A stretch of 64,000 nt of DNA from Phoronis australis (taxonomy: Eukaryota > Animalia > Phoronida). Positions 1-64,000 of the stretch are shown one piece after another. Both the position numbers and the translations under genes were made by a program. Where the stretch lies: positions 1 to 64,000 of the forward strand of contig NMRA01000996.1 of assembly GCA_002633005.1 (NCBI GenBank), written 5' to 3'. The notes beneath the pieces were generated by a model that did no database searches, was not told the origin of the DNA, and saw nothing but the letters and a program-made list of their open reading frames with translations. Numbering within the stretch: the first letter of the stretch is position 1; each line of letters starts with the position of its first letter.

Positions 1-187
1 CGGGCCCCCCCCCGGCCCCCCCGCTTCCTACGGCCCTGACATGTAAGCTCAGAACTGTTGGAAACAGCCTTAACATCTTGGGAATCGACTTTTGCCTTCT
101 TAAGAAAGAATCGGTGTTCTTTTGTGTTCACGTACTCAACGCTAAGGGCGACCCGTCTGAAGCTATACATGTATCTGCTGTTTAGGC

Positions 188-340
188 CTACCGGCGTGCA
201 CTCACTAACGCTAGGACCTAGCTAAAATCTAGCTTAAGTCACGTGTTCTCATGCACTTGAAATACACGGAAATATCTCACGTAATCTCGCGAAGTGTTGC
301 TTTTTAGCAAGGTCCTAACGTTACTGAACGGGAGGTCGGT
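188..340. mobile_element. ~150 bp MITE-like repeat, copy 1
   Basis: Internal inverted repeat AGGACCTAGCTAAA / TTTAGCAAGGTCCT; homologous to 58667-58833. Confidence 0.7.
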
Positions 341-684
341 CTACTGTGTACTTACTATTCCCAATGCGCATGATCAGGGTACATATACATGTATGACATG
401 CGGGCCCGCAGACTCGAAATGAGCCCCTCCCGTTGCACGCGCCTTGTTTATAATTTGAGCTGACCACAGTGTATTGTGGGCTGGTGGTTGAATAATTTAA
501 CCTATATGTGCCGCAGTCGTGTTCATTAACAACGTACAGTGTACATGTACACCTGTACGCTATAAGCGGTAAGCTTTAAGCTTTATCACTAATCTAAATT
601 TGAACACATACATGAACTTTGTGTATGTAGTTTGCCAGTCGTAGCCACCGGGCGTTCACGTTCTCAATATTAAGGGCGACCCAT

Positions 685-969
685 CTGCTGTTTATCGGAT
701 TCCTTTGCTCACAAAAATGAGCCCCGCCTTTGTAAGTTGAGCCGGCAGTACTCAAAATCATAGGTTTGTCCGGTTTGCTACTAGATGACAACGTTACTCG
801 AGTATACATTTAATGACAGCTGAGTGNCTGCTGTTTATCGGATTCCTTTGCTCACAAAAATGAGCCCCGCCTTTGTAAGTTGAGCCGGCAGTACTCAAAA
901 TCATAGGTTTGTCCGGTTTGCTACTAGATGACAACGTTACTCGAGTATACATTTAATGACAGCTGAGTG
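685..969. other. Identical 142-bp direct duplication around a single N (likely assembly join)
   Basis: 685-826 = 828-969, separated by n at 827. Confidence 0.85.
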
Positions 970-2340
970 GCAGTACAGGTGATATGTCTTAAATTCGGCT
1001 TGCTAATTAGGTGGACCCAAAATCCTGGTGGGGGGTACATTCACACCCGTCGCAACGCCCCTCCCCCTTGAGACGGTTGTAGTGGGGCCGTTACCAGGCC
1101 ACAACATCGGTTAGCAGCCGACGAGGGGGCACAGGTTAGACACTTGTCAGTTTCCAAAATGTTGAAACAGTCACTGATACGGCAGCACAGGATAGAATAA
1201 TTACAAAATATACATCTGCCATCATTTGCTGGATAGAAAATTTTTTAGACAAATTTCATGAAATTTCACCAAAAAATCTAGTTATAGGAACTCCCGCGAG
1301 TAGGCAGTGAGTCAGAATTCGTAGGGTGGACCAGCACCAGCCGAATTATCTAAAAATTGACGTCGTCCGATTTCATCACCAAAGAAACAAATTTGTTAAA
1401 CTTAATGAAGCCCTGGTATGAGATTTACGAAATAGTGAACAGCTACATACCAAAATCTTTGTACATACTGACAGTAGTCAAGGACTGTAAAATATGCGAT
1501 CTGGTTTATCCTGTCTGTCGGCTGTCACTTTGCAATTGGAAACAAACATAAAGCCCGATTTCTTGTTTTTTTTAATTACTTAGTGAGACAGTAAACTGAT
1601 GAAGAATATTATTTGAAATCAACAGCACCCCGCAAACTGGCCCCCAAATGACCCCAAAATGGCTAAAAATCAAATATTATACAACGTTGGGGTAAAATTT
1701 ACCGAATTTTAGCACTCCTAAGAAGATTATTGGAAAACCCTATGCTTTGAAAATGCAAAAACTGTCTTCTGATAGAGAGGTTCAATGTCCAAAACACATC
1801 ATAAAGATTTTTTTCTTTCCAGTTCTTTTAGGCCGTTTTGAATCTACTTCACCAACGGAACCTTTTTGAACCAAAAATAGGCTATTTTGGCCCAAAATAT
1901 CTATGACGCTCTAACTTAAGGAATAATGGTCCAGAAATTTTGAATTAAACTTAGTTTTTGAACATATCTCAGCAGGATGCCTGAACACATATTTTTTAAG
2001 ATCTGAGTCTGTGACTTTAGAGTTGACCTTTTTGTGCTCTCGTGGAATCGATGGCAGTTAAGACTGCGCTCGGCGCTCACTGTCAAGTCGCCTTTTTTAT
2101 TCGAGGTGCAACACGCTACCGCCGGGAAAACTGGTATTCCCGAGAATGTGCAAAATGACGGTAATCAGCTGGCGATGAATCACGTGTTGTAAAGACTATA
2201 GATGAGGTGGGTCGTTGCGCGAGAGCTGACTTCTAAGTTTCACTGACGATCAAAATCTGTCTCTGTGAGCACTCTAAGCTTAAAAATAAAATCATAACAT
2301 AGCAACCGGACAAGAAACAAAACAAAGTAGACTGTGGTAA

Positions 2341-2489
2341 GTGGGCGGCGCACCATAGAGGGCTGGGAGGGGGGCTATAGTCCCTCATTTTTTCAACGCT
2401 GCGCAGCCTATGGTCTATAGGTGCCGTACCACAGGGGGGAGCTGGGTTGGCTTTAGCCCCCCACTTTTTTCAGTGCTGCGCCGCCCATG
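2341..2489. mobile_element. Two tandem degenerate copies of a ~72 bp mini-MITE
   Basis: Each unit matches the reverse complement of 36066-36137 (...ccactttttt cagtgctgcgccgcccatg). Confidence 0.65.
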
Positions 2490-3802
2490 TAAAATGGCAA
2501 AAAGCGCTATGAAACATATTTAAATGTCGCTTGGGAGGTGGCCCCGCTGGACTTCAGAAACTGAGCGGAATGGGATGAGTTGACCACTTTAAGAACCCTA
2601 ACAGCAAAGATGTCGATCCGGAGTTCAAATTTTGGCCGGGAAAGGCGAGAAGTTTCCGTTTGGTTGATCTGCCTGACGTGGACGTGGAGGACGCCGTTGT
2701 GGTTCCAAAAAAGGGTAAGTTCCTCATACTAGAGAAAGCCTGCGGTATTTGTTATTTGGCTGGTTGGTATACTGCTCAATTTGTTCAACTTGTTTTAGGT
2801 TCGTGCACAGCAACTGTCTGAACATTTCGAAAGGGAATATGCGAAAATGAAGTTTCTTATACAAGTTTATTCATTTTGGGCAAAACTGAATATATTTAGC
2901 TTGCTAAGTCTGAACAAGTTCCTTGTGTTTGCCAGGCAGAGGAAAATGCACTTTGCAGATTTCCCGGCTGATCTTTCTGTCATTAGGTGAAATGTTCCGA
3001 CATGCACGGTTGTCCTGTGCTGGTCACAAACGTCGTGTCTTTTGACAGCTTTCAAATATGCAAAAAAGTAAAAAAGTAACAAACTTCGGTCACAGGCGTC
3101 ACTATGTTTATCACCTTCTCAATAATTCAAGCTGGGTTCGACTGATAGTAGCGATTCGGACCGGGAATTTAATTTTAGACACACATTTTTCTCCCCGCTC
3201 CCCTGCACTTTTGGTGCCAAATCGGTCATTCATGACATGCGCGCACCCGGGGNAGTGGGCAAAAACGTCTGCCCCCGAGAGACAAAAAGTCCGATAAAAA
3301 ATTACTGGCCTCAAACAAATCAATTACTGGATGCCTTTTTGACAATAATGATAAAGACATGTTTGGGACGGCGGGGCCCTTCGGCTAAAGTCCCGGCGCT
3401 TCCTTCAGGGCATAGCATTGTCTATAACAAAAATCAGTTTTCTTTGACTAAATACGGGTTCAAACCGTACAGGCCCATGCAGGTACGTTCGTTTCACATT
3501 GATTCACTCTCGATATGTGCCAAATCAGTTAAAATCAACAACACCTAAAATCAACGGGTCACTTTTAAAATTAAAGGCATTGATTCTTTCTGCGTTATTC
3601 TTCGAGGAGAGAAACGAAAGCGCCAAACGACACGCCGCGGTAGGCCTATAATTCAAAATATCATTTGTAGTTTGAAGAAATCTAGAGCGCGTGCCGTGCT
3701 CCAGCTCCACTCTAATCGAGTGATTCGGGCCATGCCCGTGGCTTTATCTCTGGGGGGCTAAATTTATGACGCGCTTTTCGTGACTTAGAGAAGGCGTGGT
3801 AG

Positions 3803-4114
3803 CTTAGGCGAATTTAAAGGGGGCCGGGGGCTGCCCCTCCCCCCCTTAGCTGCCGCCAAAAAGTGAAACAGCAAGAGCGTGAGGACATATCGAGTTTAGC
3901 AATTAATCCAGGTAATTAATATGGGGGGAGGGGTCAAACACCGTTGCAAGCGTGCAAGCGAGACCACCGATGCAACTGTTTTCCTTTTTTTTAGTTCGCC
4001 TAGAAATTCGGGCACCCCAGAATTCTAGCTGGGTGCGCGCATGCGACCGTACTTTGCAGTTGCCTGAGACAAAATGTTGGGCCCCCCCGTCATGTTATCC
4101 TAAATCCGCCACTG
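3803..4114. mobile_element. ~310 bp GC-rich MITE-like repeat, copy 1
   Basis: Homologous to 39178-39501 (ccctt.gctgccgc...tgaaacagc...gttgggccccc...atcct..atccgcc.ctg). Confidence 0.65.
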
Positions 4115-4591
4115 GATGGGGTGGACAATTTTTGCCCATACGACCACTGCTTCCGTCAGCAGCGTGGTCAGCGCCAAGCGGACAAATTTCATATACGACG
4201 ACCACGTTCATCAGCGGATAAATTTTATTCTTACGACCACATGTTTTAATTTGAGTTAAAAAAGCCTTTGTAGCATAAATGTGTTTGGTGGAAACGTGAA
4301 GCACAGGGGACTATAGGGACCCATGTTTATGACTTTTATCTAACGTATATCAGATACTAAGATTATGTAGGGGATCACGACAATTATCAAAAAAATTCAG
4401 AAAATACGATCAAAATCCATTTATTAATAGAAAACGCACACTTTTGGACTATTATCATAGAATTATAATCATACGAGGCATTTTCCCTCTGATAACACGT
4501 AAATCTGAATAATTCCTAAATCGATAATAGGAATCCACACTAATTTAACGAGCCTGCACAGTATACACGTATGGATTTACCCCGGTTTTGC

Positions 4592-4690
4592 TTACGTCAT
4601 CCCTGCATCGCGCAAGTCAACAAAACCAGCAACGAAGCGAACACCTGTTTTACCCTGAAACGAGGCTGAAAATCAGGAGTTCGTGACTCA
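4592..4690 (+). promoter_or_regulatory. Putative proximal promoter motifs of the tetraspanin
   Basis: CRE-like TTACGTCA (4592-4599) and AP-1 TGACTCA (4684-4690) within 170 bp of the ATG; motif match only. Confidence 0.3.
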
Positions 4691-4760
4691 GTTGAGTGTA
4701 AACATTCTGAGCAGACTGTGAAGTGATTGCCTTTGATATTGGTGAAATTTTGCCAGCAAG

Positions 4761-4853
4761 ATGGCAAAAGAACGTACGAAAGCACGGATGTCTACTTCAC
4801 CAGTTGTGAACTGTATGAAAGTCCTGCTTTTTGGCTTCAATTTTATATTTTGG
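4761..4853 (+). CDS. TSPAN7: Tetraspanin exon 1 (N-terminus, start of TM1)
   Basis: ATG at 4761; MAKERTKARMSTSPVVNCMKVLLFGFNFIFW; donor gtgagt at 4854. Confidence 0.9.
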
Positions 4854-6072
4854 GTGAGTTATTTAATTGAAATTTATTTACACCAGGCATTCGACTACCA
4901 TTTCCTGCCACAACGGCAATGGTACTCTGGCAGTCTGGCCACTCAGAGCTCAGTCAAGTCGCGGATGCTGGCCTCGTTTCCTGCTATTAAACAGAACCTC
5001 TGGTTGGTTTGTCGTATAAGTGTACACGCTTTATTAGAACTTTGAATATGAAGAGGTTATTGTTTACAATCCGACTCCATTAACTTGACGTATAGTCCGG
5101 ATACCTATCGTCGTCAGGCTCCAAAGGTCGTCCGCCATCTTGTTTCGCGTGCAGCGCAACCACGCGGGACTTAGCGTTCCAATTTGGAGTGCTCGTCTGC
5201 ACGTTAGGTTCCAACCTCTCGGGAGAAACACGCATGGAAGAACTGAGACTAAAATTAGTGCATTTACCGACTGTTTTTTTGAGACCACTTAAAAACTTGT
5301 CGATTTTACTAATGCACTTTTTTGTTCATTTTCAGAAGATATTTTCGAAATTAAATTTCTTCAGACGGAACAAAAAGCAACTCAGGGATTTTCTATGCAA
5401 TGTATCTATTTGTCCCAGGCACTAACCGACACCTGTTAGGCCAAAGGAAAAACGCAGCAGACAAATGGAACACGCTTGGTGCTTAACAGTTTCGACCCAC
5501 GCCTTGGTCATCAAAACATTGTCCACTTGTTTTTTTATTGCAAAACACAGTACTGAGCTCGACATTTATGTTGAAATTTTTGATTAAAGCATTTTGAATT
5601 TATTTGAAGAAAATTAAAATACTTGAATTGATAGAGAATGGCCACCAATAAAGTAAAACATTGACTTTATTTCACTATATTGCATTGTTACATACAACAC
5701 AGCATGACATAATCAAAAATAAAAGAAGAGATTGAGCAATAAAATTCAAATGCGACTTGGGTATTTATTTATTTATTTATGATTGCATAAGCCTGTTAAA
5801 GATGAGAAAAAATCAAACAATACGATTATGGGTAATTTATTAGAACAATTGTATTGAGGTTCAATGATCAACTTGCGCCGACAAAGTCTCAAAGGGTTAT
5901 AGTTCTGTTCTGGCTGACAAGGTGTTAACAGAGAATGAAGAGAAACTGAAAAGAAAAAGTAAGACAGCAAAGATAAGTGGTGTTAAGTACAACAAGAGCA
6001 AAAAGTCAAATAAAGAGGTCACAAACAGAAATAAGTAAGGTATATCTGGAATAAAACAATCCAGGGCTCAGT

Positions 6073-6434
6073 NNNNNNNNNNNNNNNNNNNNNNNNNNNN
6101 NNNNNNNNNNNNNNNNNNNNNNNNNNNNNNNNNNNNNNNNNNNNNNNNNNNNNNNNNNNNNNNNNNNNNNNNNNNNNNNNNNNNNNNNNNNNNNNNNNNN
6201 NNNNNNNNNNNNNNNNNNNNNNNNNNNNNNNNNNNNNNNNNNNNNNNNNNNNNNNNNNNNNNNNNNNNNNNNNNNNNNNNNNNNNNNNNNNNNNNNNNNN
6301 NNNNNNNNNNNNNNNNNNNNNNNNNNNNNNNNNNNNNNNNNNNNNNNNNNNNNNNNNNNNNNNNNNNNNNNNNNNNNNNNNNNNNNNNNNNNNNNNNNNN
6401 NNNNNNNNNNNNNNNNNNNNNNNNNNNNNNNNNN
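6073..6434. other. Assembly gap
   Basis: Run of N. Confidence 1.
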
Positions 6435-6815
6435 CCCTTTCCTACGGAACGGGCACGCGAGAAGAAGGTGAACACCAGGATGTCTCGCATACAGGTCATC
6501 AACGTCCCTTGGTACCTTTACCACCACAACACAGGTGAACACAAGGTCGTCTCTGATACAGGTCCTTGACTCCTGGAACCTTCCACGCGCGCTGTCCCGA
6601 GGTCCGTGGGTACTAGTTGGCGGTGCTTCATCGGTAGATCATCCGTTTGCCGACTACGCCATTTGTAGTAATAGCCAAGATTACCCGACCCGGGGATCGA
6701 ACCCGCGACCCCCATAAAACCGGCAAGCGTGCTAACCATTCAGCTAGTAGGCAATTGCCCATTAGCGAGTAGCTAACAGAGGCTCATATAATTCACCGGA
6801 AGCACATCTACAACA
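6435..6815 (-). mobile_element. TRIM-like miniature LTR retrotransposon with tRNA-derived LTR (3' LTR presumably in the N-gap)
   Basis: On -: LTR TGTTGTAG...TTACTACA (6815-6664), AA spacer, PBS TGGCGTAGTCGGCA (6661-6648, complement of the tRNA-Ser 3' end), ~200 bp internal region, PPT AGGAAAGGG abutting gap 6073-6434. Confidence 0.8.
6683..6752 (-). ncRNA. tRNA-like Pol III cassette inside the LTR (not a functional tRNA)
   Basis: A box TAGCTGAATGG with D-stem GCT/AGC; B box GGTTCGATCC in a CGGG/CCCG T-stem; imperfect acceptor stem and no clean anticodon arm. Confidence 0.65.
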
Positions 6816-7744
6816 CTGATAAAATGAAATTCATAAAAAATAAACAAACTCATTCTTAAATCCACCTTACGTCCTAAAATTTTATAATTTATACTAACCT
6901 TTGTGAAGTTGGCCTTAAATTATTACTTCTAAGTTGGAAGTAATGTCCAAGCTTTAGCAAGAACTGAGTTTCTGTTATTGCTTGAGACCAGGCTGTATCG
7001 ACTTGTCGTACGTGTCATGTTATGTGCTGGGCCTTAAAAGTGTATTTGAAATGTCAGTACTTTTGATGCAGGTATCCATACAAGTCCTTGTTCACTCGGT
7101 GTTCTTTAACATTTTCATTAACCTTTTTTCACAGAAGTGATATATTTGAAGATGATAAAAATTCTGTCAAAGAAGCAAATTAAAGACTACTTTCCAAGGA
7201 CTATAAAACTGCATTGTCTTAACTTGTTGCTTACAACTCAAAGAAGAGGTTTTGTCTAGGCGTGGAAGGGATGATGAATCGACAGTAATGTCATTGCTTG
7301 GGGACATGGGGACAGTATATTGATCACCATTGGCAATTGATCAAACCTGATCTCGAGCTGTGTCCAACAAACTGTCAGTTCTTTCACGTAGAGCAGAAAT
7401 CACATCAAATTTATTCCACAGAACAAGTTGATATGATCGAATGCGTGAAAGTGATCTAAAAAATTCTAAGTGAGAGCACATAATTTTTTCAGCTTGATGT
7501 ATTAAGTTCGGTAACAGCGTACCAATATCAAGCTTGCGAACAAAATGTTGAGTCATGTTTTAACGAAACTTGGTGTAAAAGAAGTGTCTCCTAAGTATAA
7601 ACTCACTGATAAGAGCATATTTACACAAACCTGCATAAGCGGACATTTTTTTGTATTTGCTTTTGTCCGTGGTTAATGTTTCATTTCTGTCCTAGAATGG
7701 TCTGCCTTATGAAAAGAACTTCAGGAAATTGTCATCCTGAAACT

Positions 7745-8655
7745 AAGTGAGAATTTCTTAGGATTCCAGTGAGATTCCAATGAGAATCTAATTAATTAAG
7801 ATCCCATTCAAATTAGTAAGAAAAAAATCATTCTTGTGCGAATATAGTGATATTCCAGTGTGATTGCAATGAGAATCTAACTAATTTGCATAGCATTCCC
7901 ACTCAGTAAGAATTTGTGTCACTGAAAATCTCACTGAGTGAGAATCTCACTGGGTGACAATTTTGAACTTAGAATATTTTATCAGTGCCTTTTATAGCCG
8001 TTGACTGAATTAGATGAGAGTTGGTAACCAAAATGCTGCTTATTTTTGTGAGTTTATCTCGAAATTTGACTAAAGTTACAATTTAATTGCAATGATTAAC
8101 ATGGTGAAATACAGAAAACTTAAACTAACAATTTCATTGCTTTCTGTGAATTAGCAAAATTATACTAAAAACTCAGCTGCCAATACAAAGTGAATACTAA
8201 TCAGTCCAATACTGTTGCTTCATATGCTCTAGTAGATGTATGTCTAGGATCCCTCTGGTTGACTTGCAGACAAATTGTTCAGTGATTTCACAATATTTGT
8301 GAGAAAAACATCAACAATCTTCCAGCGATTTCTCTACTTCATCACAAGTGTTCATTCCTGGCACCATTTTATTTTGAATCAGAAATCTGGTCCAACTGAA
8401 ATTTCCACAGGAATAGCCAATGAGCCTGTTTGAATATCCTAACAGCTCAGTCTAATTTTTGCAAAACATAATTCTCACTCAATTCTCACTCAGAAATTTT
8501 GTAACTCAAAAATTTTCACTTAATTCCCACTTTTTCTTACTTTCCTTTGACTCCTTCAAATTCTCAGTGGATTCTCACTTGCATTTCTCACTCAAATGGT
8601 TCTTTAAGTGAAAATCTCACTGGAATGTCATTAGAATCCAGTGAGTTTCTCACTT
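7745..8655. mobile_element. ~0.9 kb foldback-like element with GTGAGAAT/ATTCTCAC subrepeats
   Basis: Left end aagtgagaa...ggattccagtgagattccaatgaga is an imperfect inverted match to 8612-8655; subrepeat orientation is mostly mirrored between the ends. Confidence 0.55.
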
Positions 8656-8985
8656 TCTTTTGCTACATATACTGAGATATATATATACAGTGAAGTGCTT
8701 TATCCTCTGGGTATCATATGAAATGTAATACTAGGTTACTATACAAAAGATTGCTATGTTCACCTTAATAATGGTTTCCCATCTGGGTGTTGGATTCATT
8801 GTAGAATCATATGATTGATAAAATACCCATTAGACGGAATCTCAGAGCTTTTTGGGCATGAGAAGGTAACTAATTTTCTTTGGTACCACAGTGGTCTATG
8901 GGTATCCTCATGCTTGGAAATGGCCGTCTGGCAGGTTCGCTCTGGTGCGTGCGGTCAGGGGAGCCACGAGAATGGCATTCAAAAA

Positions 8986-9780
8986 TTGAGCTAGGTTAAC
9001 TTTTCTGGTTAACACTTCAAACTGCCTTCGATACCTACTGAAATCCACTGTGTCAAAATTGGTCACTGCCAGTGGGGAGTATCAGCCAGATGGTTATAAA
9101 AAAGGTAAAAAATTGAGCTAGATCAATCCAAGAGGTAACCGCATGAAACCAGTTGCAAAATATTCACCGCGAGACAAGGTATCATGAATGAACACTGCCA
9201 GACGAATCTAGTGGTGGGTTAGCCCAGCCAGACACGCCCAAATATCTGAGTTGAGTTAGATCAACCTACCATGTAACCGTTTGAAACCAATTCCACGATG
9301 TTCAGCATCACTGTACATGGCACAACAGTTAGATGCCAGACAATTTCAGTGGTGGGGTGTTCCTGCCAGACGATTATCAAAAAGGGTTAAAAATTGAGCT
9401 AGATCAACCCAAGAGGTAACCACTTAAAACCAGTTGCAAAATATTCACCGTAAGCCCAGGTGCCACAAATAAACACTGCCAGACAAATCTAGTGATGGGT
9501 TAGCCCCTCCAGACACGCCCAAATACCTGAGTTGAGCTAGATCATCCCAAGAGGTAACGGAATGAAACCAGTTGCAAAATATTCGTCGTGAGGCCAGGTA
9601 TCAAGAATAAATACTGCCAGACAAATCTAGTGGTGGGTTATCCCTGCCAAATACGCCAAGTACCTGAGTTGAGCTAGACAAATCCACCAGGTAACCGTTT
9701 GAAATCAATTGCGCGGTGTTGACAGCACGTGGCACAACAGTAAGATGCCAAATAATTTTAGCGGTGTGGTGCCCCCGTCA
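8986..9780. repeat. ~138 bp minisatellite, about 6 units of two subtypes
   Basis: Units begin TTGAG(C/T)TAG at 8986, 9113, 9251, 9394, 9532, 9669. Confidence 0.85.
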
Positions 9781-12700
9781 GAAAAATGATAAGGAGTCGA
9801 AACAAAACTGGTTCTAAACCCATTCACGCTGAATAAGCATCACATTGAGAACCAGGCACTTCGATATTTAATAAAGCCAGTGAGTCCGTACGGCATAGGT
9901 CACCACACAAGGTGAGAGATTTTTGTCCGCAAGTTTACGTCAGGGCATGAAAACCAGAAATGTCGCGCCTGAGGTTTGAGCGACCTCACAAGTCTATGCG
10001 ACAACAGTGGAATACTCCATATGATTCACTACTAAAAATAAAACCGAAAATCCGTCTGTGACGGATGGCACATTGTGTATGCACGAATTTCGACTTTTCG
10101 TTGTCCTATTCTACCAGTCTAAACAATCCCCCTGTCTTCGGACAAATCATTTGATGCAACTGCTAAGACGAGGAATAATCTAAATGCCGTCTTTTGCTGT
10201 CGTCTGCGTAATGTATGCTCGCCAGATTACTTCCTTTCACATAGTGATTCATGTAAAATTTAGGAAAACTGATCAGTTTTGGACAATTTACATATTTCTT
10301 GTAAACCGAGCCTACAGAGAACTCCAGAGACACGTCAAGACCAATGACGTCAGTAGCTATATCGACAGTTTCCCCATCAATGCTAGATGTATTCTTTGCC
10401 CTGAATCGCCCAAAGTAGTCCCCAGATGGGGAACATTGTGGAAATAACGAGTCCTGATAGTTTTCCAGTTTATTTAGATTGACAATCATTTCATTGGCAC
10501 GACACAGATATGCGGACAATGGAACTGTTCATCTTTTCTCTTCATAGTGAATATAAAACGCGTTCAAATTAATTATTCATAGATCTGTATGTTGTATATG
10601 GTGCTCAGCCATCGTGCTGACCGCCCCAGGCATCCACATTGGGGGAGTGGGTATCCAACCACTATGTATAATCTATTTGGAAATTGCGTTTATGTTTCAC
10701 CTTAATTTACTTTTATTATTAATAGTTACAGCCAGGGGGGTTCGAGCAAACCCCCCCTCCCCCTCTGAAAAGGTCCAGCCCCAGCATATTCCTTAAAAGG
10801 TTCCTGAAGTACAATAACGTGCATTTTTAATGTAATTTAATTGATGAATAAAGTCTATATCGGAAATCACATTTTTTTACTCTTTCACATTTTGTAAAAA
10901 AGCGTTTTCCAATGGTAATCCCTGTTGGTTAATATGCGTCTGATGTCACTGAGGCTGTACTGTGGGTGAAGGCAATAAGATAAATTGCTTATTATGTACA
11001 TAGCTCATTGGGTGAATGCCTCTTGGCTACCCAACTGTGCTTAATGTATATAATTCATCTGTGATCTTGGCTCTCAAAAGTTCATAATAAATGAGTTTAC
11101 TGCTGTGTAGTGTTGAGTATAGTGGAACGATGCTGTTCTCAGCATGGGCCAGGAAGGGGCCCCCGAGTGTGATAGCCTTGCCTTGGTGCAAGCTGTATAG
11201 TAAATTTACAGTAGCTGTTACACCAGCGTGGGTATAAACTGATCATATAAAATTTGACAGAAAATTAGTGTCATTAGAAATTACACTCTTCCTGGAGTAA
11301 ACTAAATTATTTGCTGGTGCTGAAAAAAATTGGCATTCTGCCGTTCACTCTGCTGCTGAAATTTGGGTGCGCTCTTTAAGGTCGGCTTTCAGCGCCCTCA
11401 TGTGTTGCATGTCACAACAAATTATTAGAGCTGATTTCATTTCTTAACAAGTTTTTAATAGCAGGAAACCAAATTTCATAAAAAAATTTGCTCCTGCCAA
11501 GCTGTCATCATTTCCCGACAGATCACGCAAAATTTTAGGAAATGGCGCGTGTTGAGCGTACTGTTTTCTTTGTTACAAAAGGCTGAGAATTATGAAGTAA
11601 ATTAACGTTTACTAGATTGTTTTTTCAATTAAATGGCTTCAGCGGGCAAGGTGAGTGTCAGTTGACACCCAGATGTTTGCACACTCCCCTGCCGGTTGAG
11701 AGCTCTATGATGATGTAAGTTTCGTGACTAGGTGACGAGTAGAACTATCCAGCTTATGTAAAATTTCGGAGTGTAACGGAGCTCAACACACAGTGCTACT
11801 GGTACCTATTGTATTTTGAAGATAGTCCTCATACAGCTAGCTGGTTGGCTAGGCCCAGGTATGAATCAAAGTGACAGGAAAGAAAAACGAAAAACGTTGT
11901 GAGTATGCACATGTTGGTCTGTCAACTGGACTACATAGTCGCACGGCTAATGACATCTTTTTGTGCTGTGCAGCCTCAGTGACGTCACGAAAAATAGCGC
12001 TTGCAGTGGGGCTTTATGAAACTAATAATTTTTTACTTTTGGAAGTAAAAAAGAAAAATACTGTGCACTATTTAGGAATATGTGGATGCCAGTAACCAAC
12101 CTTTATACTTTAAAAATTCATATTAAAATGCTGAAACTTGTAGTTCAAGCCTCTTTTAACATGTGGAGAATTTCTCCCTTACACTGGTGACCACTCTGAT
12201 TCCCTAAGCCCCAGACAACTTTTAGGATGCCTATTCAGCACGCCCTTTGTATTGAAGTAGATCTGAGCAAATGAAGTGGAGAGGTAATTGCTTGCATTAC
12301 TGTCTCAACAATGGTTGTTGTTGATTCCTCCAATTTGGTTTTCTTTGACATTTGCAAAGTTATAGCAATAGCTCATTGGTTATAGCCTGCAACTCTGGAG
12401 AATAGTTTTAACTTGGTATGTTAAAATGACTAAAAAGGTTAACTTGTGTTTATCGTCACAAAGGGGCACTGCCCAAAGGAATGATAAGTTTCATATTGAT
12501 TTTCTTTATTTAATTTTTAATGCTTGTGTCCACTTGTGTTTTTTCCAACCGGGAACGGGTTGATAACTTTTTATCTAAGTTTTGAACTTTAAGTGCCAAA
12601 ACAGTGGTAAATTTTGATCGCCAGCTAAACTTAATTAGTTAACTTCATTGTGAGCCCATCCCTAAACTTACCACATTACAGGTACACTGAACATTTCACG

Positions 12701-15700
12701 TGTCATTAAAGTTTAATCTTTATTAGAACTCAAATAATAAAATAAAAACGAAAGTGCAAGTATGGTGATAACCAAACTGAAGATTTGGAATCTCTGGACA
12801 ATTTTGGTTGGGCTGACTATATATAACTATTTTAGCTCTTTGTCAGTAATAAAAAATGATAAGTGGGCACAACTGTTTCCTGGTAAAAAATCTGGTTAAA
12901 CGAGATGGAAAGAATATTAAAAAATGAATCCACGTGATATTGTTAACTATGATCAGCGTTCTGCTTTTTTGGTTTAATTGCAAGCTTAGTCCGGTAGAAG
13001 TGTAGACGTTTAAAAATTTTGAATTGAAAGTGATCGTCAATTATATAAGTATGTTGTTCATCCAGTGTCCACTTTGATTGTGGATTGGTGGATTGACATC
13101 CATGCGTGTACACGTTTGAGCATTTCTGTTCTTTTAAATTCAGTGAGTTCATTACAGGCAGTCCTTTGTTGTGCTCAAAATCCAGATATTCAGCTACCGT
13201 GTTTTCTTGCACTGAGAATACCCCGTCGAGCATTTTCACGTTGTGATGATCAATGAAAATCTTCTCTAGTCAATCAATGTCAATGGTCCACAACCCTGCA
13301 GACTTCATACGAGCTACAAACCTGATGCAAAAGATTTCCAAGGTTCTATGTCACTATGGCGAAGTTTCAATACTCCGAAGGTCCTGTACTCCAAATGTCT
13401 ACTACTCCGAAGGTTTCTTACCTTCTAAAATTCACTACTGTGAATTTCCACTATTCCAAAACTCCGACAGTTCTCTACTCTTGATTGTGTGATCATTACT
13501 CATATTCTCAAGCAGATACAACATCTGGGGCACACATAAAGGCTGCGGCGACCAGCGGCAGTTTCAAATTTAGGAAGACTGAATGGGATTCCCCGACTTC
13601 GTGAGAACTGGCAGGGACAGGGTGGCCTACTAACTTCATTGAGTTTCGACCCGGCCATATTCGTCGCAGTGCAATGCTATCTTGACATGGGGATCTGATG
13701 AATGTTTCATGGTTGATAATTCATCAGTATGCTACTTCAGATCATTTTAAAATGCAAGTGCGTACTCATTTTAAGACATGCGAGCAATTTCTCGATCATG
13801 CGCAGTGAAATCTGTCCACCGTTTCCTAAGTTGTGCTTGTCATCTGGAGAGGGTGGTCACTGTCTACATGAAATCCTAACAGAGTGCTTTAGGGCAAATC
13901 CGTGAAAAGGTCAACCTTGACCCAAAAATTAAAGTTGTGGCTACACTAATATTTCTGGTCTCAACTGAAAGTCCATTCTCTTTAGTTTCAGGTCCCATAT
14001 TTGACTGTCTTATAACGTTCAATTTTTTGCTTAAATGGACCCATTTTTGGGATCACTTGACCCTAAAAAATTAGCTCAATTTTCATGTGTGTTTTGCTAA
14101 TTATTGTCATAAAAAGCTAATTATGGGGATTTCACTATACTATCAATTTTGGGCAGTCACATGAATTCCAAACTTTATAACTTTCGCACATTATTGACCT
14201 ATTGGGGTCAAAGGTCAACTCCTGCATATCATGGTGCCATACATCCATCACAAAAAGTGTTAAAAATTTTAGTTAGGAAAACTATTAGTAATTTGAAATT
14301 TGGAAGTCAACTCAAACTTTGAAACAAATTTAGAAAAGAAACTTTGATACTTGTACTGGCGACTTGGAATTTCCCCAGGTCACCAAACACAATCTGAGGT
14401 CGCATTGGTGACCTGCAGGTCGAGCGCTGGATGCTGTTAAGAGTACGACTGATGTTTGTTGCATGTGTCCGACTACCGTGGTGTCCCCAAGTGGCAATTG
14501 TGGAATCTGCAGCTGTATTTTTTTAATGAACGGTTGCAAGATCTTTGTAAAATTTGGTATGTGTATTTCTATTCATTTGGCAACACATGAATGGTTCTGA
14601 CAACTGCTGTGCTTCCAAGTAAAAAGTTGATGTTTTATGATCATGTCTATATCCTTGGAACTCCTGGACTGATTTTCATGAAATTTGGCAATAAGGACAC
14701 AACACCATGTTCCTATTTTCGATTTGGTTCAATGCACCATCTAGTGACTGTTTTATGATGCTATTATTATGTGCACTGAGCGTAGTCTCGATTAATAGCA
14801 ATCTGACAATACTTTGCAAGCCTAGGAATCATTCATTTCAGTTAAGGAATAAGTTGAAGCCAATTTTATACTTGGTAATTGTCAAAGTCAAAAGTTTCCT
14901 CATTTGTCTGAATGCCGCGTTAAAGCTGCAGGAGATTCCGTTGACTTTCAGCCAGACAATTTTGCAAATTTCAATTTGCCTGCAAAGCCATATGATCAAT
15001 AATTGTGTTTCCATGGTTACTACCCTTGAACCATGTAAATGAACACTGCTTTGGAGCTCTCTGTTTAGAACCTCCATCTCTAATAATTATTCCCTGATGT
15101 GAAATGTACTGTTTTGTCAGCACTTGTAGCCTGTCTTTTCAGTTATTGGGGGTTAATTATTTAATTTAATGTGTCCTTACAATATGTGAAATCTCAATAT
15201 TGCCAAAGCCCAAGTACTTACAGACTGTAAATCTAAAGGCCCAGTCTTCAGACTGGAATTATTACTTAGGGTAGTTAGCTGCCTGCAATCTTACTGTTGA
15301 AGCCATCAAGGAACTCTACTGGTTGCATTCTTTTACCATTAAGGACCATTACATGGCCAGCCAATAAGGCCAGTTCCATTTATATACTGATGAACTAAAT
15401 CAGCCATTTTGAAAAAGTGGCTGCTACTTCATGTGTTGAATGAGTGTTTCAATTAATGTGAAAAGTATTTCACTCATTTTCACAATTCATAATGTTAAGT
15501 TTGGTAAAGTTACGCCAATTTAAAATAACTAAAATTTAATGTTACTGATCATTCTCACTCTGCTAGGGGTGAGTATATCAAACTTTCATTTTTTAAAAAC
15601 CCTTGCAATGCCATTCAAAAACCCTTTTTGCTTCAAGTTTTTGTAGTGGAACTGTTTGTTTTCTTACTGCCAGTTATACTTCCTAATCTACCACATGGTG

Positions 15701-16826
15701 ATCTCACTGGCCTAATGGAGTTCATTGATTGCTAATGCACAGATTGGTTGACCATTGCTACTTTGAACATTTAGGAATTGGAAGTTTGTGGTTTTAACTT
15801 GACCTACTTTGCATTGTGTGGGTTCTTAAATTAGTCATTTCTATTATTTAAGATAATTTGAATTTCACTTTCAGAAGTTCATGGTTACAACATTCTCATT
15901 AATGTTTAACCATTTGGATGTTAGTGGCCTGACCTAACACCCAGTCTAAAAGTTTTCAATTATTTTAAATGATATAGTGAATGCCACTCTCAGTTTACAA
16001 CAGTACTTTGATTGGGTGACCAGCAGGTCACCAATGTGACCTCGGATTTTTTTCGACCTGGTAAAAATCTCAAATTGCCACTCACACAAATCTGAGACCG
16101 TGCTCAAAATACGGCTTAATGCAAAGTAAAACAGCCGGGTGTTGGAATCATTTGATAGAATCTCGAACAGCGTAATGATGAATCATGTGCAGATGGCGTG
16201 TCTTGGTTGCTGGCTTCCCCTTTAGGTAGGAGGCAGGTTAGGCATGGGCCCAGCATTAAATCAATCTTGCATGCAGGTTAAACTGTTAAAGTCACATCAT
16301 TGTGATTAGTTATCTTCCGAGTGTAGCTGAGCACCTGTTGAAGCAGGTAAGAGTCCTTAAACCCTCCTTCCTGCATGAGGAGGTATTCCCCCAACAAAGG
16401 CAAGAAGCTGTTTATGTTGTGATTACATGTATAACATTTTTAATCATCAAAGTCGACCTCTATGACTTTGGCAGTGAGCCAATCTCTAGTGCACGGCCCG
16501 CGTGTTGCTTTTTAGTTACGGTCATGCACATTGTATTATTTTATCACTGTCTGTAACGCACTACACCAGTGATCTGCCAAAGTTGTCAAGAGCTAGATAT
16601 TTGGCCACCAGGGGCACGACTCTTGTACCTGGATGGCGCCACCTATCGGATTGCTACCATGTGAGCCAGAGATGTGTTTTATGTGGAATACTGGGCTGGA
16701 TTACAAGTAATCGGTCTTTACAGAGCTTACTATTTCTTCTAATTTCCCCTTCAACTGAAAGAAAATAAAGAGCGTAAGACCAGTCTTGGAATAGATATTC
16801 TTGGGAATGTTTGCCTAGATTTCCGC

Positions 16827-16854
16827 TGTGTGTGTGTCTGTGTGTGTGTGTGTG

Positions 16855-16899
<45 letters not shown>

Positions 16900-16900
16900 G
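16827..16900. repeat. Compound (TG)n/(TCTG)n microsatellite, probably inside a dispersed repeat
   Basis: Directly visible; the flank at 16940-16975 resembles the 14361-14421 / 16018-16085 repeats. Confidence 0.95.
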
Positions 16901-17194
16901 GGCCAGGACTTTCGCACATCGTGGTTTGAAAAACTCGTTTTCTGTTTGGGGACCTGGAAATTTTGCCAGATCGCATTTGGCATGTTGATGTTATGATAAG
17001 GGTCGAGCTGTGTTTTAAGGAAATTAAAACTGATTTTAAATTCCAAGTGTGCTTCATTCTGAAGTACTTGCAGTAAGACCAATTCACTAGTACCTACCAG
17101 TTTTAACAGAAACTCTGTAAATTGTTCCTACTGTTGCACTACCCAGTTTTCTGCCGTTGACTTTTTCATATGCCAGGTATAATGTCTCTTTCAG

Positions 17195-17383
17195 ATGATG
17201 GGTTTAGCCATCCTGGCTATAGGAATCTGGATGAAGGTGGATCTTTATCGTTACATGCAGCTGACCACTGTTTACTATGAAGAGGCTCCCTTCGTCCTGA
17301 TTGGTATTGGAGCTTTGATCGTCATTATTGGAGGGCTTGGGTGCTGTTGTGCTTGCAAAGGTCATGGCCGCCTACTGTATATG
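17195..17383 (+). CDS. TSPAN7: Tetraspanin exon 2 (TM1 end, small loop, TM2)
   Basis: Acceptor tttcag|; MMGLAILAIGIW...GLGCCCACKGHGRLLYM; donor gtatgt at 17384. Confidence 0.93.
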
Positions 17384-20300
17384 GTATGTGTATTGTGACC
17401 TACTGCTGTGACCAGTGGTTTGGGGAATAATGTGTCTTGATATCAAAGAAATGCGATTTGGAAAGTCTGTGGTTTAGTGTGCCGTCAAATTTATGAATTT
17501 TGTCTTTGCTACATTATGACTCAAAAACATGTCGTTTACTCGATTTTCATAGATCAACATTTAGCATACAGCATGAGTAGCAACATCCAGTAACTGTCAA
17601 CAATCATAAATTACGTAATGCGGCTTCAATGTCATCTTCATTATTTGTCATTCAGTAATTGCTCAAGAGTAATTTGAAAATTTGTTGGGATATGATTCCC
17701 ACCCGCAGCCATCCAGCTGCTTTTAGATCCTTGCACTCCTTTTTTGAGGATTTCTATATTTTTTGTTTGACAGTTTTTTATATGTTGCCATCAAACCAAG
17801 TCCTTAGTGATGTTTTCCAGGCAATAGTCACTTGCAGGATATCATAGTTTGAGAACCAGTTTGATGCTTATTAATCAGTGAAGTAAACTGGTTCTCAAAA
17901 TGTCGGACCTCATGTATTATAAAGTCCAAGTGATAGGACATGTTCGGTGATTTGGACTTAGTCTACTGTTCATTCTGTTTAGTAGTGCTCATGATGTATC
18001 ATCTCTAGGTAACAATCCTGAAGCCCTTTGGGATCCCGATTCTTAACACTGTTTGACTATGTTCTTGTTGAAGCTTGTGTATGCCTACTGTTCATTACAG
18101 TGACATGTCCATACTTGGTTTCTGTCTATATTTACACTCTTATCTCTGTTTAGTTTACTATATTGGAGAACACCTGACTGACTTCAGAAGATAAGAAGTC
18201 AAGGGTAGACCAACTTACACCCTGACTATAACAAATTGCAACTTGTGTTGAGGAATGCATTCTTGGTTAAGATAAGATGCACAGGTTATTTAATAACATT
18301 TTAGATCTTAAATCAAAACAAAGTTAATTATTATATTATTCAACTTGACTAAAACATATGTATCATGCAATCTTGAGAACAACGAAAACTTCAATGTTTT
18401 TAAAAGCATTGCAATTTTGATATTCCCGAATAGCACAGTGTGCACTGATGTAAGGATAAACAGTTGAGGAAATCATATTAAGTTTTCCATTAAATGAGAG
18501 CATGAAGTTGGAAGACATCAGAGCACACGTGATAAACTGCCTGTGGTTGAAAAACAACTAATGGATTTCGTCAAAAGTAGCATTTCATAGAGTTCAGAAT
18601 GAAACTGCAAATCGTTACTAACAGAATTAGTGGAGATTTTTTTCCCTGAAATAGTATTGATTTTTGGTGAGAATATATTCATCAACCTCGTTTCGAAACC
18701 TGCAGTACGTTGGCATTCCGTGCTAAGAGTTCGCAAGTGGTAAACTGTACTCTAAAAGGTTTTAGCTGTTCTAGTGAAAATCTGTAGTAAAACGTAGAGG
18801 CGTTGTTTTATGGTGTGGTTTAATTGTTATAAGGTGACTGAGTAAGCCCACTCAGGCTGGGGGGTTGAATATTCTGTATTTGGGATTATGTACGCACTGG
18901 CACTCTTATGTCATTGTAATAAATATGTAATAAATAGAAGGATGGTACTTAATGTTATTTAGGGCATTGTTGACAAGTAAGGTATTTTGACTCTGTGATC
19001 TCACATTTGTAGAAAGCCTGCAGAGTTTGATTTTTGACCATACCAATCTCCCATGAATTGGGTCACGTGACCTTGTAATTAATAAAATTTAACAAAAGGA
19101 AAGCTACATTGATCTAAAACAAAGATGCTAATAACATGATCGAATTTCATTTGGTAAATGTTCAAGATGAGATCTCAAAAACTGTGTTATAGTAAAATAT
19201 AATTTCAGTTTTTATTTTATACAACTTGAGTTTGATCACGGAAACAAAAAATAAAAGTCCCTCATGCTAACGTTAGTAGGGCATTTTGAAAACAATTCCT
19301 AACACCGGTTCGGAGAACAGTGCCTTAAACCATTGTAGCTGAAAATTTCATATTAAGTGGCTAACCAATTTCTGATATATGATATTCAGTCTAAAGTTTG
19401 CCAGGTTTGACATTTTGGTAAGCTCCTACACACCCTGAAACACTTCCCTATTACTATTGTCATAGAGGCATGCACTTGCTGATACAGTAATGCCACATGA
19501 CACAACGCAGTGATAGGTGGCTGTTTGTAGTCAGCGTTATCAAATGGCCTGCGTTCTCATGACTACCTGTTGTCATGTTTTGTCACACCTGTGACCCTGA
19601 TCAATACGTACTTGCCTGGAGCTATAGCTAACGAGGCATAATTTCTACAACCAGGTTTTGACTCTTGATTGATCAAATAAAAAACTCCTTTTTAATAAAA
19701 GCCATGCACCGTGACATCTGCACGAAATGTGAATCAAGTAGAGGATGCTGCTGTATTACACCGAAATGTTCTGTTGTATAGTGAAGAAGGCTTAAGGTTT
19801 ATTGCTGGACTTGTATGAGAAAAATGTCCAATTTTGGCCAACTTCGGAACATCATATCTCAAAAATGTCTGGTCGAATTAACGTGAAACTTTAGGACACT
19901 ATGCTTTGTATACTGTTCTCTAAAATTCTTTTAGGGATTGTTTTTAGTATTCAACCTTTGCGTTACGGGCTATCAAAAATAAGATTTTTATGAAAAAATA
20001 TGCATAAAATGAAATCAGAATGATTTCGGAATACTGTAATCAACATTTTTGAGATTTTATCTTAATCATTTACATCATACACAGTTAGCTTATTTTTGAT
20101 CCCGTTGTTTTGTTATGAATTTACCTTTTATTTCTTTTTGACTAAATTTTTCTAAAACATTTTGGTCACATGTCCTAATTAATGACATGTTAGTGTAGTC
20201 AAAAATCGAATTATACAGAATTTCTACTTTCAGATGCCGAGTTAAATTCTATGGTTTTGAATATAATTTGGCTAAATGTACAAATTTGTGGGTAAGGTCC

Positions 20301-21409
20301 TACTTAAAATCGCAGACTTGTTGAGTTTCCACACATTTCAAGCATGGTCCAACCCAAAATGATGATTATCTCACTTATGATTTATTTCCTGATGACATGT
20401 TTTCTGTTCGATTGCCTGCTTACATTAAAACAGAGCTTTGTGAGAATACCAACATGAGTACTTGTCAACATGTTTCACTTTCTGTCATATAGCAAAAAGA
20501 AAGAACTTGTGCCAACTCCATACTGTTCCGTGCATTTCCTGGCTTTGACACTTGGGCAGAATTTGTACATTTTTGTTTTTTGCTTTGTTTTTTCCGGTGA
20601 TGTCACAATTTCCANTCGGACTCCTACGTTCGTCATGTGTATGTTATTAACTTCTTTTGTTCATCCTCACCACCATCTTCGTCATATTCGTCATCTTTGT
20701 CATCATCTTTATCGTCATCTTTTTGGTTAATTTCGCCAAGGTTCGCTCCTCGGAGCGCTTTCATTTGCTTTGTTTTTTCCGGTGATGTCACAATTTCCAA
20801 AGTACGTATCACAGGAACAGATGTGTTTATCCTCCTGCATATTTTAGAAATTATTTAAGGTTGTGGGGACCTATATGAATAATTTGCCTTCTCCTACTGC
20901 GTACACAGCTAGGCTCTTCACTTATTCGTCATGCGGTGTTAAGCACAATTTATTTTGCGAAAATTTTCAACCTAGATTTAAGAAAATTGAGTCATTTAGT
21001 ATGATCTTATCTCACTTTGTAGTGTGTAGATGTCAAAGCAAATGTTCTCTTTGTAAAATATCCTTTATTTCTAGTAGTGGTAACCAGGCTTTGGAAAATT
21101 ATCTGTAGAAAAAATCAAGTTTTGGTATTTTTTGTTTTTGTACAAATTAAGCATATTCACTGTGAACTTGCTGTTATTTTCTGTTCTCTTCAGTCTTCTG
21201 GCTGATGCAGTTTGTTTGTGAATAAATTATTCAAGACACAAAATTTAAATTCAATCGATCGAATTGTACATATAGCTCTGTAGTTTACTTCATGTACTTA
21301 TTTCCAACTGGGCCCACTTGAGAATCTGTATTCACTGAAGTGGTCACCCTGTCTTTTAAAGAAGTTTAAGCAAATAAATAAACAACTGTCTGTTATTTTC
21401 TTTTTTCAG

Positions 21410-21484
21410 TATGCTCTGTTCTTGATGATCATCTTCATCGCTGATTTGGCCGCTGGTATAGCTGGGTTTGTTTACCGCCAGAAG
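21410..21484 (+). CDS. TSPAN7: Tetraspanin exon 3 (TM3)
   Basis: Polypyrimidine tract plus cag|; YALFLMIIFIADLAAGIAGFVYRQK; donor gtgggt at 21485; absent from the ORF track (short). Confidence 0.9.
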
Positions 21485-23712
21485 GTGGGTTGAGTTATGG
21501 TGCCTTGTGTTATTTAAACCATTTTAGAAGACGGTTAATCCCTTTTCAGTAAAATTTTCATGAGTTGTAACTTAGGACCTGTTCTTATCGAAACCTTCTT
21601 TCATGGTGCCGCAACAGTTATAAATTAATGGCATCTGATGCTATATTCAAACGTTGCATTGTGATAGGTCTTATTGTGCTGGATTGTGCACCAACTAAGT
21701 TTGAAATAACTGATTTGATTGAAGAATTTTGTGATATGCCACGGAATTCTGAACCGGGGGGCTTTTCTTTGCCGTTTACGCGGTCGTGTTTTTCATCAAC
21801 CGATGTATCTCAGACATGGATCCCTTCATACCAGTTGCCGTGACTGGACAGCACCACAATATTATTGAAGTTCAGTGAAAATATTAACATTATTGCTGCA
21901 GGATAACAGACACTGTTCAATGAAAATACCACTTGGCTAATTCTTGAACTGTTGCACTTGCATTCTGTTCCAATTAATGTTAGCAGCATCATCCTGCATA
22001 CCTCTCAATCTGTATTACTGGAAATTCCTGTGTTATCACAATCTGCTACACTGTATCAGAATTGGTTCTGTAGCTTTCTGTTGAGTTGAATAATACCAAG
22101 TTTTGAGAGTAGGTTGTTCTCTAAAAATGTAGCAGCCTGTTGTCAGACAATGTCTAATTGCCCTCATGTCACACAAATCAATCACTGTCTGACTAACTTG
22201 CACAGGTATTTAAAAGTTAATATCCATAGCGCCTGCATCAGTTACCTGTCAATGCGGGTACTGAATAATGAATACTTATGCTACTCAGCAGAACAACTAT
22301 GCTGCGGTGAGTCAGTAAAGACACTTGATTGTTCCTTTAGATTGAGCTTCTGAGTCAGACATGAGTGTGAACCACTGCCATGCTGTCATGTTATGACATG
22401 CCATGGCATAGTTGTTCAGTGTCTATGTTGTCATGCTAACAGTCCCTCAAAGTTTTAAAATCTTAACACTACCCAGTCACCATAAATGTGGCAGTGGTCA
22501 GATATGTCTGTGAAATTCCTGAAGGGCGGGATAGATTAGGAGTTGTAGTACTGCCACATATTCATAGAGGGCACTAGTGTGAAGGCATATTAATGCCTCT
22601 AAGCACATATTTATAGCTGTTTGATAGCGTTTTTTTTCATCGCAGTTTTTCGATATCAACTGTCATGTCATTTAAAGCAAAAGTCGTATGGATGTTGAAG
22701 CGGCTGCAATGAATTCAATTTTTGGTGATGATTTTGATGATTTAATGTCAGCAAATGTCTCAGTTGTTGAGACGAGGATGTGGATTTAGAGTGCATAAAA
22801 TATCCACAATAATGATAAGATGGGTAAATATCCAAATTTTATTGTAGGCTGGAAAGGGGTAAGGCCACGGATGAATTTAATGGCTGAGTGGTTCTGGAAA
22901 TTCGAACAAAAATAATTGCCAAAATCGTCAACTTGATGGGGGAAATTGCCAGCACCTACTGTAAAAGTGTCGGCTTATCTTCAGGCCATCTTCACAAAAT
23001 TGATGGCTCATTGTCTTTCATTTGACTAGGATGCAATGAGTGTTGGAAAACTGTTGGGTTGCCACCGAAAGCACTAACATTAAAAAAACTCAACATCACA
23101 CTGGGCTTAATAGATAAAATTGACAGTCTGCAAAAGTTCCTGCTGCCGTTGGAAAATTTTGAAACTATTAACAAAATCTTGGCTCCTGTTTCTGGAGAAT
23201 CACCTTTTATTTGTTCAAAAGTTCTTAAATTTTATTTTAAGTTACGAATTGTGTGTGAGACCATTTGTAATTTTGCAAGTGGGGTGCTAATCCTAGTCGT
23301 GTCACTGTTACAGTTGTGTCATGGCTTTGGGGTGGGGGGAGTACTTAAACACAAGGTGTGCTAACAAGACGTGTATCTGATTTGGTTGGGTTTTGCAACG
23401 GCTAGTTTAAGTAGTACAGAGATTGTCTTTTCTGATTGAAAGGGTGGTCTAACTGGCATAAAATTCTATGAATGGATGTCTCCTTCATATGAATAGCTTA
23501 CCATGACTAGCTGGCCTTTTTAGTGTCCTCTCTCTAAAAGGATGCGTGTCTTACTTTTCCAGCTTCAAATAATTGGAGAGCACCCCCCCTCGGCCTTGCC
23601 AATAGGAGGTTCTGTGCCTTCTACAGTCTCCATTTGTTATCTCTCTACTTTACAATGTTCATGTCTCTGTGACATTACATGATGTTTTGTACCATTTGTT
23701 TAATACTTTCAG

Positions 23713-23820
23713 TTGGAGAAAGGTTATGAAGACGGTCTACAGATTGCTTTGAGAATATACGGCACAGAGAGTGACAAGGACCACATCAAAACGAAAACAA
23801 TTGACGAAGTTCAACGCACT
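23713..23820 (+). CDS. TSPAN7: Tetraspanin exon 4 (large extracellular loop helices)
   Basis: tttcag|; LEKGYEDGLQIALRIYGTESDKDHIKTKTIDEVQRT (D-x-x-Q before CCG is typical); donor gtaatc at 23821. Confidence 0.88.
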
Positions 23821-24235
23821 GTAATCATACTTCTTATGAGTTAGAAGCAATTTCATGCAGTTAACTATATTTGATAGTCAGCACATTGCATGTTAAATTA
23901 TATCGCAGAATTTATCACGAGATGGATGACACAGTAATTAGTGCTGCGCTCCATGTGCTGTCCGTAGGATTGAGTCAAAAGATGATATGTTGCAAAATTA
24001 ATTTGAAGCAGTCAAATCAAAAATTTAATAATGAATTTATTAAGTTTATGTGTAATTAAATTTTTTCATATTATCATTATTGTTGTTCTTACGTGACATG
24101 TAATAAAAACTGTCATTAAGAATGGTTGGAAAGTTACAAAACCTTACAGCAAGTGTGTCCAGATAAAATTCTACATTGATTTAAGGATGACCAAGCAGTT
24201 CCAGCATTCACAAATGTCAACGTCTTCTCTTCCAG

Positions 24236-24400
24236 TTGAAATGCTGTGGTGTTCAGAACTACACTGACTGGTTTAGCACTCCTTGGGAGAAGGCACAGAA
24301 GGGCAAACATTCAGTTCCCACCTCTTGTTGTCAGAAACCAAAGTGTAAGACGATGGGCCTACCGGCGAAATACCATAAGAGCTCAATCATTTACTCAGAG
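24236..24400 (+). CDS. TSPAN7: Tetraspanin exon 5 (CCG motif, variable loop)
   Basis: ttccag|; LKCCGVQNYTDW...VPTSCC...KC...IYSE; donor gtgatt at 24401. Confidence 0.93.
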
Positions 24401-25308
24401 GTGATTACTTTGTACAGCGGCTAATATTGCGCTACACGCCTAAGATAATAGGACAACTTTTTTTCTTTCTCTGTCATTTTGGCTTATTCTGTTCATGGAG
24501 ATAATGTTCTTGTTCTGGTGGTGATCTCTCTGTTGTACAAACTCTAAAGATTGTGAAAATTGGCTCCGGCATTGTCGCATCATGAAAATGGCTATGCACC
24601 CAAGTTTCATATGGTTGCCATGTTGTCATAATCATTATGGCCGTATGGAGGAAGAACATCTTCGTAAATTTGTGCTGTCACTGAACAGGAAAACTGTGAA
24701 ACAAAGTAAATCATTACCAGGAAATATTGATTTTGAATGAAAATAAAAATTGCTCCAACAATTTAAAATTAATTTGAAATTCTTTTGTTAGAATTGGATG
24801 AAGTGTTTTTTTTTCAGTGCATGTGCAGTTCAGTTGCTGAAATCTTGTGTTTTACAATTGTAGACTGGTTTTGAAATGTTTTGAACACAAATTTTACACA
24901 TTTTTTAACCATTTCAACAAGCTTCTATTTTTAACTTTGACAAAAAGTAAGCGGTCTTCAATCACAGCTCATCAGTGTTAATTATGAATTATGCCTCTTG
25001 ACCTGTATTTCCCATGCGCCGATCACAAATGAATGCTGTATGTCAAGTGCTGCATGTAATGTACATTGTGTGCGTCTAGTGTGGTGTGCCTTAGTCTCCC
25101 TTACGTCGTTCTTTTTTTTGTCTTCTGCATTGACTTTTTCAGTTCTAGTGGAAGTCTCTCTCTTTTCACTGATGACACAAACTGTCCAAAAAGATGCATA
25201 GTGATCACTACTTGGTTTTCTGTGTATGATTGGGTAGTGCAGATGTTGTTTTGTGTTGTTTTTACAAATTGTCGTGACTTTTCAGTTTCACATTCTTACA
25301 AATTTCAG

Positions 25309-25392
25309 GGATGTCACAAACAGGTTGTTACCTTTTTGGAGAAAAACCTCGCTGCTATTGCCGGCGTTGTTATTGGAATTTCATTCTTGAAC
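25309..25392 (+). CDS. TSPAN7: Tetraspanin exon 6 (GC, TM4 start)
   Basis: tttcag|; GCHKQVVTFLEKNLAAIAGVVIGISFLN; donor gtaagt at 25393. Confidence 0.92.
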
Positions 25393-26220
25393 GTAAGTAT
25401 AGCTAAATTTGACCAAGTTTGTTCAAGTTTTATGTGTTGAATCTCTATTTGAAAATTTTTTCCACGCTTGAATTTCCTTGTTCCCTCACTGAGCATTGCT
25501 CTGTTAGCTTGAAAATGAGTACTGGTGAACAGGAATTCATTCCCATATTACACCATCTCTCGTGGAGATGGGGGGGGGCATGTTTGGAAAGGTGACGGCT
25601 GGTGACAGAGCGTAGGGTTTGAAGTATGGTGACGTCATAAGTTGTTCAGTAACTGTTCTAAATACAAATGTTGAAAAACAAATTTTGTGCAGGAAATGTA
25701 TGTTGTACGGCTCATTATTATTGTGCCTCATTACTGATATTGCTTGGCTATTTTGGAACGATTTCTGCCTTCACCGTCTCTGAATTTTGTCATTTCGTCA
25801 GCAATTGAGAAAATCAAGAAGCAGACGTTCTGTGTAATTAGTTGTGATGCTGTTATTAGTTGGTGGATAGGAGAAGGGTTAGACCTTAATGACGTGTGTT
25901 GAGAAAAGGGGAAAACACTTCTAAATTTTGGACGTCATGATACATGAACTGTCCGGGGGTAAATCAGGCTCGTCAAAAAATCTTGAAAAAGCGTGTTGGT
26001 CCTTCAAGTAAACAGGATTAAATCTAGTTTGCAGTGGTGAGTATTTGGTTGAAGCAATTAATAGTTTCTGTTGAGCCAATGTTTTTTCATGTGTAATCAG
26101 AAATGTTCAAGATTTAAAAGAACAGAAACAAAGCCAGGGTTCCACCCCAAACATGAACCGATACCATGTTTTTTGTTCCAAGTTCACAGTTTGGGCCTGT
26201 CCAAAATGTGGTGTTAACGA

Positions 26221-26433
26221 GGAGTTGTAGAAGTAGTGTAGTCTGCTTCCTTTATTCAAGGTCGAACGTTCAAGTCCCAGTTGGGCACCCGAGCCAGATT
26301 TTTGGCTCCTCAGCTCGGTTTTAACTATGTATTAATAAAATAATATATATTAATAAAGCTCGTAGAAGGTTCCTGGTGGTCAGTGTAATGAGCTCATATG
26401 AGCCGCTTGTGCACGTCTGATACAACGTGTACC
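26221..26433 (+). mobile_element. tRNA-derived SINE, degenerate copy 1 (tetraspanin intron 6)
   Basis: B-box-like GTTCAAGTCC; head and body align with 62405-62603. Confidence 0.6.
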
Positions 26434-27294
26434 TGTACATGTTGCTCTTACCATTGCACTTTTGGAAAAAAAACATAGCATAGCAGTGACGGAAATAAGT
26501 ACAAGTATCAAAGTGCACTGCATGTACATGTACCTACTTGCCATTTAGAGGCTAAAACATATACATGTAGTAACTGTGATAGATGACTTCTTTTGTCAAG
26601 CAAGGTTCGAGGTATGAGATTATTTCAATAAAAGAGATTGCCAGAGCGAAGGTTTCAAAACATTATTACGAACGTCGGCAAAAATGCGTATTAATTACCA
26701 AAAATACTTAGCAGAAACGGAAAAAATATGCTTCAAATATTTTTGTTTTTAAGGAGTTTTGCAGATTATTGCTATTCTGAGCCTCGTATTTTCCATAACA
26801 GACTTTTTGATTCCATCCTTGCCTGGGCAATTTTTCTACTAAAATGTTTACCATGTTTTTACACTGTACTCCAAACAGATACTTTTCCCAAAACAAACAG
26901 CTGGTGACAATAAAGCAGGTTGTTTAGACGATGCTTTGGTGAAGTGGACCCCAATTTCGACAAAAGTTTTGAGAATGACACTGATGCTCCATATTTACAT
27001 GTTCCTTTGACTGATGTTTTGAACAATCCATTCAAAGCAACGATAAAATTGTCCAACCTGGCCAGAGGTCAAGTTGCGTAGACTGAATAGGCGAGATTGT
27101 TGCGTGGTGCCAATTCCCTTGTTCAACATTGGCAAGATGCCACACTGTATTGTTGTCCATCTCATAACTTTTATGCAACTGGTGTTCTGGTGTAAGGCAA
27201 GTTATGAATTTCTGACAAATGGCTGTACGGCTGTTAACTTAGTGGTGCCAGCTTAGAACAGGGATATTTCATGTCATTTATTGCTGTTTTTCAG

Positions 27295-27366
27295 CTGATT
27301 GGTGCGCTGTTTGCCTGCTTTGTTGCCAGAGGACTGAACAAAGCAAACTATGAGAACATAGCCTAG
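27295..27366 (+). CDS. TSPAN7: Tetraspanin exon 7 (TM4 end, tail with YxxPhi motif)
   Basis: ttttcag|; LIGALFACFVARGLNKANYENIA-TAG. Confidence 0.92.
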   Translation: MIGALFACFVARGLNKANYENIA

Positions 27367-28610
27367 GCAGTTGACAGGCAGGAACCTGAAGAATTTGTTG
27401 CAGCAGCTAAATCACTCTTTTATCACTGGACATGAGATACATTTGATTTCAGAGCCTATTAAGTTAAGGCTGTAGGTTTAGGCTCAAGTCAAATTAATTG
27501 GGTGTGATCGACCTTGACATACCATACTTGTTTCTGCACAATGAAAAAATTGCTAACCTTAACTGTCCGTTAGATATGTGCTAAATGTTTAAGTTGGCTA
27601 TAAACCTGTGTTCCGTCACAAAAGCTGAAACTTTTGATCAGGTTTCATTAGTTTTGTCCTTTACAATGAACAAACATATGTTTGAAGATCCAGACTGAAC
27701 ACTTCAATTTTGAGTCTGTTCGCTCCACTGTTGCCTATGTCTACAATCTGACGGTTGCTCAGTTGAAGGCGACAAATTCAAGATGCTAAGTACTACACAA
27801 TGCATCTTTTCAAATTCACAACACTACATCTTTGCCATTACCTGGAAGAGATGCTTTGCAGACTTCTTGTGAAGAAGTTGAGATCCTTTTCAGAGTGACA
27901 AGTGACTATTAAATACTAAATTAGACTGGGTGTCGTACTGCAGGATCATAGCCAGTTTATTTTTGTATGTTTTGAGTATGAAATCTGTCTCATTTTTTCC
28001 GTCTATCTTTCAAAACAAACTGGACAAACGTCCTCAGAGGTCTGTCAGACTTTGTCAATCTTCGACAAAGATTTTGCCAGACTATTGGGCGTTTTAAGTT
28101 GAACGATAAAACATCATTTTTGATAAATTGTAACCAGACCAACAGGTGGCGTTATTGCTCCTACTAGCTAGTTGTTTAATAGAGAATGTACTCCCCAGGT
28201 AAGTCGTTGCAATTTTGAGAAAGTGTGTGGAGCACCGCCTGTTGAGATTTTGCTAAGTCAGAATTGAAATGGCTTCCATTCAGAACAAATGAATATTACT
28301 TGGTTACTATCATCAAATGTTCAGTTTATTTTGAAAGCTTCTGTGTCTACTCTCTGAGATTTTCAGAGATATTTTGATCCAGACGTTTAGTTTTTATTGC
28401 TATTTTACGTATAAGTATTTATATTAATCTATACTCTTATAATTTCCCAGTGACAATACACATGCCAGGTTGGGTTGTGGTGATATACAGAGCTATGAAT
28501 TGGTTGAATGTATTATTTTTGAAAATTAAATTATAGTGCCATCGAAAGGACCAAGTGTCTTGAAGAAAAATGTTTTTGATATCAGATAATTTGGTAATCA
28601 ACTTAAATAT

Positions 28611-28980
28611 GCCTCTTAATCATTGTAGTTGAAATCAAACTCAAAATTATTTTGGCATTTTCTATTGTGCTGCTGTGTGAACTCAAGTGTTTATTATTCT
28701 ATACTTGGGTACATAATGGCCTACAGGGATTACTGTCTAGTGCTTGCTGACCCCAGCATTCAGGGTAAAAGATCAAGTTTGAACTTCTGAGTCTTTATGT
28801 CAGTTTGTAACTCGAATGTCAAGGTCATCATGTGAGAGCTTTGACTATAAACTCGGGCATAAAGCACAGAGTACCTGAACACAGACTAATAGCCACTTAT
28901 CTTGGGCTCCAATCGCAAGAGTAGAGCAAAATGACAAAATTAAATTCGAACTCGATTCCGAGTGCAAGGGTTAGACCCCT
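28611..28980. mobile_element. Older copy of the 57997-58411 foldback MITE within the putative tetraspanin 3' UTR
   Basis: Shares aactcaaaatta.ttttggcattttctatt...gaactcaag...tattattctat with 58036-58107; right end is complementary to left end. Confidence 0.65.
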
Positions 28981-29616
28981 TGTTGTAGGTATTGTTTACT
29001 AGTCTGGAGTGAAAATGTTCATGAGATCATTGAAGTTGTGTACAGTTGCTTCACTTGGTTACAGAAGGCAGTCTTTTTGACTTGTCAGTAGGTGGTGACG
29101 GTCTGCCTGAGGGTGTCACGAGTGAGCAGTTGTGAAGGAAAATTTTAAGGTTGTTCAGGACCCTAGAAAAAGTCCAGATTTGGCACAACTTCGGAAAAAT
29201 CGTATTTCAAAAAGAGCTGATCAGATTCATTGGGTACTTTCAAATGCCATGCCTTACTTATGCCGTGTCCTCCAAAACGCTTTCACGAAATGCAGTTGAA
29301 GTGTTCCAGCTTCATGGGAGTGGTTGTCAAAAAGACCTCCATAACTTTCATTCACTTTTTTGCTCTTTCCATTTTGCTTACTATTATTTTTGATTATACC
29401 GCCGTCGGAATGTAATCACAATTGCCTTTCCTTTTGTTAATTGTTATCATTCTTGGAAAATGTCAAACCTGCAGTCATGTAGTCGCATATCAACGTGCTA
29501 TATATGTTTATGAGGTGTTTAATTTATTGTTTACAAAAACTGTTATGTCTTTATGGAAATTATTTATCCCAAAAGCTTACTAGTGTACATGTACTTAATG
29601 TTTACGTAACATCTGG

Positions 29617-29660
29617 AATAAAGTACTATTGGATCACCTAAGTGTATGTTTTTATTCTGT
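29617..29660 (+). terminator. Candidate poly(A) signal of the tetraspanin (implies ~2.3 kb 3' UTR)
   Basis: AATAAA at 29617-29622 followed ~20 nt later by a GT/T-rich tract (agtgtatgtttttattctgtg), preceded by AT-rich UTR-like sequence. Confidence 0.45.
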
Positions 29661-32589
29661 GCTGGGGATGTCTTCATATGCGTTGTTGCCATGGACCTAT
29701 AAAAAGTGCTGGGCTCTGGAGACAGCAACATTACAGAAAAATGTTTGGTTTTAACTCCATGCCGGCGACAGCGATTTTTAAATCGAAGCTGGCCTAGCTA
29801 TCTGTGTGGTTATTGCCGTTGTTCCCATGCTCATTCGTGGGCATCACGACTCGCAACACTGACAGGCCGCGGGCTCAAATATGATTACTAAAGCTATATG
29901 TACATGTATGAACGGGTCCAAGTGTACATGTAGGTGAGCGTTTCAGTCCCCCTATGTGATGTGCAGACAACTTGTTCAGGATGATAAGTACGTTGCACTG
30001 CCCGTTCACTAGGTAACCTCGTCGCGCAGTGTAACCCATCGGGTTGAAATCTTAGGAGTTTACGTCATGACCGTGCTGTGTCTCAAAAAGAATTTCATTG
30101 ATAGGCCTACATCTTCAGAGATTTGATAGCCTTTAGTATACCTGTTGCTAAGAAACGAGCCAAAAATTTTAAGATATTTTTCTATTATTGGGGTTGTACG
30201 TGATGTGTTTAGACGGTGCTAATTCTATGTACTGCCAACAGTGAATACGAATGACCCAGGCTAACGTAGCCTTCGTCAGTGATTATTAAGTGCCTATTTT
30301 GTGAATATTGACCACCCTTTGGTTCAGTTGGTTGTGGCTCACATACATGTCTGCGGCATTTCGGAGTCTCGTGCAAGTGGGTCTGAGTTCATACGGCCTC
30401 AAAGCCGACGAAGGTTCACAAAGTGGGAAGTGCAATTTATTGTCTTATTCTTCAAGTACTTGAGTGTGGTGCCCGTGTCCACTGTCTTCTCTGTCTGTAT
30501 TATAACTGTCCAGTTCTCGCTCAAAACCGACCTCGTCTCCTAATCAGCTGTGTTCCGTCAAGTGACCTAAAGCATTTTCACGAAAGACGTCGCTCTACTC
30601 GGTTGGCGACTAGTCTTATAATACACGCAGTGTTGGCTAACGTAGTAAATGACATAAAGTCTTCCACCCATCTCATCATTTGGCGGGAAACATGGAAACA
30701 ACATTTTTCGTCAAATTTAAGAATTCGCAATTATTTGCCATAAATAGTGCTTATTTAGTTAAATTTTACGACATTCATTTCACATGAACTTACTGAAGTC
30801 TCAAAAACTAGGAAATGCATGGTGTAAAGAACTTGAAATCAAGGTAGGCCTACTCTCAATAAAACTATATTGTGAGCCGGTGGGGCCTAGTTGTTATGGT
30901 GCTTCATTTTGTCTTCGCCAAGCCTTGAGATCTGTACCGTTTGCATTCGCAGTGTACGTGTAGCTTTACATTTGCAAACATCCAACTGTTGAACTCATGG
31001 ATGATTTATTTTAGGCCTATGTGGATCCTCAGTGCCAATCGGACCCGACCGCCACCACAAGTTGTAATCTGAAGGGTTTCATTTGTACGGTCATTTCCTC
31101 TTCAGGCGAACATTTTGCCCATAAATATTCATCAGTTACAAAAAGCCCACATCTAAAACTTGCAAATATACTGCTCTCTGCTCTCAGTCAGCGGTTAGAG
31201 TACATATGTTACCCGTAAGTCTTTGTGCTGGAAGGAAAATAAGTTATGAATGATAACTTTAATGAGAAAGGGAGTAATTAGCGTGCAAATAACAGGAGTA
31301 AATATTTTTCATTACAAAATGTCATTGTTTGCCTTGTGTGCATGTTTACCGATTTTTAAAATTTACTGTCGTACATGTACGTCATTTTGAGCAGGTATTT
31401 GTCCAAATATATACAGTTTCTGAGTTTGAGTTTGAGTTTCTCGCCGTTTGTGGACACGGGCGTCTGTTGGAACAATTAGATCAATTGTGATTTCAGGCGT
31501 TATGTGGTGCTATGCGCAGTCGAGAGCCATGGGCACCTGTCAATAATTGCGACCTCTCTGAGGGGTGAATCAAATTTATTTAAACGTAGTCTCGTTCCCG
31601 GACGTTCTACGAAGGGCCATGTTGTTACCTATACGATAACGTGTTCCACTAGTTTTGAGGTGATACATATCAGAAATACCGGTCTAATTTGAGCAAGTGT
31701 TCCGTTACCTTTTTGAGCCGGTGAATAAATTTCATCTGACGAGACATTGGGATCTTTAAATTGCAACGATGTTCTTAAATTTAAGTAGATGAGCAGAAGT
31801 TCATAAGGGTACTAAATGTAGATGTCCTAAGTTAAAGTCAGCCAGTGAGCAGAACACTGGGGTCTGATGACTTGTACCAGGAAGAGATATCTCTTCCTGC
31901 TTGTACGGATAAATAAAAAACAATATGAAGGCTATATACTGTGGACGGAATTGATCTCCTTGGCGCCATTTTTGTGGCGCTTTATTTCTATTTTATCTTA
32001 CTTTGAATTTTATCATTTTTGACTAGCCGAACAGCGTCCAATATCTTCTTTATGGTGTCATGCCCTTATAATATCAATAAACTAGCGCCCTCCTCAGTTC
32101 TGTCGAAAATATTAAATTAGATTTAAAATATCTTAAGACCAGGCCCAAATGACTTACTTAAAATGACGCCAACATAACTTCTCACAAGGACTTCGTTTTC
32201 AAAAGCCATATATTTACAAAAATACTAGTTTTAATCCACAATATATCAAGTTATTTTACCTGTGCCGACCCAAGTTCAACAGAAACCCCACTCATTTCAC
32301 ACAATGGGACCTCAGATCAAAGATAAATAACCCTCTTGACGACAGAGGGAATTCTACACTACATGACGGCCGTGGACCGTGCATCACGTGGATTTGTCAG
32401 TTGCACTGACTACTACATCTGCTAAAGAACTGGCGAGGTCTGGATACCGCAATCACTATTATGTGCAACACTAAGCCTGAGGCATCTGTACTTACTTTCG
32501 ATCAGTGATAACCATTCAAACTGTGTTTAGAAAATTACAAGGGACAATGTTAAAGTTTGTAATTTGCTGTTATTATTTATAATAGGAAG

Positions 32590-33123
32590 TCTTCCAACTT
32601 GGTCATGAAAAATAACATTTCTAAAGCGAAAGTCCGCCCCGTTGCACAGTGTAGTGTTGTGAGTTTGTATGCCCTATGAACGAATGTCTTCGTTCAAACG
32701 TCAAACAATGTTACATTGGTCAAACGGTTTGCAGTCTTTCCCGTCGGTTATCCATGCATCTTCAAAATGGCGCCATTCAAGATCATTTTCTGCAATGCCA
32801 CGCACGTAAAATCACCCGTCAAGAAATTGTGGAAAACACGTCAATTTGCTACGTGGAGCAAGATGTGCTGCGTTTGAAAGTATTAGAGTCCCTTTTAATT
32901 GCTTTTGAGAAGCCTGTTTTGAATGAGCAGCAAACAGGGTCGCGCCGCACGTTACACTTGTTTGCGTGACTTTCCTGTTACCCCAATTCATTAGTCATTC
33001 TTTGCAGTATTTCACACTCGCCGTGTCTCACTGTTTGTGTCGTCAGCTTATACTCTGTGGTGGCATTACTGCGTCATTTTATCTTCACTTAAGAATGAAA
33101 CAAGTATGTTTCGAAATATCGTG
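32590..33123 (+). mobile_element. 5'-truncated Penelope-like element (GIY-YIG endonuclease end plus 3' terminal repeat region)
   Basis: ORF 32676-32969 has C...YIGQT...LSRRL..H...L..LESL.I...KP.LN.Q; upstream frameshifted SNLVMKNN...VV/EFVCP; no RT domain present. Confidence 0.85.
33086..33123 (+). ncRNA. Minimal type-I hammerhead-ribozyme-like motif (degenerate core)
   Basis: CAC-TTAAGAAT-GAAACA(AGTA)TGTTTC-GAAA-TA-TC-GTG: stem I CAC/GTG, perfect 6-bp stem II, GAAA, minimal stem III; lies ~120 nt after the Penelope stop codon. Confidence 0.55.
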
Positions 33124-34220
33124 TGTCTTTTAAGTATGTCGCTAGGTCAGTTGCTGTATCTATGTTCAGTTGAGAGTAGAGTTTTGGTCCGAAAGTACGA
33201 ACGTAACGGAATAAAAACTGTGAACAATGAAAAGCGTCGTGCATTTAACAAATTCAAGAAAGCTACCAATATACATAGGCTTTTAATTTAGTTACGTGTT
33301 GTCCGGAATATGTATAAATATTGAGAGCATTTTGTTCACGTATTAATTAGATTTTCAATTATATGTTTTGGTGAAGGTCTACGAATAGACGCTGATGTAA
33401 CTTGAAGCAATTGCTGCAAGTTTCGTGAATTGAGAGAAATCCTCGATATTCAATGATCTTAATGTCATTAAGATTTCTAGAAAGACTTGTTGGAGCTCAT
33501 AAATTTCGGGAGACTGGTAAAACTTGATAACGTCAGAGCTTATCTGTACGTTTCTCGGCATCAAAAAGGCATACCTAGCAGTGTCTAACTCTTAGAACGT
33601 ATTTTCCACCCTGTGCCCCTTTCACTTGATATCTACAAATCATGATCTTTAATTTTTTTTCTCCTTATTCTACGTTCCTTTTCATCTTCTCAAGAGCAGG
33701 ATAATTTTCCTGAACCCCACTACATTGTTTTATTGCGCAACCGTTTTCATCACCTGTACATTATTGGCAACGCATGAAAATTAAAGGATTTTTTAATAAT
33801 AGCCTTTCTGTAAATAAATATCTCCAGACTTGGGCTACAGGTAGAAACCTTATTGAACACTATTACGTAAATTATGCGTATAAAAATGGTCACTTCGTTG
33901 TAGTTGCTACGCTTGTTATCGAAATTTCAGGCTTCGTCCACGTTTAGGGCTTTTAAATCACGAGTCTTGATAAAATAATCGAGAGTATTCATTATGTACG
34001 TAAAATATAACATGTATTTATCTTAAAGCAATGTCATGTCGAAAACTAGAATTTATTCTAGCGTAACGTTATTGTTCATCGAATGCTATAAAAAGGTCCT
34101 ACGATTTCCACAGTGCGACACATGGGAATTCTTGTGACACGGAACTTGTTCGAAAATCCTTTGTTACTTTTGGCACTGGGGATTACAAATGGTGTTTGTA
34201 GAGCATTGCCGCTGTCTCCT

Positions 34221-34486
34221 TCACACCCTTTTTACGTATTGTTTATTTGCTGCATCCCAGCTTGATATTTTATCCGTTGCACGTTCTTTTGATTTTGCTG
34301 CTCCAAGATCGTAGCTTCTTAAGTAGCTGCACTGTGCAAGTGCCTCTATTGAGTTTGGATCTGATGGCAATTGCTCCCGCCGAAACGAGCTGAGATCGAA
34401 TATCGAAAGGCGAGGTACCTCCCTTGGCTTGACTGGTGGAGGTGTCTCAGGTTTAGGAGGGATGTATATTTCCGCTTTCTTGTCTT
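34221..34486 (-). CDS. Uncharacterised protein exon 2 (Pro-rich segment, C-terminal CSYLR motif)
   Basis: Acceptor tttctacatttcag|, phase 1, joins in frame with exon 1 (G|AA = Glu): EDKKAEIYIPPKPETPPP...DPNSIEALAQCSYLR...VKRV-TGA; total ~598 aa. Confidence 0.78.
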
Positions 34487-35363
34487 CTGAAATGTAGAAA
34501 GTGAACATTTTGATATTGGTTAATATTATAAAGTCAAATTGAGGATACAATTTTAAATTAACAACAGTCATCAATAGAACCCTACTTAGACACCCTGACC
34601 GGTCGAGTTTGGGGAAGTCGACCGGTTTGTTTACCTCGAAATCTACCCGCCGGCGATAATCAAAGCCACCCTGTTGTTGCAGTTTATTATATCTTCCCAG
34701 ACCACTGTTGTTACCCTTGGGTCGACAATAGTATTTTTTAAATTTCGGTTTGTAAATAACATATTTGAATAGTTCGTGAAAAGCACGTCGTGATTAGGTT
34801 TTTCGATTTTGAAAAATGGGCGAGAATGTGACTTTTACTACAGTGTACCTAAACCCGTATGTTTAATGTTGCCATAATACGGTCCTCATTAATTCTGCTG
34901 GGTGTGTTACTTAATTAGGCTAATTACCAAACCACCAGGCAACAGTTGGATTTTGAGGTAAGACAAGTGTCATCCACCGTACAATTCTTGCCATGTTGCA
35001 AGGTAATTAAATCAGATGCATGACTTATCCGGTGCAACTTGATTCGACGACCAGCTGATTGAGACCAGTTACTCGTTTCAGGAGGAGACAGTTTTACTAA
35101 ATTTTAGAAGCGTGTAACACATGGCATCTTTCTGTACCTGACAGAAGTACTAGCGAATGTATTATTATTATATAAAAATCTCTCTGAATAGGTGCTTGCG
35201 TTGTGGGTCACATTTTATGACTTTGTTAAATCTACTGCGTTGAAATTGTGTCCGACGGATTTACGGTTTTATTACTTGGCAATTGAATTAAACTTCTGAT
35301 TACTGGTAGGTTAATTCAACAGTTTTTCTAAAAGTGTTTTCATTATGAGAAGTTAAACGTTTT

Positions 35364-35430
35364 TGTTATTTGACCCTGTTAGCTACAGTCACAGATTTTC
35401 TGTGACTGTAGCTAACAGGGTCAAATAACA
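35364..35430. repeat. Perfect 32-bp inverted repeat with 3-nt loop
   Basis: TGTTATTTGACCCTGTTAGCTACAGTCACAGA-TTT-TCTGTGACTGTAGCTAACAGGGTCAAATAACA. Confidence 0.97.
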
Positions 35431-36065
35431 GAATGTTAATCACTTATTATTTTGCGATGTTAGCCCAGCAACATTTTATCATTTATGGGAAGGTGGTTGT
35501 AGCTTTGTTTTTTCGTGAAAACTAAGAAAAACATTTATAAAGTATTATCTCATTGTTCACAAGAACAAACATGGCTACTCGGGCTTTTCCAACTTGTTGA
35601 AATACGCAATGGCTGCCACATTCAATGACAAATAATGGCCGTGGTGGCAGAAAATTCACGTTAAAAGGATACCACATCCGGTTTTAGCCTATTCACAGAT
35701 ATCAAAATCGACACATCCTGTTCTCTTAGACAAACTACATGTACATGCAATTATCAATAACGCTCGGTAACACTCAAAAGTTATACAGCAAAACTTGAAA
35801 ACTCCTTACGAAGTCGCGAAAAGGGGCAACCAGGACGAGAAGTAGGCTTTAGGTGATTTGCATGTAAACGACAACTAAGAAGCATAATTTTCAATCGGTG
35901 ACGCAGACACTTGACGCGTTTTCAGTTGCAACTGTTCAAGAAGGACGCCAATAAAACATTATGTGACAAAACGAGTACTGTTTGAAATAACCAAAACATG
36001 GTTAAGTATCCTTTCAAATAACACTAAAATGAACTCGTGTGTACCAAGATCAGATCATACCATTT

Positions 36066-36137
36066 CATGGGCGGCGTAGCACTGAAAAAAGTGGGGGCTA
36101 TAGGCCCCCTCCAGCCCCTTATTGTGTGTCGCCCATG
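36066..36137. mobile_element. 72 bp mini-MITE with CATGGGCG TIRs and 5-bp TSD
   Basis: CATGGGCG...CGCCCATG flanked by CATTT (36061-36065) and CATTT (36138-36142). Confidence 0.8.
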
Positions 36138-39100
36138 CATTTTCGTAATAAAACTTTGCTGTTACTGTTTTAGTCCCCAAAAGTTTCACCTGTCATAACA
36201 ACTGCAACTTTCTAAGAAAATAGTGTTCGCGTAGCCCCTAAACGCGGCATGCCATCGGCTATTTTGGTCGTGAGGGAATGCTTCTCTTTAATCTGCCTAC
36301 ATTGTATGCATCATTAGGCAACTCGTACGGTAACACTAATATTGCACGTAAGTGGACGAGAATGCGTACACCTTTCACCTCAAAATCCCTTGAGAAGTTT
36401 TCGGCACAACAAAGGCTTGATGGCGCCGTCACAGATATAAATGCGCTCAGTAGTCGTTTTTCATGGGCTTTGCCAAATGTGCTTTACTATTGGATTAGAC
36501 ATTGCTGTCGTTACAACTCGCCTGTTGGCCTGTTGAGAGCACGAGTCAAAAACAAACAAATAATTGGTAAGGCAAATGACCAAATGACTGTTTTCAAAAT
36601 TTCAAAATCAAATACTAGACATCTTCGAGTGTTTAAAATCGGTGCATTAATAGGGAAATAATTAGCGAATAGGTTTTCTTTAACAGCGCGGGTACCACAT
36701 GCATTTTTATGAAAGGACGGGTTAGTCACAGCTTGGATTATAGCGTTGGGATGACAAAAGGCCAAATGTTAGCGTACGAGTTGCCCCATGTTCAAATAGA
36801 CATATGTAGAAGTAGCACTCATTCAAGCACAATAAAATAATGCAAACTCCACTCTATCGTGTTGAAGGTATTTACATGTACAGAAATAGGAAAATTCTCT
36901 GCGCAATATAAATAAAAATCGTCAAATCAATATTTGAATTAGATTTACTTGCTTTGCACGCCAGTCAATTCCTCTAACGAAAATCGAAATTTGCATTTAA
37001 TGCTGATTTCACGGGAAATACCAAATTCGTTTTAAGAATTCATAATGATGGAAATCAATTCCAGAAACGAATGTCAAAATTTACCAAGAACGCGTTTCTA
37101 AAACTTCTCAGATCGCCTTATGGCCTATTCAACGTATATCGACTTCGCAGTTGTAGTCCACAGCAGATATTAATTCGTTCAGACATGTCAATTAAGCTAA
37201 TATTTTTAATCAGTCACGGCGCGGAAAAACGTAAATAAAATGATTGTTTACGAACGTAAGCGTATGTGCTTGGGGCGCTTGCCTTTCAGATCATCGACGA
37301 TATACAGTAAAGAGAACAAACGAGGAAAATTGCTAGTAGTCGTCAATGAAAACATGCAAACATGTAGCAAATTTCACGATTAGCTGAACATACTTTACAA
37401 ACATGCGCATTAAATGAAAGTCATTCACTTTCATAACGTTTCTCAAATAATGTTTATTATGTTTTATTAAGCAGAATTTTACATGAGTCAACAATGAAAC
37501 ATGTACGTGTAGTTGAACGTGTATTTGAGTTGCAGAAACGTGCCTTCCTTGTCGGACAGCTCAATACACTCTTGGTCAAACACTAGGCCTTCAATTGACA
37601 GTCGAAATGCGGGGAAATATTTCCCATCATAATTTGTGTCGTGAAACAGCTAAAATCTTCATTTATCACCAATGTTTGCCAGACACATTCGCTAAAATCA
37701 AGGACGATGACCAGTTAAATGTTAAGTTTAAAATATATTTATCGAGTGCGATTTCGCAGAAGGTTTGGTTGCTAATGTAAATTCGCGCTGCGGCTGATAT
37801 AAAAACCCTTTCTCTCCGCTAATGTCGTTTTAGATCAATTTTAGCTTGTACATGTACATACATGTACGTCCATTATCTAATCTAGCTCAAACTTTCAAGA
37901 TCATTCTGCGTGCGAGATGTTTAGGGGTTTCAGCGGACCCAACGTGCAGTGTATTAGTTATCTGTCATATGCCATTCAGTAAGTGGTATGCCATGAATCT
38001 TGTAGAGTTATTCTTTTTGAATTACCTCGAATGTTTGGTAGTCTTTTTGGGTTTCTCGCGGCTCCTGCCAGAGTGCCATTTTGGTCTTGGGTCATACGGT
38101 GCTCACTGTGACAGGGTTTAAATCAATTTTGGCGTGTGCCTCGAACAACTGACCTAGCCTATTGTCGTCAGCATCCAGTGAGGAGGAGTTCTGGCGAGCC
38201 AAACCCAGAGTGTATTTTGTCTGGGGTTGTTTCCACTGAGTGTTTGAGCCAACTCAATTTTGGAGGGTAATTTTGCTAGCGAGGCCTTTTTAGAGTGGAT
38301 CTTGTTCGTCCTGGCTCATTCGGTGCTCAATGTGGCATTATCGTTAATCTTAAATTAGTTTCGGCGGGCTGGGTACCGCACATCTATTCTAGACAATTTT
38401 GGCCCCTTACAACGGGTTTCCAGGGGCCACACTCAGTGCAGAATACCGGTCAACACGCATTTCTGTACATACTGGATGAACTGTAGGCCTAAGTGTTCTT
38501 GTGGTCAGATGTGTGGTATACGCACCTCATTCATATAGTCTCAGTAATTGCTCTGGGCTGCCTGCCATTTCCTCTCGTCTTCCAGAAATACATACAACTT
38601 AACGTGGCGCTTTCCAGTCTCAGGTTAATTAACCATTGAATTCCTCACTGAGCCTCTAAAATTTTGAATGATCTCGATCGATCTTTGTAATTATACAACA
38701 CTCGCTTTCATTAATGGCCAAATCGGCTTTGAAAATCCGATAACAGCTCATTTAGATTACATGTATAGCCTACTGTAACTGTTAACCCCTGCAACGTATT
38801 TGGGGAGGGTGCCAAAATATGGCTTGTAACATAGAAAACCAAGAAAAATTATGCATGTTGCACTTTGTCATAGAATAAAAGTATTCTCATGCCGTGCGGG
38901 CTGTTAAATATCATGCTTCAAAATTTACATAGCAAAGCGTGAGGCCGTCCCTGAATGTCACGTGGCTAAATATCCGGGAAAGTTGCAGGTCACTGGCCTC
39001 GCAGTTTTTTGCGAAAATATTAACGAGTAGGGTTTATTTCATTTGGGGTCGATTTCCATCTGTGTTGTTTTAAGTCAGTGCCTGCAAGACGTGCAAGCAA

Positions 39101-39177
39101 TTTAATGAAGTCGAGTTTTTCACATCATCATGGTTTGCACTGAGTCAATTTTACGAACAGCTGATATATTGTGTTGG

Positions 39178-39501
39178 CATAGGCAGATTTGGGGGGGGAG
39201 GCTGGAGGGCAGGGGGCCCGCCCCCCCCCTTGGCTGCCGCAAGCAAAATGAAACAGCGTGAGGAAATATAAAGTTCAGTAACTAGGACCGGTAGCGGATG
39301 AGGCGGTGGCTCAGATCCCAGAGGAATGGTGTTCATGTTTTTTTATTTTTTTAGTCCATTGATAGATTTTCTGAACGTAAGGTGCACGACCCAGCACCTG
39401 CAACTTTCGGGCCCCTGTGCACATACAATTTCGCGATGCCCTATTCCCCGAGGCAACACTGTTGTTGGGCCCCCCTCGTTATCATCCTAGATCCGCCTCT
39501 G
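39178..39501. mobile_element. ~310 bp GC-rich MITE-like repeat, copy 2
   Basis: Homologous to 3803-4114; ends in ATCCGCCTCTG like the 43999 element. Confidence 0.65.
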
Positions 39502-39729
39502 ATTAGAAACATTGTCTAAAACATACATTCACGTTTCAAACCACATATGAGGCTGTGACTGCGTAGGGTTCCAATCAGGGGCCCGTTCAGACGGCCTTGT
39601 GTGTTTCCACTGCAGACTATTATAACGCATGTGTTGTCAAATGAAGGTGCTTCGCGGTAATATACCGAGAGGTTACCGACCCACCTTCGCGTCAAAGTAA
39701 ACTACATTTACATGTACAAAGACATTTAC

Positions 39730-41260
39730 CTAATAAGATCTCCTGAAGATCGTTGAAAAACAGCGCCGCTTTCTGTCTCTGTTGAACATCGAAATCCCTA
39801 ACGTCCTTTAAAAATCGTTCCCTCCTATATTCTTCACGGCGAGACGGAAGTTGGAAGGAAGATCTCTTGTAGGGATTCAGCTCCGGCAGATAATCACCGG
39901 ATTCGTCTTTTTGGTAAACTAAAACAGTTTCCTTGTTAAGCTGCTCCTTAAATACTTCTTCTTTTCGTTTTTTCTTGAGTTTATTTAGTTTGACCAGTGA
40001 CACGGACTTATTGGACACTGGCGCAGACAAACTGGAGGCACTGTCATGTTGCGCGTGCTGACCTGACAACCAGGCTTCGTCTTCTTCTACCCTACTATTT
40101 GTGTCGTCATTGACTTGAAATGTGCGACATGATGATTTTTTCGTATCATCATTAGTAAACACATTTTTCTCGACATGGTGTTGATCAATCGAGTCGTCAT
40201 TCTTACAAACAGACAACGTGTTGTTATCAACGATTGAGTGGTCGTTGATAACAGAAATGTTTGTTTTCGAATTAACCCCCGCCTGGTGCTTTTCGTCCGT
40301 TTGTTCGTTCTTTTCTTGATCGCACGACTGTAAACTGCACCCGTCCTCCGTTACAGGATCTAATGTACTGTGTCTTAGCATGGCAGTTTTAAGATACATT
40401 GACCCCGTTCTAACTAATTTGACTGTTTGATTGGAAGTAACTGTTTTTATTTGACCATCACTTCGATCACGATGAGGTATGACAGGCAACACGTTATTGT
40501 TAGGATTTGTGCTATGGTTATCAAAAACGGCATTCAGGTCGGACCCTGTGCTCGTTGAAAATTCCATATCCTCTCCTGGAATTTTTTTACGACTTTCGAC
40601 CGAGTCAGATTCACTTTTGCCTTTTATTAGCTGAGGAAAAGTTTCACTAGTAGATTGAGTCGCAGTTGCGTTTGCAGAAATCCCGGCGACGGTTGTCTGG
40701 CGTTTTTGGCAATCATCTTCTTCACCCTTGTCATTTTCTTTCTGGACTGTAGGCTCTGTTGCTTCCACAACACTACCTAAGTTTCCCCCCATTGTCTTGC
40801 CACGGGCTTTCTTTTTATTTGCCTCTTCACGGGTGTCACCAAACATTTTAAGCACGCTACTTTTTCTTTCAGTTTCTTTGTCGCTAGAGAAATTCAGGTT
40901 CGCTTCAATTTTTGCTCTCAGTTTTTCTTGTTCTTTCTTGTATGCTTCTTTCTGTAGAACCTTCTTCTCCTTATTCACCCGCAACAAAGTCTTGTACATA
41001 TTTTCTTGGTCTTTTCTCAAGTTGTTCAAAACAGTTTTTTGTTGTTTGTACCAGAAGTCCAACTGTTTTGTCAAGTCCTTGTGAGCAGTTGTGTTGAACG
41101 ATTGGACTGACGAACTGAATTCTTTCCTGTTTACTGCGTGAGCCTTCTTCAAATCGTGAAGCCTGTCTCCGTTCATTTTCCCTAAAGCGCCGTTCATTTC
41201 AGTCCGTTTGTTATACCGGACCGGAATGGCCGGTTCTCGCCAGTGAGCCATCGTTGTCAT
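39730..41260 (-). CDS. Uncharacterised protein exon 1 (N-terminal coiled coil plus long charged disordered region)
   Basis: Long stop-free ORF (528 codons in the track); first ATG at 41260; donor TTAG|gtaaat, phase 1. Confidence 0.85.
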
Positions 41261-41297
41261 CCCTATAGTACGGCACACGAGGCGACTTACTGAGGAT

Positions 41298-41396
41298 GTT
41301 CCCAGGAACGTTCTAACTGAAATATGTTCCTTTCCATACTTTCCCGAGTCTTGTAGTTAAATTCTCGGCCGAAACTATACAAACTAAATGACGTCA
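41298..41396 (-). promoter_or_regulatory. Putative promoter motifs upstream of the uncharacterised gene
   Basis: Full palindromic CRE TGACGTCA at 41389-41396 and X-box-like GTTCCCAGGAAC at 41298-41309; motif match only. Confidence 0.3.
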
Positions 41397-43998
41397 CCGT
41401 AACCGCATCCTGTCAACTTTCAAACGTTGAAACGTTGTTAAAGTGTAGAAACAATTCATTACGGGTATAAACACCCCACGAGTTCGTCCATTTGTTCCTT
41501 AGCTTTGGGTCTTGCCAGAATGAAGCGCCGTTGTCAAGGCCGCTTGTTGACACGTTAGCAAGCCTCTGTCAATGCGAGGATCCCGCTAAGCAAATAGCGC
41601 TTGATTACTGAACACACAAGTTTAGTCGGTGGCGATGATTCGATGAAATTGACAGTAAAGTACTGCTCAGTGTATTAACGTGAGTGCTCACAGATTATTG
41701 CCTCAGGCACATCCTACGTAGCGAATTGTCCGTAAAAATTTCTCTGTAGTTTCATTTCACTAAGGAAAACGTCTTACCGCTTGTTGACCGGACAGACCAA
41801 TGTTTGCCGTTAAACTGGCATGTTCATTGTGTACATTGAGTGTGAATACATGTAAATGGCGACTTGTCATGTTTGTGTGTTGAGTATGAAAATGACATTT
41901 ACTTTCTTTAAATAGCATCAGCCTGAGGAGTTTGTATTCAGCCCACCTGCCTGGACAAAAGGCAATTTCAAGCCGAGGTGCACTCCAATACTCAAGAGCA
42001 AATACACTACGTGAAGCAGCCCATGCATTTATTGTGTGAGACAGTTGCATTTTTCCGGATTCAAGTGATCTGTGATTTTATAGATAACTGGTACTGTCAG
42101 ACAGTGCAATATTGCTGTTCACTGTACTTGATTTACTGTCAAGTCAACGTCAGTGACAAAACTGGTACGGACTGTACCTAAGCGACTGCACTCTTTGTAC
42201 GGATAATATTTTATAAATTTCTTTAACGTTATCTGAATGCCAAGGGAGAGCATGAACGCTCAAAGTATGCGACGACTGTCGTTGCAGGTATTGGTCAGGT
42301 CTCAGTGGTCGTTCCACTCTATAATTACGAGGCAATTACGAGGTGAGCATCAGCAGAAATACCAACACGAAAACGAAGCGATTACTGCCGGGGTATAATT
42401 CGGTAGCTTGTCTAGTGGCTACGGCAATATCAGAATAGGGTCGCTCTCATTGATTACGTTTCGTACCTCTAGTTGCAGTGATCACACAATTGTATAGAGG
42501 CTCAGCACTGTTCTGGCATGACTACACATTCGCACCCAACTCCGAACTTTTCATCATTTGGTGCTCTCTAGAGTGATGAGAGCGCGAAAATTACTTTCGA
42601 TTGACCCCCACTCAGATTTGGAGGACAGAAATTCAATTACTCAGTACACAGTGGTTCATTAATTTAAAATCAGGGGAGGAATCAATTTCACTACAAGTCC
42701 CTCCAATTGTTTGATTAGTTTAAGTGCAATTATATATATTGGCTTTTTGACATCGCGACAGGGATAGAAATTCTCCCGCTGTGTCAGACGTATGTGACTA
42801 AATATTTCAATTTAATTTGCCCACCAACTACCTCCCATCACTTTTGGCACCTTCTCGTAGCTTTGTGTTGCGGCTTTTTATGGGCCATCTTACAAGAGAT
42901 TTTACATGTTATATCTTAATTATGTTCACCCATATTCTTTGTATTTGTATTCTTTCATAATAAATGACCTTATTTCGCCAACGTCGGTCTCCTTTCATCT
43001 CTGGTAATGAGCTTGTTACTCACGTATTTTACTCGGGACATATGTCGATCATAAATGTACTGTAGGTGGCGCTGAACGCCTGTCCAACACCTCGCTGGTT
43101 CCCTGCGTGCTTAGGTGGCACTGAATACCGTAGTTAGTTTGGTTTTGGGGTAGGCGAAGTTTGGGGGCATTTTGTAGGTGGGCATTGCACGTAGGCTCTG
43201 TGAATGTGGTTTGTTTGTATTTGTGAACATGCTGTGAATAAAAAAGGCCACTTTATTGGCTGTAGCTGCACTCTTCTTCAAGATGGCGGCCCCCGGCTGC
43301 AATTGTGCATTGCTGGGTAGCGATTGAGAAATTGGCTGTGATTTTAGGTAGCCCTCAAACAAGCAAGAATTGCCAAAAAACTAGTTGCATTTTTTGCCCT
43401 TATTTTTCTTAGTCTCGCTTGGTTTTCAGTGGGAATGAAAGGGTCAAGAATATAAGAGAGAATAAAGTTTCTGTGCTCATCTGTGCAGGGCTTTTTATGT
43501 GAAATAATTGAAAACATATCATTCTTTGCATCCTGTTTTTTAGTTTGACAGAGTGAAGAAAAAGTGACAAATCAAGTGATGTGTGTTTTGCTGGCCAAAA
43601 CCCAGTGAGAACTGTTCTGTGCCTCCTTAGCCTATCCAGTACGCAGGTATCACGCAGTGGCACGCGCTTTAGCATCGGTCGATGTAACCTCGGCAGTCAT
43701 TGGTTAGCTTTACAACACCGTGAAAAAATGGGGGACTGTGAACGATTTTCAGCCTTGTCATGCAAATGGCGTCGCAAGCAACTATTTCAACTCGGCAGTG
43801 ATGAATATTAGCCACGTGCTTGAAGCACATGCATGTACAATAAACACATATCTGGCCGATTTAACCGGTGTGTTATTCATACTGTATGAATACAGGACAC
43901 TATCGTAAACAAACTTAAAAAGTCATAGTAGAAAGATGCAATCACAATTTCAAGGCTTCACCATTTCCTGAACATAAATTTTAAGCACCCGCCGATTT

Positions 43999-44156
43999 CA
44001 GGGGCGGATCCAGAATTTTGAGTTAGGGGGTCCAGGACAGGGTATTAGCCAGGATTTTGCCCCATCAGACATTCACACCCCCGACCTGCCAAATGTAATC
44101 TGGGAGAATTTTAGGGGGGCATGGCTCCCTTGGCCCCCCCTCTAAATCCGCCACTG
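43999..44156. mobile_element. 158 bp MITE with 5-bp TSD
   Basis: TIRs CAGGGGCGGAT / ATCCGCCACTG flanked by GATTT (43994-43998) and GATTT (44157-44161). Confidence 0.8.
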
Positions 44157-44665
44157 GATTTGTCCGTACAACAGACCACATTTACACGTCAGTCAATCAG
44201 CCATGCCAGTTTGTTTGCGTAAAGCGCTGCCTGTTGAGAATTCGACTAGCCAATCAGAAACGCCGGTGTAAAAAAATTTACCGAGGAAAATTAAGTGATA
44301 CCCGTGCGTGCTGGCGCGGCTACCGCTCCACCTAGTGGCACGCAAGGAACCAGCGAGGTCCAACACAGACACGATCGCCATCTGGCGAAATAGAAAATTT
44401 CAATAAGGCGGGGCTATTTGGAAAATCAGCTATCGAACATCATTACATTTGCGCAAGGTATATTTCAGATACAAATACCCAGGATAGTCACAAGGCTTCA
44501 GGTACAGAATGGTCTGGCCCACGGTCACACTTGCTAGCGGACTTTGTGTTGGCGGCCAGCTGTTTGTTGAATTTCCGATCAACGCGAAGTTTTATGACAA
44601 CGTGTCTTCTGAATGGCCCGAAGCCTACTTTTATTAAAATCGGACACAAGGTGGCAATGAGGCGA

Positions 44666-47600
44666 CCATTTTTCATTTTGTAGTTTGCACATCCATAACT
44701 CCACTGCTTGATCTGATGGGATAGCATCCGCGTACCCAACCTAAAATATAGGGGGCTCGAATTCTTCGATATGCGGACCTTTTACTGAAAAAAATCAACG
44801 AGGACGACTAGGTTCACACCTGCCACTCATGAATCCGTGCCAAATTTCTGTGAACTTTTGTCTCGTTTACTCGGAATTTTTATTTCGCTGTGCCCAATTC
44901 GATCCCCCCCCAGCCCCCCTGGGTGCTTCCATGGATAGAGCATTTCAAGGTCAATCAGAGTTTTGCGACATATTTCTCTCTATGTTTAATTGTTTTTGAG
45001 TTACTCCAAATTTTCCGAGGACTGTTCAGCAAATAACAGAGTTTTGTACCTAATATCGTCGGCGTCCTTTGACGGATTTGTCAGAAATTTGGTACGACAG
45101 ATCTGTCAAGCGATTTCAGCATTACATAACGCGTTTCTTCCTGCTACATGCCCTTCTCACGATGTTCAAGATTTGCTGCTTTAACGATTGTTCTTTTATT
45201 GACTCATCACTTTTCGTCTGATACACATGAAATTGAAGAACAACGTTTTTTATTTAGTCAGTGGCTTGAGAGCTTTTACTTTTTGCGAAATCGGACTCGA
45301 GATGGCGCTGTGACGACCATTCTAGCTCTGACCGAACTTTTTCAAATTTGTTTTTAAACAGATCACCTAACGGTCTATCTAATACGCTGGTGTACTAGGT
45401 CCTGTTTATTGATGATCTTGATTTCGTCGTCGACTTCAACTTTAAATTTTTATTCAATTTCGCCAAGTGTTGCTGCACAAAGAGCTTTGATTTTGATTTG
45501 TTTATTCGATGACACACTTGTAAAAGAAAAGAGATATCAATAAATATAAATATCCAATACACAATTCAGCGACATTTACTAAACAAATATTAGAATACGC
45601 ATATTACCAGGATCGAACAATGGATTTGAACGACTGAAAAACGGACAAAAACTTCATTCCGTGCTAATTCATACAAAATATACAATGTGAACCCGCGCTC
45701 TGCTATGAGTATCCCGATTTCGGCTAGTCGGGATACAGCCGTGTCCCTATCAGTTTGGCAGCGAGAGCAAGGGAAAAAGTTGGCAAACCAATGTTTACAT
45801 AGTCCAGCCCGCTTCTTATTGTCTAAGTTCATCTGATAAGCGCATGCAATCCAGCAATTATGGTGTCAACAGCACGCCTTACACTAACCAGTATTTAAAA
45901 ATACTATTTCCAAACTACGTTCAACAAATGTCGTGGAGATGTGCTTTGTATGAAATACTATCATCAAAAAGTTTGAACAGAAAAAAACAATCGACTTTAG
46001 GAGAAATTAGACTGAACTTTCACCTGCCGATTCCTTTGTGTAACTGCAAGCTCTGACCCAGCTTAATACATGTACCACAGCGTTGTGTACCCACACAATA
46101 GAGGTTTTTGTCAAGTTTAATCGAACGTGATACTAGATTTGATCGTGATGTTTGAAATTTCTTGGTTTTATGGTGCTGAAATTACCTTGATCGGCAGAAT
46201 ATTCAGTATTCCGACAAATGCGAGAGCACATGCTCTCGATCAGACGAGCCTCGTGCAATACAGTGAAATTCTCTCGATTCTAGAATCTGTTTCTGCTGAT
46301 AAGGCGCTACCAAAAACAGAACTTTTATGATTTTCTTGAAAAACCGAAACCGAAATCATAGTAGTTAGAAAACCATAAAATCTTTGTTGAGATTGTATCT
46401 TGAACATATATATCAAATGGATTTTGGTCCTAGTGTTGATGCCGTTGGTTTGCTGTCAATGTACTTTTCTTTTTTTGATAAAGTTTGCCAAAAACACATG
46501 ATCACGTGGCTCAGTTAATGTTCACCGTGATTGTTAAAACTTTAAAACTGAAATTTTACAGGAATTCCAGTTGCAGGAAGAACTTTTACTGAGTTAAATA
46601 AGCAGACTTTTCACAACGCTTGACACTTATCCTCGTGTCGTCTTTCAGTTTTATTTTGAACTAAGCAAGTTTAGAAAGGATTAACGCATTTGATATTACC
46701 CGTCTTTATTATATTAAAATGAAAGGTAACAACCAAGGTTTTCAGGCATCTGCTTAATGTCAATTCAAAACACCTTGGAAGTTCCTGCCGCCATAAAATA
46801 CCTTATTCATGATTACGGAAATATTCGACCTGTTCCGAGCATGATTACCCACTCCCCAGTTTGCCTTTTAGAACAAGGTGGCACTTAACAGTTAGGCTGC
46901 AGCCACGGGGCATTTTCTAGTCCCTAGAATTGATGTGCAGGGCGTATGTCAGGTTTGGCTGGTTGTTCGAGGAATTTGTTGAAAAAAGTTGCCAGGAAAG
47001 TGAGTTGCTTGTATTTTTGAATGAGAAAATCCATTTTTTTAGCCTTGACCCACTTTCCCTGCAAAATGGTGGCTGTCGCTTGCCTTCAACCCCTGTTGCC
47101 TGCTGACCGAGAAAACGGGTGCGATTTCAGGTGGCTGTCAGACAGATCCAAATTGCGAAAAAATAGCTAGTAAGGGGCGTACTATGACCACATTTTTAGA
47201 ATCTAGAGAGTGCGAGCATTCTGAATCTGTAGTCGGATTTTCCCTAGCACTTGCAGGGAAGTGGCAATATTGAGGAGAAAACTGTCAAATTTGGTGTTTT
47301 TTGGTATATTTTTGTGTGCCGGGATTATTTTTTTGCCGATGAGAATTAACCGGTAAAAAATCTGTGGCGTAAGTAAGTTTCAGTTGTCACGAGTAGTGCT
47401 TGTGAGTTGGGAATGTTACAAAACCCTTTTGTTTTTTCAGACATTCGATTAGCACGTAATGAAAGGGCCCATCTGTACTTCGGTGTGCGTCGGCAGCCAA
47501 AAGCCTGTTGTAACTGTAGGTGTGCCCCCATAGTTGGTTTCGGCCTTGTAAACAGCTTCTGCAAGTAAGAACTGCGTCGTTGAAACAGTCCATCAACAGC

Positions 47601-47932
47601 GCTTTAATCTGTGTCCTTTTTTGTGTTCAATGCATTCGTAATTCTTAAGCACAGACGTTATTTCCACCTTTCGTTGACTTTGTATTACGTCAATGCATCT
47701 TTGTGGATCTTCTGAACGTGAGATTTCGGACTTCGCTTCAGGAAGTGGCAACACAGCTCAAATAAAACAATGCCGATATTTTCAAGAAGTTCAGCGGCCG
47801 TGAGCAGGCTTGCTCCAATGCACAGTCCAAGATTTCCACCCAAATCAGCTAAAAATGTACAAAGCAAGACGTTCAAAACCGTAACATGAATATACTGAGA
47901 ATGCATCAAATTTAAAACAACTGAACAAACAT
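44666..47932. repeat. ~3.3 kb tandem duplication, copy A
   Basis: Colinear and highly similar (scattered SNPs and small indels) to 48084-51358. Confidence 0.95.
47685..47848 (-). CDS. Second copy of DEG/ENaC exon 8 (allelic haplotype or duplicated alternative last exon)
   Basis: Intact acceptor catttttag| and ORF of the same length (164 nt); 3 aa changes, all in the tail (Q>R, N>H, T>A). Confidence 0.6.
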
Positions 47933-47986
47933 TTAGAGGATGCATTGGTGGATCTAGACTGTCATAAGGGGGTTTGACAAGCCTTA

Positions 47987-48083
47987 NNNNNNNNNNNNNN
48001 NNNNNNNNNNNNNNNNNNNNNNNNNNNNNNNNNNNNNNNNNNNNNNNNNNNNNNNNNNNNNNNNNNNNNNNNNNNNNNNNNNN
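47987..48083. other. Assembly gap
   Basis: Run of N. Confidence 1.
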
Positions 48084-51000
48084 CCATTTTTCATTTTGTA
48101 GTTTGCACATCCATAACTCCACTGCTTGATCTGATGGGATAGCATCCGCGTACCCAACCTAAAATATTGGGGGCTCGAATTCTTCGATATGCGGACCTTT
48201 TACTGAAAAAAATCAACGAGGACGACTAGGTTCACACCTGCCACTCATGAATCCGAGCCAAATTTCTGTGAACTTTTGTCTCGTTTACTCGGACGTTTTA
48301 TTTCGCTGTGGCGGACCTTTTTGCCCAATTCGAGCCCCCCAGCCCCCCTGGGTGCTTCCATGGATAGAGCATTTCAAGGACAATCAGAGTTTTGCGACAT
48401 ATTTCTCTCTATGTCTAATCGTTTTTGAGTTACTCCAAATTTTCCGAGGACTGTTCTGCAAATAACAGAGTTTTGTACCTACTATCGTCGGCGTCCTTTG
48501 ACGGATTTGTCAGAAATTTCAGTGGTACGACAGATCTGTCAAGCGATTTCAGCATTACAAAACGCGTTTCTTCCTGCGACAAACCCTTCTCACGATGTTC
48601 AAGATTTGCTGCTTTAACGATTGTTCTTTTATTGACTCATCACTTTTCGTCTGATACACATGAAATTTAAGAACAACGTTTTTTATTTAGTCAGTGGCTT
48701 GAGAGCTTTTACTTTTTGCGAACTCGGACTCGAGATGGCGCTGTGACGACCATTCTAACTCTGACCGAACCTTTCCAAATTTGGTTTTTAAATAGATCAC
48801 CTAACGGTCTATCTAATACGCTGGTGTACTAGGTCCTGTTTGTTGATGATCTTGATTTCGTCGTCGACCTCAACTTTTTTGTTCAATTTCGCCAAGTGTT
48901 ACTGCACAAAGAGCTTTGATTTTGATTTGTTTATTCGATGACACACTTGTAAAAGAAAAGAGATATCAATAAATATAAATATCCAATACATAATTCAGCG
49001 ACATTTACTAAACAAATATTAGAATACGCACATTACCAGGATCGAACAATGGATTTGAACGACTGAAAAACGGATAAAAACTTCATTCCGTGCTAATTCA
49101 TACAAAATATACAATATGAACCCGCGCTGTGGTATGAGTATCCCGATTTCGGCTAGTCGGGATACAGCCGTGTACCTATCAGTTTGGCAGCGAGAGCAAG
49201 CGAAAAAGTTGGCAAACCAATGTTTACATAGTCCATCCTTCTTATTGTCTGCGTTCATCTGATAAACGCATGGAATCCAGCAATTATGTTGTAAACAGCC
49301 CGCCTTACACTAACCAGTATTTAAAAATACTATTTCCAAACTACGTTCAACAAATATCGTGGAGATGTGCTTTGTATGAAATACCATCACCGAAAAGTTT
49401 GAACAGAAAAAAAAACGATCGACTTTCGGAGAAATTAGACTAAACTTTCACCTGCCGATTTCTTTTTGTAACTGCAAGCTCCGACCCAGCTTAATACCAC
49501 AGCGTTGTGTACCCACACAATAGGGTTTTTTTTTGTCAAGTTTAATCGAACGCGATACTAGATTTGATAGTGATGTTTGAAATTTCTTGGTTTTATGGTG
49601 CTGAAATTACCTTGATCGGCAGAATATTAAGTATTCCGACGTATGCGATTCGAGCACATTCTCTCGATCAGATGAGCCCCGTGCAATACAGTGAAATTCT
49701 CTCGATTCTAGAATCTGTTTCTGCTGATAAGGCGCTACCAAAAACAGAACTTTTATGATTTTCTTGAAAAAACGAAACCGAAATCATAGTTAGAAAACCA
49801 TAAAAGCTTTGTTGAGGTTGTATCTTGAACATACATGTATATATCAAATGGATTTTGGTCCTAATGTTGATGCCGTTGGTTTGCTGTCAATGTACTTTTC
49901 TTTTTTTTGATAAATTTTGCCAAAAACACGTGATCACGTGGCTCAGTTAATGTTCACCGTGATTGTTAAAACTTTAAAACTGAAATTTAACAGGAATTCC
50001 AATTGCAGGAAGTACTTTTACTGAGTTAAGTAAGCAGACTTTTCACAACGCTTGACACTTATTCTCGTGTCGTCTTTCAGTTTTATTTTGAACTAAGCAA
50101 GTTTAGAAAGAATAAACGCATTTAATATTACCCGTCTTTATTATATTAAAATGAAAGGTAACAACCAAGGTTTTCACGCATCTGCTTAATGTCAATTCAA
50201 AACACCTTGGAAGTTCCTGCCACCATAAAATACCTTACTCATGATTACGGAAATACTCGAGCTGTTCCAAGCATGATTACCCACTCCCAAGTTTGCCCTT
50301 TAGAATTAAGGTGGCACTGAACAGTTAGGCTGCAGCCACGGGGCATTTTTTAGTCCCTAGAATTGATGTGCAGGGCGTATGTCAGGTTTGGCTGGTTGTT
50401 CGAGGCAGTTGTTGAAGTTGCCCGGAAAGTGAGTTGTTTGCATTTTTGAATGAGAAAAGCCATTTTTTAGCCTTGACCCACTTTCCCTGCAAAATGGTGG
50501 CTGTCGCTTGCCTTCAACCACTGTTGACTGCTGACCGAGAAAACGGGTGCGATTTCAGGTGGCTGTCAGACAGATCCAAATTGCGAAAAAATAGCTAGTA
50601 AGGGACGTACTATAGCCACATTTTTAGAATCTAGAGAGTGCGAGCATTCTGAATCTGTAGTCGGATTTTTCCTAGCACTTGCAGAGATGTGGCAATTTTG
50701 GGGAGAAAACTGTCAAATTTGGTGTTTTTTGGTAATATTTTGTGTGACGGGATTTTTTGCCGATGCGAATTAACCGGTTAAAAATCTGTGGCGTAAGTAA
50801 GTTTCAGTTGTCACGAGTAGTGCTTGTGAGTTGAGAATGCTACAAAACCCTTTGTTTTTTCAGACATTCGATTAGCACGTCAGGAAAGGGCCCATCTGTA
50901 CTTCGGTGAGTGTCGGCAGCAAAAAGCCTGTTGTAACTGTAGGTGTGCCCCCATAGTTGGTTTCGGCCTTGTAAACAGCTTCTGCAAGTAAGAACTGCGT

Positions 51001-51358
51001 CGTTGAAACAGTCCATCAACAGCGCTTTAATCTGTGTCCTTTTCCGTGTTCAAAGCATTGATAATCTTTGAAGAGCACAGGCGTTATTGGCACCTTTCGT
51101 TGACTTTGTATTACGTCAAGGTATCTTTGTTGATCTTCTGAACGTGAGATTTCGGACTTTGCTTCAGGAAGTGGCAACACAGTTCAAATAAAACAATGCC
51201 GATATTTTCAAGAAGTTCAGCGGCCGTGAGCAGGCTTGCCCCAATACACAGTCCAAGATTTCCACCTAAATCAGCTACAAATGTACAAAGCAAGACGTTC
51301 AAAACCGTAGCATGAATATACTGGGCATGCATCAAATTTAATACAACTGAACAAACAT
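48084..51358. repeat. ~3.3 kb tandem duplication, copy B
   Basis: Starts immediately after the N-gap 47987-48083; colinear with 44666-47932. Confidence 0.95.
51111..51274 (-). CDS. DEG/ENaC exon 8 (TM2 with GAS filter, short C-tail), proximal copy
   Basis: catttgtag|; (T)DLGGNLGLCIGASLLTAAELLE...KDTLT-TAA. Confidence 0.93.
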
Positions 51359-52757
51359 AATATTCATCTGACCCTCCAGAGTGTCCATCCTTCATGTTTC
51401 TAAGCCAGCAAAATATTTTCATGCTGACAAATATCCTTCTCTTTATTTTGGAAGTATTTAAAAGTGATATGGGTAAAACTTCTCCGAACGGAAACATTTT
51501 GATTGAAACTTGTTCGGTGTACAGTAATGTGGTTGTCATGTACTGTAAAACCTGAAAACGGTATAGTGACGTTGTTTTCATTGTGTTTATAATTTGTCCT
51601 GTCCGCAGTGGGGACTGGCTNGAGATGCAGTCAACACCGTTGCTCATTTTCATTCAAACTACAGTTGTTGCTGCTGCCTAAATCAGTTAAGCTGGTCAGA
51701 AAATCACCAATATTTTTTTCAAACTACAGGGCTTTCCTCTCACAGCAACTATTAGACTACGTATCTACGTATTCCCTAGAACCGACATTTTCGCAGTCGC
51801 TTTTATAGCCGGTCTACCGCACGCTTCTTTGCTGTGCCTATCTCGTAAATGTAAGTGAAGACAACTGATATCGTGACTCCCCATAAACTTGCTTACAATA
51901 AGCTGAAGTGTATGAAAACTTCAAGCTTTAGATATTACATGCTTCACGAGGCACACTGACGGACTTTTAAAAGATGTCGTAAAGGATTGCCAACCAGAAT
52001 TTTCCGTTCGAAAGCAAATGAAATCGTCATTTGGCCTTCACGGCACAGAACTCAGTTGTTAACTGGTTTACACTGTATGTGTTTTCCTTGCTGTATGCAT
52101 GCATTGGAACGCAACTGAAAAATTAGTACGCCATAGTACACTATTAGTATTCTACATGTATACGGAACACGTCGGGGAATTGGCAAAAACATCCTTAGCA
52201 ATGTCAATTTGTGTAGGGGAACGAAGAAAGTGTATAGAGAATGTAAAACAAAACTCAAGGTAAAAGCCACATGATGGGCACTGATCATGGTGTAGTATTC
52301 ACTTTCCTGAATACGACAGGGCCCTCTCTCTTTCTTTGGCAATGAGGCCAGTTTTCGTGTACAACTGTTCACTGCAGCCGCGCTGGTCATTCGACATTAT
52401 GGTGTTAAAAAGGCTTAAGTGTTGCATGGTGAGTTACAATGACGCCAAAACTTTTTGGAAAGTTGGTTGACACGCGATAAATTGTTCACTTGTGTGTCAG
52501 CCACCTCACTTTTAGAAAAAAGCGTTTTTACCTCCGGAAAGTGGAGAGTCGAATCCGGTGTGTGAGAATTGGTGGCGATGGAATGACCACTCATTTACAT
52601 GTAACTGAGTCGCAAAGAGCAGCAATTAATTCGGGTGAATTGAGCATTGGGAACAAAAGACACGTATCATCCTCATGTTATAAGTTGAACGTAGGATTCA
52701 GAAGGAACACAATGCTTCCGAATTTGCTCTACATGTACATTACCCACAATTACTTAC

Positions 52758-52849
52758 TGAAGAAATTCATTGAGTCGTAACTTGGCACTTGTTCCACGAG
52801 GTCATAGTTAAGCTTTTCAAAAAATATGCGAAGTTCAAGAAAGTTTTCC
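52758..52849 (-). CDS. DEG/ENaC exon 7 (beta11-beta12, pre-TM2)
   Basis: cattttag|; RENFLELRIFFEKLNYDLVEQVPSYDSMNFF; donor gtaagt; absent from the ORF track. Confidence 0.93.
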
Positions 52850-54352
52850 CTAAAATGAAATGAACAACAGTTAATTACTTACATCAGAGTCTTCAATTTT
52901 AAATAACAGTGTGGGTTTAAAATTAAAACAGTGCCGTAATTCTGACGCCACGAGCCCTGTTTCCAAATGTGGAGAGGGTATCGCGCGAAGACTTAAACAT
53001 TTCTTCACAGTCTGTGGGAAGTGGGGTTGCCAGGATGCACGTGCCTTCCAATAATTTGCAGGCGTCAGCTTGGGTTAAAACCGACCGACATAGAGCCTGA
53101 GACAAGGAAAAGTCATTGGGCCAGAGACAGGGGAGAGTCAAGAAAGGGAGAAGTGAAATATGCAGAGAGACATTTTAAGAAAACATTTGTCAGCCTGAGG
53201 TCATAACCAGGTCATATTTGCAGCAAAGATTATCTAAGAGGAATTGAAAGTGTGTTCTTAACCATACGCATGCTGTTTCAAAATACCAGGAATGAAACCT
53301 GTTATGTATAGAATTTCCAGAGCAGGTTGATTAATAGTTCAACAACACTGTTTTAAAGCAAATCTAGAGACCCCTATCGGACAGCAAGGGATAATCACCA
53401 GACGCTCCCTGCTCTGTTTCATTGAGGTTGTACTTGTATGTTCCTTCATACAAACTGGGAACCTGACGGAAAGATGTCATGATAATAGCATCAACAGCTG
53501 GTCATTTCCTGTTTTTAAAATCATATATCGTTTCATATTTAGGGGCCACGAGGGGGGGGGGGCGTCGTTGGCCACATTATTCGTTTTTAAATTATAACAT
53601 TTCAATTGACACAGTCGTTTATGCCAAAAAGATCACTTTATGGAGGGTCACCCAATGACTGCATTTTTTAAATGTCACTCTGTTCCAGTTTTTTAAAAAC
53701 ATAAATGTATCATTTCATATTCAAGAGCCTCCTTCAAACGTGGTCCGCTCTTGGAGGGGCGCTTCTGTGCATATGGCTACCCCCACCCCCTTTTAATCCG
53801 GCACTGTCTACTATTCACGAGGGAAGCAAATGTAGATAAAATTGCAGTTGGTTGAAAAGATACAGATCATTTTTGTGTGAAGTACGTAAACATCAAGTTA
53901 TGTTGCCCAATGGACAAAAATGTGCCGAAGACTATTGAAATAAACAAGTATCGACCACCACCGAAAAGATGTATTTGAATATCATCATTATTTATCATAC
54001 CACTGAACAGTGATTTTTGTAGCATAATTTCGAAATTGCCCTCAACCATTGGAAGTGAAAAATGTGAAAATAGGGAGTGTACTGTAATTTAGAACAACGG
54101 AGGAAGAACTTTTTGGAAACTGAATTAGTTTGACTGTGCACTTTTTCTTCTGCAGAATTAGTTACTGTATACAAAAAGGCCCACAACTAGACAAATGAAA
54201 GCTTAACTTCATTGATACAAATCCAAAGTTAAAACGAACAATCCCCGTGGCCTTTCAGACTTTTTCAATGTCTTTAGTAGACCTCAGAGAATCATGACAA
54301 TTAATGTTCAAGTGTTTTCACTCCAGTTCTGCAAACAGTTGCTAATGGTTAC

Positions 54353-54512
54353 CTGGCAAGTTCTTTTGTGATGTTAAAGTCATCCATCAACCTTTGTATC
54401 ACGTGGTTTCCGGGATACATGGAAGTAGATAGACGATGTTCGTATTGCATTTCATGACAAGGAACGAAACAGTTGCAATCGTTTTCAATTGAAGCGTTTC
54501 GGGTGTACTCTT
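54353..54512 (-). CDS. DEG/ENaC exon 6
   Basis: gttttcag|; EEY...DCNCFVPCHEMQYEHRLSTSMYP...ELAR; donor gtaacc. Confidence 0.93.
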
Positions 54513-54620
54513 CTGAAAACAAGTTGGTTTGTTTTATGAGTTCGCCGTGCAATGATGTATGTTATTTTTTTCAAAACATGCAAAATTCTCAAACATAAAA
54601 TTGCATTTGACAACCACGAT

Positions 54621-54786
54621 CAGTGCTGTAGTGGTAGAATTAGAGGTAAGTAGGCGCCCAAATCCAACTGTATCACTTTGAGCACTGAACGTAACTTACG
54701 GTGTGTAGGTGCTACGTTCAAATGCTAAAAGATGATTGGCTGCGCCTACGTGCGCCTACGTGCGCCTACGCCCTACTTCAGCACTG
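54621..54786. mobile_element. hAT-type MITE, 166 bp, with 8-bp TSD
   Basis: TIRs CAGTGCTGTAGT / ACTTCAGCACTG; TSD ACCACGAT at 54613-54620 and 54787-54794; subterminal (TGCGCCTACG)x3. Confidence 0.9.
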
Positions 54787-56762
54787 ACCACGATTTAAAC
54801 CAGTATTTTCTTTACGAAATTTAGTATGGTTCTCTCTACCATCATATATAGCATAAATTCAAAATTTCAATGAAAACAGGTTTAGCAAAACAAGGGGAGA
54901 TATTTTGGAATTTCAAAGTAAAATTTGCCATGTCGTCAGTACAGGATTCTAAAGTAACGGCAACTGAACATGTATCTCTAAAGTAACCAGGGATATGCAT
55001 CCGAGTGTCTGCTTGATATCTCAAACAATCCTGGCCAAATGTTGATGAAATGTGGAAAAAGTGTGTAGGACACCAATAGAAAGAAGCATGCCACTTTTTT
55101 CATTTGCCCCTCCCTCCAAGAACAGAGGAACAGGGAGTTTCAGCATTATTTTAGGGTGGAGGGTTTCCGTATGATATCTAGAGAAATCATGTACGACTTC
55201 CAGTGAAACTTGACACATAGTTTTGGGATTACATGTGCCTGCACCAGTCGATTACTCAGCGGATTCGAAATCTGCAACATCCCCGAATTGTCATTTTTAG
55301 TTTCAACGACAGACTTTATCAGCGCCTTTTGGGAGGAAGAGTGCCTCCGGGAGAATCAATAACCGGATTTCAATGGAATCTAGCACAGAGGTATGCGGCG
55401 GCAGTGCACCGGCAACATTAGATTTTCGGGCAATTTCGTCCACCGCAGCGCCTCCTGGTGGCCATTTTGTTTGGTTCGTCTGATGTTCATCTGTCTGCTC
55501 ATTATTTAATAAAGTCATAGCTGGATCAAGATGAAATAGGGCGCAATGGTGAAGGGCATCGTTAGGGAGGTGCGTGCCACTTTTCACTTTTTCTCGTTGC
55601 CGGGGTCAGGATTCGAGGCTCTTCAGTACTTTTGTTTTAGGTAGTTTCAGCATGATACGTAAAAACTGATGAAACTTGACAAAAAGGTATGTGAAAAGGC
55701 GCCAACACCAATCGATGATGAACGCCACAAGATTTAATCAGATTCCAACAAGTGCACTTCCCGCTATCCCATCTCTGTTTCTGCCAAACCTCATGATTGT
55801 TCTTTATTACAATAAGTATACTAGACCACTTAATTTTGAGTACCTTTGTAGCATGCTTTGTTTCTTGGTCGCAAATTTTTATTTATAAACTTTTTATTCG
55901 ATGATAAATTTAAAGAACATGGTACCAACATTTTTGTCAACTACCCTTGTGTTCAAATTGTCTATTTTTACCTTGCATGAGACCAACCCTAGAAACATGA
56001 CATATGCAGAGCATAAAGCAACGTTTCGCGATGCAATAATTACTAAACGTGTTACAACAAATGGCTCGAAGAATAGCTCACGATTATGCATGCATGCGGT
56101 GGAAGACTGCGCGGTGCCAGCAAAGGATATTCATGACATTGTCCAGCATGCAGTTGTCTGCTGGAGTTTGGGCTAGTGTTTGTCGTCTCACTGACTATTA
56201 TTTAAAGCAGATCAGTATGCTCCACACGGTGTGGATGAAAGATTGTAAGATGGCAGTTGGCGATGTACACTAGCCGACTTCGATCTCTTGGCAGAGGAGA
56301 ATTGTGTTTGGATATGACTGAGCGGGTATGCTTTCGTGATAGGTCTGAAGACTGGTGTTGAAAAAGAAGGAACTGTATAAGATGAACAAATGTTTGTCTT
56401 GTCCGATAAGCAAGTGCCTGTGATGTTGAAAACCCAGTGAAGAAGTCTTCAGATTTGAGAGAGCTGATCTCCAACTAAAAGACATCTGTTTTGCAGCCAA
56501 TGAAATGCGTAGAAACATTGCACAACTAGTCTTGTGCAAAAATGTTGCCACCTGAGGTAATCTTCCATCAAGAACTATATACCATGTTATGGTGTTTTAT
56601 TGGCTGTAAATTGATATATGAAAACAAATACGACATTTGGTATAGAAGGTAGGCATCTACATTAATGATTACAATAAAATGATTCATCCGGGCCAGTACT
56701 TCCGAGATTTTCAGAAGTTATTATGTAGCCCAATGACATTTTGTACACCTCACGCAACTCAC

Positions 56763-56816
56763 CGTCAGCATTTCGATAACATCCAAGCTCTGGTGCATTA
56801 CAGGTGCGTGCCGGAC
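56763..56816 (-). CDS. DEG/ENaC exon 5 (54-nt thumb micro-exon)
   Basis: attgacag|; GPARTCNAPELGCYRNAD supplies two otherwise missing thumb Cys; donor gtgagt; phase 1-1. Confidence 0.88.
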
Positions 56817-57639
56817 CTGTCAATTAATAGAAACTTATAATGAAAAGCGATACAGCATTGGGGAATTTTTTCTGAAGACGGCGTGGTGATTTGGTCTTCA
56901 AAGTTTCACTCGGGCTAGAAGGTGGGAAACGATATAAGCTTTGCTCCAACGTGGGACAAAGGCACATCTAATTTCGCCGCTAAGATCGATAGGAACGCGA
57001 GACGTTGGGATCGCCATCTCCCGGTGCATTTTACTATAATTGTTTATCGTTTTGCCAATTACGGGGTCGATATGTAAACGTCAGTCTCCGAAAGGTGGCG
57101 CAACTACTAAATAATGGCATTAGATATCTTAATCACGCATATGTTCAAACTACTCATGTTCGTCTGAGTACTAACTCATGATAAATGATTGAATAAGTGG
57201 TGCTTTTATCTACGTCGGCCGGTGTATCGGGCATACCAATGGCGTAAAGTAACGGGTCCGATGTCCGACGATGGAGCCTCAGTTTATGCCGTTTCCACCT
57301 ATGTTCAAGTTATTTTGAAACCTTAAACTTACTTTACGTTGGATAGCTAGTAAGATTTTTGGTGACTTAGACAAATGCGTTACTAGTATGGAAACAACGA
57401 TGCTTCCCGATTTCCGGTATATTTTCTTGCTTGCAAATGCTTTGTCGTTCACCTGATTTCCTAGGTTAAATAATATTCACTTGGATAAACTTTCGACTTG
57501 GTACAGCGATACGTAGTGCTTTACCGTGAATGTCCATTGCATTATATCAATGAACAAGAAATTTTAGTAGTCATAAAACGATGATTTTTACTGCTTCCTA
57601 TGCTTTTGTACGCGAACTGAATGCCATGACAACACTTAC

Positions 57640-57817
57640 CTGGATCGTACATGTAGATGTATTTGCACCCGCATTTCTGTTTAGTGTAGTTAGCGCGACA
57701 CTCTCTACGACACCCCGTCAAACTGTAGGGTTTGTAGTTTTCCAAATGGTTCACAAAATCTTCTTTGGTAGTGTTCTTGCATTTCCCACCCTCATATGGC
57801 AACGGGAGAGACTTTAT
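57640..57817 (-). CDS. DEG/ENaC exon 4 (thumb, Cys-rich)
   Basis: ttgcag|; IKSLPLPYEGGKC...YSLTGCRRECRANYTKQKCGCKYIYMYDP; donor gtaagt. Confidence 0.95.
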
Positions 57818-57996
57818 CTGCAATTGATGTAGGGATCGCAAAGGCATGTTTTTATGTATTTTAGGTATTGAGGTCTTACTTTCGAATTAACCCACGGGGA
57901 ATGCAAGGCACATTCGGTTTCAGGGCCGAAACTTGCAATGTAGGGATACGATAGATTCTTGAGGTTATTAACATAGAACAAACCAATGTAACACGA

Positions 57997-58411
57997 ACAC
58001 CTGGGCTCGGTCTCCAATCTTTTTACTCGAAATGGAACTCAAAATTAGTTTTGGCATTTTCTATTCTACTTTTGGGCGAACTCAAGAGAAGTGTCTATTA
58101 TTCTATGCTCGAGTACACAATAACTTACGTAGATAATTTATTGCCCTTAGTTCACAGTTTGTAAACCCAATATTAAAGCAATAATTTCGAGTTTGAACTC
58201 GAAATTTCGAGTTTTTACTCGAGTTTATAGCACGAACATAAGGGTCTTCAAGGGCAAACTTGAACTAGAAACTCCTATGCATACACTGTAATGTATTCGA
58301 GCACAGTCTGATAACCAAGTATCTTAAGTTCGCACAAAAGGAGCAGAGAAATTGCCAAAAATAGTTTCGAGTTCGCTTCGAGTACAAAGATTAGAGACCG
58401 GGCCGTGGTGT
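57997..58411. mobile_element. ~415 bp foldback MITE (channel intron 3)
   Basis: Long imperfect TIRs GGCTCGGTCTCCAATCTTTTTACTCGAA / TTCGAGTACAAAGATTAGAGACCGGGCC; many CTCGA/TCGAG subrepeats. Confidence 0.75.
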
Positions 58412-58666
58412 ACCCGGAAGGTGAGGTAGGGATTACCGATGCCTCCCTGGTTGTACTAGTCCTACAGTAATACCACGGTGGGTAATTTGTTTGCAGAAAG
58501 TATCCAATGAACTCCGGTACATTTTCGTGATTTCATTAGAAGTATCAAATTCCTCAAGTACATTGAGGCATCCAGCCACTATATCTGCACTGAATCGAAG
58601 CCTGTGACCTCGTGTGCTCTTTGAAATGAACAGCGGTTGTCGAGTAGTCCAAGTAGAACTGCAGTC

Positions 58667-58833
58667 CAGGCGTGCGTTCAGTTGACGCTAGGTCCTACGG
58701 TAGGACCTAGCGAAAACCTAGTCAAAGTCACGTGTTCTCATTTACATGTAAAATGCGCAGCAATATCTCACGTAATCTCGTGAAGTCTTGCTCTTTAGCG
58801 AGGTCCTTGCGTTACTGAACGGGAGGCAGGTTA
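58667..58833. mobile_element. ~150 bp MITE-like repeat, copy 2 (channel intron 3)
   Basis: Shares aagtcacgtgttctcat...aatatctcacgtaatctcg...gttactgaacgggagg with 188-340. Confidence 0.7.
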
Positions 58834-59080
58834 ACGTGGGCTCGTTTGTCATCCAAGCACTTTATATCCCTAGTATCAGTGAGTTTGTGTCGGTAGAGCA
58901 ACCTTCGAATTGACCAACAAGTCAACTCGAATACCGATATCTACATGTAGACGTACGTCATTATGAAGATTTGTACGTGCCACGTACAAATCTTCATAAT
59001 GACAACAAACAACTTGCCTCGTACGCTAAATCAAACTCAGCAGTAAACAAGCGCCATTATTACACTTTACTTAACTGTAC

Positions 59081-59179
59081 CTCTTTGATCTGCACTGAGA
59101 CAAAAGTTTCCTGTCCGGGACTTATGGCAAACCCAAGTTCATTAACGAGTGGTTCTTCGTCGTGGTTGTGCAGAGCAAC
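59081..59179 (-). CDS. DEG/ENaC exon 3
   Basis: cttatag|; VALHNHDEEPLVNELGFAISPGQETFVSVQIKE (matches ASIC-type H-x-x-x-E-P...LGF-x-x-x-PG-x-x-T-x-V); donor gtacag. Confidence 0.92.
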
Positions 59180-59427
59180 CTATAAGTAATCAACATCAAA
59201 CAATGTTAACTGGGACAACGCCAGTTCAAGCTGTGTGAAATGGACGGTTTCTCTTTCATCTTTACTACCTTAAATCGATGCAAAATTTAATCTTAAACCT
59301 TCAATTTCACTATCACCACTTATCAGTAAGGCGTTAAAGCAAAAGCAGCAGATAAATGTATGTTGCCCGTCTTGGTGCATAATAAGACGTTCATGAAAGA
59401 CACCGTATAAATATTTCTTACACTCAC

Positions 59428-59980
59428 TTTATAACCGGCTGAGTTAGAATCTCCATAAATATACAGATTGTGTTCCACGTTCATTTCCAGCCACAAACCA
59501 TTGTTAGTTCCACTGCGTGACGTATTCCATGTCCCATTGGAATTGAACTGAAAACACAACCCGAAATCCGTGACGACGCGTTTGAATTCTTTCTCAATGT
59601 CTAGATTCACACCTTTGAACCTAGCAACGTAAATCGAATCGCGAATCTGATGACCAGCTATTTTGGCAAACTCCAAATATTGTGAGCCGTTTACAAGAGG
59701 TGCATATAGAGGGTCCGTCCAGTCAAATTGCTGCTCGCGGTCTTCTTCTGTTACGGGGTAGACGTAACGGAGTATATCTATCAACCCTGGTTGTGCAAGT
59801 ACATAGGGACTGCGGAATTTGTTGAAGTTGCAAAAGGTTACAGTCGGAAACTTGGCGGTCTGCGTGTACTCGACGTGCAGCTTTGTTTGCACGGGGTTCC
59901 TCATGAGAGTTTGGTATGCGTTATTCACGTTAATCACCAGCCACGTGAAACTGCCCACGAACATCAAGAACCATACGATT
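59428..59980 (-). CDS. DEG/ENaC exon 2 (TM1, palm, finger, beta-ball)
   Basis: gttgcag|; RIVWFLMF...FPTVTFCNFNKFR...FGLCFQFN...GTNNGLWLEMNVE...AGYK; donor gtgagt. Confidence 0.95.
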
Positions 59981-61551
59981 CTGCAACAGATTATATAGGT
60001 AATCCTACAATGTCCTTACGATCTCATTTGTAGGCTACAACAGAATTTAAGGTACAGAAACGCTGCTTACACTCGGCAGACTGTATACAGCAACTGGTAT
60101 GCAATAATCACAAATAGGGTCTGAAACAATGTTCCCTCACCGCATTTATAAACTTGTGCAAACACTGATTGAACTATCTAGGGGTGTTGTATTTTGGATA
60201 CTAAGTCCACAATATTTTTGATACTCACCAAGAGTCAACTACAATATCTTTGATTTGTCACCGAGAGCAAACTCTATCCTAAATTCTCAATAATGATGAA
60301 AAGAAGTAGCGACATTGTTATGCTACTTTCCTTAATTTAAGACCAAGTTGCAACTATTTTTTGTGACAAAGGCGCAGTTATCAGTCATATTATTATAAAC
60401 GAAAATACATGTAAGTAAAATAAGGTTTCATTATGAAGATACAAGGAAACCACATTCGTGAGTTAAACAAAGACACAATTTCACAAAATTATTTAGGGAA
60501 CTACATGTAAGTGGAGTCCCAATTTACGAGGTGCTTGATCTCGAAGAGATGCAAGATCTCTGGAGCTATGTCTCCTTTCTGACGTTTCACGTCAACATCG
60601 TGAACTAGCCAGTAATTTGGTTGCCATAGCACACCATTTCGCCGAAAGTTTGAACCATGCCATCCTCCTATAGGGGTACCCTTAGAGGAGACTACAGTTA
60701 GTGATGGGAATCTTGTGGGGATAAATGTGCTGCTTCAAAGCTTTAGGTCACTGTGTCACATTGATTTCAGGAAGTGATTCGCTCTGGGTTTTGTGTGCCT
60801 GAACTTCTTACATTTTTAAGTGTGGTACTTTTTAATCAAAATCTTGATGACTGAAATATTAGATACGTATAACTTAAACTATAAACAATTGTGTTTTAGT
60901 GGTCAAAGTAAAAATCGACCTACGTTTGCCAGTTACGATTGTTTACCTTTGTTGAAAGAGATATTAGAGTTTTTAAGGCCGAAAAACGGGGATTATTTTG
61001 GAAGAGATAGACTTTAGCTTTGACCAAAAGTGTAAAACAACAAAATTCTCGCCGTGGTCTGCCGGGAATTCTGACACCTAAAATAGTTTCCCTCGCTTAC
61101 CTAAGCGCACGTTATAGGGTGCTGTGCAGACATTTTGACATTGAATGTTCCACCCCCCGGTACCTGTAAACTGTACCTAACTGAGAAGAACGACACCATG
61201 CACAACTGGCTAACATAACGATTAAGTCGTTTATCACGAAAGCAAGAAATTTCTCTTGCAATGTATGATCAAGATGACAGTCTTTTTCACTTTGAAACCT
61301 TAAGCATTAAACTTAAGAGAGCGAATGGTCAAAAAAGAAGTTGCAACTGCAACCTGGGGCTATAGTCCGAGTTGCAGCATGACACGTTCTTTCCTTGTCT
61401 ATATTCTCCTTGCAGTTATTAGAGAACACATACATGTACATGTACTGTGTTCATTATACGCTAAAGCTTCAGTATTTTGATTGCACTTTTGGTCCACAGC
61501 AACTTGCTGCCGGTGCAGACGAAACTTTTCAAGTCGAGTAGATTTACATAC

Positions 61552-61769
61552 CTTCGTCCCGGATTGTGCTTCGCTCCACCGAAATACTGTACGCCGTGGC
61601 AGGAAGTCTCCTCAGCGTACTTTGTTACCCCTTCTTTGACAATTGATAAGACGGTGCCTGACTCAGGCGCCCCTTCATCTTTGTTGTCGCTCTCTTTTTG
61701 ACCGTAGGGCGCAATTGGCGTCACTTTGGTGGCCCAGATATCATTGGAAGATTTGAATCCCTTCGGCAT
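61552..61769 (-). CDS. DEG/ENaC exon 1 (N-terminus with HG motif)
   Basis: ATG at 61769; acceptor ttattgcag| 8 nt upstream implies an earlier non-coding exon; ...YAEETSCHGVQYF...GRR; donor gtatgt. Confidence 0.9.
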
Positions 61770-62404
61770 TGTTAACCCTGCAATAATAAATGCTAGCCTT
61801 GGATGACAAATGTAAATCCTTATGAACCTACCAGCAATTTTGACAAAAAGTAATCCTGGACAAAAACAACTGATTTGTTTAAACCAATGGGGGCAAGCAT
61901 TTGATTTGGTTCCTTTCAAAAAGTTGAGGCTTGACCATGAAGAATGATCATATCCAAACTCAAAGGGCGTACAATCTCCACTCTTGTGTTTGACATGGTA
62001 ACATACTGTATGCACAGAACTGACATTTTTAGGCAAACACCTTGGTCGCATTATCTTGTATAGATACGTAAGTACTTTGAAAATGTGTTGATCATTAATC
62101 GTTTAATCTACTTACGGTATCAATCGCGGTGAATGCGATCAATTCAAAATCACGTTTTCGTGAAATGCGTGTATAAATGACCTATCGCGAGGAAAAGCGA
62201 AACCCGCGCGATTTTCCTAGTCATATAAATTTTTTCGCTCTAGCTGCGACCATGGATTAGTTTCCTGTTCAACAATGGGTGTATTTTTTGCATTTAAACC
62301 ACAGCCATTGCGTTCTTGCTTATTACGATGAAAGGGTACAGCCAGGAAATGCAAATAACATGTGTTATACCTGAAGCCAACGTTGACCACCCTTTTGTTT
62401 CCCC

Positions 62405-62603
62405 GGATGCAGTGTTTCCTAGTGGGGTAATTGTCCGTTTCCTTTACTCAAGGTCGAGGGCTCGAGTCCCACTAGGACACACTGTTAGACCCACGAGTCA
62501 TCTACGTTTTAACTATATATTCATAAAGCATAAGAATGGTTCCAGGCCATCAGTGCAATGGACCCACCTTAGAAGCCTGCGCACGTCTGGTACAAAGTGT
62601 ACC
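62405..62603 (+). mobile_element. tRNA-derived SINE, copy 2
   Basis: A-box-like ...CCTAGTGG, B-box-like GGCTCGAGTCC; shares ttccttta.tcaaggtcga and gcacgtctg.tacaa.gtgtacc with 26221-26433. Confidence 0.62.
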
Positions 62604-64000
62604 AGGCTTCTCCTGTCCAATTACCTACAGTAATCTGTTACATAGTTTTCCAAATTAAGATAGGGGAACCTACGACCGAAAAGCGTTTGGATACTGTTTG
62701 ACCATTAGCATTCTCAACACCGTTAAATAAAAATGTTCATCATTCGTAATACATGTACATGTAATTTGGATCCACCCACGTGAAGAATTTAAAAGAGAAA
62801 AGTGTGTAAGGATATTTAGATCCAAACTTAAAAAACCCACGAACCCTTGAAATTTACGCATACGATGTGTTTCAGCTTTCTTCGAACACATTTAATTTTT
62901 ATTCTTGTCATATTGGATAACCCAAACAATACTTCAGCAGCACAAAAACGATTTGAACACCCAGTACAGCCAGGTCACGTAATATGCGCTATATAATGCA
63001 TCCTGGTGAGAAAACAGGAAAAGCTAACAGTTGGTCGCAATGAATTCCGATTAGCAGGTACCCACAGTTAAAGTACATGTACACCTGTTTTTTTACTCAC
63101 AGGTACAATTAGCGACAAAGAAACGATTTACCAGAAACTCCTTGAAAACGCACAACCGCGAGGAAATTTGCTTACTACTTATCCGAGGTCATAGGTTACG
63201 GGTCTGTCACTCAAATCGAATCTCCCGCCAGGCACAGAACTGTTCTACATGTATATGTACCGAGTTGCCATAATCTTGAGTCAACGACGAGTACATATGA
63301 TAGAAAGATGTGGGAGAAAACGAAGACAAAACATAATTTGATCCTGTGGGAGTCGCGTGTCTGCATGCCTTCAACCTTGGAGAACGAACGCTACGAGTCG
63401 CCTCACGCTTCTGTGACTCTGTGTTCACAAACACAGCAAGTTGAGAAAACAGATTAATCCTCACCCAAACTGAATTCCTTAATTCGAGTAATTTGACATT
63501 TCAATGTCTGTTTCGATCTCATAATCACGACTTGCTTTAACCACCTACTCGATTTCTGTTCATTTCGTATTGGGGTTTCATATTAGTCTCCCAGCGCGTC
63601 GTGTGTCTAACAATAAAGTGTTGACCAACTTTGAAGTGGACCACAATGCATTAGCTTGACCCACTCAATATGTTGGCTAGCTAGACTCGATGCATTGAAA
63701 ATTGATATGGCAAATTGAACGTTTTTATGATAATTAACGTAATTACACATTACAAATTCAGATGTCATTGCGCCTGAATGTTGAAATAATGAACGTGGCT
63801 AACAAGTGTATGGGTTATATTGACAAACTTTCACCAAATATTTAACAGAAGACCTTGGGACTCCCACCTCTCACGACTTGACCGGCTATTTCTCGGCTTC
63901 GGCAAATTGACTTAACTTTAATTAGGAACTGACTCGGTGAATTTCTCTGAAACTTTCCGAACTGAATATTTATTCATCCAGTTTTAAAAACGCTGTTAGC

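What the first reader, a model, noticed from the sequence alone, without database searches (positions are those of the whole stretch)
6435..6815. Miniature LTR retroelement whose LTR carries a tRNA-like Pol III promoter, primed by tRNA-Ser
Seen on -: a 152-bp TG...CA unit containing A and B boxes in a partial cloverleaf; then 2 nt; then 14 nt exactly complementary to the tRNA-Ser 3' end including CCA (plus GGAT after a 3-nt insert); ~200 bp of non-coding internal sequence; and a purine tract running into an N-gap where a second LTR would collapse. Established: TRIMs with small-RNA-derived LTRs exist (Cassandra with 5S; a tRNA-bearing group reported as Helenus, from my recollection). Inference: this is a SINE/LTR hybrid, possibly a new family. 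It lies antisense in tetraspanin intron 1 and may produce Pol III transcripts there.
Basis: partly seen in the sequence, partly recalled or inferred. Interest (0 to 1): 0.7.

Follow-up and report, generated by a model that had tools for sequence, protein, structure and literature searches.

The report
Helenus mini-retrotransposon with tRNA-like LTRs
This is one copy of a multi-copy, gene-less miniature LTR retrotransposon whose end repeats carry tRNA-gene promoter boxes; it is a new family of a kind described in 2024 (Helenus) and likely copies itself with enzymes borrowed from a Gypsy element, so it is a good new example and not a new kind of element.

Summary
The anatomy is real: a 152-bp LTR (6664-6815, minus strand) with A and B boxes, a 14-nt tRNA-Ser(AGA) primer site, 229 visible bp of non-coding interior and a purine tract at the gap, antisense in a tetraspanin intron. 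Public reads settle the class for the family. The purine tract runs straight into a second LTR in all 8 runs laid, LTR ends border many different flanks, and two solo LTRs show 4-bp target duplications (ends paired by inference). It is a Helenus-type TRIM (Kojima 2024), not a SINE, and matches none of the published families I read. This copy's own second LTR and TSD lie in the gap and were not seen. RNA-seq shows no start or end pile-up, so Pol III transcription is untested, not shown. The extra: a hairpin plus palindrome just before box A is shared, by eye, with bivalve, nemertean, coelacanth and fish Helenus, which hints at one ancient animal lineage and a cis signal I did not find described. 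This scan already noted Helenus-like elements in other genomes.

The parts
6664..6815 (-). 5' LTR, 152 bp, TG...CA
   Evidence: Sequence. Loose ends pile up at 6663/6664 and 6815/6816 with mixed flanks in DNA and RNA runs.
6762..6776 (-). Short hairpin (5-bp arms, 5-nt loop) upstream of the tRNA-like part
   Evidence: same position as the hairpin in many animal Helenus LTRs, by eye.
6750..6759 (-). Perfect 10-bp palindrome just before box A
   Evidence: same position as palindromes of other sequence in animal Helenus LTRs, by eye.
6736..6746 (-). Pol III type 2 box A-like motif
   Evidence: fits the TRGCY..YGG of Helenus (PMC10886601).
6716..6719 (-). The only run of four T in the visible element; candidate leaky Pol III terminator (inferred)
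6693..6703 (-). Pol III type 2 box B-like motif with a T-arm-like hairpin
6648..6661 (-). Primer-binding site, 14 nt, complementary to the 3' end of tRNA-Ser(AGA); 4 more matching nt at 6644-6641 after a 3-nt insert
   Evidence: same site follows the LTR end in 15 of 15 loci; no deletion of the insert in 10% or more of reads (table 4).
6435..6663 (-). Non-coding internal region (229 bp visible; 234 bp in family copies) with a 32-bp direct repeat, 84% alike, at 6466-6497 and 6533-6564
   Evidence: joint 6815 to 6435 with 5 letters between.
6435..6443 (-). Visible part of the polypurine tract
   Evidence: in family copies it continues 5 more purines straight into the LTR start.
6073..6434 (.). 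362-N assembly gap, expected to hide the end of the PPT, the 3' LTR and the second TSD
   Evidence: no contig bridges it (table 8 as shown).
6816..6819 (+). Predicted 4-bp target-site duplication of this copy (CTGA on +); its partner was not seen
   Evidence: inferred from the 4-bp TSDs of two other copies.
4761..4854 (+). First coding exon of the host tetraspanin gene (context); next exon at about 17195
   Evidence: exon 1 called by eye.

Best explanation
It is one copy of a multi-copy, non-coding LTR-PBS-interior-PPT-LTR element of about 540 bp (a Helenus-type TRIM) that likely moves with the proteins of a Gypsy retrotransposon and is likely transcribed by RNA polymerase III from the tRNA-type boxes in its first LTR. 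Shown: the LTR ends, the boxes, the Ser primer site, the PPT running into a second LTR in family copies, many different flanks, and RNA that contains the element. Shown by paired ends, not by one read: 4-bp TSDs at two solo LTRs. Inferred: Pol III starts just before box A, reads through the single T4 of the first LTR in a share of cases and stops in the second LTR, which gives the terminal redundancy that reverse transcription needs; tRNA-Ser primes the minus strand, the PPT the plus strand; a Gypsy integrase inserts the copy; LTR-LTR recombination leaves the many solo LTRs. This copy is most likely a passive passenger in a tetraspanin intron.
For: Joint 6815 to 6435 with 5 purines between in 4 of 4 DNA runs (summed depth about 49, 68 and 22 times the flank in X1, X4, X2) and in 4 of 4 RNA runs (16, 22 and 10 reads and one contig). 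One 416-nt RNA contig holds LTR part, PBS, interior, PPT and LTR part in one record with 8 other letters (table 8). Loose ends at both LTR ends with agreement about 0.4, so many flanks. 2 of 2 copy-specific pairs of loose ends shown give a 4-letter duplication and not a 5-letter one: GGGC/GGGC (114 and 95 reads, X8) and CTTC/CTTC (22 to 48 reads, X6-X8; left end shown in X6 and X8); a random 4-letter match has chance about 0.005. Summed depth on the LTR is 1,600-4,000 times the flank in X1 and on the interior 200-400 times, more than the 2:1 of intact elements. 15 of 15 metagenome loci with an LTR end plus this primer site are longer elements of about four families; 3 of 15 were scanned and gave gag zinc knuckle, RT then RNase H, and integrase C-terminal domains, which fit Gypsy-type elements. 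Animal Helenus have 4-bp TSDs and Gypsy-type primer sites (PMC10886601).
Against: No contig bridges the gap, so this copy's 3' LTR and TSD are unseen. The TSD pairs are linked by run, strand and read number only; one lies in a G run and the other needs a changed terminal letter of the LTR; 118 loose-end rows were not shown. RNA: no place where many molecules begin or end; 68-75% of laid reads run on into unlike sequence; both strands are covered and the LTR is covered more on the antisense side. That fits passive carriage in host transcripts. No Gypsy partner was shown in this host (no genome held). Summed contig depth is no copy number. The DNA runs are at most 2 samples of 1 study and may be the source of the window.
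Confidence: 0.78

Rival explanations
1. The same TRIM, but transcribed by Pol II (own U3 promoter or read-through from host genes); the tRNA-like boxes are a relic or serve another purpose.
For: No start or end pile-ups; most RNA reads continue into host sequence. A T4 lies between boxes A and B and would stop part of Pol III before the primer site. Kojima reports no experimental test of the Helenus promoter.
Against: Boxes A and B are kept at tRNA-like spacing while the cloverleaf is lost. The library selection is unspecified and short non-polyadenylated RNA may be lost. Presumed sense reads are 10-40% deeper downstream of box A than upstream in 3 of 3 runs, a weak hint open to edge effects.
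Confidence: 0.15
2. This copy is not a complete monomer: the gap hides a tandem LTR-interior array or a copy cut by the neighbouring high-copy repeat.
For: The PPT end plus one LTR fills only 157 of 362 N; the left side of the gap is another high-copy repeat. The 416-nt contig equals one 386-nt unit plus 30, a collapsed cycle that cannot tell monomers from arrays. Arrays are reported for LTR-11_DR and Cassandra.
Against: A second unit needs 543 bp, more than the 362 N, though gap sizes are estimates. This concerns the locus only and leaves the family verdict unchanged.
Confidence: 0.25
3. An ordinary tRNA-derived SINE, or a tRNA pseudogene next to chance motifs.
For: A and B boxes and high copy number are also SINE traits.
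Against: About 65 bp lie upstream of box A inside a sharply bounded TG...CA unit; both ends are fixed across copies; a primer site, a PPT-to-LTR joint and 4-bp TSDs are present; no A-rich or microsatellite tail in the loose ends shown.
Confidence: 0.02
4. A retrozyme-like element whose LTR carries a self-cleaving ribozyme and which travels as a circular RNA.
Against: Rfam scans at E<=10 gave no ribozyme family; only about 30 nt follow box B in the LTR.
Confidence: 0.04

Closest known systems
Helenus (TRIMp3), Kojima 2024, PMC10886601 (read: main text parts 1-4 and 6 of 6; supplement parts 1, 5, 6, 7, 9, 10, 11 of 11; motif searches over the whole supplement)
   Same: Non-coding TRIM in the 311-1263 bp range; tRNA-like A and B boxes in the LTR without a working tRNA; primer site for a tRNA 3' end; PPT; 4-bp TSD as in animal families; many solo LTRs. 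Size is close to mussel families (e.g. LTR 144-156, interior 226-268). The hairpin plus palindrome before box A matches bivalve, nemertean, coelacanth and fish families by eye.
   Different: The primer is tRNA-Ser(AGA); the Ser sites in Fig. S2 are of the TGA and GCT types with other sequences, and the first 9 and 13 letters of this site have 0 hits in the supplement (line breaks can hide hits). No family sequence I read resembles the interior. Parts 2-4 (mostly fungal) and 8 (wasp) of the supplement were not read. The paper's main text does not mention a hairpin or palindrome.
Cassandra (plants) and Ajax (nemerteans): TRIMs with 5S rRNA-derived LTRs (PMC10886601; PMC7215508, passages only)
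   Same: Small-RNA promoter inside the LTR of a non-autonomous LTR element; Cassandra starts in the 5' LTR and ends in the 3' LTR, the model used here.
   Different: 5S type 1 promoter (boxes A, IE, C), not tRNA type 2; Ajax has 5-bp TSDs and a Leu primer.
Gypsy-type LTR retrotransposons with a tRNA-Ser(AGA) primer site (loci L001-L015)
   Same: LTR end, 1-3 nt and the same primer site; candidate class of helper.
   Different: Coding; an unbroken 18-nt primer site; no tRNA-like LTR seen; no similarity to this element beyond about 40 nt around the primer site; from other animals.
biv-TRIM of bivalves (PMC6934838, passages only)
   Same: Animal TRIM with inverted repeats and palindromes.
   Different: No canonical primer site; its inverted repeats are in the interior, not before a box A in the LTR.

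Membership tests
Helenus (TRIM with tRNA-derived LTR) | Short, non-coding element | tested here: met
   Unit of 386 bp, full length about 538 bp from the joint; no ORF of note in six frames.
Helenus (TRIM with tRNA-derived LTR) | Two LTRs around an internal region (family level) | tested here: met
   PPT-to-LTR joint in 8 of 8 runs; one contig with both junctions.
Helenus (TRIM with tRNA-derived LTR) | Second LTR and TSD at this very copy | tested here: inconclusive
   362-N gap; no contig shown bridges it.
Helenus (TRIM with tRNA-derived LTR) | tRNA-like sequence in the LTR with box A (TRGCY..YGG) and box B (GGTTC) | tested here: met
   against the definition.
Helenus (TRIM with tRNA-derived LTR) | No working tRNA encoded (most families) | tested here: met
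   ARAGORN 0 genes, no Rfam tRNA hit, fold z -0.09.
Helenus (TRIM with tRNA-derived LTR) | Primer site for a tRNA 3' end right after the 5' LTR | tested here: met
   14 nt match to tRNA-Ser(AGA), 2 nt after the LTR.
Helenus (TRIM with tRNA-derived LTR) | PPT right before the 3' LTR | tested here: met
   Purine tract continues into the LTR start in family copies.
Helenus (animal) | 4-bp target-site duplication | tested here: met
   2 of 2 readable solo-LTR pairs, ends paired by inference.
Helenus (animal) | A Gypsy element of the same host shares the primer site | not testable with these tools
   No genome held; seen only in other animals.
TRIMp3 | Transcription by RNA polymerase III | tested here: inconclusive
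   No start or end pile-ups in 3 RNA-seq runs of unspecified selection, 18-19% of each read.
A published Helenus family | Sequence identity with a family in Data S1 | tested here: not met
   No match by eye in parts 1, 5, 6, 7, 9; 0 hits for six short motifs of the element; parts 2-4 and 8 searched by motif only.
tRNA-derived SINE (SINE2) | tRNA head at the 5' end, simple-repeat tail, variable TSD, no PBS or PPT | tested here: not met
   Fixed TG...CA ends, PBS, PPT-to-LTR joint, 4-bp TSDs.
Retrozyme | Self-cleaving ribozyme in the LTR | tested here: not met
   No ribozyme family at E<=10; an undescribed fold would be missed.

The most novel reading that the evidence does not exclude
The hairpin plus palindrome just before box A is a conserved cis signal of one ancient animal Helenus lineage that spans fish, coelacanth, bivalves, nemerteans and this host, against the published view of separate origins. 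Its letters change while its self-complementarity is kept, so it would act as RNA structure: a dimerization or packaging signal at the transcript's 5' end, or a 3'-end signal that is complete only when Pol III enters the second LTR from upstream. That would explain how a Pol III LTR element makes terminally redundant RNA.
Probability: 0.3. Interest if true: 0.62.

Novelty: new member of a known kind. Interest (0 to 1): 0.38.

Why it matters
It adds a multi-copy, fairly young Helenus family (this copy differs by about 2% from an RNA contig) with a primer type not listed for the group, in a host whose channel proteins have no relative above about 41% identity over the aligned part among the best hits. 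The class is known, so the surprise is small. The value is in the testable part: nobody has shown Pol III transcription for Helenus, and the shared hairpin-palindrome gives a concrete target for asking how these elements start, stop and get packaged, and whether animal Helenus have one origin. Such repeats can also inflate tRNA gene predictions and break assemblies, as at this gap.

Tried and rejected
No whole genome is held, so copies could not be counted or dated. Only one copy lies in the window. A 25-nt family motif had 0 matches in viral contigs and genome contigs; the metagenome scan gave only coding elements of other animals. No listed holder was on record as RNA, which says nothing on expression. 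RNA depth is zero at 6835-6914 beside this copy: a part without cover, not used as evidence. The sense-strand step near box A is too weak to count. Host placement failed: three word-based protein searches gave 0 hits; the Atlas did not hold the query; the best named ASIC-like hits were sea stars at 34-38% identity, but a quick tree of 60 of 61 rows, drawn from the best 60 of 150 hits, put the query in an unstarred group (SH-aLRT 85) with two nemertean and one bryozoan sequence. So the phylum is open and no 'new host phylum' claim is made. Hairpin plus palindrome alone is not rare (13 sites on both strands of the window) and the pattern was defined after seeing it; only its position before box A and its recurrence in Helenus count. 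Helenus sequences were compared by eye and by short motif searches only; no alignment, tree or covariation test was run on them. Repbase and Dfam could not be searched. Searches for later Helenus work listed no paper that adds families or the hairpin; most subscription papers are not in the library.

Full report
Observation. On the minus strand: a 152-bp unit at 6815-6664 that begins TG and ends CA; box A at 6746-6736 and box B at 6703-6693; 2 nt; a 14-nt site at 6661-6648; a 3-nt insert and 4 more matching letters; 229 bp of non-coding interior; a purine tract at 6443-6435; then 362 N. The A+B pair is the only one in the window, against 0.003 expected from 300 shuffles. The primer site equals the start of a published tRNA-Ser(AGA) antisense probe (PMC13478228, passage; also PMC3299991, passage). 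The tRNA-like part is not a tRNA: ARAGORN found none, Rfam none at E up to 10, and it folds like its shuffles. Tetraspanin exons match Pfam at about 17.2 and 24.2 kb; the first coding exon at 4761-4854 is called by eye. The element is antisense in the first coding intron.

What the family looks like. No genome is held, so I laid public runs of the same species. In 4 DNA runs (at most 2 samples, 1 study, possibly the window's source) the summed contig depth on the LTR was 1,600-4,000 times the flank in X1 and on the interior 200-400 times. The tool warns that this is no copy number; I read it only as 'many copies, with an excess of LTRs'. Loose ends pile up at exactly 6663/6664 and 6815/6816 with agreement near 0.4, so the unit borders many different flanks. 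A joint from 6815 back to 6435, with 5 letters between that are purines on the element strand, stands in 4 of 4 DNA runs and 4 of 4 RNA runs. The purine tract therefore runs straight into a second LTR, and the family is LTR (152) - interior (234) - LTR, about 538 bp. One 416-nt contig of X5 holds both junctions with 8 other letters; 416 is one 386-nt unit plus 30, so it is probably a collapsed cycle and cannot tell monomers from arrays.

Target-site duplications. Among the loose ends shown, two pairs are copy-specific (agreement 0.75-0.94). In X8 the left flank ends in GGGC (114 reads) and the right flank begins with GGGC (95 reads). In X6-X8 a second pair reads CTTC on both sides (22-48 reads), if one terminal letter of that LTR is changed. 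A fifth letter fits in neither. These are solo LTRs inside host transcripts. The ends are paired by run, strand and read number, not by one read; the other rows shown are mixtures or single contig ends and cannot be read, and 118 rows were not shown. Animal Helenus have 4-bp TSDs. This copy's own second LTR and TSD lie in the gap; no contig shown bridges it, and its left side is another high-copy repeat. PPT end plus one LTR would fill 157 of the 362 N.

Helper. A scan of metagenome contigs for an LTR end followed by this primer site gave 15 loci. None is this family; all 15 continue into longer sequence of about four families. I scanned ORFs of 3 of 15: gag-type zinc knuckles, RT followed by RNase H, and integrase C-terminal domains, which fits Gypsy-type elements. 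So the primer site is a real Gypsy-type site, but no helper was shown in this host.

Transcription. Three RNA-seq runs (one study, selection unspecified, 18-19% of each read) gave 666, 612 and 620 reads, about 52-56 per million records. There is no place where many molecules begin or end. 68-75% of the reads run on into unlike sequence. Both strands are covered. If the libraries are of the usual stranded kind, the interior is 1.3-2.7 times deeper in sense and the LTR deeper in antisense, largely from a few solo LTRs in host RNAs. At 6555, 180 of 182 reads carry another letter than this copy, and at 6747, 707 of 726, so this copy is not the source of the RNA seen; the individuals differ from the window's and may lack it. 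Pol III transcription is thus neither shown nor excluded.

Mechanism. The best-supported reading is a TRIM that is copied by the ordinary LTR route with borrowed Gypsy proteins: tRNA-Ser primes, the PPT primes the second strand, an integrase leaves 4-bp duplications, and recombination leaves solo LTRs. The promoter step is inferred from the kept boxes and from Cassandra, which starts in the first LTR and ends in the second (PMC10886601). The visible element has a single T4, between the boxes. If it is a leaky terminator, the molecules that pass it in the first LTR and stop at it in the second have the terminal repeat that reverse transcription needs. A Pol II route with relic boxes is the main rival.

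Comparison with what is known. The element meets every Helenus feature that could be tested for the family (see membership test). I read parts 1-4 and 6 of 6 of the paper and parts 1, 5, 6, 7, 9, 10 and 11 of 11 of its supplement. No family there has this primer site or interior, and six short motifs of the element had 0 hits in the whole file (line breaks can hide hits). It is a new family of a known kind. The scan's own notes list Helenus-like elements in several other genomes (unchecked) and none for this sequence. The host phylum could not be settled.

The extra. Just before box A the LTR has a 5-bp hairpin (6776-6762) and a perfect 10-bp palindrome (6759-6750). Reading the supplement by eye, a palindrome at the same place, mostly after a hairpin, is present in about 33 of 51 bivalve families, 3 of 3 nemertean, 2 of 2 coelacanth and the ostariophysan fish families (hairpin in 13 of 14), and absent from 18 bivalve, 3 Lingula and 1 ctenophore family (string counts). 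The palindromes differ in sequence (for example GGGAATTTCCC, GGGTTAACCC, GGAAGTACTTC there, GGCAATTGCC here) but stay self-complementary or nearly so. The paper's main text has 0 occurrences of 'hairpin' or 'palindrom' and proposes separate origins for fish and mollusc Helenus. Palindromes were suggested to mediate Ty1 RNA dimers (PMC4974528, passages). This is a by-eye pattern without alignment statistics, defined after seeing it, and hairpin plus palindrome occurs 13 times in the window by itself. I give the single-origin, functional-signal reading a probability of 0.3.

Verdict. Observation confirmed; interpretation partly supported; new member of a known kind; interest 0.38.

Noticed in passing
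window 5500-6050 (probably from about 5080 to the gap at 6072): A second high-copy repeat on the other side of the gap (summed depth about 270-2,300 times the flank in X1); AT-rich, class not identified.
   Followed up: partly
window 6959-6994: A 36-bp piece that also occurs in an expressed host transcript, with the same flanks in all four RNA runs.
   Followed up: no
window 6466-6497 and 6533-6564: A 32-bp direct repeat, 84% alike, 67 bp apart, inside the element's interior; some family copies have deletions of 38-54 bp nearby.
   Followed up: partly
window 44666-47932 and 48084-51358: A 3.3-kb direct duplication, 94% alike, across a 97-N gap, each copy with an ASIC-like last exon: tandem duplication or two uncollapsed haplotypes.
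   Followed up: no
window 685-826 and 828-969: An exact 142-bp duplication around a single N, likely an assembly artefact.
   Followed up: no
window 57542-62102, minus strand: ASIC/ENaC-like channel exons (Pfam ASC) whose best relatives are only 34-41% identical.
   Followed up: partly
window 32655-32969: Short ORF with a weak GIY-YIG match below Pfam's cut-off (E 3.5e-4); perhaps a Penelope-type fragment.
   Followed up: no
window 39692-41356, minus strand: A 554-codon open frame with no Pfam match.
   Followed up: no
window 35361-35433, 58957-59003, 8606-8655; 9072-9782: Three short near-perfect palindromes and a degenerate tandem array.
   Followed up: no
L002, L004, L013, L014, about 30-60 nt before the LTR end: These Gypsy-type LTRs carry a second, partial copy of the Ser primer-site word inside the LTR.
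   Followed up: no
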